A stretch of DNA of 64,000 nucleotides from an uncultured Chitinophagaceae bacterium. Its GTDB lineage: Bacteria > Bacteroidota > Bacteroidia > Chitinophagales > Chitinophagaceae. The notes beneath the pieces were generated by a model, which worked only from the letters and a program-made list of their open reading frames with translations, made no database searches and was not told where the DNA came from. The stretch is taken from assembly GCA_963754585.1 (NCBI GenBank), contig CAVWGT010000002.1, positions 8,865 to 72,864 of the forward strand, in the 5' to 3' direction. The translations under genes and the position numbers were made by a program. Positions within the stretch are counted from its first letter, which is position 1. Each line of letters opens with the position of its first letter. Positions 1 to 64,000 of this stretch are shown here, piece by piece.

Positions 1-1
1 T

Positions 2-720
2 ACCGTTAATCTGCAACTGACAGTAAATCCGGTTGCCAAATACAGTCAAAGTATTACGATTTGTGAGGGAGATAGTCTGGCGGTGGGCGATTCGCTTTAC
101 CGGGTATCAGGAACTTATGTCAATGTGCTAAGCACGAAACTGGGCTGCGACAGCACCGTGACGACTGAGCTGAAAGTAGATCAGTTGAATCTTGCCGCGA
201 TGCAGAATCTTTTTATTACCCAGGGAGATAGCGTGGAGCTTCATGCGGTGGTGGAGCCGGCAGGCAGTTATAATTACGTCTGGCAACCGCCGGCAAGTTT
301 GCTATGTCCAACCTGCGCGGACACCTGGGCACAGCCGGCATCAACCACTCTTTATACCTTGAATGTTTCGGATGTAAATCAAGATTTGCAGCCGGGAGTG
401 GCAAGGTAACTGTGCAGGTAAGGCCCTGCGGGATTTATCCGCCCACAGCTTTTTCGCCCAATCATGACGGGGAGAATGATGTGTTTTTTGTTTATGGAAA
501 CAGCTGCGTGAGCAAGGTCAAAAAAATGGTTATTTACAACCGCTGGGGTGAGGTGATCTATATGAAAGAAAATTTTGCTGCTTCTGAGCCTTCGAATGGT
601 TGGGACGGAAACTACAAAGGACAACCTACGGAGCCGGGTGTTTACCCCTATAAAATCAAGGTGGAGTTTAAAAGCGGGGAACTGGTAGATTATAAAGGAA
701 CTGTGACGCTGATAAAGTAG
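2..720 (+). CDS. 3' part of a large surface protein ending in a gliding-motility-associated C-terminal domain (T9SS type B sorting domain). The frame changes near 400.
   Basis: Open from the window edge in frame 2 (TVNLQLTVNP...CEGDSL, adhesin-like) and continues in frame 1 from about 400. The C-terminus SPNHDGENDVFFVYG...IYNRWGEVIY...GWDGNYKGQPTEPGVYPYKIKV...GTVTLIK is the classic CHU_C / type B sorting signature. Confidence 0.75.
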
Positions 721-729
721 GGGAGCAGG

Positions 730-928
730 CCACCCGTCGTACGGCTTTTTCGCCGTCCGACGGGTTTAAAAAGTTGCAATTATCCAGAAAGCTTGAAGGA
801 GCTTTATTTTTGTTGCTAAAAAAAGAAAATTTTCTCTGATATCTTTTGGTTGCAAGTTTTCCGGTTTGGTTGGAGATACACAAGTTTTTATTACCCGTCC
901 GACGGCGGAAAAAACCGTAGGACGGTTG
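730..928. repeat. Pair of ~35-nt imperfect inverted repeats flanking a ~125-nt AT-rich spacer, between convergent genes
   Basis: 730-765 CACCCGTCGTACGGCTTTTTCGCCGTCCGACGGGT matches the reverse complement of 893-928 ACCCGTCCGACGGCGGAAAAAACCGTAGGACGGTTG. Each arm is itself a hairpin (CCCGTCG...CGACGGG). Confidence 0.6.
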
Positions 929-974
929 CCGCACTCGATCACCGCGGATCATTCTGATATTGATAATACTTTAA

Positions 975-2749
975 TTAATGAGCTGAGGCGCGCTCATCTT
1001 TTCCCATCAGATCTGAAAAAACCTGACTATTTGCCCTAAGTTCCGCATAGGTTCCTTCCTCGATTAAACGGCCATCTTTTAGAATATAGATGTAATCAAA
1101 CTTTGGAAGAAGATGCAGCCGGTGAAGCGCCGAAAGCACGGCTTTGTCTTTGAACTCAGCGAACATATTATCATAGATCAAAGCTTCTGTTTTCGGATCG
1201 ACGCTGCTGGTGGGTTCATCAAGAAGTATGATATCGCTGCTTTTGGCAGCCAATACACCCCGCGCCAGTGCAAGTCTTTGTTTTTGTCCACCGGAAAGAT
1301 TCACGCCTTTTTCCTGGATATTGGACTCTATTCCATTTGGCAGTTTTTCCAGCACGGAGCTGAACTGGGCTGTATCACAGACGCGGTTTATTTCAGCGGC
1401 CGGAAAAGGCAGGCCAAGGGTGATATTATAAGCGATCGTATTTTCAAAGATTTCAGGATCCTGCGGAAAAAGCGTAACCGTATCTGCCAGCATTTCAAGC
1501 GGCAGGTTTTCTGATCCGTCTACATATAGCTCTGCACCAATTTCTGCATCATATAAACCGCGTAGAAGCGCCAGAAGCGTACTTTTCCCGCTGCCACTTT
1601 CACCGATAAATGCAATGCGCTGACCGCGCTGGATGCGGATATTAAGCCCGTGAAGACTATGCGCTTTTTTCTCTGCTTCATAAACAGCCGAGTGCGAGAA
1701 ATTAAGATTGCTGATCTGGATCTGATTCCAGTTTTCAGGCAAAGATCCGGGGATTTCACGGCTGTGGGAAGCTGTATAGGCCTCACCGATACTGCGGGCT
1801 GTTTGCACCTCGGTATTATAACGGATGATTTCAGTGTACTGCCAGGCGACATCCTGAAAAACGCTGGTAAACTGATTGACGTAGCCCAGTAGCGTTACAA
1901 GTCCGCCGACAAGAAAGATCGTGCCCGGAACATAATTCTGGTAGATATAACCCACTGTGATCACCACGTAAATAAGTCCAATGAAAAGACTGGCCACAAA
2001 CCATTTCCATTCATTGATAATGACTGTTCTTAAAAAGGAAGGAAAGACCTCGGCGATTTTCATTTGCAGCGCTGCCTGCATGCGCTTTTCAAGCCGAAGG
2101 GTAATAACTGTTATAATATTGGAAAGACTATCAAAAAGTGTCGAGGAAACAATGTGCTCTTTCTCATTGGTCTCATCAAGCGCTTTAATAAAAGGCTTGT
2201 CAAATTTGAAAATCACCCAGACAGTAACGATCCCGATCAAAACGCCGATACTTCCATACAGCGGAGAAAAGTAGACAATGGCGGCAAAGGAAAAGACAAA
2301 TTTGGAAAAGGCATGAAGAAACATAAACCCGTTCTGAAAGAAATCTTTCAGCGCTTCATAAGCTTTTCTGATCCGGTTGATCGTCGCTCCGCTGTGATGA
2401 TCCTGATGCCAGCGGATCGGAAGATGCAGCGACTGATGGTAGAGTTCATCGAGAAAATTGCGGCTCAGATCAAAGGCCAGTTTTCTTTCCATCACACGCG
2501 CCGGGCCATGAAAAGCCCATTCCAAAAGATTCAGCCCGATGTAGGCGCCGGCATACCACCACACATTTTGCAAGCACCTCGGTGCCTTTTGTTTGCAGCG
2601 ACTGCACAAACCAGCCGTACAAGATGGGCTGCAATGCCAGTACCAGGTTGGACATTATGAACATGCCGTAGACCAGCAGGTAGCGGTTTTTCTGCTGCCG
2701 GGCATAACGCCAGGCTGGTGGCTAGCAGCGATATATAAGGATTACGCAT
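975..2749 (-). CDS. Fused permease/ATPase ABC exporter. The N-terminal ~50 codons are split over three frames.
   Basis: 544-aa ORF with Walker A GESGSGKST, signature LSGGQKQRLALAR and Walker B ILLDEPTS. ORFs 2470-2664 and 2531-2749 supply the first TM segment in other frames. Confidence 0.85.
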
Positions 2750-2928
2750 TCAGATTGTTATTTCAACCGCAAAGATAACGGGATTGTTTTTTCTAAGGAA
2801 GCGTCTGGTGCTGATCAAAACGCCGGGAATATTATTTCCTGTCAATAGGGAGTAGTTTCGGGTGAATTTTCTTCTTTTTAGAAATAAAAAACAACATTTA
2901 ATCCAAGAACCGTATCAAGACCAATCTT

Positions 2929-3573
2929 ATGAAGAAGACAGTAATTTTATTTTCGGCGCTTTTAGCCCTTACGGTTTTAATCAGTGCTGTTTCAGCTCCT
3001 AAACAAGACGGATGGATCTCAATTTTTGATGGCAAATCCCTGAAAGGATGGAAGGTCGGCAATAATGCAAGTTCTTTCTCGATCGAGGATGGTGCTATTA
3101 AGGTCAACGGGCCAGTTGGGCATTTGTTTTACGAAGGTCCTGTGAAAAACCATATGTTCAAAAACTTTGAATTTAAAGCACAGGTCATGACCAAACAGGG
3201 TTCAAATTCCGGGATTTATATTCATACCACTTATCAGGAAACAGGCTGGCCATCAAAAGGTTATGAAGTGCAGGTGAATAACTCACACACAGACTGGAAG
3301 CGGACGGGAAGTTTGTACAACATCGTGGACGTGAAAGAAACATATGTGAAAGATGATGAATGGTATACTGAATATGTCAAAGTAGAAGGCAAACACATTA
3401 CCATCAAAATCAACGACAAAACCGTTGTAGACTACGAGGAAAACGACACCGACAAAAGATCAGCCGGTGAAAAAGACAGAATCCTGAGCAGCGGTACCTT
3501 CGCTTTGCAGGCGCACGATCCAAAAAGTACGGTATACTTCAAAGACATCATGGTAAAACCATTGACTGAGTAA
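2929..3573 (+). CDS. Secreted DUF1080 (3-keto-disaccharide hydrolase-like) domain protein
   Basis: Signal peptide MKKTVILFSALLALTVLISA, then DGWISIFDGKSLKGWK...FKNFEFKAQV...SGIYIH...GYEVQV...FALQAHDPKSTVYFKDI, typical of the family. Confidence 0.8.
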   Translation: MKKTVILFSALLALTVLISAVSAPKQDGWISIFDGKSLKGWKVGNNASSFSIEDGAIKVNGPVGHLFYEGPVKNHMFKNFEFKAQVMTKQGSNSGIYIHTTYQETGWPSKGYEVQVNNSHTDWKRTGSLYNIVDVKETYVKDDEWYTEYVKVEGKHITIKINDKTVVDYEENDTDKRSAGEKDRILSSGTFALQAHDPKSTVYFKDIMVKPLTE

Positions 3574-3595
3574 AATATTTGAACGAGTGTTTAAT

Positions 3596-3645
3596 ACGGA
3601 GCTTGCGGGAAAATTTTGCAATTTTTCAGCAAGCTCCGTTTGTTG
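3596..3645 (+). terminator. Hairpin plus T-rich tail after the DUF1080 gene
   Basis: ACGGAGCTTGC (3596-3606) pairs with GCAAGCTCCGT (3629-3639), followed by TTTGTTGT. Confidence 0.6.
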
Positions 3646-4299
3646 TAATAAGACGGAATTGATCAGATCAGGCTCTTAGATTATGACCATTAGCTTTATT
3701 TCGCCCATTCAGGTATGCGCCAATGCAGTCAGCACAATACTTGGCCATCACCTTTTAATGGTGTCAAAGTACCGGATATTTAATACTGCCGGTAGAAAGA
3801 GTCTCCAAAATCAAGTTGGATGAGATTGTTCTAAAAGCGGCCTGTAGATTTGGAACAGGTAGTGTGAAGGGGCAGATAAGAAAGACATGTAGCGTCGAAG
3901 AAGCTATTAGTCTGGTTTTGATAAGGAAACATTTAGAATGCTTGGTTCTGGAAAACCAGTTCCCAGACACTCTGAAAGCCATAACTTGCCACGGCGAAGA
4001 AATGAATTTATATAAAATATTTAACTCCCAAATTTTATTTTCTTTGTAATCTCCAACTGTGTTGATGGGATCTATGTTAGGGTTATGGAGCAAACACTTT
4101 AAACCTTAACAGCCCATTTAGTTAGATGATTTCTTTAAATCTAGCAAATGCAATATTCATCATTAGATGAAGTTGATGATGGCTGAATTTGAAGAGTTTA
4201 TTCGTCTGTTTTAAGGTAAAATGTAAAATGATAAGCGTATTATACCGGCCAACATTATTTGCCATTGGATAATGAAGCTATTTCCGGTGTTCTCCATAG

Positions 4300-4533
4300 T
4301 CAATCAAAAATTTTGGAATCGAAGAAATCTTTAAGTGTAATATTTAATGCTTTACAAAATTTGTTGATGCTATATATTGATGCTCCTCTTCCAGCTTCCA
4401 ACCTATGTAGTACTTGCTTTTCAGTAATGAGATTTTCCAGAGCGAAATGAGACTGCTTCTTGCCAGTAGATTCCCTTAATTCAGTCATCCGCATAGCAAT
4501 TTGCTCTCTAAGATTTTGGTCTATTTCATTCAA
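4300..4533 (-). CDS. XRE-family helix-turn-helix transcriptional regulator (77 aa)
   Basis: LRESTGKKQSHFALENLITEKQVLHRLEAGRGASIYSINKFCKALNITLKDFF is a typical HTH_3 layout. Confidence 0.75.
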   Translation of the reverse strand: MNEIDQNLREQIAMRMTELRESTGKKQSHFALENLITEKQVLHRLEAGRGASIYSINKFCKALNITLKDFFDSKIFD

Positions 4534-4581
4534 TTGCTATCACTCATCACTGCAAGTGAAGCTTAGCAATAATTAATTGAT

Positions 4582-4609
4582 AAAAAGTCAACCATTTGGT
4601 TGACTTTTT
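4582..4609. promoter_or_regulatory. Perfect 13-bp-arm palindrome upstream of the XRE gene (candidate operator or bidirectional terminator)
   Basis: AAAAAGTCAACCA-TT-TGGTTGACTTTTT, 49-76 nt upstream of the XRE start at 4533. Confidence 0.5.
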
Positions 4610-4743
4610 ATCTGACAATGTATTAGTTTTGAGGTATTAAGAAACACGAAACTTCAAAAAGAAATTAGAAGCATTCGTTTAGTGTCCCAATTAGAAAACT
4701 GGTAATTTTTTGGAACGGGACCAAGTTGAATCGCTCATGTCCT

Positions 4744-4818
4744 AGGCGTGAGTTCAGCTTGCTGTTCCAGGGTTCTACCAGTACCTCTAATGAAACAAGT
4801 TGAGTCTCACGCCTTTTT
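4744..4818 (+). other. Long imperfect hairpin followed by a T5 run (terminator-like; possible 3' end of a small RNA)
   Basis: AGGCGTGAG (4744-4752) pairs with CTCACGCCT (4806-4814), with an extended imperfect stem TTCAGCTTG/CAAGTTGAG, then TTTTT. No credible CDS lies upstream on the + strand. Confidence 0.3.
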
Positions 4819-5085
4819 AGGTTCCACCGCCGCACCCTTTTGAGACCCAACTGTTTTTTGCCTTTTGTTTAACGCTGAATTATCAGCACAAACCAAATTG
4901 CGCGTATGATGTCGATTCTTGCCTTAGTGATCTGTCCGCCGGACTGAAAATTTGATTTTGATATTATTTTTAGCTGTATCTGTGTTTTTTTAACAGTTTG
5001 GCTACTATTGTTTTCACTGCCCTTTTGTGGTAGTCTGGAAGCGAATGGAATTCCTATGTTTTCACTCCAAAAAATTATCACTGCA

Positions 5086-6447
5086 ATGAACTTACGTTTT
5101 TGCTTTCAGGGAAAATTATGGACTTTAATATCCTATGTCCTGTATCTGTCCCTTATGTTTTTATTGCTTCAATGCTGGAAACCTGTCCAGGCCCAGCAGT
5201 ATCCGGCCGTGCGGATCGGGGAGAAAGTGCCTGATCTGACCATTCCCGGTGTGATCGGCGGTAAGAGCCCGTCTGTGAAACTTGCCGATTTCCGGGGAAA
5301 ACTGTTAATCCTTGATTTTTGGGCCACCTGGTGCAGCCCGTGCGTGGCAATGATTCCGGTGATGGATTCGCTGCAAAACCGCTTTGCGGATAAAGTTCAG
5401 TTTCTTCCTGTAACTTATCAAAGCGCCTCGCAGGTGAATGGATTTATCAGCAGGTATGCCGCCCGAAAGGGCAAACGTATACAGCGTACGGAAGTGGTAT
5501 CTGACAAAATTTTGTCTTCACTTTTTCCACACAATGCCTTTCCTCATTACATCTGGATCGATCAAAATGGTATTGTAAAAGCCATCACTGGCATGGACGA
5601 GATTACCGCGGAAAAAATCCAGGCATTTTTAGATAAGCCAAGTCTTGTCTTAAGCCGTAAAGAGGATGCTCCACGTATACCCTACACGGATAAAAAACCT
5701 TTCCTGGTTGCCGGAAATGGGGGAGATGGCAGCAATCTCATGTACCATTCCGTGCTGGCCTGCTACACTGACGGGCTTGCGAGCGCCTACTCCATCGGGA
5801 AAGCCGATAGCGTGCTGGGACGGAAGGTCACCGCATCGAATCTAGGGCTTCAAGGCATGTTCCAGCTCGCCTACGGAGAGGGAAAACGGTATTTCGGAAA
5901 GAACAGGACGGTTGTTGAAGTGGAAAACCCTTCTGAGCTTGATGTCTCTTTGACAGGAAACGCGCTTATTGACTGGTTCAAACAGGGCCACGGGTTTTGT
6001 TATGAAGTGATCGTACCCTTTGCTTTTAGGGAGCGGGCCTTTGATATTATGCGAAGGGATCTGACACAGTTCTTTCCAATGTATCAGGCCAGGGTTGAAA
6101 GCCGTTTGAAAAGATGCCTGGTGCTGGAAAGGACCTCTGCCAATGACAAGCTTGCGAGTAAAAAGGGAGCAGTAAAAACTACCTTCGATCAGGCCGGATG
6201 CAGCCTTCGCAATACCAGCATTAAATCACTTACCGGCATGCTGGCTGTGATCTATATGCAAGGATCGCCTATGCCAATCGTTGACCAGACCGGGTATAAG
6301 GGTGCTGTGGACCTTGATCTGGAAGCAGACCTTACAGACGTCGGCCAGCTAAACACCGCCCTTGCAAAATACGATCTGCGGTTTGTCGAGCGCGAGCAGC
6401 CCATTGAGCTATTGATCATAGGCAGCAGTGCTGCCCAAACCCACTGA
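5086..6447 (+). CDS. TlpA/redoxin-family thiol-disulfide oxidoreductase fused to a C-terminal domain resembling the TIGR03435 family
   Basis: Signal/anchor MNLRF...LLLQCWKPVQAQ. Thioredoxin motif LILDFWATWCSPCVAMIP. C-terminal PIVDQTGYKGAVDLDLEADL resembles the DxTGLxGxYDFxL motif. The start at 5086 was chosen over the ORF-track start at 5008. Confidence 0.7.
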   Translation: MNLRFCFQGKLWTLISYVLYLSLMFLLLQCWKPVQAQQYPAVRIGEKVPDLTIPGVIGGKSPSVKLADFRGKLLILDFWATWCSPCVAMIPVMDSLQNRFADKVQFLPVTYQSASQVNGFISRYAARKGKRIQRTEVVSDKILSSLFPHNAFPHYIWIDQNGIVKAITGMDEITAEKIQAFLDKPSLVLSRKEDAPRIPYTDKKPFLVAGNGGDGSNLMYHSVLACYTDGLASAYSIGKADSVLGRKVTASNLGLQGMFQLAYGEGKRYFGKNRTVVEVENPSELDVSLTGNALIDWFKQGHGFCYEVIVPFAFRERAFDIMRRDLTQFFPMYQARVESRLKRCLVLERTSANDKLASKKGAVKTTFDQAGCSLRNTSIKSLTGMLAVIYMQGSPMPIVDQTGYKGAVDLDLEADLTDVGQLNTALAKYDLRFVEREQPIELLIIGSSAAQTH

Positions 6448-6454
6448 TTTACAT

Positions 6455-9400
6455 ATGAAAGATTTACTTATACTAATCTTGATCTTTTTTTAGCTGTGCC
6501 GGTTTCTGCCACGCGCAGTACTGTACACGGACGCGTGGTGTCTCAAAAAGACGGCACCGCACTGGTAGGCGCCTCTGTAAAGATTAAGAAATCCAGCTCA
6601 GGAACGCTTACGGATGTGGATGGTACTTTTTCACTTGCCGCGGAAGGAGCAAGTCCGGTACTTATCATATCATTTATCGGCTTTGTAACCCAGGAATTTG
6701 TAGTTTCTGACCAGCAGCCCGTTTTAATCTCCATGCAGGAAGATGCCAATCAACTCAGTGAACTGGTTGTTTCAACCGGTTATGAGCAGATTCCCGCAGA
6801 GCGCTCGACCGGCTCGTTTGCCCACGGTTGACCAAAAGCTTTTAAACCGCAGGGTGAGCACGGATATTTTAAGCCGTATGGAAGATCTGGTTCCGGGTCT
6901 TAGCTTCCGGAAAGGAAAAGGAACTTACACCAACGCCATATCGATACGTGGAAGAAGCACCATCAAAGGAAATACCCAGCCGCTGATCGTTGTAGATAAT
7001 TTTCCTTTTGAAGGCGATATCAACAGCATCAATCCCAATGACATTGAAAATATTACGATCTTAAAGGATGCGGCGGCCGCTTCGATCTGGGGCGCTAGGG
7101 CAGGAAACGGTGTGATTGTCATCACCTCCAAAAAAGGGCGGGTCGCCAAGCCGTCCCTTAGTTTTAATTCCAATATCACATTCAGCGCTAAGCCCGATCT
7201 TTTCTACCGCTCGACGGATGAGCAGCTCCGAATTTATAGATGTCGAAAAGATGCTGTTTCAAAAAGGATATTATGCCAGCTCAGAAAATTCAGTGGCCAA
7301 AGCTCCCTCGACCCCAGCCGTGGAGCTTATGATTGCGGGCCGTGATGGTAAAATTACCCAGCAGCAGCTCTCTTCTGACCTGGCCGGTTTGTCCGCGCAA
7401 GACGTCAGAAATGATTTTTCAAAATATTTTTACAGGACAGCAGCAAACCAGCAGTATGCCCTCAATTTAAGCGGAGGTAGCCAGGCAAACCGCTATTTTT
7501 TCTCGGCGGGTTATGATAAGAATTTGGCTGCCGAAGTGCGTAACGGCTATGACAGGGTCACATTAAGCGCAAACAATACGTATCAAAACGAAAGCGGGCG
7601 GCTTGAATTCTCTACGGGTTTGTATTTCGCATCCGCAGATAACGGCCAATAATAACCCTGGCATAGCAGCCATCCGGTTTAATCCCTACACGGGTATTTA
7701 TCCCTATGCGCGCCTTGCTGATGCCGGTGGCAATCCACTCAGCACGGTAAATACTTACAGGCAATCTTTTGTCGATGCGGCTCAGGACAATGGTCTTTTG
7801 GATTGGCATTACAGCCCTTTGCAGGAACTGAACGTATCTGACAACAAAACCAGTACAACCCACTACCGTGCGAATGCTGCCCTTAAATACAAACTAACCG
7901 GCGCACTGCGGGCTGAGCTTTATTTTCAGTATGCCAAAGACCAGTCCTCGGCCGTGAATCTGCAAAGTCAGGATAGTTTTTATACCCGCGATTTAATCAA
8001 CAATTATACCCAGGTCTCAGCGGCAGGTGTTTTAACCCGAGCTGTTCCTTTGGGCGCTATCAAAGATTTGACAAGCGCATCGGCTGCCAACTGGAACCTT
8101 CGCGGGCAGCTGCACTACAATAAAACCTTTGGCACAAAACATGAGCTTTCAGCCCTTGCTGGCTACGAGGTCCGTGATAATCATACGCTGAGTGGCAGCT
8201 CCCGGCTATATGGATATAATCCGGATTATGCCACGGTGCAGCCGGTTGATTATATCACCAGTTTTCCGGCCTATTACTATCCAAGGCTTGTAAGAAAAAT
8301 CCCTTTCCGGGATTCTGAATCTGATCTGACCGACCGGTTTGTCTCCCAATATGCCAATGGGGCCTATACCTATGCGCAGCAGTTGACGGTTTCAGCCAGT
8401 GCCCGTTTTGACCAGTCCAATTTGATCGGGACAAGCGACAAGGGAGTTCCACTTTGGTCTTTGGGCCTTGCATGGAACCTTCATCAGCAGGGGTTTTACC
8501 ATTTTTCAGCGCTTCCATACCTGAAAGTCCGGGCGACTTACGGTTATAGTGGTAATGTCAATAAATCTGTCACCGCGCTGACAACAGCCTACGCGGGCGG
8601 GATTAACGCGGTCTCACAGCTGCCTTATTCAACGGTTGTAAATCCTCCTAATCCTGATCTTCGCTGGGAGCGTTCCCGGATGATCAACACCGGGATCGAT
8701 TTTGAATCCAAGGGTAGTATCATTTCAGGAACGGTGGAATTTTACTGGAAAAAAGGGATGGATTTGATCGGGGTAACACCCTTTGCGCCTTCAACCGGGA
8801 TCACCACCTTTACCGGAAATACAGCCGACACAAAAGGGAAGGGGCTTGATCTGACCCTGAACAGTAAAAATATACAGCGGCAGATCGCTTGGAATACCAC
8901 CCTTCTGTTGAGCTATCAGACCGAGCGGGTCACCCACTATCCGGTGCAGGCTACTGCAACCAGTTATGTGCAGTCAGCAGATGGCATTGGTGTGGTGCCC
9001 CTTGAAGGAAAACCCGTTTTAGCGGTCTATGCCTACCGCTGGGCCGGGCTGGATCCTGCGACGGGGAACCCTTTGGGATACTTAAATGGTGACATCAGCA
9101 CGGATTATCAGAAAATCATCCAGACTGCAACGCCACAGAATCTGGATTATAAAGGGCCTGCACTGCCTGTGGTATTCGGCGCACTTCGCAATACGGTAAG
9201 TTGGAAAGGCCTTTCGCTCTCTGCCAATGTATCCTTCCGGCTGGGTCACTATTTCCGCCGGGAATCCGTACGGTACGCTGATGTCCTTTCCGGCGCAGGC
9301 AGTCACGGTGACTACCGGCTGCGCTGGCAAAATCCGGGCGATGAAAAGCGTACACATGTTCCTTCCATGCCCGAATCCTCGAATGCGAACCGGGATAATT

Positions 9401-9670
9401 TCTATGCGTTCTCCTCGGCCCTGGTCGAAAAGGCAGACAATATTCGTCTGCAGGATGTTTCGCTCAGTTATGAGCTTAATAAGAACTCGGAGCCCATGGC
9501 TGCCTTTCAAGAAAGTCAATCTTTATTTGTATGCCAACAATTTGGGTATTCTATGGAAAGCCACCCAAACAGATCTGGATCCGGACTATTCCACCGTGGG
9601 TGTGACCACAGTAGTGACCACCTATCCGCCGCCGCGTTCGCTGGCAATTGGTCTAAAAATTGATATCTAA
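6455..9670 (+). CDS. susC: SusC/RagA-family TonB-dependent outer-membrane transporter, interrupted by at least 5 frame changes
   Basis: The ATG at 6455 gives [12 protein letters not shown] and then a stop inside a T7 run (6485-6491). There is a CarboxypepD_reg-like segment ([20 protein letters not shown]...TDVDGTFSL), a plug ([29 protein letters not shown]), a barrel, and the C-terminus [21 protein letters not shown]...[11 protein letters not shown]. Pieces: 6496-6831, 6743-7345, 7116-7652, 7603-9663, 9227-9670. Confidence 0.85.
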
Positions 9671-9685
9671 ATAAAGCAGGAAACG

Positions 9686-11071
9686 ATGAAAAACATTTTT
9701 TTTAAATTTACGGTGCTGACCATTTGCCTTTTTGCCCTGGCCGCATGCAGTGAGCAGTTTTTGGAAAAAAAGCCTGATAAGGCGCTTTTGGTGCCTTCCA
9801 GCCTGAACGATTATCAGGCACTTCTGGACAATATCAACGTTTTTAATAACGCGCCGGCACTGGGTCAAATCGCCGGGGATGATTTTTACATCTCAGACGC
9901 AGGATGGCAGGGGCTGAGCGTGCTGGAGCAAAATACCTACACCTGGCAGAAGGATGTTTACGGTGGCACGCTGATGATTTCGGACTGGAATGTGCCTTAT
10001 CAACAGGTTTTTTATGCCAATGTGGTCTTGGATGGGCTGGCATCGCTCGATGTGAACCCGGGTGAGCAGGCCACTTACGAGACTCTGCACGCCAGTGCCC
10101 TTTTCTACCGGGCGCTCGCCCTGTACGGACTAACCCAGACGTTCACGCCAGGGTACGACCCCGCTTCGGCGGGGGCTACCCTGGGCATTCCGGTGCGTCT
10201 TCATGCAGATGTGGAAAAGCCTTCGCTTAATCTGAATCTGAGCAGTGCTATGAGCAGATTCTTTCAGATCTTACCGTCTCGGCAGCCAAGCTTCCGGCGC
10301 TGTCCGCAAACCGGAACCGGCCTTGTTCGGCATCAGCTTATGCGCTGATGGCGCGCGTGAACCTGGTGATGAGCCGCTATGATTCTGCGCTGGAAGCGGC
10401 AGACAAAAGCCTGGAGCTGAGCAGCAGTCTTCTTGATTACAATACGCTGGATTCATTAAAAGCGGTGCCTTTTCCGCTGGCGCTCCCCTCAGGCAAATCC
10501 GGAGGTGCTTTTTTACGACTGTCTTTTAAATTACAGTTATTTAAACAATGCGCTCACCCAGGTGGATACCGTGCTGGTAAAAAGCTACAAACCGGGGGAT
10601 CTGAGAGCCAAACTGTTTTTTCAGAAGGGCGCCTCAGGAAACCTGAATTTTCGCGGGACCTATACCGGAAGCATTGGTGTGGGCACAAACAGCGGACTTT
10701 TCTGCGGACTGGCTACCGACGAAGTGTACCTGATTAAAGCAGAATGCCTGGCAAGGACCGGCCAGAAGGATAAGGCCCTGCAAGCTTTGAATACAGTACT
10801 GGAAAAGCGCTGGCAAAAACAGGCTTTTGTGCCGCTGACTGCTGCCGATGCCGACGCAGCATTGTCGGTAATTTTGCAGGAACGCCGAAAAGAGCTGGTT
10901 GGCAGGGGGCTGCGCTGGTCTGATTTAAAAAGGCTCAACCAGCAGCAGGGTTTCAGATTGGATCTAAAAAGAAAGGTGGCACAGAAGCAGTATGAGCTGC
11001 CAGCCAACGATGAGCGCTACCGCTTCCCCGTACCGGTTTCAGAATATGTTACGGCCCGTCAGGGAATATAA
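9686..11071 (+). CDS. susD: SusD/RagB-family nutrient-binding lipoprotein, with 2 frame changes
   Basis: Lipoprotein signal MKNIFFKFTVLTICLFALAAC, SusD-like_3 N-terminus, and C-terminal LQERRKELVGRGLRWSDLKRL. Three overlapping ORFs in frames 2/1/2. Confidence 0.85.
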
Positions 11072-11077
11072 AAAAAA

Positions 11078-11104
11078 GCTGGCCGGGCAAAACGCCCGGC
11101 CAGC
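11078..11104. terminator. Bidirectional hairpin between susD (+) and the small peptide gene (-)
   Basis: GCTGGCCGGGC-aaaac-GCCCGGCCAGC, preceded by A8. Confidence 0.7.
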
Positions 11105-11111
11105 CTAAAGA

Positions 11112-11354
11112 TTAACGGGCATAGGTGCCCAAGACCACACCTTGCGGTTCGCCGTCCACAAGCGCTGTTGCCGTACACTCATCGGTGCTCGCCGAACAGG
11201 TGTAAGTAGGACTGATAGGTTCCCAGGCCCCATTGATTTTACCAAATGCGGGATCTGCCACTTTGGGCGCTGAGGCTGTGGCAAAAGCAAAGCTGCTACC
11301 CAGTAAAAGGGCCGCTGCAAACAAGAAATCAACTTTTAACTTTTTCATCTTCAT
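11112..11354 (-). CDS. Small secreted peptide (80 aa precursor, about 55 aa mature) with two Cys; resembles the small DUF6520-type Bacteroidota proteins
   Basis: MKMKKLKVDFLFAAALLLGSSFAFA signal, then SAPKVADPAFGKINGAWEPISPTYTCSASTDECTATALVDGEPQGVVLGTYAR. The family assignment is from memory only. Confidence 0.55.
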   Translation of the reverse strand: MKMKKLKVDFLFAAALLLGSSFAFATASAPKVADPAFGKINGAWEPISPTYTCSASTDECTATALVDGEPQGVVLGTYAR

Positions 11355-11477
11355 ACTGTTTAAAATGTTAAAACTTAAATCAATCATGAACGCTTACTCT
11401 GTTTTCAGGTTTTCAGCGGCCCCTGGCAGCGGCAGGGCAACCGTCCGGGTTGTGCCTGCACTGTCTTATATTTTTTC

Positions 11478-11912
11478 TTACTTTGGTTTATGCAAAGAGG
11501 TTGGTAATCTGTGTGTTTGCCGGATAGCCAAAAGCGTCAGGCTCAGAAAAAAAAGATTGAAAAAAAAGTGCACAGGGAAATCCATAGATTTTAAAACGCC
11601 CCCGCAGCTGCAGGGAACCCTTTCAAAAACATTGAGCAGCACAAGTCCCATGTACCCCGTGAAAAAGCTCATCAGAAGCGCTGAGCCGTACAGGCCCCAA
11701 ACCCGGCTGGATGGGACAAACAGCAAAATCACCACCAGCGTTTCTGAAAGCGGAATCAGCCAGAGCAGCCAGGGTACAGACCAGACCGGGATGGCCTGGT
11801 TAGCAAGCTCTCTTTCAAAAACTTTCAGATCAGCCCATTTCACTGCGGCCGTATACACAAAAAGAAGGATGAGTGCGGCCGTAATCAGCCGGGTAGCCAT
11901 GCTGTTTTTCAT
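11478..11912 (-). CDS. MauE/DoxX-family redox-associated membrane protein
   Basis: 144 aa with 4 hydrophobic segments. AVKWADLKVFERELANQ...VPCSCGGVLKSM is typical of the MauE family. Confidence 0.7.
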   Translation of the reverse strand: MKNSMATRLITAALILLFVYTAAVKWADLKVFERELANQAIPVWSVPWLLWLIPLSETLVVILLFVPSSRVWGLYGSALLMSFFTGYMGLVLLNVFERVPCSCGGVLKSMDFPVHFFFNLFFLSLTLLAIRQTHRLPTSLHKPK

Positions 11913-12087
11913 ATTCAGAAACGTTTTGGAAGGAAAGGGTAGCTATAATTTGTTTTCCATTAATTGTTATAAAGCTAGGATGAAAAAAAGCCATGTAACT
12001 TCCTGTATCGTAAGCGCATATCAAATAAATTTTTGTATGGACCCCTGTAATTTCCCTTTTTTCGAAACCCTTGGAGCAATTTTTTCT

Positions 12088-12648
12088 TTATGTGGGCATT
12101 CTTCGGATTTCACTCATTCGTCCCGGTGAAATTTCCAGATAGCTTGCGATGTCTTTTAAAAGAAGGCGCTGGGACGGGAAAATTTGCCGGAAATGCTCGT
12201 AGGCCAGGGCGGTAGGAAGCGAGCACAGAAATGATTTGAGCTCGCCATGATTTCGGTCATTGAGTATAATCTTGCTGGAAAGCTTGGGTGCTTCCCTAAA
12301 GGTATGGTACAGATAGATGAGGCTGCTGTCTGAAAGTGTGGTCAGGTAGCTGTCTTCTAAAAGCATGATGCTGTCCGTAGCTATTTTGTGACTGGGACCG
12401 CCGGCCAGAAGCATCACCTGATCCTCTTTCCAGAAGCGGGTGACATGTTCTTTTCCTTCCTGATCCTGATAATAGCCCTTGGCAAGACCACTTTTGATAT
12501 ACCAGATCATAGGTGTCTGGCCCTGGCGGCTAAGGATGTCCCCCTTTTTGTAGCGTTTTTGAATGAGCGCCTGATCAAGGGCAAGCCTGAAATCCTGGCT
12601 AAGCGGATAAAGTGCCGCGAAATGATCGGTGAGTTTTAAATTTTTCAT
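12088..12648 (-). CDS. Crp/Fnr-family transcriptional regulator
   Basis: 186 aa. Cyclic-nucleotide-binding-like N-terminus (KKGDILSRQGQTPMIWYIKSGLAKGYY...) and C-terminal HTH (LKDIASYLEISPGRMSEIRR). Confidence 0.8.
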   Translation of the reverse strand: MKNLKLTDHFAALYPLSQDFRLALDQALIQKRYKKGDILSRQGQTPMIWYIKSGLAKGYYQDQEGKEHVTRFWKEDQVMLLAGGPSHKIATDSIMLLEDSYLTTLSDSSLIYLYHTFREAPKLSSKIILNDRNHGELKSFLCSLPTALAYEHFRQIFPSQRLLLKDIASYLEISPGRMSEIRRMPT

Positions 12649-12668
12649 AAAATTGATCCGTTTTGATG

Positions 12669-13859
12669 TCAGTATTCTTTAATCCAGTTGATCACCGATT
12701 CAAGCATTTTGATTACGGTTTGTTTGTCTTTCTCTTCAAAAGCATAGGATTTTGAGCGCATGCTTTCCCAGGAAATTTCAGCTTTCCTGGGCGTGGAAAG
12801 AAAGGGTACAATGCTTTCAAAAACCCTGCTCATCGAGCGCGCTTTTAGGATTCTGAGCGAGTCCAGCGCCCTGAGAAGCAGCCCGATCTGATCTACCGAG
12901 AGAAGGACCATGATTTTGAAGGATTCGGATGCAGGCCCAGCAGCCGCGAGATGTTCAAGCGGGATAGGGTCCGGCTGCGGTATATCTTTGAGATAGCCGA
13001 TCTCCTGGGTAAACCAGTTGGATATGAACTTTCTTATATCCGAATGTGCCGGGCTTAGTTTGATACCTGGCTTTCGGTGCATCTGATTAAACTGCTTGTA
13101 ATGCAAAAGAAGGTGGCGTATCTTTTCGTTCGGCTGCGTGATCGTATCGATTTTACCGGCCAGATACCGGGTATAATAGTCCAAAAATGGCCTGCTGTTA
13201 AAATTAAGATAAACCAAAAGTTCGAGCAGGGCATCGTTGATTTTCGGATGCTGCACGGTCAGTAGCGTTTGTTCTATTCCATAGAGTAGTTCTCTTTGAT
13301 AAAACACGGTCCGGAAACTTACCGGCTGCAGCCAACTGCTTGTATCAATGCTTAAAGAATCCAGCAGAATAGCGACCAGATTGGGGTCCGCATTTTTGGA
13401 TGTAAGCTGATGTTTTGCCTGGCTGATGCGGCTATGATGCTGCCGGGTAAATTCTGCAAGGTAGGTATGCGGTGCATGCTCGTCAAGGTCCAAGTAATCC
13501 CTGTGGCTGCTTTGAATAAAGCTCAAAAGCTCATAGACACACCCGGTGAGCTGTGCCAGCGCGTCTGCTGCCAGGGTGTTCAACGGATTGATCCGGGCTG
13601 TTGCCTGTGCTGCCTGGTCAAGCAGCAGCAGCAGGCTTTGATGGTGCTGTTTGATAAGAAGCTGTATTTTTCGTCTGCTGGAAAGTCTCAGACGCTGGCG
13701 GTTGCAAAAGCTGATGTAATTTTGTTTTTTCTCATGTATCTTCCCGGTGATCTTTTCGTACTGCGCTGTCGAGAGCGTACTTACTTCGGATTCACCGGAT
13801 TCAAGGACAATGGTGATAATGAAATCCAGCCATTCCAGTGTATTTTGCTTTTCTATCAT
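12669..13859 (-). CDS. Hypothetical 396-aa helical protein. The last ~80 aa are reminiscent of the RteC-type C-terminal winged helix (weak).
   Basis: Long intact ORF in a gene-dense same-strand block. The C-terminus FKIMVLLSVDQIGLLLRALDSLRILKARSMSRVFESIVPFL... loosely resembles RteC C-termini. No motif I can name firmly. Confidence 0.5.
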   Translation of the reverse strand: MIEKQNTLEWLDFIITIVLESGESEVSTLSTAQYEKITGKIHEKKQNYISFCNRQRLRLSSRRKIQLLIKQHHQSLLLLLDQAAQATARINPLNTLAADALAQLTGCVYELLSFIQSSHRDYLDLDEHAPHTYLAEFTRQHHSRISQAKHQLTSKNADPNLVAILLDSLSIDTSSWLQPVSFRTVFYQRELLYGIEQTLLTVQHPKINDALLELLVYLNFNSRPFLDYYTRYLAGKIDTITQPNEKIRHLLLHYKQFNQMHRKPGIKLSPAHSDIRKFISNWFTQEIGYLKDIPQPDPIPLEHLAAAGPASESFKIMVLLSVDQIGLLLRALDSLRILKARSMSRVFESIVPFLSTPRKAEISWESMRSKSYAFEEKDKQTVIKMLESVINWIKEY

Positions 13860-13974
13860 AAGAACGTCGAGTTAAAAAACTAAAAATTTTCAGTCCTAGA
13901 AGAGAAGGGAACTATCGCGGTTTGGGGTGCCGGTTGGCATTGACAAGCGAGCTGCTGCTGACATAGGTTTTAAT

Positions 13975-14004
13975 GGAAAGCAGCTCGCAGGTGAGCTGCT
14001 TTCC
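13975..14004 (-). terminator. Perfect 12-bp hairpin 23 nt downstream of the 47-aa peptide ORF
   Basis: GGAAAGCAGCTC-gcaggt-GAGCTGCTTTCC. The T-tail on the minus strand is weak (ATTAAAACC). Confidence 0.55.
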
Positions 14005-14026
14005 TGCTGCCTTTAAGCAGCGTGCT

Positions 14027-14170
14027 TTACTTTGGCGTAATGAGCGTGCAGATCATGCCACTTGTGGTGACAGAATCAGAACCGGGCTTTTCTGATTTAT
14101 TCTGCCAAATCCTGCTTTTAAAGTAATTCAGCGTTACTTCTTTGAAAACGAGTTTTTGATGCTTTTTCAT
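14027..14170 (-). CDS. Candidate RiPP (class I lanthipeptide-like) precursor peptide, 47 aa; below the ORF-track size cutoff
   Basis: My own translation: MKKHQKLVFKEVTLNYFKSRIWQNKSEKPGSDSVTTSGMICTLITPK. Lys-rich MKK..KL.F.KE..L leader-like N-terminus. The last 18 residues hold 7 Ser/Thr and 1 Cys. The same promoter motif as lanB lies 68 nt upstream, and a strong hairpin lies 23 nt downstream. Confidence 0.55.
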   Translation of the reverse strand: MKKHQKLVFKEVTLNYFKSRIWQNKSEKPGSDSVTTSGMICTLITPK

Positions 14171-14231
14171 GATCATCTTTTTGGTTTGTGAAAAATAGGA
14201 CAACCCGCAAAAGAAGCATCACCGGATGAGG

Positions 14232-14295
14232 TGTAAAAATTTATGTGACCGCAGGGTTTTAGCTTGGTTTGAATGGCCAGGATACTGATTTGAAT
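14232..14295 (-). promoter_or_regulatory. Promoter/operator region of the peptide gene: a conserved 24-mer plus two 9-bp direct repeats in 21-bp phase
   Basis: Minus strand: ATTCAAATC (14295-14287) -N12- ATTCAAACC (14274-14266) -N10- CCTGCGGTCACATAAATTTTTACA (14255-14232). The 24-mer contains a TAAATTTT element like the Bacteroidetes -7 box TAnnTTTG. Confidence 0.5.
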
Positions 14296-15438
14296 CGTGT
14301 TTTCTGCCACTGAAAATAGGGCTGAATGGCAAAGCAGCGCCAGTAAATAATCATCGGGCGAATTTTTTTTCAGCATTGCTACATGAAGTAGTGTTTTAGG
14401 CTTGGAATTAGTCGCCGTGTTGCATGTGCGCCGGAGAATTGGACCGCTTGGGATCAAAGAATCGATAACTTAAGTAATGCCGTAGCCGCTGGGGATAAAC
14501 AAGTTTTAGCGGAATGATCCCGTCACAATCGTTTAACCCAGATGTTTCTCTGAAATAGCATCCTATCCAACAAGGATAAGATGCATCCTTAAAATTTGTG
14601 GATCTTGTTAAAAGCTTTACTGTTTGTTAGCCGCTTTTAGTTGCAAGGCAGCAAAGTACTAATGAATCAAAACAATAAGGATGCTGAAAAGTTACAGAAG
14701 TTTGGCAACTAAGAAGATTGGTCCGGGGCAAAAAGGACTATTGATTCCACCGGAGTGTTGAAAGATACGGTTGGTGTGTAAAGGTAGCATCGTAGATGAT
14801 ACTATCCTGCCTGAGGCTGAAATACAGATCAAGCTTGAATGTGACCATCTTGACAGTCGTTTGACAAAACGTCATCGGGCGAGCCTGTTTCCATCGTCCG
14901 AGTTGCAATTTTTTTTTACCCATGTACAGTACTTAATGGACTGATTATCAGTGCGAAAAAAACGTTTCAGCTTAGCACGTACGAACGGTTTTTTGGACTA
15001 AAAATTTCTGCAACTAAAAGCCTAATAACTTTCCAGTACTATAGGCAACAACTTTTTATTTTTTTGGCGGCTACATGGCCATTAGGGTAAGAACTTATCG
15101 GCTGAATGCTTTTTTATGCTGATGCTAATGGCCAATCCTGTGATTGCTTGATCCAATGATTCAGAATATAGCTTCTCACAGGTAAAAAAATGATGTTTTG
15201 GTTTCTTGTCAAAGATTTTGAAAAGAAATGAAGCATTTAATATTACCACTAATTACAGGTGTGAACCGCTGACCGGGATCAAACCCTAATTAGCATTTTA
15301 AGGTTAACTACTTTTTGCCAATTATTTATATTGATCGGTTCGAATACAGATGAAATGAGCTTTTCTAATGGTGGGGGTTAGAGGATACAGGATTATTTTG
15401 AACGTACAGCGTCTTTAATACTTTGTTTTAAACTGAGA

Positions 15439-16623
15439 CTAAGGAGCTTTCAGGGGAACTGCAGGTGAAATCAGCGGCAAATCAAGCGTAATACTGAAAT
15501 GCTTCTCGTTTTCAGTTGCAGTCAGGCTATATTGGCCCTGAGCACTGATTTCAAGACGCTTTTTGATGTTGTCCAGTCCGATGCCGGAATCTCTCTGGTT
15601 TTTGGGTTTGATAAAAACGGCGGGTTTATTGTTTGCGATTATAAAAAGGAGTCTGCCTGCTTTTACACGCAGCTCGACATCGATCCAGCAGTCTTCAAAC
15701 GTTGAGTAAACCCCGTGTTTAAAAGCATTGTCTGCAAGGGTGAAAAGGACCAGCGTCGGCACAAGATGGTCGGGTGAAATCTTCCCTTTTTGCCGGACAT
15801 TGACTTTCAGACGGTCGTTAAAACGCTTGGCTTCCAGGTCCATGAAATGTAGCAGTGCATGCCATTCGCTTTGAAGCGGAATCAGTTCCTGATCCGTCTT
15901 ATAGAGTATAAAACGAAGCACGTCGCTAAGATTGATTAGATAGCCGGACGCCTTTTTGCTAACTTTCAGAAGGTCCGATAAAACAGAATTAAGTACATTG
16001 AAAACTAAGTGGGGTGCTGACTGCGTGCGCAGGATAACCAGTTCGTTTTTTAGTATGTCGGCTTCAAGCGCCCTTTGCTTGATTACAAGATCCCTTTTCT
16101 GAATCAGCTGCTGAACTCCATACTGGAACATTTTAAGACCCAGCGGAAGAAAAAGGATCTGCGTCTCAGTCACATCGTAAATCAGAAGCATTAGCCAGTC
16201 ATCAGCCTGGTTTTGACCGGGCGGCCTTAGGTACATCGTTCCAAAGTGTAGGAAATTCTCCGAAAGGCTGCCGAGCCCGTATTGCTGATCCAAAACAAAA
16301 TAGACCGATACAGTCGTAGTGTGCATCAATAGTACCATAAAAATACCACTGAGCACCATCAGGCTTCCCCCATAATACTTTTCTTTCAGATGGTTAAAGA
16401 CGCCTGCCGACAGATAATATACCGGAATAAACCTTAGGTAATACAGTGCGTAGGCAATCACCCAGCTGGTTTCATAATGAATTTTTTCCTTTGAGCCTGC
16501 AAAGTATAAAAGATGAAACACCATAAATACCAGCCAGAAAACCGCGTGGTACTTCAAGCGTCGTCTCAGCGTCTTGGGCTGCAGAAGATAGCGAAGCGGG
16601 AAATGATTGACATGTTTATCCAT
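15439..16623 (-). CDS. LytS/YehU-type sensor histidine kinase (membrane N-terminus + His_kinase + GHKL ATPase)
   Basis: About 5 hydrophobic segments in the first 170 aa. H-box region RTQSAPHLVFNVLNSV. ATPase motifs TLADNAFKHG and DSGIGLDNIKKRL. Overlaps the regulator gene by 8 nt. Confidence 0.85.
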   Translation of the reverse strand: MDKHVNHFPLRYLLQPKTLRRRLKYHAVFWLVFMVFHLLYFAGSKEKIHYETSWVIAYALYYLRFIPVYYLSAGVFNHLKEKYYGGSLMVLSGIFMVLLMHTTTVSVYFVLDQQYGLGSLSENFLHFGTMYLRPPGQNQADDWLMLLIYDVTETQILFLPLGLKMFQYGVQQLIQKRDLVIKQRALEADILKNELVILRTQSAPHLVFNVLNSVLSDLLKVSKKASGYLINLSDVLRFILYKTDQELIPLQSEWHALLHFMDLEAKRFNDRLKVNVRQKGKISPDHLVPTLVLFTLADNAFKHGVYSTFEDCWIDVELRVKAGRLLFIIANNKPAVFIKPKNQRDSGIGLDNIKKRLEISAQGQYSLTATENEKHFSITLDLPLISPAVPLKAP

Positions 16624-17454
16624 AAAGCGGCCCTAGTTTTTTTAATACCTCGCTTCTTAAATACCGTGAAACCTTGGCCTTGTGCTTGCTTTTGTTCATG
16701 ACCATTTCATTGCCAACCAACTTTTTTGCCAGCTGACCGTTGATGATATACGACCTGTGGGTTTTGATGAAAATGTGCGGTAGCTTCTCGATAAGTAGCG
16801 CAAGTGATATGCGGACCAGGTACGATCTTTCTTTGGTATATATTTCAACGTAGTTGCCTTGTCCTTTCACCATATAAAGGTGACGGTAGGCCACCGAAAG
16901 AATAATCTTGTCCACCCGGATCCACATGATTTTTTCTTCAAAAGCCGGGACCTGCCTTCGATGGGCAAGCATCTGATCCGGGCCGGGTATTTTTTATAAG
17001 GACTTGAAAAGGATGCTGCGAATCACCCAGAAAGCCTTGGTCAGGGTCTGTAAGATCCTGCTGGCGGATTTTGCCTGCTCTTAGCATCCGCACCTTGTGA
17101 ACAGCTTTCAGAAATCTTTCCATCGAGAAAGGCTTCAAAAGAAAATCAGCCACATTGTGATCAAAGCCATCTATCGCAAACCGGGCGTGGGCCGTAGTCA
17201 TAATCACTGACGCACTGATTTTTCCCGACAATACCAAGAAGCTCTAGACCAGAAATGTAAGGCATATCCACATCAAGAAAAATGATGTCAAAATCCCTGG
17301 CAGAGATCGCTTCCACGGCCCTGACTGCATTCATACAGCCTTCGGAAAATTCCAGGCCCGGAATCTTGCTGATATAAAATTTAATGGTTTGGTGTGCTGC
17401 GCTCTCATCATCCACAATGAGACACCGCAGCGGAGGTATAACCTGCTGTTTCAT
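16616..17454 (-). CDS. LytTR-family response regulator, with 2 frame changes
   Basis: Receiver (CLIVDDESAAH...DIIFLDVDMPYISGLELL; SASVIMTTAHARFAIDGFDHNVADFLLKPF) and LytTR domain (YVEIYTKERSYLVRISL...FIKTHRSYIIN) in three overlapping ORFs. The first shift maps to an A5/T5 run near 17215. Confidence 0.8.
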
Positions 17455-17534
17455 CCGAGTCAGAATTTAAATACAACAATTTTTTCTGCTGGGTTATTTT
17501 TAATTACTACGTAACGAAAGGAAGGAGATAATTG

Positions 17535-17545
17535 AATTTATGTGA
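17535..17545 (-). promoter_or_regulatory. Third copy of the TCACATAAATT core, 81 nt upstream of the LytTR regulator start
   Basis: Minus strand ...CCATTATATCACATAAATTCAATTATC... Shares the 11-mer with 14238-14248 and 20722-20732. Confidence 0.4.
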
Positions 17546-17582
17546 TATAATGGTTACATCCTACAACTTTTAGGAATATTTT

Positions 17583-20500
17583 TCAGCGGTTTTTATTTTT
17601 CGAAGTGAAGGCATAATATTTCTTTAGATAATGATAGACGGCCAGTTCCTGTTGCCGGTGACGGCAGTAAAACCAGCGGTTTAAAAATAGGTGCACCAGA
17701 TCAGCTGCCACTTTGGCTTTCACATGCTCCTCTTGCAGTGCAGGGTGGAAACTTAGTCGTTCGAGCAGGGTGGACCGCTTGCTTAGAATCAAGCTAAGCC
17801 TTTGGATGTCGGCAGATTTTTCAGCGCCCATCAGTTGAATGATCTGCTGTTTTTGCGTCCGGTAGTTTTGATCCATTTGCCTTCGAAGCAGTCCGTTGGC
17901 ATCCAGCTCGGCCGAAAACTGCCGGTGCATCGTCTGAATCAAACCGGTCCTGCCTTTCAGATCAAAGCCAAAATCAGTAAGCAGACGATCCGTGCCAAGC
18001 AGTGCTCCTTGCCAGCGGAACTGTTCGTTAGTTGCCATTTCTTTCAGACAATTTAGCACCGTGCAGCTGTCCAGGTGAAAGACGGATTCGATCTTGGCGT
18101 AGACCTGCTGCGGGAAACGTTCGAGTTCCCTTTGATAGCGGTCGGTTTGAACACGCTGAACCATACCACTTTCCAGCATAGGTTGCAAAAGCGTGTGCAG
18201 CTCCTTGATGATAAGTGACCAGAAATCATTTTTACTGCTGTAAAACCGCATGCGGATATGGGGTTCCGGATCCCGGTAACGGATAAAAAACCATTTGCTG
18301 ATGATTCGGCGTTTTTTTAGCAAAACCAGAAACGGAAACAGCGTGCCGGTCAGCAAAGTATCACAAAGCCTTTCTGTGCAATAGATTTTTATATACAGCC
18401 AGCGGGTCCCTGAGGTGAAATTACGGGTCATTCCACCTTGTTTAGTGTAAGCTGGCACCTGTGCAATAGCTGCGGCGTTGTGAGAATTTTTAAAGGGAAT
18501 CACAACTTCGTTTGCGAAATATTTGGCATCCTGCGAGATTAAGCCCTCTGAGGGCCTTTCCAGAGACTCTGTGATGCGAAGGCTGCCTTCTTTTTTTAGC
18601 ATTTGAGCCAGAAGTGCCAGTGAGTGCTCGTTTTGGCTGTCTATCAGAAGCATCTGATCGCCTTTTCCGGCAGTGAAGAACCTTGGGGTATGAATCCTTT
18701 TTTGAACACCTTGCCACCAACTGCGTTTTCTTTTGTCAGACTCCATTTCCCGCTCTCTATTTAGCAGCCAGCTGGCTTTGCTGATGATGAGCTTGTCATA
18801 CTGCACACGGGGCAGAAATGGGGCGTCTTTGTATTTTCTCCAGTCCCAGACCAGCGAAATTGAGTTCTGGCTGCCCAGATCGCAAAGAAAACGGTAAACG
18901 GGAAGGCCCATGCTAAAATTGTGTGCACTGCTCAGCACAGGCATGATCGGTTTTTTTAGCAAAGGGCTGCTCAGTATCAGGTTTTTTCCATCTGGACAGC
19001 TCAGGAAAAGATCGGCAGGGTCAATTCTTTTTTCGGGTATCTTGGTACTTTTTGTTAAATACGGGATCTCAAAGTCTCGAAGATCAGGTCTTTGGGCGAT
19101 GTTACCGGCCTTCCCGTCTGGCAAATGGGCGATCTCTGCATAAATTACTCTTTCATCCTGCGCCTGTTCGCTTTGGATCATATCTGCAACATGCCGGGTG
19201 AGCACCGGATCCTGCGCACAGAACCTTGTCAGAAGGTTGGCTGCCGAGGGGCCGTAAAGTCCTTTAAGCTCAAAAAGAAAATCGCCTTGATCCAGCGCCT
19301 GCGGTGAGTGGGTATGAACACTGCCAAACACATAGAAGCTGGAAGGCAACTGCGGAATATCCGCATTTTCGTTGGCTTTTAGAAGCGCATCGGTAAGCGC
19401 TACCTGCTGGCTTCCCATGGGAGAGGCGGTCTGATAGAGCCCTTCGGCAAGATCATTTAGATGACCGTCCCTGGCCTTTTCGTCAGATTCACTCAGGTCA
19501 ATACCTTTCAGCAGCGGCAGAGTACGCTGCGTGTTGGTGCTTAGTGTGCCGTATCCTATGCCATAATCGTAATCAAGCGCGCACAGCAGCGGAATGGACT
19601 GCTGGCCATAACGGGCGGCAAAACGGCGGGTAAAATCTTGCAGATCCTGACTGTCCGTCTGACTGGAGAGCATGCCGATACGGCTAAGCATAGCCCCGAG
19701 CTTGGAAAGGAACTTATGGCTGAATGTAGCAGTATTCGCCTGGAAACCAAGTGTTGTATGAATGGTATTTTCCAAAGGATGATCCGTTTTAATCAGGTGA
19801 TTAAGCATTTTGTTGATCTGAGCCACCGGGGCGTTTTTATCAAGCTTTTTTTGGATTCGTCCTATCCTGCCTACCACCGCCTTTGTTCTCTTAAGTGTTT
19901 TGAGCGCTACTGAAAGGAGTGTAAGATAGTCCTGTCCGGTAATGTTGAGCTCGATACTGCTGACAAGAATCTGCGCTTTGATCAGCTCATTTACATATGC
20001 CTTAGCGCTTGCAGCACTTAATTTTTCATGCCTTAAAAGCGAAGTGAGTTGCAAAGGAGTGAGCCCTTTTTTCGCGCGGTCCAGTAACTTTCCAAGTGCC
20101 GGGTGAAATTCAGCCTGACTCAGTAGGGATATCGTTTGGTAAGAATCTGGCAGCCTTCTGATGTATCGGTAACTTTCCCCGACCCTGTACAGCGAGGAGC
20201 TTGGGTAAAAAAGAAGCTGGGATCGTAGATGGTCTTTTCCAAGAATATATTTCTGAATGGCGTGCTGCGCGCTGGTGTCCAGACGGCATCGTATGGCCAA
20301 AGGGTTTTGCACGCTGAAGTCAATTTGGGTGCGCGCCGCTGTTTCAAAAGTAAGGTAGCCTGCAAAAAGACCAAAAGGCGTGCATCTGCCGCAAGCGCGG
20401 ATTAAATATTTGTAAAGGCTTATAAGAAGCTTTTCTTTTCCTTTTACCGGTTTTTGGTCCACAAGAGCCCGGGTCATCTCATAAAGCGTGCCTGAGGCGA

Positions 20501-20660
20501 GCTGGATGCCTTCTAACAAAACAGGATCAGAAAAGATTTTTTGCAGCTCTGGTTCAAATCTTGAAGGATCCTTGCTGGTAAGATTGTGAAAGGATATCAG
20601 AACGTTTCTAGGCAAAAGAGGGCGCCGAAGCACACCAAAGCCGTAAGGTTGCAGTTTCAT
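17583..20660 (-). CDS. lanB: Full-length class I lanthipeptide dehydratase (LanB-type: N-terminal glutamylation domain + C-terminal elimination / SpaB_C domain)
   Basis: Intact 1025-aa ORF. N-terminal YKYLIRACGRCTPFGLFAGY is typical of Lant_dehydr_N. C-terminal RWLYIKIYC...KWFFIRYRDPEPHIRMRFY is typical of the thiopeptide-type bacteriocin biosynthesis (Lant_dehydr_C) domain. Confidence 0.85.
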   Translation of the reverse strand: MKLQPYGFGVLRRPLLPRNVLISFHNLTSKDPSRFEPELQKIFSDPVLLEGIQLASGTLYEMTRALVDQKPVKGKEKLLISLYKYLIRACGRCTPFGLFAGYLTFETAARTQIDFSVQNPLAIRCRLDTSAQHAIQKYILGKDHLRSQLLFYPSSSLYRVGESYRYIRRLPDSYQTISLLSQAEFHPALGKLLDRAKKGLTPLQLTSLLRHEKLSAASAKAYVNELIKAQILVSSIELNITGQDYLTLLSVALKTLKRTKAVVGRIGRIQKKLDKNAPVAQINKMLNHLIKTDHPLENTIHTTLGFQANTATFSHKFLSKLGAMLSRIGMLSSQTDSQDLQDFTRRFAARYGQQSIPLLCALDYDYGIGYGTLSTNTQRTLPLLKGIDLSESDEKARDGHLNDLAEGLYQTASPMGSQQVALTDALLKANENADIPQLPSSFYVFGSVHTHSPQALDQGDFLFELKGLYGPSAANLLTRFCAQDPVLTRHVADMIQSEQAQDERVIYAEIAHLPDGKAGNIAQRPDLRDFEIPYLTKSTKIPEKRIDPADLFLSCPDGKNLILSSPLLKKPIMPVLSSAHNFSMGLPVYRFLCDLGSQNSISLVWDWRKYKDAPFLPRVQYDKLIISKASWLLNREREMESDKRKRSWWQGVQKRIHTPRFFTAGKGDQMLLIDSQNEHSLALLAQMLKKEGSLRITESLERPSEGLISQDAKYFANEVVIPFKNSHNAAAIAQVPAYTKQGGMTRNFTSGTRWLYIKIYCTERLCDTLLTGTLFPFLVLLKKRRIISKWFFIRYRDPEPHIRMRFYSSKNDFWSLIIKELHTLLQPMLESGMVQRVQTDRYQRELERFPQQVYAKIESVFHLDSCTVLNCLKEMATNEQFRWQGALLGTDRLLTDFGFDLKGRTGLIQTMHRQFSAELDANGLLRRQMDQNYRTQKQQIIQLMGAEKSADIQRLSLILSKRSTLLERLSFHPALQEEHVKAKVAADLVHLFLNRWFYCRHRQQELAVYHYLKKYYAFTSKNKNR

Positions 20661-20715
20661 AAAGACGCTTTTTTAAGTATATCATTGGCTGTAAAGTTGG
20701 TCAGGCGACTCTTTT

Positions 20716-20800
20716 TGTAAAAATTTATGTGACAGCAGGTTGCTAAGGAGATTTGAGTAGCTAAAAGCAGCATGCAAAGCGCTTTCGGATGACTTTGAAA
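20716..20800 (-). promoter_or_regulatory. lanB upstream region: the conserved 24-mer plus TTCAAA-type boxes in 21-bp register
   Basis: Minus strand CCTGCTGTCACATAAATTTTTACA (20739-20716) differs at 1 of 24 nt from the copy at 14255-14232. ACTCAAATC (20758-20750) has identical spacing to the box at 14274-14266. TTTCAAAGT (20800-20792) lies exactly 42 nt further upstream. Confidence 0.5.
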
Positions 20801-21499
20801 GTTTGTTCTCATGGTTCTGATCCCACGACAGAACCGGGTGCTTAACCCTCACAACTTACCAATAGGCCGGTGTGTCCTTTGCATTAGCCGGCTTGAAGTA
20901 AAGGATGCATTTGAAGGTTGATCGTAATGAAGCTGATTCCGGCGCTGGATCGAATGTGCAGGGGCCCGGAATTGGCCGCTTAAACTTTCTTCGTTGGAGT
21001 ACTTGTAGCGGCCGAAACTAACGGAGCAGCTCTTGCGCAATAAAGGTGTTAAAAGTAGCACGGATCTAGTATGCGCGGTGCTCTTAGTGGAGAATTCGGA
21101 GCCGCGGATCACCGCAATTCGCAAATCAAGGACATGTAGTTTCGGTAGAAATTGACCATGCAAAATGATTGATTTATATTTATTTAACTCGTGAGTAATA
21201 ATAGTCTGTTGGCGGTCAATCTACCACGGAATCGCATGGTCAAGCCGTCCGAATTCTCCATTCAATGCCCTGATTTGGAAGTTATAGCACGACTGTGTCT
21301 TCACCTTCATCCCACACGCTGCTAGCTGCTTCAATATATGCTTTACCACGGTAGTAACGCTGGTGTCAATCCATCTGTCAATCCAAAGATGTATTTGACA
21401 GGTCATATTCTGGCAATACAGGCTCCTTTGTTGATCCTTCTTTATAGTTAACCTGTTTACCGAGCCGAAGCAGATTATGGAAAAACGGTAATTGGGATT

Positions 21500-22241
21500 C
21501 AAAGATTTTTGCGGTGATTGATCTATATGCATCAGCAGTAAGACTGTGTAAGGATTATCGTTGTTATCATTTAAGCTGCATTGCAGATCTGAAGCTTGCC
21601 CAGCTGAGGTGATCACCACCAGATCATAACGGTCCTTTTCTGTTTGCTCAACCGGAAAGTTTCCCAACGGGTGATAATGGGAGGGCCTGATTGTTTTCAA
21701 GTTTTTTCATGATTTCCTTTCTCAGATTTTTCTCATGATTAGGTTGACCTTCCAGTGTTATTCTATATTTGCGACTTGCTTGGATGCTGTCAGATAAGTC
21801 AGTTATCCTTCTCAGGCAGATGCTTAGTGTAGAAATCGCTTTCCGCTTTTCTTCCGGTTCTTCATTAGTGAGCACCTCAACTGGTTGATTCAGCTGTTGC
21901 ACTGCTACACCGGCCATGATTTCTCTTCTTCCAACGGCGCTGGAAATAATGAGGAGGCATGAAGATAATCCTTTGTGCGATAACCCAGGTGTTGTGCGTC
22001 CGGTTCTAAGCAACCAAGAGATGAACGCCTACCAGAACAGATCGCAGATCTTTGCGGGATTTTGAAGACACTTACTTTTCATATTGCCCGGCACACGTTT
22101 GCTGCAACCGTGATACTGAGTAACAAAGTGCCGGTTGAAACAGTTTCTAAGATGCTCGCGCATCGATCTTTGATGCAGACGATGATTTATGCCAAAATTT
22201 TGGACGTGAAGATTAGAGAAGATATGAAGGTTTTGAAGTAA
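21500..22241 (+). pseudogene. Decayed tyrosine recombinase (Bacteroidetes integrase family): many stops, frame changes and an internal deletion
   Basis: My own translation. 22026-22241: EQIADLCGILKTLTFHIARHTFAATVILSNKVPVETVSKMLAHRSLMQTMIYAKILDVKIREDMKVLK* (HxxRH box and catalytic Y). Another frame just upstream gives ISLLPTALEIMRRHEDN...VLSNQEMNAYQ, and 21880-21925 gives LIQLLHCYTGHDF. No + ORF of 60 aa or more exists here. The 5' limit is approximate. Confidence 0.7.
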
Positions 22242-22274
22242 AAGTTGAAAGGGGATAATGCAACTCCCAAAAGA

Positions 22275-22313
22275 CGAAACAAAAATTGCGACATTGTCGC
22301 AATTTTTGTTTCG
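22275..22313. terminator. 39-nt perfect palindrome after the integrase remnant
   Basis: CGAAACAAAAATTGCGACA-T-TGTCGCAATTTTTGTTTCG. Confidence 0.55.
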
Positions 22314-22659
22314 TGCAAAAGCTTAGAATGATATTCTAATATGTAATGTAACCGAGAATTTGCTTGCCGTCATCAACCAGATAATCCAAGATGCTCAAAA
22401 TACTCATTCTGCGAATTGAATAATAGTCATCTTACTGAGCACAGATGCTGGAATTACAAATTTATCCTCCGCAGCATTTTTAATGATCGGTTGCATAATC
22501 AAAGTTGAATTGCCAATGGCTTAATAATGGCGGGTTTGATTATAATTGTTACTGATTTATAGAAAACGACTGAGTGAAAATTAAATCACTTACTGACCAT
22601 TGACTATTGGGGCTGATCCACAAATCCTGCCTTTAGTCGACGACTTTGGTTAATTCGGG

Positions 22660-25600
22660 TCAATATAAAATCAGCTTTCTGACCACCGTAGGGCCATCTG
22701 TGTTGACGTGGATTAGCACAACGCCGCTGGCGACTCCTGAGAGGTTTAAGGTTGCTTCTTTTGAAACCATCAGGACCCTGCCCGAAAGATCGTAGACAGT
22801 CACCTGCCCGATGGTGCTATTGGTCTGAATGTAAGCCCGGTGCGCAGCATCCGCCCACACAGTTACCGTTTGTTGAGGGTCTATAAATCTGACGGCCTGT
22901 ATGCGGGAATGTTCGGTTCTGCCGTCAAAATCAATTTGCCGTAAACGATAGTAGTTGATGCCCGGCATTGGTGTCTCATCTTGAAAAGCATAATACTTGA
23001 CCGTAGCCGTTGTGGCATTGCCGTCCACAAAACCAATGTCTTCCCAAGTAAAACCATTCGTGCTGCGCTCGATGTAAAATCCTGCATTATTTACTTCGGA
23101 AGCCGTACGCCAGTCTACTTTGATCACAGAGCCGACCGCTTTGGCATTGAACGAAATCAGGTTGACAGGCATTGGGTTGGCGTAACTGAGTTTCACAGCG
23201 TTGGACTCGTAAACGATGTTCCAGCCAGCGGGCATGCCCGTTACAGTGCTAAACGTACCGGCTATTGATGTGGCGTTGATGATCGTCATTTCGTCACCGG
23301 TTGTCGGTGTATAATTGAGGGTAAGAGCCAGCGTGCCACCCAGCGTGGCAGCTCCGGTAACGTCTATTCTGTCGTACTGGGTGCTACCAGCGCCATTGAG
23401 CTCTATATCCATGACGCTATTGCTGAAATCCTTGCTGCCGTTGAAAATTAGATCGCCCGGCGAATAACCGGGTGAGAGCACGCCTCCTGCATTCGTACAC
23501 GAAGCTGCAATTACCTGGCCCGAACCTTTGAAAACGCCGTCAGTGTTGTTGTTAAAAACACCCGATCCCTGCTGTGTAAGCAGGTTGGCAATCGGAGTGA
23601 CACCACCAATCGTTACTTTTCCGCCATTGTTAAGTGTGTTGTTTTCCAGAAAAATCCCTTCCTCCGCATGATCGACCCGGATATCTCCGCCCGTATTGTT
23701 GGAGAATGCAGTCTGGTTACGGATTCCGTAAGTTCCGGCACCGGCCACCGCGCCGATGGTAATCGTTGCCGCATTGGTAAAGGTCCCGTTGAAATTGCGC
23801 AGGGCAGCCAGCGTTGTACGGTCGATGCGGATATCGCCACCGGAATTGTTGACGAACTCGCTTGCATTGAAGATCCCGTGAACGCCCGAATTGGCATTCG
23901 CGCCAATGGTAATTGAGGCAGCATTCGTGAAGCTGCCTTTGAACTGATAAATGCCGGTGTCGCTTGTGCGGTCGATACGGATATCGCCACCAGTTTTGTT
24001 TACCAAAAACGACACGTTCAGGATACCATAAGTACCGGCATCAGCCACCGATCCGATCGTCAGAATGGCCTCATTCGTGAAGGTGCCGTTGAAAAGGCGT
24101 ACTCCGGCGAGCGAAGTATGATCAATCCTTATATTCCCTCCCGCATTGTTATTGAAAATGGTTTCGTTGAAAATACCATGAAGACCTACATTCGCGTTCG
24201 CCCCAATTGTGATGTCGGCTGCGTTGGTGAACGTGCCTTTCAGCTGATAGATCCCTGTGTCGGTCGTACGGTCAATACGGATATGGCCACCGGGGTTATT
24301 ATTAAAATCCATCTGGTTTGAAATTCCGTAGATACCGGCGTCTGCCACCGAGCCTATTGTAATTTCGGATTCGTTGACAAAAGTACCCCCAAGGTGCGCG
24401 ATAGCAATGCTGCCGGAACGATCAATGAAAATTCTTCCTGCTGGGGCGTTGTAGAAATTGCCCGTTCCTCCGGTCTGAATCCCGTAGTTCCCTGCCGACG
24501 CCGAAGCCCCGATGGTAATGTCGGCTTTGTTGATAAAAGAGGATTTGGAAAAAATAGCCGCCTCAGTCGATTGATCGATCCTGATATTTCCGCCAGCATT
24601 ATTGGTGAATTGGCCTTTCAGGTCGATCCCGTACTTTCCAACAGAAGCCAACGCTCCAATCGTGATTTTCGAGGCATTGATAAAAGTAGAGGCATTATCG
24701 ATGGCTGTCATGTTTGTCCTGTCAATGCTGATCGAACCGCCTGTATTGTTGTTGAAGGTTGCCTGTACCCTCATTCCATAATCTCCGCCGGAGACTGCTT
24801 CACCGATGACGATCTTCCCCAAATTACTGAATGTGCCTCCCTGATGCCACAACCCGGTGGGAAGCCCCGACGCGAGCCCACCGACCCGGTCGATCCGGAT
24901 CACAGCTCCATTGTTATTGGTAAACGAACCGCTCGCTATAAGCCCGAATCGCCCTACTGCATCCGAACCACCAATTGTGATTGTACCGTCATTGGTGGTA
25001 GTGCCGCTTGTTTCTAATCCCTGATTGCCGGTCCGGTCTATCGATATCGTTCCTGTGTTTACCAACGTTGCATTCGCATTACGCAAACCCGTTGTGCCCG
25101 GTTTCCCCACGGCACCGAGCGTGATGGTGCCGTTGTTTGTTAGGGTACTGGCTCCAATATTGATTCCAAGGTCGGTCACGCGGTCAATTTCCAAGGTCGC
25201 GCCAATGGCGTTGGTGAAAGTGCCCCGTGAATCCAGACCTATTTGGCCTGCCGCGGCCAGTGAACCGATGGTGATATTTGCTGCATTCGTGAAGGAATCT
25301 TTATCATTGTAAACGGCAGTTTTCGTGGTATTGTCAACCTGGATATCACCATCGGCGTTGTTATCAAATTCCCCAATGTTATAGATTCCGTACATCCCCG
25401 CACCCGCCATTGCCCCGATGATGATCACCGCAGCATTGGTGAAGGTCGCGTGTATAGACTTTATCTGGTCGAGATTGTTCACCAGGGCTTTGGTCGAAAA
25501 ACGGTCGATACTAATCGTTCCGCCATTAATGTTGTTAAATACGGCATCGTTCCAGATCCCGTGAAGCCCGATGGCCGTATTACCTCCGATTGTGATGGAC

Positions 25601-26142
25601 GCGTGATTGGTAAACGTACCGGATGCGTTGTAAAGGCCGGTATCTGAGGTATTGTCGATGAGGATCGTGGCCCCCGGCATATTATCGAATACGCCCTGAT
25701 TGATGATCGCGTAACTCCCCACACCGCTGCTCGTACCCAAAATTAGCTGACCGTTATTGCTCACTGTACCTTTATTATTCAGCCCAGCCGTAAATTCGAA
25801 AGGTACTGCATACGTAGCTGATCCGTTGATTGTAAGTATTGCTCCTGCACTGATAGACAGAGAACTCTCCGATGCTACATGCACAGCATATGCAACCACG
25901 CTCTGGCCATTTCCGATGACCGGGTCGTTGGTCGACACATTTGGAATAATTGCTTTGGTTGAAATATCCGGCACGCCGTTTGACCAGTTTGCGGCATTGT
26001 TCCAGTTTGTATTGGCACTGCCCGTCCAGGTTGTTTGTGCGCATGCTGCAGGGATTGCTGCCATAAATATGGCCAGTAGCAGGGACACCCTTTGTAAAAA
26101 TGTCCCGAGAAAAACGGACGATGCTTGTATCGTTCTTGTCAT
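22660..26142 (-). CDS. 1160-aa secreted repeat protein (about 14 x 50-aa units, beta-helix-like) with a T9SS type A C-terminal sorting domain
   Basis: Signal/anchor LLLAIFMAAIPAACAQ. Repeating unit FTNAxxITIGxxAxxGxxGIxNxxxFNNNxGGxIRIDRTxxxxIxxxxGT. C-terminus VTVYDLSGRVLMVSKEATLNLSGVASGVVLIHVNTDGPTVVRKLILY. Confidence 0.85.
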   Translation of the reverse strand: MTRTIQASSVFLGTFLQRVSLLLAIFMAAIPAACAQTTWTGSANTNWNNAANWSNGVPDISTKAIIPNVSTNDPVIGNGQSVVAYAVHVASESSLSISAGAILTINGSATYAVPFEFTAGLNNKGTVSNNGQLILGTSSGVGSYAIINQGVFDNMPGATILIDNTSDTGLYNASGTFTNHASITIGGNTAIGLHGIWNDAVFNNINGGTISIDRFSTKALVNNLDQIKSIHATFTNAAVIIIGAMAGAGMYGIYNIGEFDNNADGDIQVDNTTKTAVYNDKDSFTNAANITIGSLAAAGQIGLDSRGTFTNAIGATLEIDRVTDLGINIGASTLTNNGTITLGAVGKPGTTGLRNANATLVNTGTISIDRTGNQGLETSGTTTNDGTITIGGSDAVGRFGLIASGSFTNNNGAVIRIDRVGGLASGLPTGLWHQGGTFSNLGKIVIGEAVSGGDYGMRVQATFNNNTGGSISIDRTNMTAIDNASTFINASKITIGALASVGKYGIDLKGQFTNNAGGNIRIDQSTEAAIFSKSSFINKADITIGASASAGNYGIQTGGTGNFYNAPAGRIFIDRSGSIAIAHLGGTFVNESEITIGSVADAGIYGISNQMDFNNNPGGHIRIDRTTDTGIYQLKGTFTNAADITIGANANVGLHGIFNETIFNNNAGGNIRIDHTSLAGVRLFNGTFTNEAILTIGSVADAGTYGILNVSFLVNKTGGDIRIDRTSDTGIYQFKGSFTNAASITIGANANSGVHGIFNASEFVNNSGGDIRIDRTTLAALRNFNGTFTNAATITIGAVAGAGTYGIRNQTAFSNNTGGDIRVDHAEEGIFLENNTLNNGGKVTIGGVTPIANLLTQQGSGVFNNNTDGVFKGSGQVIAASCTNAGGVLSPGYSPGDLIFNGSKDFSNSVMDIELNGAGSTQYDRIDVTGAATLGGTLALTLNYTPTTGDEMTIINATSIAGTFSTVTGMPAGWNIVYESNAVKLSYANPMPVNLISFNAKAVGSVIKVDWRTASEVNNAGFYIERSTNGFTWEDIGFVDGNATTATVKYYAFQDETPMPGINYYRLRQIDFDGRTEHSRIQAVRFIDPQQTVTVWADAAHRAYIQTNSTIGQVTVYDLSGRVLMVSKEATLNLSGVASGVVLIHVNTDGPTVVRKLILY
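23650..25760 (-). repeat. In-frame 150-nt tandem coding repeats inside the T9SS protein gene
   Basis: 50-aa periodicity read from the translation. The C-proximal units are near-identical in pairs (GSVADAG[IT]YGI...GG[HD]IRIDRT[TS]DTGIYQ[LF]KG[TS]FTNAA[DS]ITIGANAN). Confidence 0.75.
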
Positions 26143-26240
26143 TGGGTATTTGGGTTTAATAGAAATTCACCAGCCGCGCGATATTACACACGGCTGATGT
26201 AGTAGCGTTTTTCCTTGTAAATCTTGTGAATTGAAGACCT

Positions 26241-26903
26241 TTATTTGCCTGGCTGCGGAACATAGCGCAGGTAGGGTTTCAGCGTTTTCCAGCCTTCCGG
26301 ATATAGCTCCTTTGCTTCCGCGTCGGATACGGCGGGAACGATGATGACCTCGTCGCCATCCTGCCAGTTTACGGGCGTTGCAACCCTGTGCCGGGCTGTG
26401 AGTTGCATGGAATCCAGCACACGGAGTATTTCGTGAAAATTGCGCCCGGTGGTCATGGGATAAGTCAAGTTCAGTTTGATCTTTTTGTCGGGCCCGATGA
26501 TGAATACCGAGCGTACAGTCTGATTCTTCAGCGCCGTCCGGCCTTCCGAAGTTCCGGGTTCCTCGGCGGGAAGCATATCGTACAACTTGGCAATGGCCAG
26601 TTCCGGATCACCGATCATCGGGTAATTCACTGCGTAGCCTTGTGTTTCCTCGATGTCGGTCTCCCATCTAAAGTGGCTTTCTACCGGGTCAACGCTCAGG
26701 CCGATCACCTTGCAATTGCGCTGCGCGAATTCAGGTGCGAGCCTGGCCATGTAACCCAGCTCGGTTGTACAAACAGGTGTAAAATCTTTGGGATGGGAAA
26801 AAAGGATGGCCCAGCCATCGCCGATCCATTCGTGGAACTGAATTGTTCCCTGGGTAGTGTCGGCTTGAAAATCGGGCGCGATGTCGTTTAATCTTAAACT
26901 CAT
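26241..26903 (-). CDS. 1-Cys peroxiredoxin (Prx6-type)
   Basis: IAPDFQADTTQGTIQFHEWIGDGWAILFSHPKDFTPVCTTELG, 220 aa. Confidence 0.9.
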   Translation of the reverse strand: MSLRLNDIAPDFQADTTQGTIQFHEWIGDGWAILFSHPKDFTPVCTTELGYMARLAPEFAQRNCKVIGLSVDPVESHFRWETDIEETQGYAVNYPMIGDPELAIAKLYDMLPAEEPGTSEGRTALKNQTVRSVFIIGPDKKIKLNLTYPMTTGRNFHEILRVLDSMQLTARHRVATPVNWQDGDEVIIVPAVSDAEAKELYPEGWKTLKPYLRYVPQPGK

Positions 26904-26954
26904 GATTATTGAAGGTTAATTTGATTTATGACCTGTGTATGGGGTTGATAACTG

Positions 26955-27191
26955 TCAGAAAAGCGTGTATCGCCTTTTACAGGTCTCGCATTCGTAACAT
27001 TCGGGTTTGAGGTTTCCCAATGAAACAATTTTCGCAATCCGGCCTAGCAGGCACATTTTGCCAGACACAACCAGGTTTCCGCCGCATATTGTGCAGCTAA
27101 TTCCGAAGATGTTCCGGTTGATGATTATTTTGTCCAGATCCAGCAAGCCCATAACGCCGTCAAAAGTGGCTCGTAACGGGCATAAGGGCAA
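26955..27191 (-). CDS. Small Cys-rich (zinc-ribbon-like) hypothetical protein; start uncertain (27191 or 27152)
   Basis: CTICGG...C...CYECETC pattern. Intergenic position between the prx gene and the LytTR regulator. Confidence 0.3.
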   Translation of the reverse strand: MPLCPLRATFDGVMGLLDLDKIIINRNIFGISCTICGGNLVVSGKMCLLGRIAKIVSLGNLKPECYECETCKRRYTLF

Positions 27192-27246
27192 AAAAAAGGG
27201 ACGAATGAGGCTGTGGTGGGATGAATGGGGGAAAGTTTGGGAAGAC

Positions 27247-27990
27247 TTAGGCGTCTGCCTTAATGCCGAGGGCCTGTAAAAGTGTGTCGCGGTAGGATTT
27301 GCCGATGGGAAGTTTTATGGTTCGAAGGGAGAGTTCGTTGGGGGAAATATCTTCGATAAAATGGGTGTTGACCGAAAAACGACGATGGATTCGGATGAAA
27401 CGACCAGGTTCCAGCTGTTCGATAAAATCGTTGATCGTAGACCGCACCATCACCTTTTTTTGAGATACAAGGTGTAGCAGCACATAGTTGGCTTCACTTT
27501 CCAGATACAGTAGTTCATCGAAAAAGATTTTTCTGAAAACATAACCGTCCTTTACAAACATAAAGTTTTTTGTGTAATAGGAAGCTGCCTTTTCGGGTTT
27601 AACGTCCGGTTGGCTACCCGTAAAATTGTGGAATGCGATTTCGATCGCGGCGTATAGTTCTTCTTTTGTAAACGGTTTCACGATGTATGCGTGAGGCTTC
27701 ACTTTTTTCGCCCGATCAATGGTCTCGACGTCGCTGTTGGCTGTCAGGAAAATAAAGGGTAGCTTGTATCTTTCATTAATATGCTCCGCAATATCGAAAC
27801 CATCCTTGCGACCGGCCAGCTGAATATCGAGTAACAGCAGATCGGGTTTTTCATGTTCAAGCATTTCGAGGGCTTCGGTATAGTTGATTGCCGGGCCGCA
27901 ATGTGCATAACCCAGCTCGTCGAGCGTGCTCAGGATCGTCCGGGCAATGACAAGTTCGTCTTCAACAACTCCTATTTTCAAATCTGCCAT
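27247..27990 (-). CDS. LytTR-family response regulator
   Basis: Receiver (KIGVVEDELVIA...DLLLLDIQLAGRKDG...YIVKPF) plus LytTR (ANYVLLHLVSQKKVMVRSTI...FIRIHRRFSVN). Confidence 0.9.
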   Translation of the reverse strand: MADLKIGVVEDELVIARTILSTLDELGYAHCGPAINYTEALEMLEHEKPDLLLLDIQLAGRKDGFDIAEHINERYKLPFIFLTANSDVETIDRAKKVKPHAYIVKPFTKEELYAAIEIAFHNFTGSQPDVKPEKAASYYTKNFMFVKDGYVFRKIFFDELLYLESEANYVLLHLVSQKKVMVRSTINDFIEQLEPGRFIRIHRRFSVNTHFIEDISPNELSLRTIKLPIGKSYRDTLLQALGIKADA

Positions 27991-27995
27991 AACGT

Positions 27996-30900
27996 TTAGT
28001 CTTCGTTTTTTCGCACCTCGCGATTGGTAAAATTAATGGTAAATGCGGCACCGTTCCGGAATTCGTACGTTACTTTGCCGCCAATCTGCCTGCTAAGGTC
28101 ATTGACCAGTTGTAAGCCGAGCGTGGTTGCTTTTTTTAGGTCAAAATCGTCAGGAAGACCGGGCCCGCTGTCGGAATAGGTCAACTGGAACCTGCCTTCG
28201 GAGATCGTCCGGATCGCTACGGTTATGGCAGCTGCCGACGTTTCCCGAAATGCATATTTAAACGAATTCGATAGCAATTCATTTAAAATCAGCCCCAAGG
28301 GAACGGCGGAGTCAATATCCAGATTCAGATCCGGCACTTCCACGGCAAGCGACACTTTCTTTTCCTTTTGAAATACACTTTGTACCTGCCTGCAAAGATC
28401 ATTGATAAACCGTTTCAAATCAATGCTGCCCAGATTCTCAAACTGGTAAAGGTTTTGGTGGATCAGCGCGATGCTCCTCACCCGGTTACGACCTTCCAGC
28501 AATGCCTCTCTGGCAACCTGGTCGGTTAGGTTTTTACCCTGCAGTTCTAACAAACCGGAAATCACCTGCAAGTTGTTTTTTACCCGGTGATGGATTTCCT
28601 TCATTAACACATCCTTTTCAAGCAGCAATGCAGTTTGCTGTGAAAGCGATTGCTTCAGCTGCATCGTTCGCTCGCTGATCGTTTCTTCCAGCCGTCTTTT
28701 ATCCGACGCCAGCTGTTTGGTCCTCAAACGGATAAACAGGTAAATCAATATCCCCGATATCAAAACCAATGACAGCATAAACCACCATTGCAGGTACACC
28801 GGCTTTAAAACCTTCAACGGCATACTCAGTTCCCTGGTGTTCCATGCCCCTTCCTGGTTCTGCGCCTTGATCCTCAGCACAAAATCGCCATAGGGCAGGC
28901 CGCTGATCCGAACCGAGTTTTCGTTGATATAATTCCAGTTTTTATCAAGTCCTTCAATCAGATAGGCGTACCGGTGTCCATCCTCTTTGGTAAAATCCAG
29001 TAACTGGAAGTCCAGCGTAAAGAATTTATCATCGGGCTTTAACACAATGCGCGGGTTTCGTAGTAATTCAGCGGTCTTATTGACCAATTCGTTAGCAGAG
29101 CCTGCAAACTGATTGAAAGCGATCACCCGCAGTGGCACCTGAAGCCGGGCGGTATCTCCCCTGAAATCGCGCGGCTCGAAGCCGATCACACCATTCAGGC
29201 CACCAAAAAACAGCTTTCCGTCGGCAGATCTGAAAGAGGATGTCCGGTTAAATTCATTGTGGGAAATGCCATCGGCAGTGGTGTAGGTCTTTACCGAAAA
29301 GTCCTTCCGGTGAAAACGTATCAGTCCGTAATCAGAACTAATCCAGAGATTTTCAAATGCATCCGGCTCGATCCGGTACAGCACATCAGAGGGAAAACCA
29401 GCCGTGATATTAAACTGCCGCGAAACATTGGTTTTAGGATTCCAGTAATACAATCCTTCGCCATTGGTGGCGAGCCACCAGTTACCATCCTCATCTTGCC
29501 AGGCATCCAGAAGGCTCAGCCCGCTCAGAAAAGGCGATTGCAGCTTGATTATTGCCTGGCTGTTCTTAGTTGCGCGGCTATGTGTTACCAGCTTATACAA
29601 GCCATTCTCAGCCACGGCCCACACCACGCCCGCAGCATCGCGCAGAAAGCGGTAAACAAACCTGGCCGTGGGCCCGGAGACGGATGGAAGTGAGTCGAGC
29701 TTGTTGGTAGTAGTATTAAAGATCGAGAAACCATTGATTTTCCCAAGAAGCAAAAGACTGTCGTTTAAAGAATAAAGGGACCATATCTCGGATATTGTCC
29801 CGACATGCAAGTCGGTATAGCTGTTTTGTATTTCATCATAACGTGACAATCCAAATCCGCCAGTGTAAATCGTTCCATTGTGTCTGGCCAGCCCATAATT
29901 AATAAAGCCGTGTCTTACAAACCGGATATGTTCCCCTTTCTGGCGGAATGTATGCATCCAGACATTCGCAAGTACCTTCCCGTCTGCACCCGAATAAATC
30001 CCGCGTGCCTGGGCGTTGGGTTCAGCCGATTGCTGACTTGTGGAAAAATAGGTTTTGAACCGGTTCTTTTTAAGTGTCAGCTGCATGACGCCCGACGAAG
30101 TGCAAAGCCACAAATTACCCAGGTTATCGGGAAAAAGCTGGTAAATAAACAGATTTTCAAATCCTTTCAATTCAGACTTGCCGATTACCCGTAAAAAAGC
30201 GTGTTTGTTCCAAAGATAGAGTGCGTCCGTAGCGATGTAGAATGCAGCGGCACTTCCCCCGGTAGCCGCCCAAACCTGGAACCAATAACGGCCTTCAACC
30301 GGCCCCAGCCTGTATTTATTCAGATCCGCAACGCGAGTCAGGGTACCATTCTCCGTTAGTTTGCCGACGACAAAAGAATCCACATTCGTCCTCGTGTTAT
30401 AGGTGATCAGCAGCTCGTTTTCTATCGGTCAATCCGATGGGTAAAGAACGCAGTGCATCCTTTTGACGGAAGGTGACCACCTTATTGCCGGTGACCACAT
30501 ATTGTGTGAGTTGATTGTTCAGTTTCAAATGGGCTTTGCCCTGGATGAAGGTGCAGACAGGACCAGTGGTACGATAATCCTGCTGCGAGTCCTTTCCTGC
30601 CCAGTCTTTCATCTCTAAAAGAAGTTTGAAACCTTTTTTGGAAGAATATCGCCAATACCGGAACGGGGATGCCGTCAGAAAACAGACCTCGCCGGTGCCG
30701 TCGTTGGCCACCCAATATACGTCACGTTCCTTAAAAGGCAGAGTTGGAAACGCAGCCGTAAGCGATTTAACCTGTTGCGTAGTAGCATCAATCACATCCA
30801 CTTTCCCGACGGTCGTGAGCTGAAACCCCGCGCTGCCATACTGGATAAAAATGCGATTAACATCGTCTTTTGCCAGCTGCACCACTTTGTTCTCCTGAAG

Positions 30901-31251
30901 TTTGTTCCGTTGCCGTGTGAAAAGCTGGCAGTTGGTGCCGTCGTAGCGGTTCAACCCGTTGCGCGTGCCAAACCACAAAAAACCCAATGAATCCTGTACA
31001 CCGCAAAAAACCTCATGCGAAGCAAAACCATTCTCAATGGAAAGCATACGCCGGTTGACTGTATATTCCAGACTGGGTTCGATAGAATCAACCTGGCCCA
31101 GCAAGTTTTGAGCGTTCAATAGGATAACCAGGAACCAGAGTTTGCGGAAGCAGGCAGTGGCTAGCTTCCTTAACCGACGATTTGCCAATGCCAATAGCTT
31201 TGAGATGAGTGAAGCAAGATAGTGGAATTTGCCTAACCTGTCAATATACAT
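27996..31251 (-). CDS. Sensor histidine kinase with periplasmic two-component-regulator propeller repeats and Y_Y_Y, a TM segment, and a HisKA_2-type kinase core; one frame change near 30390
   Basis: Propeller-like repeats (LWFGTRNGLNRYDG, NLWISSDYGLIRF, LFFGGLNGVIGF). TM WWFMLSLVLISGILIYLFI. H-box EIHHRVKNNLQVISGLLELQ. The ATPase core is present. The N-terminal 284-aa ORF (30397-31251) is in another frame. Confidence 0.85.
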
Positions 31252-31812
31252 GTAACTTTTTGTACGCGATTTTACCTGGCAAGTAACTTGCCGCTAAGCT
31301 GTCGACAAAACGGAGACACGTCATTTATTTATCGTGTCCTGTCGAAAATTATCCCGTGGTTTGTCTGTACTCTACCGGTCTTCTGTGGAGAGAGTAATTT
31401 TATATCGAAATCAGTTAATAGAGGTCCATGTTAGTGGTAGATGATATCAAATTACGGTGCATCGCGGGTCGACACATTTAAAGTGTAATATAGATGATCT
31501 CAACAGTGCAGACGAGCATGCTGATTTCAGGAAAGGGCCACAGGAACGTTGAGCTTGCGCAGGTGATTCTTTGAACATGCTATGCGACGGGGTAGCTAAT
31601 TCTTAATACGAGGGATGTCGAACCGATTGGTAAAAATAGTTTGTGTTTTAAGATTTTGATAATCAGATATATGATAGATTTTCTAGGCTGAATTTGTGTT
31701 AAAACTTGACCAAAGTTCTTTTGTGTCACGATAACAGAAGTCGAACCAAGAATTCGTTGGTAATTATCCAAAAACTAGTTTTTATAGTAATATGTTGAAT
31801 TTTTTAGAAGCA

Positions 31813-31844
31813 AAAAGTCCCTCTGCTTTCGATGAGAGACTTTT
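31813..31844 (-). terminator. Rho-independent terminator immediately 3' of the tRNA fragment
   Basis: Minus strand AAAAGTCTCTC-atcgaaagca-GAGGGACTTTTTGC (one mismatch in an 11-bp stem, T5 tail). Confidence 0.65.
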
Positions 31845-31877
31845 GTACCAGGGACGGGAATCGAACCCGTACGCGCC
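31845..31877 (-). other. tRNA 3'-end fragment (T-arm + acceptor 3' strand) without a 5' half: candidate att scar
   Basis: Minus strand GGCGCGT-ACGGG-TTCGATT-CCCGT-CCCTGGT-A-C. There is no complementary 5' acceptor strand, D-arm or anticodon arm upstream. The CheY-like gene stop codon lies 22 nt away. Confidence 0.55.
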
Positions 31878-31899
31878 TTACAGCCCACAGTATATTAAA

Positions 31900-32283
31900 T
31901 CAAGCTATTGCATCCTGAATTTCCAAGGCCAGCTGCTCAATCGAATTTTGTTTGGTCAGCACTTTCTGGATCATCAGCCCGACTTTATCCTGTATTTCAA
32001 AACTGGGCCTTGAACCTGAAAGTATATAAATAGGCGTTCTGTCGATTCCCGGAATCTGGCGAAGCGCCTGGATGCATTCGATCGCATCCATATAGGGCAT
32101 ACTCCAGTCCATAAAAATGTAATCAGGAATGGTAATGACCTGCTTTTTTAAAAAGTCAATTGCATCCGGGCAGTTAAAGGCATAATCGCAGGTTGCATAA
32201 GGATCAGCAATCTGTAAGGCATCCGCGAAAATGATATGATCATCCTGATCATCATCGATAAGAAGAAAAGCACGATTTTTCAT
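31900..32283 (-). CDS. Single-domain CheY-like response regulator
   Basis: FLLIDDDQDDHIIF...DYIFMDWSMPYMDAIECI...PIYILSG. Confidence 0.8.
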   Translation of the reverse strand: MKNRAFLLIDDDQDDHIIFADALQIADPYATCDYAFNCPDAIDFLKKQVITIPDYIFMDWSMPYMDAIECIQALRQIPGIDRTPIYILSGSRPSFEIQDKVGLMIQKVLTKQNSIEQLALEIQDAIA

Positions 32284-32396
32284 GTTTCGGGACTGGTTTA
32301 ATTGGAGTATTTCTAAATACTGAAAATATCATTCCACATAAATTATTTTTGTACTTTTGGGTATAGATTTTAACAATGTAGAAGAATTTATACGAT

Positions 32397-32795
32397 ATGG
32401 ATAATAACAAAACTGTTCATCTGGCTGACGATGATGAGGACGACAGACTGTTATTTAAGGAAGCACTTCAGGAGGCAGATCCTGATGTAAAAGTCGTCGA
32501 AGCGCAAAACGGCAAAGAGCTGATAGAAAACATAAAAAATTCGGATGATCTGGATGGGACCGTCATTGTAGTGGATATGAACATGCCCAAAATGAACGGG
32601 ATTGAAACGATCAAAGCATTAAGAGACGATATTGAACTCTCAGATGTGCCCGCTGTGATGCTTTCAACATCCAATAATCCGGACCTGAAAAAGAAAGCCA
32701 TTGAAGCAGGCGCGACAGCTTACTATACCAAGCCCAACTCTTTTTTTGCATTGATTGACATAGCAAAAAAAATATTCCTGAAATTTTTCCGATAA
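32397..32795 (+). CDS. Single-domain CheY-like response regulator (divergent from the previous one)
   Basis: VHLADDDEDDRLLF...VIVVDMNMPKMNGIETI...PAVMLSTSNN...AYYTKP. Confidence 0.8.
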   Translation: MDNNKTVHLADDDEDDRLLFKEALQEADPDVKVVEAQNGKELIENIKNSDDLDGTVIVVDMNMPKMNGIETIKALRDDIELSDVPAVMLSTSNNPDLKKKAIEAGATAYYTKPNSFFALIDIAKKIFLKFFR

Positions 32796-32912
32796 CCCCA
32801 AACAGGGAAAAAAACGCCAGATTACAGCGAGGAAAACTTCTAAATCAAAAGGAAAAACTAGCTGACTCAGCAGAAATAACGGTTCGGCAAACCAAGGCTG
32901 CATTTATAAACA

Positions 32913-33892
32913 CTACTTCTGCTCCTGCCCGCCTGAGACATGTCTGTACTGGGAAGGTGAGATGCCCTCTGATTTTTTAAACTGTCTTCCAAAATAATTA
33001 AGATCCGAAAACCCCAGCTGATAACAAACATCCGAGATCGTGGCTTTTGAATCTGTAAGAAGCGACTTGGCTTTTTTGATTTTCTCTTTCAAAATAAATT
33101 CGACCGGACTGATGCTGAATTCCCTTTTAAATGCCCGGTAAAAAGACGCCCGGCTCATGCAGGCTTTTTCGCTGAGCTCGTCGATCTGAATTTTCTCTCC
33201 GATATTGGCCTGGATATAATGCAGCACATAGGCCAGCGGACTGTCATGCTCCTGATAAATTCCCTGATCTGCGCAGTGAAGATGCTGGGTCTGGATAATA
33301 TGCACGACCAGTTCCTGCAAGGTAAGATCAGCCAGAATGTCTTTTCCCAGCGCAGTTCCCGAGCAGATATGAATCAGTTTGTTGATGCTTTGGGCCAGAT
33401 CCACATTGTTAAGGAAATGATACTGGTTGTGATGCAGCTGCCAGTACTGGTCCTGCCCGTGCCGGGGATACTGCTCATTGAGCCGGTCAACGATCTGCTG
33501 GATTTTGGTCTGATCCAGCGCCAGGGCAATGCATTGGGTCGGGTTAAGCTCGCTGGCTTCTGGAAAATCAATTTTCATTGTCACATGCGCAGGCACCAGC
33601 ACGGTTTCACCCGGCAGATAATCAAAACCGGGCTGATCAAACAAATGCATCACCTTTTTACCTCTGAGCATGCTGGTCACAACAAAATCAGAAAAGCTCA
33701 GTGGTACCAGCATGAGGTTTGCTGGGTTTCAAACACATTCAGCTCGCAGTTTTCAAGTGTGAAGGCGCGTCTGTTTTCCACCAGCGTTTTCATTGATTTT
33801 TGAGAAGAAACAGCAATTTGGTTTAACTTGAATCCGGATGGCATAAGTAACTGGGATAAAGTATGAACTGGTTTTTGGTAATCAATTCTCAA
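32913..33892 (-). CDS. AraC-family regulator (cupin-like N-terminus + HTH_18), with a frame change near 33705
   Basis: C-terminal [20 protein letters not shown]...[32 protein letters not shown]. The N-terminal 64-aa ORF 33698-33892 is in another frame. Confidence 0.8.
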
Positions 33893-34078
33893 TTTTCAGC
33901 AATGGAACATTGGCTAACTGCTAAAATACTAACGTCTGAAAGTTCAATAAAGTTACCGGTTATTTTATTTTTTTTGAGAATATTATCCTATTATTTGAAT
34001 CGATCGTGCCAATGTAAGAATCAAGTGAGTTGGTAAGTTTGCATACAGTTATTCACGAAACAAAACCTTGATAAGTCT

Positions 34079-35619
34079 ATGGAAACCCTGGAAGTAGAAA
34101 ATAAATCAGAAGTGAGTTCAACCCTTGCAAAAAGACCGGAGTTTAAGGCCCAATATGAAAATTATATCGGTGGCAGATTTGTGCGCCTGTAAAAGGAGAA
34201 TATTTTGATAATATCTCCCCGATTGACGGGAAGGTATTTACCAAAGCAGCCCGTTCGGGAAAGAAGATGTAGAGCTGGCTTTGGATGCCGCCCATGAAGC
34301 TTTTAAGACCTGGAGTAAAACATCGGCCACGTACAGAAGCAATCTGATGCTTAAAATTGCGCAGGTGATCGAAGATAATCTGGAATATCTGGCAGTTGTT
34401 GAAGCGATCGACAACGGAAAAGCGATCCGCGAAACCCGAGCGGCCGATCTGCCGCTTTGTGTTGATCACTTCCGGTATTTTGCCGGCGTGATCCGCGCAG
34501 AAGAAGGCGGCATCTCAGAGCATGATGAAAATACGGTATCGATCGTTTTGCATGAGCCGCTTGGTGTTGTTGCCCAGATCATTCCCTGGAATTTTCCGCT
34601 TCTGATGGCAACCTGGAAAATTGCGCCTGCTCTGGCCTCGGGCTGCTGTGTGGTTGTAAAACCAGCAGAGCAGACGCCAACCTCGATCATGTGTCTGATG
34701 GAGCTGATCGGAGATATTCTGCCAGCCGGTGTTCTAAATATTGTGACAGGTTTTGGAACAGAAGCCGGAAAACCACTGGCATCCTCGCCTCGGGTATCCA
34801 AAGTATCCTTTACGGGCGAAACCACAACAGGCCGGCTGATTATGCAGTATGCATCTGAAAACCTGATTCCTGTGACGATGGAGCTGGGCGGCAAATCGCC
34901 GAATATTTTCTTTGCATCGGTTGCTGACCAGGATGATGCGTTTTTTGATAAAGCTGTTGAAGGTGCTGTAATGTTTGCTTTAAACCAGGGAGAAGTCTGC
35001 ACTTGCCCATCCCGGATCCTTGTGCAGGAAAGTATTTACGATAAATTTATGAGCCGCGTTATTGAGCGCACCAAAGCGATCAGGATGGGTCATCCGCTGG
35101 ATAGCCAATACCATGATGGGCGCTCAGGCCTCTAATGATCAGTATGAAAAAATCCTTTCGTATCTGAAAATTGGCAAGGAGGAAGGTGCCGAAGTGTTAT
35201 GCGGGGGCGAAGCCCAGACGTTTGAAAACGGGATTTCGGGTGGTTACTACATTCAGCCGACCCTTTTTAAAGGCCATAACAAAATGCGCATTTTCCAGGA
35301 AGAAATCTTTGGACCTGTGGCCTGCGTGACTACCTTTAAAACTGTCGAAGAAGCCATTCAGATTGCCAATGATACGATGTATGGTCTGGGCGCCGGTGTC
35401 TGGACGCGCGATGCGCACGAGATTTATCAGGTGCCACGCGCCATTCAGGCTGGCCGTGTGTGGGTCAATAATTACCATGCTTACCCGGCGCATGCACCTT
35501 TTGGAGGTTACAAAAAATCAGGTTTTGGCCGTGAGAACCATAAAATGATGCTGGGCTATTACCGCCAGACAAAAAATATGCTTATCTCTTATGACCGTAA
35601 TGCGCTGGGATTTTTCTGA
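34079..35619 (+). CDS. NAD-dependent aldehyde dehydrogenase, with at least 4 frame changes
   Basis: 34079 METLEVENK...[13 protein letters not shown], then shifted ([37 protein letters not shown]), then [19 protein letters not shown] and the C-terminus [17 protein letters not shown]. Confidence 0.85.
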
Positions 35620-35727
35620 TCATAAAATTTGAGTTGTGGCTTATGCAGGAATAAAAACAGTTGATTCAGCATAGCCGCAACAAGTTTCTGTATTCATACA
35701 GTTAGAGTCATTTAAAAATCAACAAAC

Positions 35728-36111
35728 ATGAAAACGCCCCGTGTGCTTATTACCGCCGAAGCCATAAAAGTTGTCGATCAGCTAAAAGAGCGGTTTGGCG
35801 ACTTGATGTTTCACCAAAGCGGCGGATGTTGTGACGGCTCTCAGCCGATGTGTTTTGAGAAAGGTGAATTTAAAACCGGGGAAAGTGATGTGCTGCTGGG
35901 AGAGATCGCAGGCTGTGATTTTTTTATGAGCCGCGATCAGTTTGAATACTGGCAGCATACCCAGCTGACCATCGGCGTGACGCCCGGAAGAGGATCAAGC
36001 TTTTCGCTGGAAATCCCGATGGGAATCCGTTTTATTACGCATTCAAGAATGTATACGGCTGCCGAAGAAGAGAATCTTGGAGCCGTCCGCAGCGGTGTTG
36101 CAGCAGCGTAA
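35728..36111 (+). CDS. DUF779-family protein (commonly partnered with aldehyde dehydrogenase)
   Basis: FHQSGGCCDGSQPMCFEKGEF...DFFMSRDQFEYWQHTQLTIGVTPGRGSSFSLE. Confidence 0.8.
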   Translation: MKTPRVLITAEAIKVVDQLKERFGDLMFHQSGGCCDGSQPMCFEKGEFKTGESDVLLGEIAGCDFFMSRDQFEYWQHTQLTIGVTPGRGSSFSLEIPMGIRFITHSRMYTAAEEENLGAVRSGVAAA

Positions 36112-36146
36112 AAGTTAAAACGACTTCCCACTGCAATAAACCTATC

Positions 36147-36184
36147 AAGCCTGGCACAAGGATTTTAATCCCTGTGCCAGGCTT
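36147..36184. terminator. Bidirectional hairpin between DUF779 (+) and the coupling-protein gene (-); leftmost point of the tra/mob block
   Basis: AAGCCTGGCACA...TGTGCCAGGCTT followed by ATTTTTT. Confidence 0.65.
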
Positions 36185-38186
36185 ATTTTTTAGCTCTGCC
36201 GCCTTTTTTATTGACCAGAAGATGCGAAAGCGAGGGATCATTTAAAATCTGGCTCATTTTGTGATCGTAAATGTTTTGAATATCCTCTTTTATATTACGG
36301 TAGTTTTGAAGAATGATCGAGGAGTCTACCTGCCGCACCTTTGGGAAGCGGTCTGTATTGATCCGATTCATTTTTCAAAGCCTTATGATCATTCTGGATC
36401 TGACTGTGAAAGGCTTTAAGATCAATTTTTTCAAGCGGATCATCGGCTACAATACCGACAAATTCACCAGAGCTCAGCGTTGAGATCTTTGAGGCCGGAA
36501 TGGCCAGTTCGAGCTGCTTGGATTTGCTCACCGAAGTATCCGACCGGTTAATTGATAGGCTCGATCGGTCCTGCATGATCTTACCAAAGCGCTCTGAGAG
36601 CTGTTTGGCCGTATCACCCGATACCTGCCCGCTGATAATGTTTCCGGCAATGTTCATAATCACATCGGCCTGTTCTCTTCCGTAATCCTTTTTGAGCTGA
36701 GAGAAATCCTGCACGGCAAGTGTGGTGGCCACCTGGCTGGAGCGCGCCGTAGCCATCAAAGTGTCAATGTTGCTTAGATAAATGGTGGGGAACTCGTCAA
36801 AGACCAGACTGCTTTTTAGTTTACCTTTCTGGTTGACAATTTTAATCAGCCGGTTTACATACAGGGAAAGTACTAGCGCCGTAGGTCATGATCTTCTGCG
36901 GATTATTGCCCATGCAAATGATTTTAGGCTCTTTGGGGTTATTCACATCGAGTTTGAAGTCATTTCCGGACAGCACATAATACAGATTCGGTGATGAAAG
37001 CCTGGCCAGCGCGATTTTCGCAGAGCCGATCTGGCCTTCAAGCTGCTCCATGGCATCGTTCAGATATGCTGTCATAAAAGGGTTAATTAGAACATCGATC
37101 TCTTTCTCTGTCATCAGAATCGAGAACAGACTATCATAATCCAGCTGCATCAGCTCCAAAACATGCGGAAGCGTACAGAAGGCGCCGTCCTGGAATTTTC
37201 TTAAAAACCAGATCACAGCCGTCATAAAGTTGATTGGTGATTCAACAAAAAAATCGCCCTGTTTTTTAATCCATTCCCGGTTCAGGCCCATCAGGATCGT
37301 GCGCGCTGATTCTGCCGCATCGGTAATATCGAGCATCGCTTCGGGGTCCAGCGGGTTACAGCGGTGCGAATAGCTTAAATCATCAAAGTCAATGTAATAA
37401 AATGCGGGCGCTACCTGGTAGCTGTCTTTATTTTTGAGCCAGTGGTTGTAGGCAATCCGCGTCAGATCAGGGTATTTAAAATCATAGATGAACATGGTGA
37501 AATTCTTGGCTAATGTGCTGGGTGATCACGTGGCGTATGACAAAATATGATTTTCCAGCGCCTGGTGAGCCAAGTACCAATAGACCACGGAACGGATTAA
37601 TCACATTGATCCATCCTTGGTAGAATTTTCTTTTGAGCTGAAAGCGGGTGGGCAGATTAATGGAAAATTCATTTTCCAGCAGTTTCTGCTGCTGGGGGAA
37701 AGTCTCGTTTTCGCTATTGAAAATATCACTGCTGAGCTGATCGGATATGACCCTTGAAATCAGCGTTCCGCCGCTTAAGATCAAAATGTAGCCTAGCACA
37801 GTAAGGCTGATATAGGCTATTGTCAGGTAGCTGACAGAAAGTTTCCAATCCAGTAGCAGAACACTTACCCAGTATAAGCACATTCCTGCACCAGCCAGAA
37901 TCAAGCCGTTTTTTACACTTAAATTTTCTCTTTTTTTACCCCTAATTCCAAGAAGCGATATCAAAAGAAAAGCCAGCGAGAAGATCTTTGCTCTATTAAA
38001 GCCATCAAAAAGATGTGTTTTGACAATATTGTCAAGAATCCGGTTGGTAAAAGGGCTGCTCAGTCCCAGCAGTTGAAAGGCTGCGTAGAACTGGTAGTAA
38101 AAGTGAAGAGCCAGAAGAAGAATGCTGATCAGCCTTGTCATATCGAGTATTCTTCCAAGGGCCTGCTGGTTTTCAGAGCTGTCCAT
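36183..38186 (-). CDS. Type IV coupling protein (TraG/TraD/VirD4 family; MobC in Bacteroides nomenclature), with at least 3 frame changes
   Basis: N-terminal TM segments, Walker A LVLGSPGAGKSYF, then YDFKYPDLTRIAY..., then ...FDEFPTIY.../ATARSSQVATTLAVQDFSQLKKDYG in four ORF pieces (37482-38186, 36842-37495, 36295-36759, 36183-36371). Confidence 0.8.
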
Positions 38187-38197
38187 AGGTATTTGGT

Positions 38198-39472
38198 TTA
38201 ACGGGAAGTTTTTCTTTTTCTTTTTTTATAGGGTTTTCTTAGGGCCAAAGGGGCCTGATCAAATCCCCAGGCCGGCATGAACAGATCATGCAGTAAGGCG
38301 TCAGTTTTGTGACGCTGGGGAACAGAAGGGTCAAGGGCCTCTGGCCACTGGACATACGCGCTGGCAGCTGCGGCAGAATCTGTGGCCGGGCTCAGCGGCA
38401 TGTTTGGAACCGGGGCCCTGGCTGCTAACTTACCGCAGCGCTTGTAAAGGCCTTTTAATTGGTATTTCTCCCCGAGCTTATCTGCATCAAAGGCGCAAAG
38501 GGTCCGGTTGTCAATGTAGACAAGCTTAGATTCTGTCTGGTTTCTTTGCCTTGTTACATGGATTTTAATGCCTTTGCTTTCAAGTACACCGGCCAGCTCA
38601 TTCAAAGAGCTTACCTGCTGATCTAAAAGCGCCAGATCAAGCGTGTTGCTCAGCCGGCTAAGCTGCTTGGTCTGCTCTTGTCTGTGCCGATCAAAATGCC
38701 GGTAGAGCGCTTTAAGTGTGGCCTGCCCTTCAAGACTGCTGGCTTTAACCGCTTTGCAGGTAGCGCGGCCCCGGCTGTCAACCGTGCGGTAGACCAGGCC
38801 CCCCACTTTGAAAAGGTACGAATTCTGGCGGCCTTTGGATGCCTGCACGCCAAACTGTCTGAGCAGCGCATTGTACTCAGAAAAAGTACTGAATCGGTAG
38901 TCTTTCAGCACCTTTGCTAACGCTGTTTTCATAACATATAGCCGGCTTTTATTTTCTTTTAAAAAAGTGTTTTCCACGCCCTTAAGCTGACTTATTTTGC
39001 TAGGGGTGTTGGGATTTTTCAGCCCGAACTGGCTTTCAATGGCTCTTTGGGCCTTATGAAGCAGTGCCACCGTCATAAATTTGTCATGGATCCGGCTTCC
39101 ATCTGCCCGGATCAGTGTTGATACCACATGGATATGCTTGTGAAGCGTATCGTGATGCTCGTACAGCAGGTAGGGCTGCCTATCAAAGCCAAATTCTTTT
39201 AGAAAGACAGCGGCGATCCTTTTTAAATCACGGGCAGAAAGCTGATCAGAACGGTCAAAATGCATCGAGAATGTCATCACATTCACCTTGCAGCGCTCGT
39301 TTAAAAGCATCCGCTCAGAAAGCCGTGCCAATTTTTGTTCGATGGTCAAAAGCTCCGGGTCTTGCAGATAAAAACCTGCATCCAGAAAGGTGGCGGTTTT
39401 ATCCTGCACCTTCTTTTCATGGTAGAGCACCGTCCTTTCCAAAAATCTTGTTTTATTGATGATCCCAGTCAT
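38198..39472 (-). CDS. Relaxase/mobilization nuclease (MobB-like)
   Basis: Probable start MTGIINKTRFLERTVLYHEKKV. His-triad region YEHHDTLHKHIHVVSTLIRADGSRI. Overlaps the upstream mobA-like gene by 20 nt. Confidence 0.8.
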   Translation of the reverse strand: MTGIINKTRFLERTVLYHEKKVQDKTATFLDAGFYLQDPELLTIEQKLARLSERMLLNERCKVNVMTFSMHFDRSDQLSARDLKRIAAVFLKEFGFDRQPYLLYEHHDTLHKHIHVVSTLIRADGSRIHDKFMTVALLHKAQRAIESQFGLKNPNTPSKISQLKGVENTFLKENKSRLYVMKTALAKVLKDYRFSTFSEYNALLRQFGVQASKGRQNSYLFKVGGLVYRTVDSRGRATCKAVKASSLEGQATLKALYRHFDRHRQEQTKQLSRLSNTLDLALLDQQVSSLNELAGVLESKGIKIHVTRQRNQTESKLVYIDNRTLCAFDADKLGEKYQLKGLYKRCGKLAARAPVPNMPLSPATDSAAAASAYVQWPEALDPSVPQRHKTDALLHDLFMPAWGFDQAPLALRKPYKKRKRKTSR

Positions 39473-39857
39473 TTCCAGAAATGTTATGCAGATAGCCGCT
39501 AATGGTTTCAATCTGTTTGACAACGCGCCGGCGGTCAATCTCAAAGCTGATCATCCATTGCGCACTGCTAATGGAACCTGCCACCGCACTAAGCTTTTGT
39601 AAGGCGGTCTCAAAGTGATGGCTGACCGTTTTTAGTTCTTCTTTGAGCGCTGCAAGCTCCTCGGTCAGATCATCCAGCGAGGCGTTTCGGTACTTGTATG
39701 TCAGGGCAGCTGCAAGAATTTTGTTTCTGATAAATTCGCTCAGGTTCCTGGCTGTGGTCTGCTGCATTTCCGCCCTCAGGCGCTGCCATTCGCTTTCGCT
39801 CACCCAAAAATTGATCGGATACTTGTTATATTGGTTTGGTTTCATTCGCCTTTGCAA
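39453..39857 (-). CDS. Small relaxosome accessory protein (MobA/MobC-type, ribbon-helix-helix-like)
   Basis: YPINFWVSESEWQRLRAEMQQTTARNLSEFIRNKIL, and its position directly 5' of the relaxase. Confidence 0.6.
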   Translation of the reverse strand: MQRRMKPNQYNKYPINFWVSESEWQRLRAEMQQTTARNLSEFIRNKILAAALTYKYRNASLDDLTEELAALKEELKTVSHHFETALQKLSAVAGSISSAQWMISFEIDRRRVVKQIETISGYLHNISGNDWDHQ

Positions 39858-39977
39858 TTAAGGGTTAAAGCAGTCATTTTTGGCGCCATCAGCCGCTTTA
39901 CAGCTGGCAGCGTCTATTTTTAGAAGGTTTCTGAGAGCATTGGCACATTTTCAGCATCAAGCGCCCGGCAAAGGGTA

Positions 39978-40778
39978 CTATCTTGAAAGCCCCTTGCGAC
40001 GGGTCTGAGTTTCGTCCATTTTTTGTTCATGCTGTATAGCGGCTGCATCCTTGTTTTGGGCTGACTGCTGCTGGCTTTGGTGATTACTCACAGACGCTGA
40101 CTGCGATGCGCTTTGATGGGACTGGCGCATGCGGTGATGATTATTGTCATATAAAATGATGGCTTTAAACTGGGGATTGGCCTCAATAAAAACTTTCTGA
40201 CCCTCAGAGGGCCCCGACAGAGTCACCTGCTGACGGTTCCCTTTTTTAAGCGAGTCCAAAATCTTGATCCTTTCGTTTTGTATGCTGATTTCGTGAATTG
40301 GCAGCTTTTTTAAAGATTCGAATAGATCAAAACCGTAGTTGCGGCCGAACTGCAGAATTTTGAAGTTTCCGCTGGGCAGCGTATTTTTAAAATCCAGCTG
40401 CAGCCAGGCCTGGTAAAGTTTTCCCTGCTTAGTTGTCATGTCCTTATGCACCGAGCGTCCGTCAAGAAGGTTATAGGCCTCTTTCAAGGTAATATTAGAG
40501 CCTTCCCTTCCAATGTAAAAAGTCTGGGAAGGGCCTGTGCCCTGACCGTTTTTATTAAGAGACGCGTTGTAACTATTAAAAAAATACAGCTCACTTTGCA
40601 TGGATCTGCTAAAGACCAGACTAGCGGTCAGCTCATCTTTTCCATACTGAGCCTTATGCGTAAGCACAAACCTGTTTTTTTGTTTTGCCAGATTCTCAAT
40701 AAGCTGATCTGTCAGGTTTTCACCGAAGCCTGTGTATTTGAGCTGGGTTTGAAGGTAATCTAAGTTCCGTTGATTCAT
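39978..40778 (-). CDS. Conjugative-element paralog family, member 3 (266 aa; function unknown)
   Basis: MNQRNLDYLQTQLKYTGFGENL...AYNLLDGRSVHKDMTTKQGKLYQAWLQLDFKN...FIEANPQFKAIILYD is collinear with 42033-42824. Q/S-rich tail. Confidence 0.7.
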   Translation of the reverse strand: MNQRNLDYLQTQLKYTGFGENLTDQLIENLAKQKNRFVLTHKAQYGKDELTASLVFSRSMQSELYFFNSYNASLNKNGQGTGPSQTFYIGREGSNITLKEAYNLLDGRSVHKDMTTKQGKLYQAWLQLDFKNTLPSGNFKILQFGRNYGFDLFESLKKLPIHEISIQNERIKILDSLKKGNRQQVTLSGPSEGQKVFIEANPQFKAIILYDNNHHRMRQSHQSASQSASVSNHQSQQQSAQNKDAAAIQHEQKMDETQTRRKGLSR

Positions 40779-40933
40779 TGCAGCAGATAGTTAGCGTGAA
40801 AAGTTAAAAGGAGCCTGTTAAGTCAGCGGTTTTTAGGCGCAAACAAGGCCACAGGCCCAGCGCATGACGGAGTCGCATGCCTGTGACGATGCTGCGCTCC
40901 TGGGTAAGCTTTTTAATTTGACACTTTGGGCTG

Positions 40934-42001
40934 TTAGATTTTGACGCCGTTCTTTTTTGAATTTTGGCTGAGCTCCTGCTTTGGCGCCAGCGCGCGGATC
41001 TGCTCTTTGAGCGGCTTTTCGCCCAACGCCTCGCTGATACTGATCTTCTTGGCGTGCTCATCAAAGATGTTAACGGTCTTAAACTGAGGATTGGCCTCAA
41101 TAAAAAGGTTGAGCACCTGGTTGCCGCGCGTGATGCTTACCGGCTGGCGCTCGCCCCTTTGAAGGCCGGCCAGCAAATTCTGTTTGTTTTCATGCGACAG
41201 ATTCTGCTTTTGAAACAGCTTTTCAGTGGCCCTTTCCAGATCAAATCCATAATTATGCAAAAACTCCTTGATCTTGTGATTGCCGGTAGGGTCCTTGTCG
41301 GTGAAATCAAGTTGGACCCATTTCGCTTTTGGTGCTCCCGAAAGATCATAACTTTCCTTCATGACCGCTCTTCCGGCCAGAAGATTCTGGGCCTGTTCGG
41401 CCCTGATAGCATCTTTTGTATCGATGCTGAAAACCTGTGATACGATCTGGTTTGGATTCTTGGCATTCTGCAGCGAAGCCTGATACTGGTCAAACCGGTA
41501 GCTGCCGTCCTGCTGTTTGCTGAAGGAAAGCGTAAAATTCATTTTCTCGTTCTCATTGACATAGTGCGAAAGCGGAATTGAGAAATTTTTCTGCCCCTGG
41601 CTGATGTGCTGTGAAAGTTTATCTGAGACTTGTTCAAATCCATGCTTTTTGATCGCACCGGTCAGCTCGCTGAGATTATTGTCCTGTCTTTCATTGATCT
41701 GCTGCAAGATTTTCCGCTGCTCAAAAGGCTGCATGATAAAATGATACAGTTTGCGAAGCAGGCTCGGATAAAGCTGATCGTGCAATTCCATGCGCTGCCG
41801 GGCTAAAATTCTTAAAGTGATCTTTTCTTCTTCATTTGCGCTCTTTCCGTACTTGGCCTGCACGTGGTTGTAAAAGCTAAGTTTTTCCCTTAGAAAAGCC
41901 GGGTCTTTTAAAATAGAAGAAGAGAAGATTTTTTCAAAGCGCTCTTCGCGGGCCTTCCAGTCATTGAGCTCTATGGCCACTCTGTTAATGTTTGGATCCA
42001 T
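40934..42001 (-). CDS. Conjugative-element paralog family, member 2 (355 aa; distinct N-terminal half, homologous C-terminal half)
   Basis: The C-terminal half AQNLLAGRAVMKESYDLSGAPKAKWVQLDFTDKDPTGNHKIKEF...FIEANPQFKTVNIFD matches the other two members. Confidence 0.7.
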   Translation of the reverse strand: MDPNINRVAIELNDWKAREERFEKIFSSSILKDPAFLREKLSFYNHVQAKYGKSANEEEKITLRILARQRMELHDQLYPSLLRKLYHFIMQPFEQRKILQQINERQDNNLSELTGAIKKHGFEQVSDKLSQHISQGQKNFSIPLSHYVNENEKMNFTLSFSKQQDGSYRFDQYQASLQNAKNPNQIVSQVFSIDTKDAIRAEQAQNLLAGRAVMKESYDLSGAPKAKWVQLDFTDKDPTGNHKIKEFLHNYGFDLERATEKLFQKQNLSHENKQNLLAGLQRGERQPVSITRGNQVLNLFIEANPQFKTVNIFDEHAKKISISEALGEKPLKEQIRALAPKQELSQNSKKNGVKI

Positions 42002-42032
42002 GGCACTGCTTGTTTAAGATTTGTACTTAGGC

Positions 42033-42824
42033 TCAGATTCGTTTGCCGGTCCTTTTAGAAGGGCCGTCTTGCTCATCCGCTGCGACTTTCGGCTGCTGTT
42101 TTGCCGCCTGATTTTTTTCTGAGAGCTGCTGCGGGCTGCTTTCCTTTTCTGCCTGCCGTGGCCTGTCCAAAGTCAGACGCCGCTGATTTTGATCATAGGC
42201 AATGACCGCCTTAAACTGCGGTGCCGCCTGGATGAAAACTTTCTGATCACTCTCATTGTGCGATAGTGTTACGGCCTGGCGGTTCCCTCTGCCAAGCGAT
42301 TCAAGAAGACGTATTTTGTCTTTTTCATCTGCAAGCTCCTGGATTGGAAGTTTTGAAAGCGATTTTTCAAGGTCAAAGCCGTAGTTTTCGCTGAACTGTT
42401 TAAATTTAAAATTTCCATTTGCAGCGGTTTCTTTGAAATCAAGCTGCAGCCAGGCGTTATAAAGATTGCCTTCTTTGTTAACAAGGTCTTTATTGATCGC
42501 TCTGCCATCGAGCAGGTTATATGCCTCTTTCTGCGTGATGTTTCCTGCCTGCTGGTTGATATAGAAGGTTTGTTTAACAGCTTCTTTTTGGTTGTCTTTT
42601 TTCAAAGATGCCAAGTAGCTGTGGAAAAAATACATGTCGCTTTGGCCGGATTTTTTAAAATGCAGCGATACGCTTAATTCATCCTTGCCATACTGCGTGC
42701 TGTGTACCAATCGAAATTCAGACTGCGTTTTTGCCAGGTTTTCTTTCAAGGCAGCTTCCAAATCCTGGCCAAAGCCAGTGAATTTTACCTGATCTTTCAG
42801 GTATTCAAAATTCTTCTCGTTCAT
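42033..42824 (-). CDS. Conjugative-element paralog family, member 1 (263 aa)
   Basis: MNEKNFEYLKDQVKFTGFGQDL...AYNLLDGRAINKDLVNKEGNLYNAWLQLDFKE...FIQAAPQFKAVIAYD. Confidence 0.7.
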   Translation of the reverse strand: MNEKNFEYLKDQVKFTGFGQDLEAALKENLAKTQSEFRLVHSTQYGKDELSVSLHFKKSGQSDMYFFHSYLASLKKDNQKEAVKQTFYINQQAGNITQKEAYNLLDGRAINKDLVNKEGNLYNAWLQLDFKETAANGNFKFKQFSENYGFDLEKSLSKLPIQELADEKDKIRLLESLGRGNRQAVTLSHNESDQKVFIQAAPQFKAVIAYDQNQRRLTLDRPRQAEKESSPQQLSEKNQAAKQQPKVAADEQDGPSKRTGKRI

Positions 42825-42863
42825 GATCGTATTGGATTAACTGTTAACAATTGTGCTAATAGA

Positions 42864-43703
42864 TTAAAGTATTGGTTTGGCCCTGATGACTGCTTTGTTT
42901 TGCACCAGCAGCTGCAGATGGCGTCCGCCACTGTTTTCCATCAGCTGTATCGTCAGTTGTTTTGCATCGGGGATGGTAAATTTTGAAAGGGCAAAAACAA
43001 ATTCATGGGCCTGATGACCCTGAACCAGATTTGTATCATTCTGAACATACAAGGGGATAATCTCGGTCTGCTGTGTGGCGGCCCTTTTAACGCGCTTTTT
43101 ATCACTGATAAAAAACCGCAGACTCTCAATCCGGTATGAAATATTCGAGCGGTTATCAAGCTTTAAGCGGCAGAAAATCACTTCATTTTTGATGTAAAGC
43201 CCGCTGAGCGAAAGCCTGGTCTTATAAGAAGTATCTTTAATCCTACCTAAAACATTTTCGTCCTTACCCGCTTGCAGCGCGGTATTTCGAAGGAACGCTT
43301 CACTGGGCCCGTTCTCCAGCGTGGCATCCGCCTTTTGAGAAGAAGCTGCAGTTTTGATCAGTTCGATATTTAGCTGCAAAGGATCATTCAGGTAATCGAC
43401 CACAAATGAATACAGTTTTCCGTCCGAGGTGATAACAGTCAGGTTGGTCTGCTCAAAGTCTTTGAAAGCCGCTTTTACCTGCAAAATATTTTCAACGCCC
43501 CTGGCTTTCTGGGCGAGCACCGCCCGGCTTCCTTTGTCCACGCTTTTTACGGCGTAAGGGAAAATCAGATTAACGGTTTTGTTGTAGGTAATCTGCAGCG
43601 GCAATGGCTCTATGATAAAAAGCGCTGCATCCTGGGCGTTTGCTTGTGCACTGATCGCTGCAAGAAACACTGTGATTAAATTTGCAAATAGGCTGTTTTT
43701 CAT
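42864..43703 (-). CDS. traN: Conjugative transposon protein TraN
   Basis: Signal peptide, then LQITYNKTVNLIFPYAVKSVDKGSRAVLAQKA...NLTVITSDGKLYSFVVDY. Position after traM. Confidence 0.8.
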   Translation of the reverse strand: MKNSLFANLITVFLAAISAQANAQDAALFIIEPLPLQITYNKTVNLIFPYAVKSVDKGSRAVLAQKARGVENILQVKAAFKDFEQTNLTVITSDGKLYSFVVDYLNDPLQLNIELIKTAASSQKADATLENGPSEAFLRNTALQAGKDENVLGRIKDTSYKTRLSLSGLYIKNEVIFCRLKLDNRSNISYRIESLRFFISDKKRVKRAATQQTEIIPLYVQNDTNLVQGHQAHEFVFALSKFTIPDAKQLTIQLMENSGGRHLQLLVQNKAVIRAKPIL

Positions 43704-43738
43704 GATCTTACTATTTTTATTTTTCGCGGGAGTTTGTT

Positions 43739-45061
43739 TCAGATTGGTTTTAAGTTGGCATCTTTCAGAAGGATCTGGTAGCCAGCCTTGATTGAAACCT
43801 GCACTAGTCTGGCTTTTTTCCCAAGCAAAGTTTTGGCCGCCTGAATACCGGCGCTTGCCGCCTGAGCGCCCAGGGATGGATCAATCGATCCCAAAGACAA
43901 TCCTTGAACATCCTGGCTGATTGACTGCTTGGCAACGTTTCTTGAAATTGAGCCGGGAATGTAAATGCCTGGCTGTCCGTCCAGATCATATACGGAAAGC
44001 TTGACAGGAAATAGTGAGTTGTTCAGCCGGATAGAGGCAATATCAACCATCAGCCGCTCACCATTCACCGAAACAGTTCCATAAACAAAACTATCTTTGG
44101 GGATCAGTGTTTCTGCGATGTAAATATCACAGGTGAGTCTGAGCTTGATCGTTGAGCCGCTTACAAGGGTCTGCTCCTGATGCACCACTGCTTTGATAGC
44201 ATTATCCGTACTGGCAATGGCAGTCTCATCAAGCGAGAAAAACCCGTTGGTTTGAAAGCTGATTGCAGAAAGCGGGCTATTTACTGTATCGGATACTGGC
44301 GCTCCAAAACCCGTTATAGGCGTCTTCTGCTGTGCGCCTGATACAGTATACGATGTGTCCTTTGCTCCTTCGTTTTGGATTCTACTGGCAACACGATCCG
44401 GGTGCTGAATATCGAGAATTTTTTCGAGCATGCTGTTTAATTGCTGCAGCTCTGGATCCTGTGGGTCCGCGCTACCTTTGTCTTCCAGGCTGGTCATTAG
44501 TGATTCCATCTTTTGAAGATCCTGATCGGCTGGTGTGAGAACAGCTTTATTTGGCTGCGTGGGATTTGCTGGCGGCTCATGGAATTTGGGTTCTGAGCTG
44601 CTGGCAAGGATAGAATCAAGCGTTTTTAGCTTACTGATGACATGTGTCTGTTGAGCACCTGCGTATGTTTTACCTTTGTAGAAGACAGGTTTGTGTTTTT
44701 TAAGGCCGCTTTGCGGCGCACCAAGTCCCTGCATGGCGGGTGTTGGTGCTGTTTGGTCCGACTGGGCTAGCTCTGAGCTTCGGTAGGGATCCTTTTTAAG
44801 CTGCTCGCGGATTTTAGCTGAATCATCTGTTGCCTTTTTATAGTAGGTAAGCTTACTATAATCAGATTCGTCTTTTAACTTTGGATCCGGAAGGCTTGTG
44901 TTCAAACCCTGGGGCTGCGCTTGAGCCACCTGATGTTTGTAGATAATTTTGATGCCAACGGCCCAGTAGGCCAGCGTAAGAAAAGGCAGAATCAATACAG
45001 GTAGAAAGGTGTAAAGCTTTCTGTTCTGTACAAATGAGGCGGACTGTGTTTTTGCTTCCAT
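43739..45061 (-). CDS. traM: Conjugative transposon protein TraM
   Basis: N-terminal TM, a low-complexity linker, and C-terminal IKLRLTCDIYIAETLIPKDSFVYGTVSVNGERLMVDIASIRLNNSLFPVKLSVYDLDGQPGIYIPG. Confidence 0.8.
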   Translation of the reverse strand: MEAKTQSASFVQNRKLYTFLPVLILPFLTLAYWAVGIKIIYKHQVAQAQPQGLNTSLPDPKLKDESDYSKLTYYKKATDDSAKIREQLKKDPYRSSELAQSDQTAPTPAMQGLGAPQSGLKKHKPVFYKGKTYAGAQQTHVISKLKTLDSILASSSEPKFHEPPANPTQPNKAVLTPADQDLQKMESLMTSLEDKGSADPQDPELQQLNSMLEKILDIQHPDRVASRIQNEGAKDTSYTVSGAQQKTPITGFGAPVSDTVNSPLSAISFQTNGFFSLDETAIASTDNAIKAVVHQEQTLVSGSTIKLRLTCDIYIAETLIPKDSFVYGTVSVNGERLMVDIASIRLNNSLFPVKLSVYDLDGQPGIYIPGSISRNVAKQSISQDVQGLSLGSIDPSLGAQAASAGIQAAKTLLGKKARLVQVSIKAGYQILLKDANLKPI

Positions 45062-45063
45062 CG

Positions 45064-45462
45064 TTATTTTTGGTTTTGGTTGAACTGATCCAAACTGTCT
45101 TTTATCACAGCATTATCCAGGCTGTCCAAATACAGGCTAAGTTTATTTTTGGCCCGCAGTTGCTCTTTAATTCCGTAGGGATCAAATGGGAATATGTGCT
45201 GGGTCCGGATATTGGCCAGGGGCCTGTTAGAGGAAATTAACCCATCGCAAATCAGGTAAACCGAGTAGCCGGTGCTTACGCTGATGACTGTTATGCAGAG
45301 TGCTTTCAGCCAATGGTAGCCTAGTTTTTCGGCTCCTGCACTCATAAGATTGGCCCAACTGCGTTGCATGAAGATTAGCTTTTGGTAAATCTTTCTGGCC
45401 AGTCTATAGTCGGAGGTTTCTACGGGTTTTCTGGCGCGGTGCGCATTGAATCTGTAAAACAT
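45064..45462 (-). CDS. Small membrane protein in the TraL position
   Basis: 132 aa with one TM (LKALCITVISVSTGYSVYLICDGLI). Tightly packed between traK and traM. Confidence 0.5.
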   Translation of the reverse strand: MFYRFNAHRARKPVETSDYRLARKIYQKLIFMQRSWANLMSAGAEKLGYHWLKALCITVISVSTGYSVYLICDGLISSNRPLANIRTQHIFPFDPYGIKEQLRAKNKLSLYLDSLDNAVIKDSLDQFNQNQK

Positions 45463-45506
45463 AGACGTTTTGGTTTTGGTGACTTAAAATGTTGATTTTG
45501 ATCTTA

Positions 45507-46124
45507 TCAGCGGTTTTGAACGCCGATATCTTTGTTTTCAACAGTGATCCATTTTTCGATTAGAAAGCCGTGCGGATTGTTTTCAGATCTTGAAACGGTG
45601 CGAAGTGAGCCTTGCGTAATAAGTCTTCGGGTGACAATACTCGTTGGCCGGATGATGCGCTGCTGGGCGCTGCATTGAAAGGTGAATGGATAGCTTTCGG
45701 TCCTTACTTTAATGCTGTCGATGATCAGCTGCTGGCTTATGTTCCCTGATATTATGCCGGTATAATAGCCTGATTCACGCAGGTCGTCATACTGCTTTTT
45801 AGCTGAACCATCGGCCAGATACAAAGCCCTGGCTAGGCTTGATTGGATGGCCTTGTCGTCGGGATCCAGTGTAAAAAAAAGCCTGTGAAAATTAGCGATG
45901 TGATCTTTGGCTTCTACCGGTATGTTTTCACTTCTGGGTGAGGCGTAAGCTTCCAGGATTTTTCCTGATTCCAGGATATAAACTCTGGACTGGGCGGCTT
46001 CTATACTTTTTAGACTTTTGAAAAGTGTGAAGCAGCACAAGACCCCTGAGCTGATAAGTGTCACAAATGTGAAGGTCCTGATATGCTTAAAAGCCGTGTC
46101 GATGTTTTTTGCTTTTTGAAACAT
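45507..46124 (-). CDS. traK: Conjugative transposon protein TraK
   Basis: Near-collinear with CTnDOT-type TraK as I remember it: NIDTAFKHIRTF...IPVEAKDHIANFHRLFFTLDPDDKAI...ALYLADGSAKKQYDDLRESGYY...NNPHGFLIEKW. Confidence 0.9.
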   Translation of the reverse strand: MFQKAKNIDTAFKHIRTFTFVTLISSGVLCCFTLFKSLKSIEAAQSRVYILESGKILEAYASPRSENIPVEAKDHIANFHRLFFTLDPDDKAIQSSLARALYLADGSAKKQYDDLRESGYYTGIISGNISQQLIIDSIKVRTESYPFTFQCSAQQRIIRPTSIVTRRLITQGSLRTVSRSENNPHGFLIEKWITVENKDIGVQNR

Positions 46125-46168
46125 GGCATATATTGATTAATAGACAGCTTGTCCGTTAAAAATTTTAG

Positions 46169-47282
46169 CTATTTGCCCGCAGCCTTCTCAGGCTTTTGCG
46201 GCAGTCTTCCAAAGCCGCCACCTGCCGGAAAAGCGTAGTTCCCCACACTCATGGCAGTATTGGCAAAAAGTGAGGTGACTTTTTGAAGCAGCGTATTTTG
46301 ACCTCCTGCCTGAATGATGTAACCTGCGACCGAAGGGACCGAGAAGTAGCCAACAATGCCAATAATTAAAAAAATCAGGTAGGCCATATCGTGGGCATTA
46401 AAAAATGTATCTCCGTTTTCCTGCACCTGCCGGATGTCCAAGAGCGATCATTTTTTCCTGGATTTTTCCGATGATCGCCCCGAAAATATTGGCGACCGGA
46501 AGCCACAGGTAGATGTTGATATAGCGCGCAATCCAGGCAGTCAACGTGTGCTGAAACCCGTCAAAGACTGCAATGCCAAAAGCAATCGGACCGATCACAG
46601 CCAGCACGATCAGATGAAAAGTGCGGATCGTGTTGATGCAAAGCGCCGCTGATTCAAAAACCACTCTGAGCACCTCGCTAAGTGCGGCCTTGATCGAGTT
46701 TCTGAAATTGTAGCTCTGCTTGGCCATGTAAAATTTGATATCATTGGAAATCCCGTCGGTGAATCCTTCCGAGTAGCCATCCCCATAGGTATATTTCAGC
46801 CACTTTTCACGGGATCCTTTCTGATCATCACCCACATACATCTCCCAGAACTTAGAAGATTTGACTGCATCCTCCTTCTTTTTTAAAAGAAGCGCGATCG
46901 CTTTGTCTGAATCCTGTACCATGCCCGAGGTGCCGCGCACGGTAGGAGAGAGCACCGCATTTAAAAGTGCGATCACCGAAGGGAAAATAAAGATGGCAAA
47001 GCCCAGCACGAAAGGTCGGAAAAGCGGATAGAAATCAATGGGCTCAGCACTGGCAAGATGCCGCCAGACCCGCGATGCGATATAAAAGATCGCTGCAAAA
47101 CCTGCAATGCCGCGCCCGACACTGATTAGCTTGGCGCACAGTGGCAGCATCTCCGAATACAGCGTATCAAGGACTCCGTTCAGCCCGCGGACCTGCTCTG
47201 AAAATCCCTGTGCCTGGCACAGACTGGGCAAAAAGGCAGCTGCGGCCACATAACATGTGACCTTTAAAAACCTTGTTTTCAT
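46169..47282 (-). CDS. traJ: Conjugative transposon protein TraJ, with one frame change near 46420
   Basis: LYSEMLPLCAKLISVGRGIAGFAAIFYIASRVW...IRTFHLIVLAVIGPIAFGIAVFDGFQHTLTAWIARYINIYLWLPVANIF, then in another frame AYLIFLIIGIVGYFSVPSVAGYIIQAGG. Confidence 0.85.
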
Positions 47283-47294
47283 TGCGTTTAACGA

Positions 47295-47923
47295 TTAGGG
47301 TTGAAGCTCGTAGAGTTCTTGCAACATTTTTGTATCGGAAAGCTCGTTTTCTCTCTGCGCTGCCAGCACTGAGGCGCTTGCTGTTAAAATGCCGAAGAAA
47401 TGAAAGCTGATCTGTCATCTCCTCGTAAAGCTGATCAATCGCCGAGAGCCTTTCATCATCTGAGGCTCTTAGCTTTTTAGCAGTCAGCAACCATGGTCAG
47501 CGCGTCCAGGTTTTTCAGACTGGCAGCTGCGAGCTTTTCATAAACTTTGCCGATGTACTCAAGCTCATCTTTTGAAAACTGGCCAGAAGAAGAAAACCGC
47601 TGCTGCGCCTGGCAGCTTCCTTAATGATCGCAAGCTGCGCCTGGACGATGTCTTTGACGCGGGCATAATTTTTAACGGCCGGGCTCACCTGCAAAAGCCC
47701 GTCCAGAAAAGCCTCGTGCAGCTTGAAGTTTCCTTCGGAAAGATCTTTGATGGTGCTGTATCCTTTAAAAAGGATCTCATAACCGGCTTTAAGTTCTTTT
47801 AGGATTTTTCGAAGCTGGTTAAGCTTTTCAATGTTGAGCACCAGTTGGGTTACTTCGGCGGTCTGCGCTTTGGCCTGTGGGGTAAATACGGCCAGAGCAA
47901 AAAAAATGATTAGTCTTTTTCAT
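47295..47923 (-). CDS. Secreted coiled-coil protein, tandem paralog A (TraH/TraI position), with several frame changes
   Basis: The ATG at 47923 is followed by a shift in an A-run. LIIFFALAVFTPQAKAQ signal, LNIEKLNQLRKILKELKAGYEILFKGYSTIKDLSEGNFKLHEAF, and the C-terminus ...MLQELYELQP*. Confidence 0.55.
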
Positions 47924-47930
47924 TGTGCCT

Positions 47931-48573
47931 TTAATTTATACCGTGAATGTTTTTTTCTGTACTGATCTGGTACTGCTCGCTTTTGATCTGGGCAGCCAGA
48001 AGCCTGGTTCTTTGATCGAAGTTTTTTACAAAGCTGTAATTGTCCTGCATCTGCTGAAAGCACAGCTCGATTCTTTCAATCCGCTCATCGTCAGTCATGG
48101 AAAGATTGCCATCTCGTATGACAAGAAATAGGTTTGATAATACCGATTGACAGTCATCATAGACAAGCTTTAAAACGCTTTTGATATATTCCATCTGAGC
48201 CGCGTTAAAAGAAAGCGAAAGCCCAGAGGGTAAATCCTTGCAGGTCTTGTTTATCCGGCCGTGAAGATCAGTGATCTGCTTGCAGCCGGCTGGATGATCC
48301 GATCTTTGGATTTACGATCAGAAGCGAATCGAAGCGGTTTTTATGAAGTTTGAATTCACCGCGCTTGATCTGACCAATAGTAGTAAGACCTTCCTTGGCG
48401 ATTTTATAGCCTTTTTCGGTGAGCTCCAGATAAATTTTAAGCTGGGCGATCTGCTCGATCAGATACTCTTTCTGGGTTTTGTTCTGTGAAGCCATTCTTT
48501 GAGCTTCTGGCAAAAGGAAAGATTTGACAGAAGCAGGCAAGCGAAAACAAATAATAATCCTCTTTTTCATCAC
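47931..48573 (-). CDS. Secreted coiled-coil protein, tandem paralog B, with frame change(s)
   Basis: MMKKRIIICF..., EYLIEQIAQLKIYLELTEKGYKIAKEGLTTIGQIKRGEFKLHKNRF parallels paralog A. Second half LSMTDDERIERIELCFQQMQ... Confidence 0.55.
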
Positions 48574-48582
48574 TTGCGTTAT

Positions 48583-49262
48583 TTACTGAATTCCGTAAAG
48601 CTCTTTGACCACCTTGGCATCAAACTCGCTGTTTGCGCGCGAAAGGCTTAAAACCTTGTTTTCATGATTAAAACTGCTTAGCTCATCGTAGACTTTATCG
48701 ACCTGGGTAGCTGACCGGCTCAATGATTTCAAGACGCTTTGCATCAGACATCTGGGTTGAAAACGATTTGACTACCAGGGTCAGAAGGTCTACGTTTTTA
48801 GAAGTTTCATCCAGCATCCCTTCGTAGACCTTTTGCATGTAATAAAGCTCGGCAGCTGTGAAGTGCTTATCCTTTTGAAACAGGTTCCAGGCTTTTTGAT
48901 ACTCGTCCAGGATCAGTACCTGTTTCTGGGCGATTTCTTTGACTCTGAAATAGTAGGCGATCACCGCTTTGACTTTTTTAAGCTCATCGTAATACTCCTT
49001 GTACAGATCCCGCTGCTTTTTGACCCAGTCGGTGATCTGATCCAGTTTTAATTTCGCCATCGTATTTTCCAGCTGCTTTCTGCGCATTCTGGAGTTTGAT
49101 GACCGCATTTTGTCTTCTTTGAATCAGAAGATCAACAGCTTTGACCACCCGCTTGATCGCCTCTTTAATGATCTGCGCCCAGGGAATGGCCGCCTGGGCG
49201 CTGCCAGCCGGCGCGATGGTGGCAAAAGACACCATCACAATGAATAGGATTCTTTTTGACAT
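48583..49262 (-). CDS. Secreted coiled-coil protein, tandem paralog C (more divergent), with frame changes
   Basis: MSKRILFIVMVSFATIAPAGSAQA signal, coiled-coil body, and the C-terminus ...VVKELYGIQ* in a third frame, parallel to the ends of A and B. Confidence 0.5.
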
Positions 49263-49274
49263 GGTTGACAGGTT

Positions 49275-51747
49275 TTATTGACGGGCCGCTGAGCGCATTT
49301 CCTGAGCCAGCACCTGAATTCCTTTTTTAATGCTTCCGTATTTTTTAGCGTACGCATTTACCTTAACTTTCTCGGTCTGCTCTGTGGTGTAGGATAAATA
49401 CTCCTCAGGGCTCACCTCGGTCCGGTAAACCTTGGAAAGCACTCCGCCCAGACTGATAAAGACTTCTTTATATTTTCGAAGCGGATCGTTGGCCTTATTG
49501 ACCGAAAGCACCTGGGCTTTTTCTTTTTCTGTCAGCCCTAAAAGCTCCTGTATCTGGTCGAACTTGTTTTGGTATTTGGACTGATCTAAAAGAATCTTGC
49601 AGTCTGAATTGTTGATAATCGCCTGCTTGACAACAGGCGAGGAAATAATATCTTCGACTTCCTGGGTGACCACAATCGCCTCACCAAAGTACTTTCTGAC
49701 GGTTTTAAAAATATATTTTATGTACTCAGCCATCCCTTCCTTGGCGATTGCTTTCCAGGCTTCTTCGATTAGAAGTACCTTTCTTGTTCCCTCCAGTTTT
49801 CTCATCTTGCTGATAAAAAGCTCCATGATGATGATGGTGACAATGGGAAAAAGTATTGGGTGCTCTTTGACATTATCGAGTTCAAAAACAATGAAGCGTT
49901 GGTGCAGAAGATCAAGGTTTTTTCGGGCATTGAGAAGATAGTCAAACTCGCCGCCGCGGTAATAGGGCATCAAAACGTAAAGGAAATTATGGATGTCAAA
50001 ATCTTTTTCTTTGACATTATCATGCCTGGATGATGCGGGTAAAATCCGTTTTTAAAAACTCATAAAAACTGTTAAAGCAGGCAAAGATGTCAGGATTCTG
50101 ATCCAGGTGCGAAAAGTAAAGTGTCAGAGCGTTCGATAGGGCCACATACTCGCTCCTGGTAAAGGTCTCATCGTCTTTTTTCCAAAGTGACAAAAGAAGC
50201 GTTTTTATACTTTCCTTTTTTTCAGTATCAAGCTGCTCGCCCTTTGGAAGATAAAACGGGTTGAACTCGATCGGGCTTTTTTCTTCGTAAGTAAAGTAGT
50301 AGCCACCGACCATATCACAAAGGCCCTTATAGCTATGACCAACATCGACCAGTACGATATGGGCGCCTGTTTCGTAGTAGCTTCTGACCATATGGTTGGT
50401 AAAAAAGCTTTTCCCAGAGCCCGAGGGCCCCAAAATAAATTTATTCCTGTTTGTGCAGATGCCCATCCGGATGGGCTCATCAGAGATATCCACGTGCATA
50501 GGACGGCCTGTCAGCCGGTCTCCAAGTCTGATGCCTACCGGGCTGAGTGAACTGCGGTAGCTGGATTCCAGATTCAGAAAACAGGCTGCCTGTTCTGTGA
50601 ACGTATCAAAAGTCTCGTTCATCGGAAAATCGGCCTGATTGCCCGGCATCCCTGCCCAGTATATCTGTGGAGCGCCTGTGATTTCCTGCCTTGCGGTAGC
50701 ATCCATCTGGGCAAGAGCCGATGTGGTCATATTTTTAATTTCTTTCAGCTCCGAAAGATCATCGCTCCATACCATCAGATTAAAATGGGCTTTGACCGGC
50801 ATGCGCTGCTCTTTGATCGCCTCATTTAAAAATTCGTTGGTTGCATCCAGGGCCAGGTGGTTCTCGCGCGCATGCAGCGAAAGCGACTGCAGCCGAAGGC
50901 GCTTGCTTTCCAGCCGCTTTAAGGTTTTATCCGGATCCTCAATAAAAATAAACTGGTTGTAGATGTGGTTGCAGGATAGAAGCTGACCCAGACTGCTGGC
51001 AAATCCGGTGCTGAATTTGGTGCGGTCACTGGAATATTTCTCGTAGGGAATCGAGGCGCTGCAAACCCCGGGCAGATCCGCCGCATCAGCCAGGCTATAT
51101 AGCTGGCAGTACTGATCACCGATCTTGATACCTTTTTCAAAGTGAATATCGCGCATCAGTTTGCAAGAGCTGTTTTCAGACAAATAAAGGTACTGCTCCA
51201 ACAGGCCCTGTTTGCCCGCGATGCTTAAAAGCTCATGATCCTCTAGCGGACGCATCGTCACAAAACCCGAATCCTCCATGATCCTTTTAAACTGACCGGC
51301 GCTGCCTCGAAATTCCTGCAAAGTCTGCTCGTCTAATGTGTCCTTTGGAAAAAGGCTTGGCCGCAGAAGGTTGGAGAAAATCGAGCTGGAAGGTTTTCTG
51401 TCCGAGGGCTTTTTGGTGATAAAAACATAGCAGCGGTGATCCAGAAAAGGGCGCTCATTGAAAAAGCGCTCTGAGCTGTGGGTCAGAAAGGAGGTATCCT
51501 CTTTTGAGAAATCAGCCTTGTAGCTGCTTTTTGAAAAGTAATCCTGCTTGTGAAACACGCTTCCGACCGGCAGCATTTTCAGCGCCTTCACCCAGCTTTG
51601 GTGAAAGGCTTCATACTGCTGCTCAGAGAGCGTAAAAATCTCGGGCAGCTGCAGCTCAAACCCCAGGGTCACATCACCCTGCTTGGAAAGCAGGCATCCG
51701 CCGGATACTTCCATTATTGGCAATAAATCATCGAGTAGCTTTTCCAT
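49275..51747 (-). CDS. traG: Conjugative transposon ATPase TraG (VirB4-like), with one frame change near 49975-50020
   Basis: LLPIMEVSGGCLLSKQGDVTLGFELQLPEIFTLSEQQYEAFHQSW, Walker A GPSGSGKSFF, then FELDNVKEHPILFPIVTIIIMELFISKMRK...LLIEEAWKAI in the second ORF. Confidence 0.9.
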
Positions 51748-51794
51748 ATTGTTGTTAGAAATAGGATTTTGAAAGTCTGTGCGTGCGGGTTTTG

Positions 51795-52103
51795 TTAACG
51801 GAATATTCTTCTGGAAAATGATCGGATTATTTTTGGCGTTTTTCTTTTGGCAAGGCTCTTGCTGAGCCCGTGCTCGCCGTATTGCGCATTCAGCTGATAA
51901 ACTACGACTGTGATCAGAGCGCCAAGAGCCAATGTCAAAAGAAGCGTGATATAGTTATTGACCTTAAACATGTATAGAACCGCGTAAAAAAGAAGATCGA
52001 TAAGTAGTCCCAGACCCATATAGCCAATGTACTGGGCCTTAAGACCTTTGAAAACAAGACTTTTGTTGATTCCCTTGTTAATAGGATATTGTTTGTTTGC
52101 CAT
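51795..52103 (-). CDS. traF: Conjugative transposon protein TraF (DUF4133-type, 102 aa)
   Basis: MANKQYPINKGINKSLVFKGLKAQYIGYMGLGLLIDLLFYAVLYMF... matches the TraF layout. An internal Met of the 351-aa ORF was taken as the start. Confidence 0.7.
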   Translation of the reverse strand: MANKQYPINKGINKSLVFKGLKAQYIGYMGLGLLIDLLFYAVLYMFKVNNYITLLLTLALGALITVVVYQLNAQYGEHGLSKSLAKRKTPKIIRSFSRRIFR

Positions 52104-52850
52104 GATTTGTTCTTGTAGTGGATTTTTGCAAGCTGTGGGCTGAAAAGTGCTGAGCGTACCGGGTGGTTGAACCGCTTTAACATCTTTTTCAAGCAGTTCA
52201 CTGTTGAAATAAGTAACTGTTTTGCCAGCAGCAGCTGCTGTGAGCATAGCCTCGGATTTGACTGCTTCCCGGATGGCTGACAGTGTAGCGGGTTGTGTGA
52301 TTAACACAGCTTTGAGAGGCTCGGCTGCTTTAATTGGCATATCAGTGGCAGTAGCCGGTACAATTTGAGCCTTTTTCTGATCGCTGATTATTTTTGCCTT
52401 AACTCTGGCCTGCCTGTTTTTTCTTTTTAAATAATGCCGAATAAAATTAGTTAACGTCACATAGATGCTGTGCTGCTCGGCTGAATGGGTGCTGAATTTT
52501 AGCAGCTTAAAAACAGGCTCACACGCGCTTAGAACATCCAGGACCTGATCTGCGAGCTCATCGATTTTAACCCATTTTAAAAAAGTTCTGGGAAATTCGC
52601 TGGCAATGACTGCGCATACATAGCCAAAACGTGATGGCCGAAGCTCCGATGTGATCAGCTCAAAGCTATGATCAATAATTTCCTCCCTTGAAACTCCACG
52701 GGCAATCATTTCTCTAATTTGGTCACAGGTCTTTTTGACCTTTTTTTTCAGGCTGCGCGGTTGGCAGTAAACCTGGGAGTCTTTGATTAGAATTTCAGCA
52801 TTATCCAGGTGAAGATAGGGGTAATACCCCGCCGTAAGTAGCTCTTCCAT
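52104..52850 (-). CDS. 249-codon open frame fused in-frame upstream of traF (unknown; either a separate gene lacking a stop codon or an N-terminal extension)
   Basis: No stop lies between 52850 and the TraF Met. Composition is protein-like (MEELLTAGYYPYLHLDN...), and I recognise no family. Confidence 0.4.
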
Positions 52851-53180
52851 AATGTTAAGGTTTAAAAAATCATTTTAAAGCAGTCCCAGAAAAGATTCAG
52901 CAGGTGTTTTGACCCTTCCTTAAATTTATTGCTTGTTACTGCCGGGTATTTCAGGTAATGTCTGCTTTATTCACTATTCACTTTTTAATTATTGGATTAA
53001 AACCGGTAAGGGGCCGCAGCCCCCCACCGGCTGTTTCCATAAAGTGGCTTCTTACTGCCAGCGGTGCATTTTTACGAGCTGCCTTGCATGAAGCTGATTA
53101 AATCAAGCTTTAATTTTTAGCAGCGCCGGTCTCGAAGATGCTTTTATGGATTTTTTTTCTGATCCAGATCGGCCTAATAT

Positions 53181-53528
53181 TTAGACTCCGAAGAAAGATT
53201 GCAGAACTGTCGCGACCACAACCAGAAATATACAGCTGCCAAACCAGGCGGCAGCCACCTTGTTGGTGTCCTGATCACCGGCATTCCACTTTTGAAATAC
53301 TTTTACTGCGCCTACAAGACCCAAAACCGCACCGATCGCATACATCAGGTTGGTCCCAGGCTCGAAATAGGATCTTACCTGGCTGTCTGCCTCAGAAATC
53401 CCGGCTGCGCCGTCCTGCGCTTTTGAAATGATTGCACTGAGCACAATGCTCGCTGTAAGCAGCCAGCGTCTGCTTTTAAACATACCCCTCATTCTCATCT
53501 CCTCTATCTGTTTAAGTTGAACATGCAC
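53181..53528 (-). CDS. traE: Conjugative transposon protein TraE (DUF4134-type)
   Basis: Signal/TM, then GISEADSQVRSYFEPGTNLMYAIGAVLGLVGAVKVFQKWNAGDQDT...AWFGSCIFLVVV. Confidence 0.75.
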   Translation of the reverse strand: MHVQLKQIEEMRMRGMFKSRRWLLTASIVLSAIISKAQDGAAGISEADSQVRSYFEPGTNLMYAIGAVLGLVGAVKVFQKWNAGDQDTNKVAAAWFGSCIFLVVVATVLQSFFGV

Positions 53529-53598
53529 TGCTGCTGTAAGTGATCCGGTAGGAGTCTTCCCGCCATGCGCGGGAAGCTTACCTACAGAAACTGCTCCA

Positions 53599-54126
53599 TC
53601 AATCGACCTGATTCCACATCCTCAATCTGTCCTCACTATTCAGGTGGATGGAGCCGTATTTTGCCAGTTCCGCCTCAATCAGATCATTGACTGAAAGCTG
53701 GAACGGTGTGCCATATATGGCAGGATATTCTTTGAATGTCATCTGGCAAAGAAGAATGAATTCTTCTTTGCTGTACGCTTTGCTATGGGCTTCCTGGATT
53801 GCTTCTTTTAGATGAATTGATAATTCTTCTAATTGCTGCATCATCCCTTCATTTTCCCAGGGTTGCTCTGAGGGACTATCTTCGTATTGATCGGTATTGG
53901 CAATAATGTGTTCTGGTTGAAAACTGCCTGTTTCCTCTGAAATTTCAGCTTCGGGCCTCAAAGGCTGGAACTGAAAATCGGCCCCTTTGGCAGCAGGGCT
54001 TTTCGAGCGGGAAATTCTGGCTTTCAAATCATGGCGGTAGAAAATAAAACCGACCAGAAGATAATAGGCTGTAAGAAGCGGGGTAACAAATGATACATAG
54101 ACTACCCACGGATTGGCTGTTAGCAT
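53599..54126 (-). CDS. Hypothetical membrane-anchored protein, first gene of the tra block
   Basis: 175 aa. N-terminal TM pair (WVVYVSFVTPLLTAYYLLVGFIFY) and an acidic C-terminal domain. Confidence 0.5.
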   Translation of the reverse strand: MLTANPWVVYVSFVTPLLTAYYLLVGFIFYRHDLKARISRSKSPAAKGADFQFQPLRPEAEISEETGSFQPEHIIANTDQYEDSPSEQPWENEGMMQQLEELSIHLKEAIQEAHSKAYSKEEFILLCQMTFKEYPAIYGTPFQLSVNDLIEAELAKYGSIHLNSEDRLRMWNQVD

Positions 54127-54231
54127 AGGACATTTGGTTTACTTGATAACTAGAACTTGCGATGCGCTTAGACGCTGTGCCAGCATTAATTGGCCGCGGC
54201 TCGTTTTATTGATGTTACAAAGTAAATGCAC

Positions 54232-54407
54232 GGAAAGGGTAGCAATAAAGTCCAACTTTTTTAGGACCCTTTTAGGACCTTTGAGGTTTTTTTGAGAGAA
54301 ACACCGCCCGGATTCGGTCTTAGTACTTGAATTATATGGCTATTTCAGCCTGGAAAGGATGAAAGGTAGCAAAAAGGTACAACCTCTTTAGGACCCTTTT
54401 GCTACCT
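54232..54407. repeat. Two ~45-nt direct repeats, 126 nt apart, upstream of the tra block
   Basis: GAAAGGGTAGCAATAAAGTCCAACTTTTTTAGGACCCTTTTAGGACCT (54232-54280) versus GAAAGGTAGCAAAAAGGTACAACCTCTTTAGGACCCTTTTGCTACCT (54361-54407). The second contains the inverted repeat GGTAGCAAA...TTTGCTACC. Confidence 0.55.
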
Positions 54408-54511
54408 GTTTAATTTGTTGATAATAAGATTATTAGTTAATTTATTAACCAATAAAAGCCTTGACGAATGAATCGCCAGGGCTTCTTTTTTTGATTTTTT
54501 AATAGGAATTT

Positions 54512-54807
54512 CTAAACCAACTGAAGATTTCCTTCTTTAACCTGGTTTACAAAATCATCCGAAGGTTTAAAATGCGGAATTATATGGGCCGCAACAATTA
54601 TGGTTGTATTTTTTGAGATATTGCTGGCCGTCTTTGCTGCTCTTTTTTTGTTTGTAAAACTTCCAAAGCCTCGGAAATAAATGTTTTCGTCCGCTCGCTC
54701 ATCGAATCTTTTATCGTCACAAAAAGTGATTCGAGTGTTTTTTCCACATCTTCTTTTTGGATGCCGGTTTTTTCTACAATTCTTTGAATGGTGTCTGCTT
54801 TTGTCAT
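54512..54807 (-). CDS. HU/IHF-family DNA-binding protein, with one frame change near 54690
   Basis: MTKADTIQRIVEKTGIQKEDVEKTLESLFVTIKDSM, then in another frame NIYFRGFGSFTNKKRAAKTASNISKNTTIIVAAHIIPHFKPS. Confidence 0.8.
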
Positions 54808-55246
54808 AATCTGCTGCGTTTATTTGGCCCAAAGGTAATGCAGCCCGGTTTAGAATAGAAAATAACCACGGTAAAATTATCAGTTTTTCTTAGCGTTTGA
54901 GGCCATTTCTTCAATTGCTCTTTAAATCCTTTTGGTAAATATTTTTGCTGTTTGCATATCAATTGAAATTTGAACATGCGTATTGTAAGATTGCCCCGGG
55001 AAATAATCTTCAAGGGGCTTTTCTTTCGATATACAAAAAATACCAGCAATTACCTTCTTTCCGGATCCGGCTGACAGTACTGGTCAGGGTACTGAAAAAT
55101 CAGTAGTTTTGCGGTAGCTTGTTTGTTAGGTTATTAGATTTAAAATCATCCTAGTGAGCTGTGGATCAGATACGAATATGCTTCCCGATACCAAAGTTCC
55201 GAAAAAAATAAACGATAGGGCGTGTCTGCCATATTGAGGTAAGGAT

Positions 55247-56160
55247 CTAGGAACCGAAGGTGATGGTAAAACTTCTTTGCTGTTTAAACCACGCTGTTAA
55301 TCTTCTTATACTGCGTGGGTGTCTGTCCGGAATGTCTTTGAAGGTACGGGAGAAATAAGAAGCAGACTTTCAAAGCCGGTTTCTGACGCTATTTCAGAGA
55401 GAGGGAAATCTGTGGTAATGATTAAATACTGCGCTCTTTCTATTCTTTTTTTCTGGATATATGCCAGGGGGCGCTCTCCCGTGTAACTGGTAAAAATTCT
55501 GGAAAAGTAATTGGAATTATAACTTGCGCGATCAGATAGATGTTCAACGGTGATGTTGCTTTGCAGATTTGTAAGAATGTAATTAACTGAGTCGAGGATC
55601 CTGGATGGGATTTTTTTTGTCTCTGATGATTTGAAGGAGTCGGATTTTATAAACCGCGCGATCATTTCCAGAATCAGGCCTTTTGTTTCAATGTAATCAG
55701 ACAGAGGAATTAGGTTATTCCTTTTTTGAAAGCTTGTAAGTGTTGGCTGCTTTTCATATTCGCGGGGGTTATCGCTCCTTCTTAAATCCCTGCCCGGATT
55801 AAGATGAAGAATTTTTTTGAAGCGGATCATGTCTTCGGGAATGGATTCGATTTTGTGAATCTTTCTGTTAGAAGAAAACAAAGATGTACCGTCTGCGCTT
55901 TCTTCCAGGACATGAATATAAAACTGGCTGAGATATTTTGGGCAGTGGTGATTGCACAAAGTAAAGCTGGGTACCATATACAAATATCCTTTTTCCAAGA
56001 CATGTGCACGATCGGCATCTCCAAGTGATCCATGACCATCATCAATCAGGTAAATCCGGTAAAATGGACTGATTACATTACGATAAATCCAATTTTTGTT
56101 CAATTGTACATAATCTGCATTTAACAGCGAAAATGTGGATTTAAAGTCATTATTGTCCAT
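55247..56160 (-). CDS. AraC-family regulator, with a frame change near 55370
   Basis: HTH_18 region VEHLSDRASYNSNYFSRIFTSYTGERPLAYIQKKRIERAQYLI...IASETGFES, then shifted SYFSRTFKDIPDRHPRSIRR. Confidence 0.8.
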
Positions 56161-56344
56161 TGAAGCTTGCCCGGTCTGATAGAATATTTTTCAAAATTAA
56201 CAAAAATAGTCCGATTTGTTAAAATGGATGACACTTTTGTACAATTGCTATAATTTATTACACTATACATTTGTCGTGCCTACTGTGTTCCATTACTTAT
56301 GAAAGGATAAGCAGTAAAATTTCTAACAATTGCCAAAAGTAAAT

Positions 56345-56686
56345 ATGAAAAAGTTTTGTCTGGCACTGGATCTGAAAGACGATCATAAGCTTATTGAGCA
56401 GTACGACCAGCTTCATAAAACGGAAAATGCATGGCCGGAAGTAACCGAAAGTATAACCGTTAGCGGAATTATCAATATGGAGATTTACAGAACGGGCAAC
56501 CGTTTATTTATGATCATGGAAACCGTAGATGATTTTGACTTTGACAGCAAAGCAAAATTGGATGCGACAAATCCGAAAGTGCAGCAGTGGGAAGAGCTGA
56601 TGTGGAAATTTCAGCAGCCCTTAAAATGGGCATCACCCGGTGAGAAGTGGGTTTTAATGGATCAGATCTACAAAATTGTACCCTAA
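56345..56686 (+). CDS. L-rhamnose mutarotase-family (RhaM/DUF718) protein, probably a fucose/rhamnose mutarotase
   Basis: MKKFCLALDLKDDHKLIEQYDQLHK..WPEV......GIINMEIYRTGNRLFMIMET. Confidence 0.75.
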   Translation: MKKFCLALDLKDDHKLIEQYDQLHKTENAWPEVTESITVSGIINMEIYRTGNRLFMIMETVDDFDFDSKAKLDATNPKVQQWEELMWKFQQPLKWASPGEKWVLMDQIYKIVP

Positions 56687-56718
56687 TTTTATTTACACAA
56701 TCAAAATTTTTTCATCCT

Positions 56719-57970
56719 ATGGCTGATCGTAAAACCAGGCTGGCTGTTATTCTGATTACTTCCCTGTTTTTTCTTTGGGGATTTGCTTTGAACCTGAACC
56801 CGATACTGATCCCGCATCTTAAAAAAGCTTGTCAGCTAAGTGATTTCCAATCGGCTTTGATAGACTCTGCGTCTTACATTGCCTATTTTCTGATTGCGCT
56901 GCCAGCGGGTCTTTTTATGAAAAAGTTTGGTTATAAAGCAGGTATCACGCTGGGTTTGCTGCTGTTTGCACTGGGTACATTCTTGTTTTATCCTGCGGCA
57001 GAAATGCGCCATTTTGGCTTTTTCCTTCTTGCTTTGTTTATCATTGCCAGTGGCTTGACAATGCTGGAAACCGCAGCGAATCCTTATATTACTGTTTTGG
57101 GTGATGCAGATTCTGCTACTCAAAGACTCAATTTTGCGCAGTCATTCAACGGACTAGCCGCATTTCTGGCTCCACTGATGGGAGGTACATTTATACTTTC
57201 GGGAAAGAGTTTGTCACAGCGGCAGCAACTTTCCATGACGCCTTTGGAGCTGAATGCCTATCTGGATCTGGAAGCATCTTCAGTGCAGATACCATTTATT
57301 ATTATTGGCATTGTAGTGCTGCTTGTAGCAGTTCTTATCTGGCGCACCAGTCTGCCGGAAATAAAAGAGCAGCAAGAAATTGAAGGCGTGGAGCCAGGTT
57401 CTGTTTGGCAGAGAAAAACCTGATGCTCGGGGTAGCGGCTCAGTTTTTTTATGTTGGCGCCCAGGTTTGTATCAGCAGTTTTTTTATCCGTTTTGCAGGC
57501 AGCGTTGCCGGTATTGAGGAAAAAACGGCGGCATATCTTTTGTCGGGCGCCTTTTTGAGCTTTATGATCGGCCGGTTTATAGGAACCTATCTGATGAGGT
57601 TTGTGGCACCGTCAGACTTCTGGCCGTCTACAGTCTGGTCAATATCGTTTTATTGATCGCAGCCGTATCCACTACCGGAATGGTTTCGGTCTATGCACTT
57701 GTTGGCGTTCAGTTTTTTATGTCCATTATGTTTCCGACCATATTTGCCCTAAGTATCCGGGGGCTGGGTGCAAAGACCAAAGTCGGTTCATCGCTGGTAA
57801 TCATGTCCATCGTTGGCGGAGCGGTATTTCCGGTGATCATGGGGCAGGTTTCAGATGTATCTTCCATTCAAACCGCTTACATCGTACCAGCAGTTTGTTT
57901 TCTGGTTGTACTTTATTTTGCTATAAAAAATAACTCGATCAAAAACATCAAATTGGGCGCATCGCATTGA
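56719..57970 (+). CDS. fucP: L-fucose:H+ symporter-type MFS permease, with 2 frame changes
   Basis: MADRKTRLAVILITSLFFLWGFALNLNPILIPHLKKACQLSDFQSALIDSASYIAYFLIALPAG. Continues in frames 3 and 2 (57405-57656, 57653-57970). Confidence 0.8.
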
Positions 57971-58056
57971 TTTGCTGGTTTCTGAGAGGAACACATGCAC
58001 ATTCCTGATTCATTTCTTCTTACGTGCTAAATAAAAACTGACAAATATTTTCTTTT

Positions 58057-59073
58057 ATGAATACACTTGTTTGCATCACACCGGGCGAATTTCAATACCG
58101 GGAAGACCCAAAACCAGACCTTAAATCCGGACACACGATTATCAAAATAAGGCGGATCGGAATATGCGGCACCGATCTTCATGCGTATGAAGGCACTCAG
58201 CCATTTTTTAATTACCCCCGGATTCTGGGCCACGAACTGGCCGGAGAGATCGTTCAGACAGATGGAGCGCCCGGATTCTCAGTGGGGGAGCCTGTCACCT
58301 TTATTCCCTATTTCAATTGTGGAAAATGTGTGGCCTGCCGCAATGGTAAGCCCAATTGCTGCACCAGTATTCAGGTTTTTGGTGTGCATATTGATGGCGG
58401 TATGTCCGAGTATGTATCGGTTCCGTCCTATTCGCTCGTGCATGGCAACGGGCTTAGTTTTGATGAACTTGCTTTGGTCGAGCCGCTCGCAATCGGCGCG
58501 CACGGAATAAGAAGAGCCGGAGTGACACCGAAGGATACCGTACTCGTTGTGGGGGCTGGCCCGATTGGTCTGGGCACAATGGAATTTGCAAGGATAGCGG
58601 GTGCGACCGTGATAGCACTGGACATTAATGATAGCAGATTGGCTTTTTGCCGTCAGAAGCTGGGCGTAGCACATACAATCAACGCACATACTGAAAATGT
58701 TATGGAAAAACTTATGGAGCTGACCGGCTCTGATATGCCAACAGTCATTGTAGATGCAACTGGGAATCTGAAAGCCATCAACACAGCATTTCAGTATCTG
58801 GCGCATGGCGGCACATATGTGCTGATCGGTCTTCAAAAAGGAGAGATCAGTTTTTCTCATCCCGAATTTCACAAACGGGAGGCAACGCTAATGAGCAGCC
58901 GCAATGCGACCAGAGAAGATTTTGAACACGTAACCAGTTGTATGAAGGCTGGCATGATAGATCCAACGACTTACATAACACACCGTGTTATTTTCGGGGA
59001 TGTAAAAAAGGATTTTGAAAGCTGGCTTGACCCTTCCAAGGGGGTGATAAAGGCTATGGTGTCGATTGGATGA
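58057..59073 (+). CDS. Zinc-dependent medium-chain alcohol/sugar dehydrogenase
   Basis: GICGTDLHAY, GHELAGEIV, CGKCVACRNGKPNCC, VVGAGPIGLG. Confidence 0.85.
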   Translation: MNTLVCITPGEFQYREDPKPDLKSGHTIIKIRRIGICGTDLHAYEGTQPFFNYPRILGHELAGEIVQTDGAPGFSVGEPVTFIPYFNCGKCVACRNGKPNCCTSIQVFGVHIDGGMSEYVSVPSYSLVHGNGLSFDELALVEPLAIGAHGIRRAGVTPKDTVLVVGAGPIGLGTMEFARIAGATVIALDINDSRLAFCRQKLGVAHTINAHTENVMEKLMELTGSDMPTVIVDATGNLKAINTAFQYLAHGGTYVLIGLQKGEISFSHPEFHKREATLMSSRNATREDFEHVTSCMKAGMIDPTTYITHRVIFGDVKKDFESWLDPSKGVIKAMVSIG

Positions 59074-59102
59074 AAAAAATATAAAGTACAGCTTTAATTC
59101 CT

Positions 59103-60145
59103 ATGCAAGTAAAAACCTCGCAAAATCAGAACCCTGGCACAATTCAGCTGCCTCCGATCGTTTTTGGTACCAGCTGCTTGGGTAATATTTACCGTGCAAC
59201 CACTCATCAGCAGAAACAAGAAATCGTAGAAGCATGTATAAAAAATTCGCCGGGAAAGGTAGTTTTTGATAGCGCCGGTAAGTACGGGGCGGGTCTGGCT
59301 CTAAGAATCTTTGGGTAAGTCTCTTGATGCCTTAAATGTAGATCCTGAAAATGTGATCATCAGCAACAAACTGGGCTGGTATCAGGTTGCTCTTACTACA
59401 CCAGAGCCTACCTTTGAGCCAGGGATATGGAAAGAGCTGACCCATGATGCTGTACAAAGGATTTCCTATGAGGGAATCCTGGAATGTTTCGATCAGGGAA
59501 ACGATTTACTGGGCCCATACACATCTGAATTAGCCTCCGGTACATGATCCTGACGAATATTTGTCCAAAGCACAGAACATAGAAGAAGAAAATGATCTGT
59601 ACTCGGATATTCTTGATTCCTACAAAGCACTGGCTGAACTGAAAGCTGCCGGTAAAATTTCAGGCATTGGTGTGGGTGCCAAACAGTGGCGCGTGATCGA
59701 AAGAATTTCAAAGGATGTAGCCCTGGACTGGGTGATGATCGCTAATAGTCTTACGCTTCATGACCATCCACGTGATTTAATGGGCTTTATTTCCAGCCTG
59801 CATAAAAAAGGCGTAACCGTTATTAATTCAGCAGTTTTTAACGGAGGATTTCTGGTTGGAAGTGATTATTACAATTACGGGCTGGTTGATAAAGATACTG
59901 CTGAGGGAAAAAGTCTTTATACATGGAGATCTGAATTTTGGAAGTTTTGTGAGCAGTTCGGTATTTCACCCGCGCACGCCTGCCTGAATTTTGGTTTTAC
60001 AATTGCTGGTGTCAACAGTGTGGCAGTCAGTACAACGAACGCTGCCAAAGTAAAGCAGAACATAGACATGGTGACCACAGAGATTTCCGCTGATTTCTGG
60101 AATACTCTAAAAAAAGCGGGTCTTATAAGTGGCTTTGCTTTGTGA
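59103..60145 (+). CDS. Aldo/keto reductase (L-fucose / D-threo-aldose dehydrogenase-like), with 2 frame changes
   Basis: Three consecutive ORFs (frames 3/1/2) with AKR-like segments: FDSAGKYGAG, ISNKLGW, GIGVGAKQW, NSAVFNGGFL. Confidence 0.7.
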
Positions 60146-60178
60146 TAAATCAAGTATAATCTATACAACCTGAAACAT

Positions 60179-62284
60179 ATGATCATTAAAATAAATTTTT
60201 ATACAACAATACTATACTTATGTATGATCGGGATTTGTTTTGGGCAAGTGAAGGCGCCAAAACCCATGGGTCCAGCGCCAACGGAAAATCAGGTAAGATG
60301 GCAGGAAATGGAATATTACGCTTTCATCCATTTTTCTACCAATACGTTTACTGACCAGGAATGGGGTTATGGTGAAGCCGATGATGCAAAACTGTTCAAT
60401 CCAACGAATCTGGACTGCGATCAGTGGGCAAGGGTTTGCAAAAATTCGGGTATGAAAGGAATTATCATTACAGCCAAGCACCACTCAGGGTTCTGCCTGT
60501 GGCCGACTGAAACCACGGAATATTCCATAAAGAACAGCCCCTGGAAAGACGGCAAAGGTGATATCATTGGTGATCTGGCAAAAGCATGCAGAAAATACGG
60601 GCTAAAGCTGGGCATCTACATCTCGCCATGGGATAGGAACAATCCGAGTTACGGGATTCTTGACCCGGACGGCAGTGCGCCTTATGTAAAAAATGTTTTT
60701 CGCAAACAAATTGAGGAATGCCTGACCAAGTACGGTGATGTTTTCGAAATTTGGTTTGATGGAGCCAACGGCGGCGATGGCTATTACGGCGGGGCACGAA
60801 CCAGCCGGAAAATTGACCGGACTACTTATTACGACTGGGCAAACACCTATAAGATGATCCGGAAACTTCAGCCAAAAATCGTCATCTGGAACGACAACGG
60901 TGACCGGGCAGATCTTCGCTGGGTAGGAACCGAATCGGGTTATGTAGGTGAAACCAACTGGAGTCTTTTAAATGCCAAGGGTGATGTACCCCATCATATG
61001 TTAGCTCACGGTGTAGAAAACGGCGATTCCTGGGTACCTGGCGAGGTAAATACTTCCATACGCCCCGGATGGTTTTACCATGAATATGAAGATAGCCGCG
61101 TAAAGACGCTGCCGGAACTGCTTAAAGTTTATTACAGTTCATTCGGACGAAACGGAACCATGCTCCTTAATTTCCCTATCGATAAGACAGGCCGGATCCA
61201 TCAGACAGATGAAAAGGCGGCGCTGGAGCTGGCTGGTGCAGTAAAAGAAGCATTTGCCGTAGATCTGGCCAAAAAAGCGAAGGCAAGCGCGTCAAATATT
61301 CGGGGCAAGTCCAAGGAATTTGGAGCGGACAAGGCATTAGATGGAGATAAAAATACTTACTGGGCCACAGACGATGGAGAGAAAACAGCTTCACTTACGA
61401 TTGATTTTGGTGCTCCGAAAGCCTTTAACCGGTTCCTGGCTCAGGAATATATTCGGCTGGGGCAGCGGGTGAAATCCTTTACAATTGAAGCATTCATAAA
61501 TGGCAAATGGCAGCAGCTGGATAAACAAACTACGATTGGTTATAAGCGAATACTGTCATTTCCAACCGTGACAGCTTCACAGCTGCGCTTTACGATCACT
61601 GATGCAAAAGCAAGCCCTGTCATTTCTAATGTCAGTGTCTACAATGCTCCGCAAATATTGGAAATCCCGCGTATCACCCGTGCTAAAACGGGAGCAATCA
61701 CCATCAGTGCATCGGACAAAGAATCACAGATTTTCTATACGCTGGATGGAAGCGAGCCAACCAAAAAGTCAACCAGGTATGACAGGCCCATTGAAGAAGT
61801 AAATAAGGTGAACGTACGTGCGATCGCCCATGATCCAGCTTCCGGCAAAAACAGTCCTATAGGCGAGGAGGAATTTGACATATCCCGAAAAAAATGGAAG
61901 ATCGTAGGTATTGACGACGACAAAGTGAACAACATTATTGACGGAAACAGTAATTCGGATTGGTTTCAACCCCAAAATAACAAATTGCCTGCCAGCATTG
62001 TAATTGACCTTGGCGAGCAGCAAAATCTAGCAGGTTTTAAATACCTTCCAAGCCAGAGCCGAAATGCCGGAATTATTACCAATTACCAGTTTTTGATTTC
62101 TTCTGACAACAAGCAATGGAGCGTAGCAGATGAAGGGGAGTTTTCTAATATTAAAAATAATCCACTATGGCAAATTAAAAAGTTCGCCCCCGTTAAAGCA
62201 CGATATATCAAATTGGTAGGCATTCGTAACACACAGGAAAATGATGCAGTGGGGTACGCTGAAATTGACGTTCTGACACACTGA
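60179..62284 (+). CDS. GH29 alpha-L-fucosidase with C-terminal F5/8 type C (discoidin) domains
   Basis: FIHFSTNTFTDQEWGYG, TAKHHSGFCLWPT, YISPWDRN, EIWFDGANGG. C-terminal NTYWATDDG and SDWFQPQ discoidin-like modules. Confidence 0.9.
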   Translation: MIIKINFYTTILYLCMIGICFGQVKAPKPMGPAPTENQVRWQEMEYYAFIHFSTNTFTDQEWGYGEADDAKLFNPTNLDCDQWARVCKNSGMKGIIITAKHHSGFCLWPTETTEYSIKNSPWKDGKGDIIGDLAKACRKYGLKLGIYISPWDRNNPSYGILDPDGSAPYVKNVFRKQIEECLTKYGDVFEIWFDGANGGDGYYGGARTSRKIDRTTYYDWANTYKMIRKLQPKIVIWNDNGDRADLRWVGTESGYVGETNWSLLNAKGDVPHHMLAHGVENGDSWVPGEVNTSIRPGWFYHEYEDSRVKTLPELLKVYYSSFGRNGTMLLNFPIDKTGRIHQTDEKAALELAGAVKEAFAVDLAKKAKASASNIRGKSKEFGADKALDGDKNTYWATDDGEKTASLTIDFGAPKAFNRFLAQEYIRLGQRVKSFTIEAFINGKWQQLDKQTTIGYKRILSFPTVTASQLRFTITDAKASPVISNVSVYNAPQILEIPRITRAKTGAITISASDKESQIFYTLDGSEPTKKSTRYDRPIEEVNKVNVRAIAHDPASGKNSPIGEEEFDISRKKWKIVGIDDDKVNNIIDGNSNSDWFQPQNNKLPASIVIDLGEQQNLAGFKYLPSQSRNAGIITNYQFLISSDNKQWSVADEGEFSNIKNNPLWQIKKFAPVKARYIKLVGIRNTQENDAVGYAEIDVLTH

Positions 62285-62619
62285 TCTGAAATCTTCAATC
62301 TAATAAAGTGCCGTTTGGTTTGAGTTGAACTAACTTGCTCCAAGCGGCACATTATTTACAATAGATTTACAGAGCCTCCCTTCATGAAAACAGCTTCAAA
62401 TCCCGTAGTCAAAATAGTTTGCAAACTCATAAATTACGAGCCTATATTCTTGCTGAAAGAAAGTCTTAGAACGTTAGCCGGTGAGCGCAGTTTTCGGATC
62501 CTGTACTGATAAACATAAAGATCTCTATTAGTTTGAGGGACTCCCAGTTCTTGGATAGTTAAAACTTGAAAATTGGGTCGGTATTTTCCTCTTTTTTCAC
62601 CCGCATCACCATCTCATCA

Positions 62620-62960
62620 TCAGGAGCCGTCCGCGGCTACGGTTAAGTTCCCCAATGAACAATGCGGCCTGAAACTATTATACTCTTGTCGCCAACTTTC
62701 AGTTTTTTCCTGTGCTTCTTCAAGTGATAAAAACCAATGTGCGTTTAAGCATTCATCCGCACGGCGGATTGCTTAGCTAAAAGCTGGTGATCATATAATC
62801 ACCATTAAATCGCAGCTTGCGGTTACTAAAATATTTTATACAACGTTTTCTATAACTTGGATTATTTCGCCGGGTCCTTGTAGAACACATTGGAATGAAG
62901 GTTAATAACTTTTGTCCACTTGACGATTCGACAAAAGGGTCATCTTCCATTTATACCTTT
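62620..62960 (-). pseudogene. IS3-family transposase remnant (3' end of the rve/integrase-core ORF only)
   Basis: My own translation of 62772-62620: [44 protein letters not shown]..., the conserved IS3 OrfB C-terminus. Upstream there are only degenerate traces (RFNG, KLLTFI). A possible terminal TGTACTGA lies at 62512-62519. Confidence 0.6.
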
Positions 62961-63064
62961 TATGAAGATCATAATTGTTATGTTTTTAGGAATTATATAT
63001 AAGCTACATAGGAATAATAACCTTGTTGTATAAGTTTTATTAAATACTTGCAACCTAAAATTCC

Positions 63065-63334
63065 TTAACCGACTGTAGTGGATGCAAATTTTTCAAAGTA
63101 AATTTTGAAACTAGTTAGATCTGACTTGGAAATCTTGTTCAGTTCGGACTGGGTAATATTCATTTTATATACCTTTCCAGGGTAAGATGTGGAGGTGAAT
63201 TGAATACAAATGATTTGATCTTCGTCTTGATTCAAGACGTTTTCTTGGTATTTATTAATACCAAGAATATTGATTCCTGTCACCTGCAACAGCATCTGAC
63301 GTATACCGGACAATTCAAAACCACTGTCATTCAT
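63065..63334 (-). CDS. Hypothetical small protein (89 aa) in the AT-rich region
   Basis: ORF only; no recognisable motif. Confidence 0.3.
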   Translation of the reverse strand: MNDSGFELSGIRQMLLQVTGINILGINKYQENVLNQDEDQIICIQFTSTSYPGKVYKMNITQSELNKISKSDLTSFKIYFEKFASTTVG

Positions 63335-63468
63335 TATTTCATTTTTTTGTTGAGTGATACGGTTAATTCTGCAAATTAGGTTTTTTTCTTAAAGTTTGGA
63401 TCAGGAAATAGAAGCTAAAATTTAAAGGTGGATGACATGTTCAATATTTATATTGCAGGCTGAATAAT

Positions 63469-63705
63469 TTATGTAATTAAATCGTATAAATTAAATTCCT
63501 GAACTGTTTCATCAGTCTGAATCAGCGCCGTCAGCTTTCCTGAGTTAAAGTTAAGTTCAATACTGACCTTCTCGATAGTTTGAATTTTGGCGTGTATTTT
63601 TAAATTGGACAGGATATTTGTCTGATAATATTTTAATATTTTATCCTTACCGTCCGGATCGCGGTAGATGTTCAAAAAAAGAAGATATTTAGGGCTTTCA
63701 ATCAA
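63469..63705 (-). CDS. Hypothetical small protein (78 aa) in the AT-rich region
   Basis: ORF only; no recognisable motif. Confidence 0.3.
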   Translation of the reverse strand: MIESPKYLLFLNIYRDPDGKDKILKYYQTNILSNLKIHAKIQTIEKVSIELNFNSGKLTALIQTDETVQEFNLYDLIT

Positions 63706-64000
63706 ATTAAGAATCTTATCCGTTTCGGCCCAAATTAATTATACGGCCTTCATTTGGATCCAACTTTTGTGCATGCATCCTGCGCTGGTTTTTCTGCGGA
63801 TAGGGCGTGGCAATAAATCCCTTTTCCTATCCGTATCAGCGGCCACTGCAGACGCTGGACTACCAGGAAATGGGTATTTTGCCGGAGCAGGTCTTTTATC
63901 AGTGGAAGATTTAATAGCTCAAACGGGTTGTAGGGTACAGACATAAAATGGATTGTGTGCTCTGACTGGGTATATCTTGTTTTGGTTAGGTGAACCGACT

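Follow-up and report, generated by a model that had tools for sequence, protein, structure and literature searches.

An unannotated lanB, LytTR regulator, kinase and lanA module from a lineage without a working-looking lanthionine cyclase

Relation to described systems

Class I lanthipeptide clusters of Bacteroidota, such as those of the pinensins (Chitinophaga pinensis) and PedA15 (Pedobacter lusitanus), combine a LanB bearing glutamylation and elimination domains, a short precursor with an LxLxKx5L-like leader and a Ser/Thr/Cys core and, in many loci, a LytTR regulator/kinase pair near LanB. These features recur in a module located in a 64-kb stretch of DNA, analysed here over its whole length (hereafter the window). 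In contrast to these clusters, the module lacks a LanC with a zinc site, a C39-ABC LanT and a GG cleavage motif; its precursor carries a single core Cys, its location is that of a mobile element, and Thr replaces the Asp corresponding to NisB D299.

Nisin begins with ITSISLCT, which the core VTTSGMICT of the window peptide resembles, including the i,i+4 Ser-Cys spacing of ring A. However, the peptide lacks a second Cys, so that neither a ring B nor a lipid II cage is expected, and the module is devoid of NisC, NisT and NisP. The regulators also differ, NisR being of the OmpR type and that of the window of the LytTR type.

The Agr, ComCDE and plantaricin/Blp circuits are built of a kinase, a LytTR regulator, a peptide gene and phased direct repeats. 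The module shares with them a membrane kinase, a LytTR regulator, a small peptide gene and, ahead of the presumably regulated genes, 9-10-bp direct repeats phased at about 21 bp. Unlike in these circuits, the kinase is of the LytS/YehU type (PF06580), no AgrB or C39-ABC processing/export protein is encoded, and the peptide would be modified by LanB. To our knowledge, no LytTR-regulated peptide circuit has been described in Bacteroidota.

A precedent for ring formation without a cyclase, as proposed below, is offered by the class Va lanthipeptides (cacaoidin, lexapeptide, pristinin A3), whose thioether rings are reported to form without a dedicated cyclase, by a spontaneous or undefined mechanism (PMC12328550). 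Their dehydration, however, relies on a kinase/lyase-type complex (LanK, LanY, LanX), whereas the window encodes a tRNA-dependent LanB. The cyclase domains of class III LanKC enzymes are LanC-like but lack zinc ligands (PMC7268733), as do the LanC-like proteins of a sister clade of our LanB; the former share one polypeptide with lyase and kinase domains, while the latter are stand-alone proteins encoded beside LanB.

The four-gene module

We conclude that lanB, the LytTR regulator gene, the kinase gene and lanA (Table 1) form a real, unannotated module of Dyadobacter-like bacteria. The LanB-regulator-kinase order is syntenic in at least 25 loci, a small gene with a TTSGxxC core lies 3' of the kinase gene in about 20 loci, i.e. 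those checked, and the whole four-gene unit is present in loci of Dyadobacter, Rhabdobacter and Telluribacter. Related genomes thus combine LanB with both the peptide ORF and the LytTR/kinase genes, the co-occurrence that had been proposed at the outset as a check. Of 83 sequence sources whose LanB neighbourhoods were fetched, 44 contained homologues of the regulator and 40 of the kinase.

Table 1. Features of the lanB/lanA module and its surroundings (window coordinates)
Feature	Coordinates	Strand	Description
MauE-family membrane protein	11478-11912	-	MauE 1.1e-28; context only
Crp-like gene	12088-12648	-	cNMP_binding 7.6e-6; context only
396-aa conserved protein cl7	12669..13859	-	backbone gene, widespread in Bacteroidota; context only
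lanA-like precursor gene	14027..14170	-	47 aa, MKKHQKLVFKEVTLNYFKSRIWQNKSEKPGSDSVTTSGMICTLITPK; orthology, dN/dS
lanA promoter region	14171..14310	-	direct repeats ATTCAAATCA-N11-ATTCAAACCA 14265-14295; 18-mer GTCACATAAATTTTTACA 14232-14249
Non-coding spacer	14311..15438	.	variable insertion site in relatives; no detectable homology
Membrane histidine kinase	15439..16623	-	LytS/YehU-type, intact, 394 aa; PF06580 2.5e-13 (Pfam)
LytTR response regulator	16616..17454	-	three ORFs in three frames; two +1 frameshifts (A4 to A5 near 17222; extra G near 16985)
lanB	17583..20660	-	full-length class I-type dehydratase, 1025 aa
lanB promoter region	20661..20800	-	boxes TTTCAAAGTC 20791-20800 and ACTCAAATCT 20749-20758, 42 bp apart; 18-mer GTCACATAAATTTTTACA 20716-20733
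Tyrosine integrase C-terminal fragment	22062..22241	+	pseudogene remnant upstream of lanB; Phage_integrase 1.5e-7, model positions 126-168 of 172

The original prediction of an intact ORF carrying both LanB halves was borne out by Pfam, with Lant_dehydr_N at residues 45-684 (4.6e-115) and Lant_dehydr_C at residues 754-1016 (1.5e-57). The closest solved structures are those of MadB (9g04, 5.2e-47) and NisB (2e-25), and dN/dS values of 0.13-0.26 were obtained in comparisons with relatives. Eight of the nine residues listed as essential in NisB/MadB (PMC12241602) are kept (R88, R92, T94, D128, R479, R805, R848, H990), including all three listed for elimination (R805, R848, H990). The ninth, equivalent to NisB D299, is Thr303; Thr occupies this position in 7/7 LanBs of the window's subclade, while Asp is found in 67/75 LanBs. 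As the NisB D299A variant is inactive in vitro, yet nearly wild type in vivo (PMC4341554), the dehydratase activity of this LanB is not guaranteed.

The expected LytS-type kinase was likewise found, its His_kinase domain lying in an unbroken frame; a single frame aligns with residues 2-382 of the 384 of its closest relative (L003) at 64% identity. A hydropathy scan revealed two clear hydrophobic segments, and three to four were seen by eye, in the N-terminal ~165 aa. The regulator, on the other hand, whose interruption had first gone unnoticed, proved to be split over three frames by two +1 insertions, identified by DNA comparison. The ORF at 17161-17454 covers receiver positions 2-63, that at 16938-17237 receiver positions 71-110, and that at 16616-16972 the LytTR domain; with intact orthologues as tblastn queries, the three frames match at 60-90% identity.

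The precursor gene and its spacer

The 47-codon ORF begins with MKKHQKL, although the program-made ORF list stretches its start to a TTG at 14203. Orthologues in five related loci (L002-L005 and L089) share 62-80% identity, and the ORF has a dN/dS of 0.06-0.24. The amino acids of the core TTSGMICTL are invariant, with one to three codons per site, mostly two or three. Such values, together with a core that is invariant despite differing codons, indicate more than a chance ORF: the leader-type peptide ORF noticed earlier is a genuine gene, subject to purifying selection. The core (V/I)TTSGMIC-TLI has a lone Cys that is kept across the whole family, and further loci encode, 3' of the kinase gene, distant homologues whose core is TTSGxxC. 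The peptide has no match in Pfam or NCBIfam, and NCBI labels its orthologues only as 'hypothetical protein'. The sister-clade leader, KLQLVRFTVARLN, matches the LxLxKx5L motif known from class I precursors of Bacteroidetes (PMC7268733), and the precursor leader is, as far as this motif tells, of the Bacteroidota class I type.

The AT-rich spacer of about 1.3 kb reported earlier measures 1.27 kb from the kinase stop codon to the peptide ATG, with a GC content of about 0.41 versus about 0.46 for the window. Its part outside the lanA promoter region (14311..15438) gave no match to related loci (blastx, blastn) and contains only short repeats at chance level. In relatives this interval spans 0.9-5.6 kb and holds arsenic-resistance genes in L002 and an unrelated gene in L089. 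The peptide gene is therefore distal, as first described, in the window's subclade only, while other relatives have it directly 3' of the kinase gene. In the window, it is the final cargo gene ahead of a mobile-element backbone gene.

Paired promoters

The exact 18-mer GTCACATAAATTTTTACA has two copies in the window, upstream of lanB and lanA only (chance 0.08), and a 46-nt direct repeat common to both promoters is the sole repeat of at least 18 nt within 11-23 kb. Judged from their sequences, the lanB and lanA promoters are paralogous, i.e. duplicated. The pair ATTCAAATCA-N11-ATTCAAACCA occurs nowhere else in the window (chance 0.06); the lanA promoter with its 21-bp-phased repeats is conserved across five genomes, the lanB promoter region is kept in relatives, and the sister clade has an analogous pair, TTGGTCGAA-N12-TTGGTATAA. 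Regulators of the AgrA/ComE type bind at phased direct repeats, and by this likeness we infer that the 21-bp-phased repeats are putative sites of the LytTR regulator.

A 51-aa ORF at 20657-20812, which had set the upper limit of the locus at 20812, overlaps the conserved lanB promoter, and no similar ORF was seen upstream of lanB in two relatives.

Absence of a cyclase, exporter and protease

A six-frame HMM search with a model made from 54 LanCs of related loci found no LanC in all 64 kb (best E 0.099), nor did tblastn (best E 0.013). No C39 protease or peptidase-ABC exporter is encoded in the 64 kb; the sole ABC transporter of the window (975-2609) resembles LanT (24-35% identity) in its ABC part alone and lacks a C39 domain. 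The lack of LanC, C39 and a dedicated ABC exporter, first noticed around the module, hence holds for the entire window. In the loci of the family that were examined, neither an exporter nor a leader protease turned up within 10 kb.

The window's LanB sits in a monophyletic LanC-less clade, and none of its 12 loci has an adjacent LanC or LanC remnant. The more distant sister clade, at 33-37% LanB identity, does carry a LanC-like gene beside lanB, but its product lacks the His of GxAHG, the Cys of WCxG and the Cys-His of CHG, which canonical Bacteroidota LanCs retain in the same alignment. A gene of the LanC type is thus missing beside LanB in the closest clade and present in the sister clade, where, given the loss of the catalytic His and zinc ligands, the adjoining gene does not make the cluster an ordinary one. 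As its sequences read, the lineage is without a working-looking lanthionine cyclase.

Mobile-element context

The module is cargo of a CTnDOT-type conjugative-transposon element, which appears degraded here. Related loci carry it beside relaxase, MobC and coupling-protein genes. In elements without LanB, the cl7 gene immediately precedes conjugation (tra) genes; its product, predicted to be an all-helical bundle (pLDDT 78.7) without a PDB fold match (best E 0.85), stands outside the peptide-modification chemistry. The order of the Crp-like and MauE genes is the same in L002, L089 and L090.

In the window, the coupling-protein gene is split over four frames by three frameshifts, TraG is truncated, the integrase remnant amounts to 59 aa, and the DNA that flanks the module, 1.1 kb and 1.8 kb in length, matches none of the related loci. 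With the regulator frameshifted twice and the surrounding element degraded, the peptide circuit of this copy may be dead; it is probably inactive, unless the frameshifts are assembly errors. Elsewhere in the window, a SusC-like gene also looks broken in the ORF map.

Proposed mechanism and alternatives

On balance, we favour a mobile-element-borne module for a modified peptide, in which LanB dehydrates the precursor, the product is either closed into a ring without a zinc-dependent LanC or left linear, and the kinase/LytTR pair exerts control. LanB would glutamylate core Thr/Ser and then eliminate to give Dhb/Dha. The lone Cys could add to a dehydro residue, either spontaneously or with LanB as the template, and would need no zinc-dependent LanC for this. 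Its likeliest partner would be Dha37, in which case the i,i+4 ring would be as large as ring A of nisin; a linear dehydropeptide is the alternative product. The kinase/LytTR pair would switch on both promoters, and the mature peptide may be the signal to which it responds.

The strongest competitor, although we regard it as rather unlikely, is that the window copy is a decaying remnant, unexpressed or non-functional cargo on a dead mobile element, as the disrupted regulator, coupling-protein, TraG and integrase genes and the non-homologous flanks would suggest. However, lanB (3 kb), the genes for the kinase and the peptide, and the two promoters are all intact and match orthologues that evolve under purifying selection. 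The frameshifts, one of them in an A run, could be assembly errors, the SusC-like gene appearing broken as well (ORF map only), and decay would concern this copy alone, not the family. It is less probable still that an ordinary class I pathway operates, with a canonical LanC and an exporter/protease acting in trans from elsewhere in the chromosome. Our view of the genome is limited to 64 kb, unclustered lanthipeptide proteases are well documented (PMC8960859), and Spirosoma linguale has 4 LanBs and 5 LanCs and Microscilla marina 5 LanBs, with only one LanB beside a LanC in each (Marsh et al. 2010, PMC3091789). Yet the need for a host LanC would make the module non-portable, while it rides on DNA that its relaxase, MobC and coupling-protein genes mark as mobilisable, and the linked LanC-like gene of the lineage has lost its catalytic residues. 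A Dyadobacter LanC-like query also matched D. jiangsuensis, D. soli, D. beijingensis and strain CY261 but no LanC-less species, a weak indication from a word-index search.

Two further possibilities concern the chemistry itself. The 47-aa gene might encode a backbone protein of the mobile element rather than the LanB substrate, which would fit the distances seen in L002-L005, L089 and the window (0.9-5.6 kb to the kinase gene but only about 170-300 bp to the 396-aa gene), but we hold this to be very improbable. Its homologues lie directly 3' of the kinase gene in six loci without the 396-aa gene (L007, L009, L010, L012, L014, L045), elements with the 396-aa gene and without LanB show no called small gene in the corresponding gap of 97-270 bp, and its promoter is paralogous to that of lanB. 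Somewhat less remote, though still improbable, is that the Asp-to-Thr change gives LanB another chemistry, e.g. stable glutamylation or other aminoacyl transfer. PEARLs, LanB relatives that add amino acids from aminoacyl-tRNA, provide a precedent, and the subclade fixed for Thr also lacks LanC. Dehydration by LanB, as we propose, is nevertheless favoured by the fully conserved elimination domain and its three essential residues, which would be pointless without elimination, and by the nearly full dehydration of nisin by NisB D299A in vivo (PMC4341554). Moreover, the peptide core is identical to that of relatives whose LanB retains the Asp.

Organization of the lanB module and properties of the LanB enzyme

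The lanB module is best read as a hitherto unrecognised form of class I lanthipeptide biosynthesis carried on mobile DNA, which combines LanB with a single-Cys precursor and a two-component regulator and has no canonical cyclase, exporter or protease. From 20.7 to 11.4 kb on the minus strand, the gene order is as follows: lanB, regulator, kinase, spacer, peptide gene, 396-aa gene, Crp-like gene and MauE gene. The 2 kb 5' of lanB contain no real genes and end in the remnant of a tyrosine integrase, 59 aa from its C-terminal part. Scans of the window for tRNAs and Rfam families, as well as a PADLOC scan for anti-phage defence, gave no match.

Features of the lanB module and of the adjoining mobile element in the window
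Feature	Coordinates	Strand	Remarks
MauE-family membrane protein	11478-11912	-	from domain search
Crp-like protein	12088-12648	-	186 aa; weak cNMP-binding match
396-aa protein	12669-13859	-	no family match
Peptide ORF	14027-14170	-	47 codons
Spacer between kinase and peptide gene			1.27 kb; no credible ORFs
Kinase	15439-16623	-	394 aa; PF06580 His_kinase domain
LytTR response regulator	16616-17454	-	three frames
lanB	17583-20660	-	1025 aa; Lant_dehydr_N 4.6e-115, Lant_dehydr_C 1.5e-57
Relaxase/MobC/coupling-protein region	36207-39857	-	tblastn with orthologues; CTnDOT-like
CTnDOT-like element, further part	40000-56200	-	TraM, TraG and DUF4133 at 43.7-52.9 kb

As originally predicted, LanB is a full-length protein with both halves, i.e. 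the glutamylation and elimination domains recognized by Pfam (PF04738, 4.6e-115; PF14028, 1.5e-57). It is homologous to NisB, MibB and MadB, and its residues were mapped onto MadB (PDB 9g04, E 5.2e-47), with those treated as essential taken from PMC12241602 (NisB R83, R87, T89, D121, D299 and R464; R786, R826 and H961). Eight of the nine are kept, namely R88, R92, T94, D128 and R479 of the glutamylation domain and R805, R848 and H990 of the elimination domain, and Thr303 stands in place of MadB D308 (NisB D299). Of 75 LanBs, 67 have Asp in this column; the seven members of the window's subclade all have Thr and one further locus (L013) has Asn, and the other eight positions are essentially invariant. 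The NisB D299A mutant was inactive in vitro, but nisin was dehydrated almost fully in vivo (PMC4341554). As this mutant is nearly wild type in vivo, the Thr303 substitution is notable, though not proof of inactivity. LanB dN/dS values of 0.13-0.26 within the subclade indicate purifying selection.

Two other types of pathway were rejected. A thiopeptide/split-LanB pathway does not fit a single 1025-aa LanB, whose C-terminal domain accounts for the NCBIfam 'thiopep_ocin' match; no Pfam match to a YcaO cyclodehydratase, a [4+2] cyclase or a split LanB was obtained in the larger ORFs of the region ~11-27 kb. A PEARL, which has a glutamylation-like domain only, is ruled out by the full elimination domain with R805, R848 and H990.

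Phylogeny of LanB and related loci

The nearest named LanBs come from Dyadobacter: D. diqingensis (59% identity), Dyadobacter sp. CY356 (57%), D. psychrotolerans (56%), D. koreensis (52%) and D. luteus (50%). We collected 82 LanB loci from species-representative genomes, clustered all of their ORFs and annotated the cluster representatives. A LanC family of ~400 aa (LANC_like 4.3e-25 for its representative) occurs in 49 loci, and the C39-ABC exporter LanT forms an ORF family of ~734 aa. Homologues of the regulator and of the kinase are found in 44 and 40, respectively, of the 83 sequence sources (the 82 loci and the window).

A neighbour-joining tree of 75 LanBs places the window in a monophyletic clade of 12 loci (WIN, i.e. 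the window itself, and the fetched loci L001-L005, L008, L013, L022, L036, L040 and L049). Its sister clade (LanB identity 33-37%) contains L007, L009, L010, L011, L014, L031, L042, L045 and L067. L049 is a 7.9-kb contig labelled Nostocales cyanobacterium LEGE 12452, whose LanB is nearest in the tree to that of D. beijingensis (L036), and is probably a Bacteroidota contamination of the cyanobacterial assembly.

Two additional groups of LanBs were observed elsewhere in the collection. Five Sphingobacterium/Parapedobacter loci (L041, L043, L051, L058 and L070) form a separate LanC-less clade of a different layout; in these, lanB is directly preceded by a ~130-aa ORF matching only the regulator family and directly followed by a LytTR regulator and a kinase in convergent orientation. 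In the third clade, from Arcicella and its relatives (L050, L059, L068, L073 and L077), the LanBs are full-length and genes for LanC, LanT, a regulator and a kinase are all missing within 10 kb.

Cyclase, exporter and protease genes

All 64 kb were searched in six-frame translation with an HMM built from 54 LanCs, and by tblastn. Neither search detected a LanC, the best E-values being 0.099 (HMM) and 0.013 (tblastn). The lack of a LanC, a C39 protease and a dedicated exporter noted initially for the region ~11-27 kb is borne out. The only ABC transporter of the window, at 975-2609, was rejected as LanT: its identity of 24-35% concerns the ABC part only and it has no C39 domain. Neither the window module nor the regions within 10 kb of the clade loci examined contain C39-ABC, AgrB-like or protease genes.

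It had been anticipated that a LanC adjacent to lanB in relatives would make this an ordinary cluster. In all 12 loci of the window's clade such a neighbour is missing, with neither a LanC nor a LanC remnant within 10 kb; pseudogene remnants were also sought 5' of lanB and elsewhere, and none was found. The sister clade does carry a LanC-like gene, divergent from and adjacent to lanB. In the alignment, canonical Bacteroidota LanCs show the motifs LAHG, WCYGD and CHGS, whereas in the Dyadobacter LanC-like proteins all four His, Cys and Cys-His residues are missing at the aligned positions, residues which in NisC are the catalytic acid/base and the zinc ligands. The NisC ligand pattern used was that cited in PMC10352776. 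The LanC-less clade and the LanC-like proteins devoid of the active site together suggest that this lineage has dispensed with canonical cyclase chemistry, and we infer that the active site was lost first and the gene later. In the Hymenobacter perfusus locus (L069, 4247-5458), two tandem LanCs are present: one has all catalytic motifs, and the second, which keeps the His and first Cys with IYG instead of CHG, looks like a partly degenerate paralogue.

The 396-aa gene was considered and rejected as a substitute cyclase. Its product is widespread in Bacteroidota, and in LanB-less elements it is encoded just 5' of CTnDOT-type tra genes. The protein had no match in Pfam, NCBIfam, PADLOC or PDB sequences, and its predicted structure, an all-helical bundle, had none among PDB folds, including LanC structures. 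This distribution and the unmatched all-helical fold mark it as a gene of the element backbone, not a cyclase.

The precursor peptide

The original prediction paired LanB with the 47-aa ORF, and a small gene with a TTSGxxC-type core does recur with LanB, regulator and kinase in related loci. Orthologues of the ORF with 62-80% identity are present in five of them (L002, L003, L004, L005 and L089), and a 40-55-aa gene lies directly 3' of the kinase in nearly every locus of both clades. The leaders of the sister clade, e.g. KLQLVRFTVARLN, fit LxLxKx5L, the leader motif of Bacteroidetes class I precursors described by Walker et al. (PMC7268733). The cores follow the pattern TTSG(T/M)(T/I)C or (E/D)TTxSxxxCRT(I/V)(L/M)(I/M), always with one Cys. 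The peptide evolves with pairwise dN/dS of 0.06-0.24, and in the segment TTSGMICTL the amino acids are invariant and the codons vary at most sites.

The peptide gene follows the kinase also where the 396-aa gene is missing (e.g. L007 and L012), and in LanB-less elements no small gene is called before the 396-aa gene. The peptide is therefore associated with LanB rather than with the backbone of the mobile element. A 51-aa ORF overlapping the lanB start was rejected as an alternative precursor: it overlies the conserved promoter, and nothing similar was seen in two relatives. In L001, the locus of Dyadobacter sp. CY356, an IS element (15901-17093; rve transposase and HTH_Tnp_1) lies ~0.7 kb 3' of the kinase, at the expected site of the peptide gene; no peptide homologue was found in this locus, and the 396-aa gene is elsewhere on the same contig.

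In NCBI, the peptide orthologues are annotated as 'hypothetical protein', and the Pfam and NCBIfam precursor models do not match the peptide. Only two representatives were retrieved by phmmer from 1.84 billion representative proteins, so the close peptide family is narrow. The portion of the Walker et al. supplement consulted lists no TTSGT or VARLN precursors. That study (Walker et al. 2020, PMC7268733) took the LANC_like model as its starting point; since class I mining is anchored on LanC, the present family is invisible to it and its precursors stay hypothetical proteins. A literature search on TTSGxxC peptides, LanC-like proteins without zinc ligands and paired promoters yielded no description, and a 2025 species description reports a LanB and LanC cluster in another Dyadobacter (PMC12584681).

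Shared promoters of lanB and the peptide gene

Only two copies of the exact 18-mer GTCACATAAATTTTTACA are present in the window, 62 bp 5' of the peptide ATG and 56 bp 5' of the lanB ATG (chance expectation of the pair 0.08, even with three mismatches allowed). A 46-nt direct repeat of 76% identity spans both sites and is the sole repeat of at least 18 nt within 11-23 kb. The peptide copy of the 18-mer is preceded by ATTCAAATCA and ATTCAAACCA, whose starts are 21 bp apart; this pair (ATTCAAAyCA-N11-ATTCAAAyCA) is unique in the window, with a chance expectation of 0.06. Upstream of lanB, TTTCAAAGTC and ACTCAAATCT lie 42 bp apart, and the proximal box is separated from the 18-mer by 15 bp, as in the peptide promoter. 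The lanB and peptide promoters aligned from five genomes share one common architecture, and in the sister clade an analogous pair, TTGGTCGAA-N12-TTGGTATAA, is located 5' of both genes. A scan for sigma-70 promoters and terminators remained at chance level, its models not being suited to Bacteroidota.

This promoter evidence gives good support for lanB and the peptide gene being regulated together. Classic LytTR sites are laid out as direct repeats of 9-10 bp at ~21-bp phasing, and by analogy the encoded LytTR regulator probably controls both promoters.

Proposed pathway and alternative explanations

Judging from homology, LanB would dehydrate the precursor core, and the single Cys would then add without LanC, most simply to Dha37, giving an i,i+4 ring as large as nisin ring A. 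Class Va lanthipeptides provide a precedent for rings formed without a cyclase (PMC12328550). The chief alternative is that a canonical LanC encoded elsewhere in the genome acts in trans. Unlinked LanBs were described in Bacteroidetes by Marsh in 2010, and in Cytophagales the genes for LanB and LanC are known to occur unlinked (PMC3091789). A homologue search with the Dyadobacter LanC-like protein as query, of limited sensitivity, gave no named match in the LanC-less species.

Functional decay of the window's own copy of the module is a serious possibility as well. Of the LytTR/LytS-type pair predicted initially, the kinase is intact, but the regulator is not a single ORF: the N- and C-terminal parts of its receiver and its LytTR domain lie in three frames, due to two +1 insertions relative to intact orthologues (A4 to A5 near 17222 and an extra G near 16985). 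Otherwise, it is 60-90% identical to these orthologues, and the regulator is intact in the orthologous loci examined. One of its frameshifts falls in an A run; those of the coupling-protein gene, which is spread over four frames, are not in homopolymers. Outside the mobile element, at 6496-9663 (+), three consecutive ORFs (111, 200 and 686 aa) in different frames look, from the ORF map and sequence, like one broken SusC/TonB-dependent receptor, which suggests that the assembly may be indel-prone. The frameshifts in the window may thus stem from either decay or assembly errors.

This family offers a natural series for asking if and how a tRNA-dependent LanB gives a defined product without a zinc cyclase: from a canonical LanC in other Bacteroidota, through the site-less LanC-like protein of the sister clade, to no LanC in the window's clade. 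At the end of the series stands the window's subclade, where LanC is lacking and, in addition, a residue important for glutamylation is substituted. With one enzyme and one 47-aa peptide, the system is small. There is also a slim chance that the LanB-modified, cyclase-free peptide is the signal for the kinase/LytTR pair, in an autoinduction circuit of a mobile element in Bacteroidota. Should the LytTR regulator drive the paired promoters in response to the peptide, this would constitute a peptide-signalling circuit in Bacteroidota, where we know of none established. Given the position of the peptide gene directly 5' of the backbone genes, the module could possibly couple cell density to element transfer.

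Mobile-element setting

The mobilisation genes of the window are also present in the relatives, where they adjoin LanB, with the order: coupling protein, relaxase, MobC, DUF932, SSB, lanB, regulator, kinase and a variable insert, past which come the peptide, 396-aa, Crp-like and MauE genes. The lanB module and the mobilisation genes point the same way in the window and are divergent in relatives. The interval between kinase and peptide gene ranges from 0.9 to 5.6 kb and holds arsenic-resistance genes in D. psychrotolerans; it is an insertion hot spot, and hence the peptide looks 'distal' in the window. That description is correct for the 1.27 kb here and does not extend to loci such as L007 and L012, where the peptide gene is directly 3' of the kinase. 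Apart from a short repeat shared with L013, the spacer (14.3-15.4 kb) and the upstream region (20.9-22.7 kb) are without homology to related loci, and neither has transposon-like terminal repeats. The idea that the Crp-like gene belongs to the element backbone was not supported, as it has no similarity to the gene at the same position of a Flavobacterium element.

The mobile DNA of the window is degraded. Within the element, MobC and relaxase look intact, and TraM is intact. TraG is cut to 575 aa (positions 1-170 of 413 of the P-loop model), the TraF-like DUF4133 domain lies at the end of a 351-aa ORF, and the integrase 5' of lanB is a fragment only.

A second, intact two-component pair, not related to the lanB module, is located at 27247-30383 (-) and comprises a 795-aa kinase (Reg_prop/Y_Y_Y, HisKA_2) and, after it, a 247-aa LytTR regulator. 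The ORF at 22660-26142 (-), flanked by the integrase fragment and an AhpC-type peroxiredoxin, encodes a highly repetitive protein of 1160 aa with many 'ITIG...G.YGI' units, which weakly matches the C-terminal sorting domain of type IX secretion.

Follow-up and report, generated by a model that had tools for sequence, protein, structure and literature searches.

The 64,000-nucleotide stretch of DNA analysed here (the window), from an uncultured Chitinophagaceae bacterium, contains an ORF of 47 codons located 3.4 kb downstream of a gene for a LanB-type dehydratase. This locus raises the question of whether such a small ORF is a gene at all, and whether its product is a precursor peptide that is modified by this LanB.

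Coding status of the 47-codon ORF

Translation of the reverse complement of 14170-14027 gave MKKHQKLVFKEVTLNYFKSRIWQNKSEKPGSDSVTTSGMICTLITPK followed by a stop codon, exactly as had been read in an earlier note on this DNA, and a recount gave the same composition of 7 Ser/Thr among the last 18 residues and a single Cys. The following features were assigned, with the boundary between leader and core placed at the onset of family conservation:

14027..14170 (stop codon included), minus strand: putative precursor-peptide gene, 47 aa (translation, orthologues, dN/dS)
14072-14170, minus strand: predicted leader, residues 1-33
14030-14071, minus strand: predicted core, VTTSGMICTLITPK

An alternative in-frame ATG at 14176 (MIMKK) is present as the earlier note had claimed, but 14170 is the conserved start, since the orthologues begin at MKK. 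An in-frame TTG at 14203 would extend the peptide to 58 aa.

The size of 47 codons is unremarkable by itself, as 146 ORFs of at least 30 aa were found within 15 kb. Coding constraint in relatives, which had been named as a check, was found to be strong: pairwise dN/dS among seven orthologues was 0.06–0.32, with synonymous sites close to saturation, and variable columns at codon positions 1, 2, and 3 numbered 23, 16, and 40, which is an excess at the third position. The ORF alone is not beyond chance, and it is conservation, dN/dS and synteny that make it significant. This comparison of orthologues shows the ORF to be a protein-coding gene under purifying selection.

The description of the gene as unannotated holds for its function, but the gene had been called before, with relatives registered as 'hypothetical protein', and the exact 47-aa sequence was present in a protein collection (P0001, NCBI/ENA assembly). 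Neither the window LanB nor the peptide was found in the contig index by exact look-up. The window peptide matched no Pfam or NCBIfam model, 23 family members showed nothing better than E = 0.48 against these models, and no known RNA element was detected by Rfam over positions 13700-14600.

The peptide family and the LanB cassette

A search with the family profile resulted in 32 clusters; the named ones were all from Dyadobacter and all 'hypothetical'. The family consists of peptides of 43–50 aa in which the N-terminal part is basic and variable, whereas the C-terminal core is conserved. In the 26 Dyadobacter loci the peptides end in the core (I/V/M)TTSGxxC followed by 4–7 more residues, except for one subfamily. 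The two Thr residues are invariant and the Ser, Gly and Cys are conserved at 90% or more, while leaders diverge to approximately 20% identity. The strict core motif gave zero off-target matches in six-frame scans of 82 loci. Published literature on Dyadobacter lanthipeptides, Bacteroidetes LanB precursors, LanC-less LanB, and dehydratases combined with LytTR did not describe the cassette or the peptide family. Judged from these searches, the family is undescribed and restricted to Dyadobacter.

The Ser and Cys of TTSGxxC are four residues apart and thus positioned for a thioether ring. In the deviating subfamily (L010, L014, and L015), the core reads ITTCTIISTIL (ITTCxxxS), so that Ser and Cys are exchanged at both proposed ring positions. 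Such a swap at i and i+4 fits a single lanthionine ring and adds support to the earlier proposal of at most one thioether, which is also consistent with the single Cys. The swap represents one evolutionary event.

The resemblance of the N-terminal part to Bacteroidota leaders, which had been noted earlier, did not hold strictly. Published LanA leaders of Bacteroidota contain LxLxKx5L and are cleaved at GG (PMC7268733). This combination is absent here, and neither it nor an FNLD box was found in any of the 23 aligned family members.

The genes around the ORF were the following:

17583..20660, minus strand: LanB, full-length class I lanthipeptide dehydratase, 1025 aa (Lant_dehydr_N, Lant_dehydr_C, TIGR03891)
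16616..17454, minus strand: LytTR-family response regulator (Response_reg and LytTR pieces in frames -2, -3, and -1)
15439..16623, minus strand: membrane histidine kinase (PF06580), partner of the LytTR regulator
12669..13859, minus strand: p396, 396 aa, all-helical and conserved, always immediately downstream of the peptide (family and synteny)
12088..12648, minus strand: Crp-like (cNMP-binding) regulator
11478..11912, minus strand: MauE/DoxX-like membrane protein, in the cassette of some subfamilies only
11112..11387, minus strand: DUF6520 small protein with a signal-peptide-like N-terminus, read from the translation

Both dehydratase domains were detected in LanB (Lant_dehydr_N, PF04738, 4.6e-115; Lant_dehydr_C, PF14028, 1.5e-57), and the closest solved relatives were MadB (5e-47) and NisB (2e-25). 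Equivalents of NisB R83, R87, T89, D121, R464, R786, and R826 were aligned, and a His is found in the C-terminal VHLFLNRW where NisB H961 is expected; for D299 the alignment was ambiguous. These residues are reportedly catalytic in NisB (Garg 2013; Ortega 2015). From both domains and the aligned residues, LanB looks active. The response regulator, compared to two orthologues, is split over three frames by two +1 insertions and is probably a pseudogene; for this reason, the circuit may be silent in this genome.

A peptide ORF of the family was present in all 26 Dyadobacter loci containing a related LanB, which is where the earlier note had proposed to look for small homologous ORFs. In all 26 it was flanked by the histidine kinase and p396 and was on the same strand, in the order LanB, LytTR response regulator, histidine kinase, peptide, p396, and Crp-like regulator. 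Approximately 50 p396 loci without LanB mostly had no peptide ORF (L044, L046, L082, and about 45 loci outside Dyadobacter), giving a Fisher p = 2e-17 when kinship is ignored; the counts overstate independence, because the cassettes are related by descent. As a family member is found in every related LanB cassette, the peptide is most likely the substrate of that LanB. The tightest neighbour of the peptide gene, however, is not LanB but the downstream p396 gene of approximately 400 codons, which is common without LanB. In CY356 and CY312, representing two species, an intact and constrained peptide was found together with p396 and the Crp-like gene, with LanB, regulator, and kinase absent within 10 kb. 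Either a LanB acting in trans or a LanB-independent role of the peptide may account for these two loci.

No LANC_like match was found for the ORFs of three cassettes (the window, L008, and L010) or for the window ORFs scanned, and the cluster is therefore not of the canonical class I lanthipeptide type. Likewise, no leader protease, exporter, or immunity gene was detected in the cassettes or among the window ORFs scanned, and a PADLOC scan of cassette proteins for anti-phage defence gave no match. The cassettes adjoin mobilisation genes (relaxase, MobC, RadC, and DUF932).

The AlphaFold model of p396 had a mean pLDDT of 74, with the N-terminal approximately 290 residues at 85–90. A hidden LanC-like cyclase was rejected as its identity: PDB matches to the model were no better than E = 0.69, no Cys is invariant in the family, and p396 is widespread without LanB. 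In Hydrobacter and Flavobacterium, p396 homologues are located between a sensor/regulator gene and a tra operon. This is the slot that RteC occupies in CTnDOT, between the regulators and the tra operon, and p396 thus resembles the RteA/RteB/RteC arrangement of Bacteroides CTnDOT. The analogy is positional only, as 25 family members gave no match to Pfam RteC at E ≤ 1, and an RteC identity thus had no support from sequence. In Dyadobacter, p396 is not followed by a tra operon; the window itself carries CTnDOT-type tra genes.

Upstream region and downstream hairpin

The following elements were found around the peptide gene and upstream of LanB:

14265..14295, minus strand: direct repeat ATTCAAATCA-N11-ATTCAAACCA with a 21-bp period, candidate site of the LytTR response regulator
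14232..14255, minus strand: 24-nt box CCTGCGGTCACATAAATTTTTACA containing TAAATTTT, identical to the box upstream of LanB at 23/24 positions
20716..20739, minus strand: copy of the 24-nt box upstream of LanB, CCTGCTGTCACATAAATTTTTACA
14208..14215, minus strand: candidate second box TTCTTTTG (TTnnTTTG type), 38–45 nt upstream of the ATG
14307..14329, minus strand: imperfect palindrome CCATTCA-N9-TCAGTGG, kept within the clade
13975..14004, minus strand: hairpin (perfect 12-bp stem, 6-nt loop), 22 nt past the peptide stop

The promoter-like motif that had been placed 68 nt upstream could be located as TAAATTTT at 14236-14243, 66–73 nt upstream of the peptide ATG. It fits TAnnTTTG, the consensus of the Bacteroidota -7 box, at 7/8 positions. 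The 15-mer core of the box occurs twice in the 64 kb, 62 nt before the peptide ATG and 56 nt before the LanB ATG, and related box pairs or common half-sites were present in other loci. A box similar to TTCTTTTG was found at a comparable distance in all subfamilies.

LytTR sites consist of two imperfect direct repeats of 9–10 bp with a period of approximately 21 bp upstream of the promoter. The direct repeat of the peptide gene is unique in the 64-kb window, with 0.06 occurrences expected by chance. A distance of 21 bp was the top-scoring repeat distance in six of eight subfamily representatives compared to 6 of 51 control loci, with shuffle p-values of 0.003–0.04 for each of the six subfamilies. 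The repeat is thus a candidate binding site of the LytTR response regulator. It was not found upstream of the window LanB when up to 3 mismatches were allowed; a lone TCAAA half-site is present there at the equivalent position. The palindrome at 14307..14329, for which one relative has the version CCATTGA-N9-TCAATGG, might speculatively serve a dimeric regulator, for instance the Crp-like protein, as an operator. Within the window it was not supported as a significant motif (2 matches vs 4.2 expected).

The perfect 12-bp hairpin reported earlier downstream of the ORF is real. Its sequence is GGAAAGCAGCTC-ACCTGC-GAGCTGCTTTCC (-31.9 kcal/mol, z = -5.8). A hairpin follows the stop codon in 27 of 27 family loci; its sequence and its position relative to the stop differ between subfamilies, and many have a T-run. 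A scan with sigma-70 and terminator consensus sequences was uninformative: the promoter consensus leaves out Bacteroidota promoters, and the window hairpin was not flagged because no T-run follows it. Between the peptide gene and the one that follows, the hairpin probably acts as a terminator or attenuator. The strongly terminated monocistronic unit that had been proposed is probably not so in the strict sense, as the p396 start in some relatives is only 59 nt past the peptide stop, just beyond the hairpin, which implies read-through.

Proposed product and alternative explanations

The most likely role of the peptide is that of a precursor for a LanB-dependent, LanC-less RiPP encoded on mobile elements, under the adjacent LytTR two-component system. 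For this ORF, a role as structural (lanA-like) gene for a LanB-dependent RiPP is assigned a probability of roughly 0.78. In the proposed mechanism, LanB would recognise the first approximately 33 residues as a leader, and would glutamylate and eliminate Thr35, Thr36, and Ser37 (possibly also Thr42 and Thr45), resulting in Dhb and Dha. Cys41 would add to Dha37, four residues before it as in nisin ring A, to form one lanthionine ring, and ring closure would be spontaneous or carried out by an unlinked cyclase, as the cassette contains no LanC. The Bacteroidota-type promoter would be activated by the adjacent LytTR regulator through the 21-bp-period direct repeats. Most transcripts would end at the hairpin, with a fraction reading through into p396, and the mature peptide of approximately 14 residues would be an autoinduced secreted product, either antimicrobial or signal.

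Several observations were counted against the RiPP reading. These were the cassette without LanC, protease, exporter, and immunity genes, the CY356 and CY312 peptides without LanB within 10 kb, the constant position of the peptide beside a p396 that is itself widespread without LanB, the absence of FNLD and LxLxKx5L/GG together with the ambiguous D299 alignment, and, in the window, a hairpin without T-run and a broken regulator.

Among known systems, NisA/NisB (class I LanA and LanB) is similar in having a small gene near a full-length LanB (here closest to MadB and NisB), a leader followed by a core rich in Thr and Ser, a Cys at position +4 from a Ser as in ring A (ITSISLC at the nisin N-terminus, ITTSGMIC here), and an adjacent two-component system. 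Moreover, nisA has its own promoter and a hairpin ahead of the downstream genes, comparable to the candidate promoter and the hairpin here. The cassette differs from the nisin system in that it contains no LanC, LanT, LanP, or immunity genes, one Cys, no FNLD-type box, and a LytTR-type two-component system instead of the OmpR-type NisRK, and in that it is found in a Bacteroidota host on backbones of mobilisable or conjugative elements. The Bacteroidota class I lanthipeptides (pinensin family; PMC7268733) share the phylum, a LanB-type dehydratase, and a basic MKK leader, whereas LxLxKx5L, the GG site, the C39 protease/transporter, and LanC are all absent here. A LanB-type dehydratase without a LanC partner is also found for thiopeptides, goadsporin-type linear azole peptides, lanthidins, and pearlins, but the cassette contains no YcaO/cyclodehydratase, [4+2] cyclase, LanD, or other tailoring genes, and LanB here is full length, unlike the small LanB of pearlins.

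Of the alternatives, the one that survives best, unlikely but to be taken seriously, keeps the ORF as a precursor gene and makes the LanB-matured peptide an autoinducing pheromone instead of an antibiotic: the kinase would sense it, the LytTR regulator would activate the peptide promoter, and read-through into p396 and the Crp-like gene would make the mobile element behave according to cell density. A small peptide gene beside a membrane histidine kinase and a LytTR regulator is also the arrangement of AgrD/AgrCA, ComC/ComDE, BlpC/BlpRH, and PlnA/PlnBCD, and these circuits also share the imperfect direct repeats that precede the peptide gene at a 21-bp period. Those systems, in contrast, are from Firmicutes, and their peptides are unmodified or cyclised to a thiolactone by AgrB and exported by a dedicated ABC transporter or AgrB, while the enzyme here is LanB and the cassette has no exporter. 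A signalling role is further consistent with the position of the peptide gene directly after the kinase, the missing immunity, exporter, and protease genes, the small predicted product of approximately 14 residues with one ring, the RteC-like slot of p396 homologues in Hydrobacter and Flavobacterium, the mobilisation genes flanking the cassettes, and the 59-nt distance to p396 in some relatives. This case is built on genomic context, however, with no export route in the cassette, no Pfam or fold match for p396, and no tra operon after p396 in Dyadobacter. Besides, nisin-like lantibiotics are both antibiotic and autoinducer, and the two functions are therefore not mutually exclusive. The full version, in which a single-ring LanB-matured pheromone sensed by the kinase and LytTR regulator autoinduces and controls excision or transfer of the element through read-through into p396 and the Crp-like gene, is somewhat less likely again.

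It is doubtful, to a greater degree, that the peptide is a canonical class I lanthipeptide antibiotic for which LanC, exporter, and protease are encoded elsewhere and act in trans. The full-length LanB with its catalytic residues, and the likeness of ITTSGxxC to the nisin ITSISLC with equal Ser-to-Cys spacing of i+4, would fit this, as would the separate LanB/LanC cluster present in at least one Dyadobacter species (PMC12584681). The absence of LanC, exporter, and protease from all 26 independently sampled cassettes is nevertheless unexpected for required partners, and the nisin lipid II motif SxxxCTP(G/S)C (PMC7268733) is incomplete here because there is no second Cys.

A role independent of LanB, as a cis-acting leader peptide or attenuator, or as a small regulatory protein of a p396-led operon, is very unlikely. 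LanB proximity would then merely reflect a common mobile-element backbone. The ORF indeed immediately precedes p396 in every case, in the same orientation and separated from it by a hairpin, and it is kept with p396 and the Crp-like gene in CY356 and CY312 where LanB, regulator, and kinase are absent. On the other hand, p396 loci without LanB mostly lack the ORF, constraint is strongest on the Thr/Ser/Cys core and not on codons of a regulatory type, the Ser/Cys swap is left unexplained, and the hairpin differs by subfamily in sequence and position relative to the stop. Finally, the view that nothing is translated here, the ORF having arisen by chance or the sequence being non-coding (for instance a small RNA or a promoter region), is effectively refuted by dN/dS, the third-position excess, frame and length kept across 32 clusters at approximately 20% leader identity, and the lack of an Rfam match, even though short ORFs are common and the peptide matches no Pfam or NCBIfam model.

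If the preferred reading of a LanB-dependent precursor is true, genomes of Dyadobacter encode an undescribed RiPP family in up to several copies each, with a full-length LanB and no LanC. The mining by Walker et al. (2020) was anchored on lanthipeptide synthetases and LanC (PMC7268733), and we infer that such clusters were probably missed. Mining that requires LanC would probably miss the family in general, with the peptide genes at best registered as 'hypothetical'. The invariant TTSGxxC and the Ser/Cys swap would make this a simple system for the question of whether a single lanthionine ring can be formed without LanC. A LanB, a LytTR two-component system, and a promoter with LytTR repeats together on mobile-element backbones would be a new regulatory combination, which suggests autoinduction by peptides in Bacteroidota and, possibly, elements whose behaviour is controlled by a signal. 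To our knowledge, no peptide quorum sensing has been characterised in Bacteroidota. If the peptide is a pheromone, a conjugative or mobilisable element would be governed by a cell-cell signal that is itself a RiPP.

Coding status of the peptide ORF

The 47-aa ORF that the earlier note had proposed as a candidate precursor was recovered at 14027-14170 on the minus strand, the translation of which is MKKHQKLVFKEVTLNYFKSRIWQNKSEKPGSDSVTTSGMICTLITPK. Its residue make-up was as described (7 Ser/Thr within the final 18 residues and one Cys in the peptide), and besides the in-frame ATG at 14176 already recognised as an alternative start (MIMKK), a second one, TTG, was found at 14203. The promoter-like motif was located at 14236-14243 (TAAATTTT), and the hairpin at 13975-14004 was confirmed (perfect 12-bp stem, 6-nt loop), with a folding energy of -31.9 kcal/mol (z = -5.8 compared to shuffles). 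Since 146 ORFs of 30 aa or more occur in 15 kb of the window, a length of 47 aa is not unusual, and it is the comparison with relatives that carries the case.

Protein searches showed that the exact 47-aa sequence was already present in the protein collection, together with 80%-identical 47-aa "hypothetical proteins" from Dyadobacter sp. CY356 and D. diqingensis. Further orthologues were found by tblastn on fetched loci in D. psychrotolerans, D. luteus, D. koreensis, and Dyadobacter sp. CY312. Pairwise dN/dS among seven orthologues was 0.06-0.32, with synonymous sites near saturation, and 23, 16, and 40 variable columns fell on codon positions 1, 2, and 3, respectively. Thus, the substitution pattern, which the earlier note had named as a check of its claim, showed coding constraint; the dN/dS values and the third-position excess effectively exclude a chance ORF. 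Judged from these comparisons, the ORF is a real gene. An Rfam search of the peptide gene region gave zero family matches.

Peptide family and its association with LanB

The cassette and its surroundings in the window were organized as follows:

5056-11044 (+), TlpA-like redoxin, SusC, and SusD, convergent with the cassette
11112-11387 (-), DUF6520
11478-11912 (-), MauE
12088-12648 (-), Crp-like protein
12669-13859 (-), p396, 396 aa, no Pfam match
13975-14170 (-), peptide gene and hairpin
14171-15438, about 1.3 kb, no convincing ORF
15439-16623 (-), PF06580 histidine kinase
16616-17454 (-), LytTR response regulator, spread over three frames
17583-20660 (-), full-length LanB (Lant_dehydr_N, 4.6e-115; Lant_dehydr_C, 1.5e-57)
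36842-51747 (-), CTnDOT-type conjugation genes: YWFCY, relaxase, MobC-like, TraN (DUF4138), TraM, and TraG

The nearest solved-structure relatives of LanB were the class I dehydratases MadB (5e-47) and NisB (2e-25). Alignments at the catalytic residues of NisB showed equivalents of R83, R87, T89, D121, R464, R786, and R826 to be conserved; a His in the C-terminal VHLFLNRW was found at the expected H961 position, and the D299 equivalent was ambiguous.

The family of p396 is uncharacterised and widespread in Bacteroidota; a scan with a p396 profile built from 25 sequences, limited to a single genome for each species, gave 80 loci. In Dyadobacter, tblastn showed a recurring cassette of LanB, LytTR regulator, kinase, a 300-500 nt gap, p396, and Crp-like gene (MauE, DUF6520), flanked on the opposite strand by relaxase, MobC, RadC, and DUF932 genes and at the other end by convergent (TlpA), SusD, and SusC genes. 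Some genomes hold several paralogous copies. Beyond Dyadobacter, p396 was found without LanB, kinase, or Crp-like gene.

The homologous small ORF that the earlier note expected near related LanBs was found at 26/26 Dyadobacter LanB loci (window counted), where a same-strand ORF of 43-50 aa with a conserved C-terminal core lies in the gap.

Peptide C-termini in the window clade and in related loci (L numbers)
Window clade: ...PDPITTSGMICTLI.RR
L008, L009, L011-L013: ...DDDDPITTSGTICTLIAQN
L016, L017, L020, L022: ...GDDPITTSGTICTLIGKL
L023-L025: ...DTTTVTTSGTTCGLASAD
L041, L060, L061, L076: ...DTITTSGTTCGFRRRQR
L021: ...KSMTTSGMICDTRLQT
L018: ...ETTMTTSGTTCTQGW
L010, L014, L015: ...LDGITTCTIISTILKQGKR

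Within the core, TT is invariant and S, G, and C are each conserved in at least 90%, while leader identity across the family falls to about 20%. The strict core motif had zero off-target matches in six-frame scans of all loci. In the L010/L014/L015 subfamily, Cys and Ser are exchanged in place, four residues apart; such an exchange would be expected from a Ser-Cys lanthionine bridge, but it represents a single evolutionary event. When 5.8 billion proteins were searched with a profile, 32 peptide clusters were obtained, every named one from Dyadobacter and always annotated "hypothetical protein", and none of the Pfam, NCBIfam, PADLOC, or curated precursor models matched the peptide.

Loci with and without LanB and the peptide
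LanB present: peptide present 26, peptide absent 1
LanB absent: peptide present 2, peptide absent about 50

This co-occurrence gave a Fisher p of 2e-17, with shared descent of the loci ignored. The sole LanB-positive, peptide-negative locus was from Zunongwangia, with a LanB of 25% identity. In this locus (Zunongwangia sp. H14, L070) the distant LanB-like gene (363-3428) lies about 6 kb upstream of the p396 homologue, no TTSGxxC-type small ORF was found, and the gene may belong to a separate LanB system carried by a related element.

Several cassettes were disrupted. D. frigoris (L018; 4399-4548 and 9489-9752) carries an IS21-like element with an IstB-type ORF between the peptide gene, which still adjoins the kinase, and p396, about 5 kb off. 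Intact peptide genes adjoin damaged LanBs in D. soli (L017 6461-8557, apparently truncated and covering query residues 19-726 only) and in Dyadobacter sp. MSC1_007 (L023 4016-7089, broken into two frames), and cassettes therefore decay piecemeal.

Regulatory features and state of the cassette

A GC-rich hairpin follows the peptide stop in 27/27 family loci, its sequence varying by subfamily. A T-run follows it in many of them; a terminator scan found none after the window hairpin. The distance from peptide stop to p396 start was 59-429 nt across family loci, and in L008-L013 p396 starts 59-62 nt from the stop, immediately behind the hairpin; this spacing implies that p396 is reached by read-through and not from a separate promoter. 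Between hairpin and p396 start in the window, a non-coding block at 13860-13960 (-), …CACCCCAAACC.CGATAG.TCCCTTCTCTTCTA.GA.TGAAAATTTTTAGTTTTTTAACTCGA…, differs very little among three species, less than the peptide ORF does; a p396 promoter, a 5' UTR element, and a binding site are candidate roles.

In LytTR sites such as those of AgrA, ComE, BlpR, and PlnC/D, repeats 9-10 bp long follow each other in direct orientation at a period of 21 bp. Upstream of the peptide gene, the direct repeat ATTCAAATCA-N11-ATTCAAACCA was found at 14265-14295 (-), occurring once in 64 kb. When 16 distances were scored in eight subfamily representatives and 51 control loci, 21 bp was the top distance in 6/8 representatives (shuffle p 0.003-0.04 each) and among the best distances in only 6/51 controls. 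A 24-nt box, CCTGC(G/T)GTCACATAAATTTTTACA, is common to the upstream regions of the window peptide gene and LanB (23/24 positions match), ending 62 and 56 nt from the respective ATG, and a TCAAA half-site lies at equal offset upstream of both. Other loci showed comparable box pairs and TTCGTnCCC half-sites common to both promoter regions. These boxes are consistent with joint control of LanB and its presumed substrate by the neighbouring regulator. An imperfect palindrome at 14307-14329 (-), which lies upstream of the direct repeats and is statistically ordinary within the window, is conserved within the window clade (CCATTGA-N9-TCAATGG in CY356, L001 about 9815-9840) and could be an operator for the Crp-like protein.

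Compared to its D. diqingensis and D. psychrotolerans orthologues, the LytTR regulator contains two +1 insertions. Because neither lies in a long homopolymer, it is probably a real pseudogene, and the circuit may therefore be non-functional in this genome. The SusC-like and SusD-like genes (6529-11044, +) are each scattered over several frames, and LanB, kinase, peptide, p396, Crp-like, and TlpA-like (5056-6456) genes are intact; this non-random pattern suggests gene decay over sequencing error. An intact second LytTR response regulator lies beside a large Y_Y_Y/Reg_prop hybrid-type histidine kinase at 27247-30383 (-), in an architecture unrelated to that of the cassette.

Mobile-element context and proposed role

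From the position of the conjugation genes, the LanB cassette lies about 17 kb from a conjugative element, possibly inside it. In Hydrobacter and Flavobacterium, p396 homologues (L083 8001-9212; L085 8001-9206) lie between a regulator (hybrid HK-RR-GerE or AraC) and a CTnDOT-type tra operon (DUF4134, DUF4133, TraG, TraJ). This slot is that of RteC in CTnDOT; a sequence link between p396 and RteC was looked for and none was found. p396 is therefore best read as a mobile-element backbone component, possibly regulatory. Its structure model is all-helical (mean pLDDT 74), and a disguised LanC was rejected because the p396 family lacks an invariant Cys and a PDB fold search gave no match below E = 0.69. 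Between cassette and a 1160-aa gene, a 59-aa ORF at 22062-22241 (+) resembles, from translation alone, a tyrosine recombinase C-terminus (…ARHTFA…HRSL…Y…); the remainder of the gene is not evident around it, and it may be an integrase remnant. The 1160-aa protein (22660-26142, -) is Gly/Thr/Asn-rich and highly repetitive, with no Pfam matches at E <= 1e-4.

The regulatory layout is similar to that of peptide-pheromone/LytTR circuits in Firmicutes, and in this mobile setting the product might be a pheromone tied to the element, which we consider unlikely. In CY356 and CY312, the peptide gene is intact, constrained, and still accompanied by p396 and Crp-like genes, but LanB, regulator, and kinase were not found within 10 kb of it. 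These loci are the main argument against an obligatory dependence on LanB, although a paralogous LanB might act in trans. A LanB-independent role tied to p396 is very improbable.

We favour, with a probability of roughly 0.78, the reading that the ORF encodes a RiPP precursor matured by LanB without LanC, of which some 33 residues would form the leader and some 14 the core. The ORF would work like class I lanthipeptide precursors, but its cassette lacks LanC and the peptide a recognised leader motif; scans of the window, L008, and L010 cassettes and of larger ORFs in the window detected neither LanC nor a leader protease, an ABC/C39 exporter, or an immunity gene. The literature searched held no description of the peptide family or the cassette. 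LanB would dehydrate the TTS stretch of the core, and addition of Cys41 to Dha37, a step we hold slightly better than even, would form a single ring. The LytTR system, on even odds, would drive peptide expression, with attenuation by the hairpin, and the mature product may be an antimicrobial, a pheromone, or both.

Follow-up and report, generated by a model that had tools for sequence, protein, structure and literature searches.

The 24-nt element upstream of the lanthipeptide dehydratase gene lanB (CCTGCTGTCACATAAATTTTTACA, minus strand, 20739-20716) and its near-copy upstream of a precursor peptide gene (CCTGCGGTCACATAAATTTTTACA, minus strand, 14255-14232) appear, with a probability of about 0.6, to be the promoter-proximal cores of two co-regulated, activator-dependent promoters, PlanB and Ppep, in a LytTR-regulated peptide module. 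Judged by comparison with orthologous loci, the two copies are homologous parts of one promoter layout and represent a real shared promoter/operator region. The 24-mer itself is best described as a composite, in which the last and weakest position of a putative operator is followed by an A-tract and a putative -33 element. All coordinates refer to the window, i.e., the whole 64-kb stretch of DNA analyzed.

The lanB Module and Its Host Element

The gene assignments of the initial annotation (lanB, LytTR regulator, peptide) are borne out by the domains encoded. On the minus strand, lanB (17583-20660) specifies an intact, full-length lanthipeptide dehydratase of 1025 aa with Lant_dehydr_N and Lant_dehydr_C domains. 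The response-regulator gene (16616-17454, minus strand; receiver plus LytTR) carries two +1 frameshifts, near 17225 and 16985; its orthologues are intact and encode 274-280 aa. A membrane histidine kinase gene of the LytS/YehU type (PF06580; 15439-16623, minus strand) is intact. The precursor peptide gene (MKKHQKLVFKEVTLNYFKSRIWQNKSEKPGSDSVTTSGMICTLITPK, 14027-14170, minus strand) is a small Ser/Thr/Cys-rich ORF of 47 aa with an alternative in-frame start at 14176; the peptide includes the sequence ...VTTSGMICTLITPK, and the family has a conserved TTSG(M/T)IC core. Three downstream genes on the same strand are kept in the module and encode a 396-aa all-alpha protein that belongs to no family (12669-13859), a 186-aa cNMP-binding/Crp-like protein (12088-12648) and a MauE-family membrane protein (11478-11912).

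The module thus has the order lanB, LytTR regulator, kinase, variable cargo, peptide, 396-aa protein, Crp-like protein and MauE. In the window, the interval between the kinase and peptide genes is ~1 kb long and gene-free; in related loci, the cargo at this position varies. In every related locus, the regulator gene separates the lanB promoter from the peptide promoter, and the Crp-like and 396-aa genes occur in every complete close-clade copy of the module. No LanC, LanT or LanP was found in the window's cluster. Homologues of the LanB protein are mostly from Dyadobacter (nearest 50-61% identity), and by the names of homologues the source of the window would be a Dyadobacter-like member of the Cytophagales. 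A metagenome scan with the regulator protein returned only one further close locus (L088). In related loci, the same module adjoins conjugative-transfer genes (coupling protein, relaxase, MobC, DUF932, SSB), and its carrier is an integrative conjugative element found in Dyadobacter-type Bacteroidota. In the window, this element seems to have decayed: besides the two frameshifts in the regulator gene, the gene for the coupling protein is broken up over three or more reading frames, and an integrase survives only as a fragment. The frameshifted genes are probably real pseudogenes and not assembly noise, because the 3-kb lanB and a neighboring 3.5-kb gene are intact.

The Repeated Element in the Window

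The lanB and peptide 24-mers differ at a single position (1/24), as previously noted, and they are the only matches in the window when up to three mismatches are allowed; 100 dinucleotide-preserving shuffles gave 0.00. Similarity between the two upstream regions stretches to 46 nt, at 76% identity. An exhaustive word search for the 11-mer TCACATAAATT returned exactly three copies, all on the minus strand, at 14248-14238, 17545-17535 and 20732-20722, so that the recurrence reported upstream of the regulator gene at 17545-17535 stands. The expectation of ~0.03 chance matches per 11-mer is arithmetically right (128,000/4^11), and the distances of 62, 68, and 81 nt to the lanB, peptide and regulator starts hold if the count runs from the final base of the 11-mer to the first base of the ATG (20660 for lanB, 14170 for the MKK start of the peptide and 17454 for the regulator).

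Shorter words are far less informative. The decamer variant ACAWAAATWT alone gave three matches in the window vs. 1.6 expected, which is not significant by itself, and the significance of the motif comes from the comparison of orthologues. The generic word TAnnTTTG is not enriched in the window (46 observed, 53 expected), a scan of the whole window at Rfam gathering thresholds found no RNA family, and a scan for sigma-70-type promoters, a type irrelevant to this phylum, gave fewer matches than shuffled sequence.

A Promoter Layout Conserved Across Related Loci

Upstream regions of three genes (lanB, peptide and regulator) were aligned for nine non-redundant close-clade loci, and the full comparison set comprised 23 promoters from 14 related contigs (Dyadobacter, Rhabdobacter), including the distant relatives L092, L093, L094, L013, and L046, with a LanB identity of 32-44%. 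Anchoring on ACAWAAATTT allowed a gap-free alignment of lanB with peptide promoters. Both share a layout that consists of phased TTCAAAyCA 9-mers, the decamer ACAWAAATTT, an unconserved 20-nt spacer and a second box, which in turn lies 30-40 nt before the ATG. The decamer is invariant in 16 close-clade promoters and recurs with small variants in the 23 promoters of the 14 contigs. The ten lanB promoters of the close clade have it unchanged, 69-75 nt ahead of the start codon, and the peptide promoters of this clade keep a longer element, G(G/A)TCACAWAAATTT, whose distance to the ATG is 76-77 nt (78-79 nt in distant clades). A tTTCAaAnC box is located 27 nt upstream of the decamer throughout the close clade, with a second box 21 nt further up and, in lanB promoters only, a third another 21 nt up. 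The register of 9-mers, T-run, 20-nt spacer and second box is free of indels down to 32% LanB identity.

A composite matrix covering -50 to +12 and trained on 13 sites recovered the held-out promoters of L008 at positions +70 (lanB, 58 bits) and +77 (peptide, 29 bits), as well as the lanB promoter of L091 (53 bits) and the peptide promoter of L088 (55 bits). The best unrelated score was 11 bits among 3.5 million positions, and no composite site was found outside lanB and peptide promoters in ~1.76 Mb of related loci (the same 3.5 million positions, both strands). With the simpler expression ACA[AT]AAAT[AT]T, 15 of the 19 matches in 458 kb are lanB or peptide promoters. Since the loci are phylogenetically related, all of these counts overstate the independence of the sites. 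The matrix is specific to lanB and peptide promoters; with two composite sites in the 64-kb window and no extra ones in the related loci scanned, the element can be taken neither for a generic promoter word nor for a repeat dispersed across these sequences. Of the shared promoter or operator that had been proposed for three starts, the lanB and peptide parts hold, as these copies are homologous, co-conserved and at fixed distances from the ATG, whereas the copy upstream of the regulator does not belong (see below). Consensus folding of eight peptide leaders yielded no predicted pairs, and the conserved peptide leader is thus not an RNA structure.

The Core Promoter

The lanB 24-mer can be divided into a 9-mer, R3 (GCTGTCACA, 20736-20728), the A-tract TAAA and the T-run TTTT (20723-20720), the last being the putative -33 element. 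The peptide 24-mer has the same parts on the same, minus, strand: R3 (GCGGTCACA, 14252-14244), an A-tract and a T-run (14239-14236, putative -33). Promoters of Bacteroidota have the -33/-7 elements TTTG and TANNTTTG, with the -7 box at -12 to -5 (PMC6847099, PMC9723704), and leaders in F. johnsoniae average 33 nt (PMC6847099). In 23 of 23 promoters, a second conserved box is found exactly 20 nt downstream of the T-run. At lanB, this putative -7 box (CAACTTTA, 20692-20699, minus strand) predicts a start near 20687 and a leader of ~27 nt, relative to which the 24-mer spans approximately -52 to -29; its orthologues read AAACTTTA, CAAATTTG in L094 and GATATTTG in L013. At the peptide gene, the corresponding box (TTCTTTTG, 14208-14215, minus strand) predicts a start near 14203 and a leader of ~33 nt. 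The peptide boxes follow TTnnTTTG in nine of nine promoters, with free middle bases (CT, GA, GT, GC), and the lanB boxes follow nAnnTTT(A/G).

The T-run is probably a -33 element located at -36 to -33, with the downstream box as -7 and leaders of ~27-33 nt. This assignment draws on the fixed spacing and on L013, L014, L059, and L094, in which the pair of T-run and second box takes the canonical form TTTG-N20-nAnnTTTG. At the T-run position, TTTG is found in the peptide promoter of L005, in the lanB promoters of L094 and L013 and also in L014 and L059, against TTTT in the window. Upstream of 1008 ORFs of related loci, TAnnTTTG mostly starts 25-45 nt before the ATG.

In the initial annotation, TAAATTTT within the 24-mer had been taken for the -7 box, with leaders of ~55-70 nt; neither is probably correct. 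The same reading was taken first here and was demoted because of the fixed 20-nt spacing to the second box in distant clades, so that a -33 role for the T-run is now preferred over a -7 role at odds of roughly three to one. Under the -7 assignment, which is considered unlikely, transcription would start near 20715 and 14231 with leaders of 55-61 nt, R2 and R1 would occupy -43 to -35 and -64 to -56 in a class-II-type arrangement, and the downstream box would be a leader or operator element. Such leaders are about twice the phylum average, though TAnnTTTG does occur 65-69 nt before an ATG in related loci. The close-clade word (T/A)AAATTTn fits four to five of the six near-invariant positions of TAHHTTTG (key-position matches are 5/6 for TAAATTTT, 4/6 for CAACTTTA and 5/6 for TTCTTTTG) and obeys the rule of no G at -10/-9 (PMC6847099), but all close-clade promoters except one lack the G at -5, which belongs to the essential TTTG (PMC4747536). 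L014, L059 and the L012 group are also difficult to accommodate: their upstream box keeps TTTG without TA, with nAnnTTTG 20 nt downstream. The paired repeats of L046 (see below) would come to lie at -45 to -34 and -24 to -13, inside the polymerase footprint, a position typical of repressors, and nothing would explain why a transcribed element is kept at 20 nt without any indel. A similar box at -7 distance, GAAAATTTTCAG, located 26-38 nt before the 396-aa gene, speaks for the -7 assignment, as it could only be a -7 box there.

Two observations count against the -33 assignment of the T-run. Close-clade (T/A)AAATTTn fits TAHHTTTG better than do the downstream boxes, which deviate by a T at -11 in peptide promoters and by an A at -12 and -5 in lanB promoters. 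Moreover, a -33 element alone leaves the invariance of ACA and of the AAA-tract unexplained; ACA(T/A)AAA in front of the T-run lies outside the known Bacteroidota consensus.

The Phased 9-mers and Their Putative Regulator

Upstream of the 24-mers, putative regulator sites are arranged on the minus strand in a gap-free register. The lanB promoter contains R0 (TTCAAAGTC, 20799-20791), R1 (TTTGCATGC, 20778-20770) and R2 (CTCAAATCT, 20757-20749), of which R1 is a poor box; the peptide promoter contains R1 (TTCAAATCA, 14294-14286) and R2 (TTCAAACCA, 14273-14265), 21 nt apart, which form the sole exact TTCAAAYC-N13-TTCAAAYC in the window. From R0 through R1 and R2 to R3, the start-to-start spacing is exactly 21 nt in all close-clade promoters. 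R3 is occupied by the 5′ half of the 24-mer (CCTGCKGTCACA) and is the repeat nearest to the putative -33 element; although it keeps the phase of R1 and R2, its sequence is only weakly similar to theirs (nTGGTCACA vs. TTCAAACCA). The repeats of LytTR operators abut the -35-equivalent element or directly precede it. With the T-run as -33, the present array would conform to this, R3 being located at -49 to -41 and R2 at -70 to -62, while with TAAATTTT as -7, R3 would fall inside the spacer.

Three further features that characterize LytTR operators are found here: at least two imperfect direct repeats of ~9 bp, a linker of 12-13 nt (21-22-nt period) and a LytTR gene in the locus. A ComE site, for example, consists of a pair of direct 9-bp repeats separated by a 12-nt linker (PMC4005675). 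In the peptide promoter of L046 (Rhabdobacter), GCGTTCGTCTCA occurs twice, 21 nt apart, exactly at the R2 and R3 registers; this repeat has GTCnCA in common with R3 and resembles the AlgR consensus CCGTTCGTC (PMC4064291). Intermediate boxes occur in the lanB promoters of L003 and L007 (TTCGTACC, TTCGTCCC) and in both promoters of the L028/L058 clade. Thus, the box sequence varies by clade (TTCAAAyC, TTCGTACC, TTCGTC) and the LytTR gene between the promoters is constant. Upstream of lanB, the best 10-mer match at a spacing of 20-22 nt is 7.56 where a LytTR gene follows vs. 6.51 where none does (Mann-Whitney p = 6e-6, with related loci counted as independent), and control spacings showed the opposite trend. 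The phased 9-mers are likely binding sites of the regulator encoded between the two promoters, and the likeliest LytTR operator would be the upstream 9-mer array, only the last 9-mer of which lies within the 24-mer.

Two downstream genes of the module offer a different candidate. The 24-mer (TGTCACA or GGTCACA plus A/T tract) could be the operator of the Crp-like or the 396-aa protein, acting with or instead of the LytTR regulator. ACAWAAATTT is conserved more strongly than the 9-mers and beyond the needs of a -33 element, TCACA corresponds to a CRP-type half-site, and both genes accompany every complete close-clade module. Nevertheless, this is quite improbable. The element has no dyad symmetry: TGTCACA lacks a symmetric partner and only ACA is conserved, lanB promoters reading AAACA, CAACA or CCACA. 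Palindromes that would suit dimeric regulators lie elsewhere, namely TACAG-N6-CTGTA at lanB and CTGAAAATTTTCAG before the 396-aa gene. The proteins themselves offer little: the Crp-like protein gave only a weak cNMP-binding match with no HTH detected, and a Foldseek comparison of the predicted structure of the 396-aa protein with the PDB returned no match (best E = 1.1) and no recognizable DNA-binding fold. A CRP/FNR-type dyad of 16-22 bp (e.g., TGTGA-N6-TCACA) was also considered and rejected, TGTCACA being neither partnered nor conserved.

Very improbable is an alternative sigma factor that reads both promoters with ACAWAAATTT as its recognition element. The box is indeed invariant and atypical (ACA plus A-tract, no terminal G), and both candidate -7 boxes deviate from TAHHTTTG, yet the module of no locus contains a sigma-factor gene, distant clades have the canonical TTTG-N20-nAnnTTTG in the same register, and ECF-type AAC/CGT motifs are not conserved. 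An ECF-type AAC-N17-GTC reading of the peptide promoter was discarded, as the GTC is not conserved in lanB promoters.

The Copy Upstream of the Regulator Gene

The third copy of the 11-mer (17545-17535, minus strand) is located in the intergenic region between lanB and the regulator gene, where it overlaps a conserved A/T box, TTAAATTYA. Regulator-upstream orthologues read CTATTTAAATTTA in the close clade and TTAAATTCA or TTACATTCA in distant clades, so that the copy shares only TAAATT with them and its TCACA is specific to the window. Neither phased 9-mers nor a conserved box 20 nt downstream were found at this copy, and the region has conserved boxes of its own (TATTCCTnnAAGTTGTAGGATGTAACC, TTAAATTYA, GTATTTAAATTCTGAC). 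By this comparison, it belongs to a different promoter region, in which TA-nn-TT(T/C)A, with its variable middle bases, would most simply be a -7 box. The third match is in part an overlap of promoter consensus and in part chance.

Near-Identity of the Two 24-mers

The 23/24 identity is peculiar to the genome in the window. When peptide and lanB promoters of the same genome are compared over the homologous 24 positions, five other genomes give 12-16/24, and cross-genome pairs give 10-16/24; outside this genome, conservation extends to only ~10-13 of the 24 positions. The lanB 24-mer of the window matches the peptide promoters of other genomes at 16-19/24 vs. 13-18/24 for other lanB promoters, and its closest lanB relative, L091, reads CCCGCTGAAACAAAAATTTCAGCT. 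The restriction of 23/24 to this genome marks the identity as a lineage-specific homogenization over 10-13 constrained positions, apparently by short transfer or convergent selection. That the match is nothing more than the trace of a recent gene conversion or duplication between the two upstream regions, devoid of regulatory meaning of its own, would agree with this uniqueness and with the peptide-like lanB copy of the window, but it is the least credible of the explanations and, as a full account, largely refuted by cross-genome conservation: 10-13 core positions, the flanking 9-mers and the spacings are kept at both promoters in every related genome, homogenization accounts for only the extra ~10 identities, and the flanks show no homology of the length that ordinary recombination needs.

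A Model for Co-Regulation

According to the proposed mechanism, the phosphorylated LytTR regulator would bind the phased 9-mers as tandem protomers. The last position, R3, abuts the T-run, so that the regulator could recruit the housekeeping RNA polymerase to weak -33 (TTTn)/-7 pairs with starts near 20687 and 14203, and the precursor peptide and LanB would be switched on together. No terminator-like site was found between lanB and the regulator-kinase genes; activation of PlanB would thus also raise the levels of regulator and kinase, beyond those supplied by the regulator's own basal promoter, giving rise to positive feedback. The frameshifts in the regulator gene have probably put the circuit in the window out of action. 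With the regulator a pseudogene, the promoters in this genome may be silent or used differently.

A more far-reaching and rather doubtful proposal is a self-contained, quorum-sensing-like circuit on a conjugative element. Here, the PF06580 kinase would sense the TTSGMIC peptide, dehydrated by LanB, as its signal. Bound to three to four phased 9-mers, the LytTR regulator would activate Ppep and PlanB, and through the latter its own genes, and ACAWAAATTT would serve as a dedicated promoter element needed for this activation and not only as a -33 box. If true, neither a LytTR peptide autoinduction loop nor a defined LytTR operator would have a precedent in the phylum.

A full-text literature search turned up no description of the module, and none of a LytTR operator from Bacteroidota. 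Pairs of LytTR regulators and PF06580 kinases are very common in these bacteria, and none had a defined operator or target promoter in the literature searched. The comparative data give a model of the binding site (TTCAAAyCA, 21-nt phase), two candidate target promoters and cultured Dyadobacter strains with an intact module, among them D. psychrotolerans AR-3-6, D. koreensis DSM 19938, D. luteus RS19 and D. diqingensis. They also define the predicted regulatory wiring of an unstudied and widespread family of LanB-only peptides (core TTSG(M/T)IC) on conjugative elements. For the motif itself, the outcome is mostly a clarification: it would belong to an ordinary kind of activator-dependent promoter, undescribed in this group.

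Comparison with Known Systems

Among LytTR regulons that control pheromones or bacteriocins, those of ComE (com-box), AgrA (P2/P3), PlnC/D and BlpR were compared (PMC4005675, PMC4227749). Like these, the present promoters have a weak core immediately preceded by imperfect 9-bp direct repeats at a period of 21 nt (12-nt linkers), a cis-array before both the peptide gene and the regulator-kinase operon, and a LytTR regulator and membrane kinase encoded in cis. In contrast to these Firmicutes systems, the module is found in Bacteroidota and its promoters follow a -33/-7 instead of a -35/-10 grammar. The kinase is of the PF06580 (LytS/YehU) type and not HPK10/AgrC, up to four phased boxes occur instead of two, TTCAAAyCA is new, with all sites putative, and the product is a LanB-dependent peptide on a conjugative element.

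AlgR of P. aeruginosa is also a LytTR regulator (PMC4064291), and the 3′ part of its consensus is matched by the TTCGTC/TTCGTAC core of L046, L028, L058 and the L003 and L007 lanB promoters. Sites of AlgR are often single, far upstream and independent of orientation, whereas here a phased array is held at a fixed distance from the core; furthermore, the boxes in the window read TTCAAAyC and not TTCGTC. Compared with housekeeping promoters of Bacteroidota, the T-run at -36 to -33, the octamer ending in TTT(G/A) at -12 to -5 and the 20 nt between them are the same, whereas the elements in the window are suboptimal (TTTT; CAACTTTA, TTCTTTTG), as is expected for activator-dependent promoters.

In the lantibiotic clusters, nisA/nisF (NisRK) and spaS/spaB (SpaRK) are autoregulated, and NisR and SpaR are OmpR-type regulators that bind TCT-N8-TCT. 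The present module resembles them in placing the precursor gene and the biosynthetic operon under what is putatively one operator, controlled by a two-component system encoded in the cluster. It differs in its LytTR-type regulator and in a cluster that dispenses with LanC, LanT and LanP.

Precursor peptide and its leader

The precursor peptide genes adjoin full-length LanB, and the peptide family, represented in the window (14027-14170, minus strand) and in the related loci L013, L028, L046, L061 and L094, retains a C-terminal core, (I/V)TTSG(M/T)IC. No genes for LanC, a transporter or a protease were found within the module of this family. The peptide leader carries the stretch TTTGC(G/C)GG(G/A)TT (window 14208-14190, minus strand), which is conserved from the close clade of Dyadobacter-type loci through the more distant L013 and L094. 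This stretch starts inside the putative -7 box and extends past it; consensus folding detected no RNA structure in the conserved leader.

Additional upstream elements

A palindrome, TACAG-N6-CTGTA, lies 32-35 nt ahead of the lanB ATG and spans the predicted transcription start in six of the nine close loci (L002 9968-9983 and equivalents). The window copy (20678-20693, minus strand) is without the 3′ arm (TACAGCCAATGATATA). This palindrome may be a repressor operator. The lanB-regulator intergenic region (17455-17582, minus strand) contains its own strongly conserved boxes, TATTCCTnnAAGTTGTAGGATGTAACC and GTATTTAAATTCTGAC, the latter immediately 5′ of the regulator ATG, and these bear no relation to the array of 21-nt-phased 9-mers of the lanB and peptide promoters. 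A further element, the near-palindrome CTGAAAATTTTCAG (13880-13893, minus strand), sits within a block of strong conservation, CCCTTCTCTTCTAGA...AACTCGACGTTCTCATG, and is conserved in seven loci, 26-38 nt ahead of the ATG of the gene for a 396-aa protein. This near-palindrome probably serves the downstream genes as a promoter or operator separate from the others. The 396-aa gene itself (12669-13859, minus strand) always comes next after the peptide gene, and its product, for which neither Pfam nor NCBIfam gives a match, is a member of a family found widely across Bacteroidota. The AlphaFold model (pLDDT 82) predicts an all-alpha fold, for which a search of PDB folds gave no match (best Foldseek E = 1.1).

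Variable cargo and probable gene decay

A hot spot for cargo lies between the kinase and the peptide gene. In L002 (15260-19764) it is occupied by ArsR-type, arsenic-resistance-like genes, and in L005 (15286-18293) by genes of AraC, SDR and lectin-like type. In the window it consists of about 1 kb without ORFs (14457-15439), within which a repeat of about 22 nt (TCATCGGGCGA...) occurs in three copies. The window LytTR response-regulator gene (16616-17454, minus strand) carries two +1 insertions that disrupt it, one near 17225 and the other near 16985; the rest of the protein shares 60-90% identity with the intact D. psychrotolerans orthologue, and the gene is probably a recent pseudogene.

The conjugative element of the window looks decayed and rearranged relative to its orthologues. 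Genes for MobC, the relaxase and the coupling protein are located at 36207-39803 (minus strand), the last of these broken into at least three frames, and upstream of lanB a tyrosine recombinase is reduced to its C-terminal part (22062-22241, plus strand). Adjoining this integrase remnant is an inverted repeat (22274-22314) whose 20-nt arms, ACGAAACAAAAATTGCGACA / TGTCGCAATTTTTGTTTCGT, match perfectly and have 1 nt between them; the repeat could be either a terminator or a recombination site.
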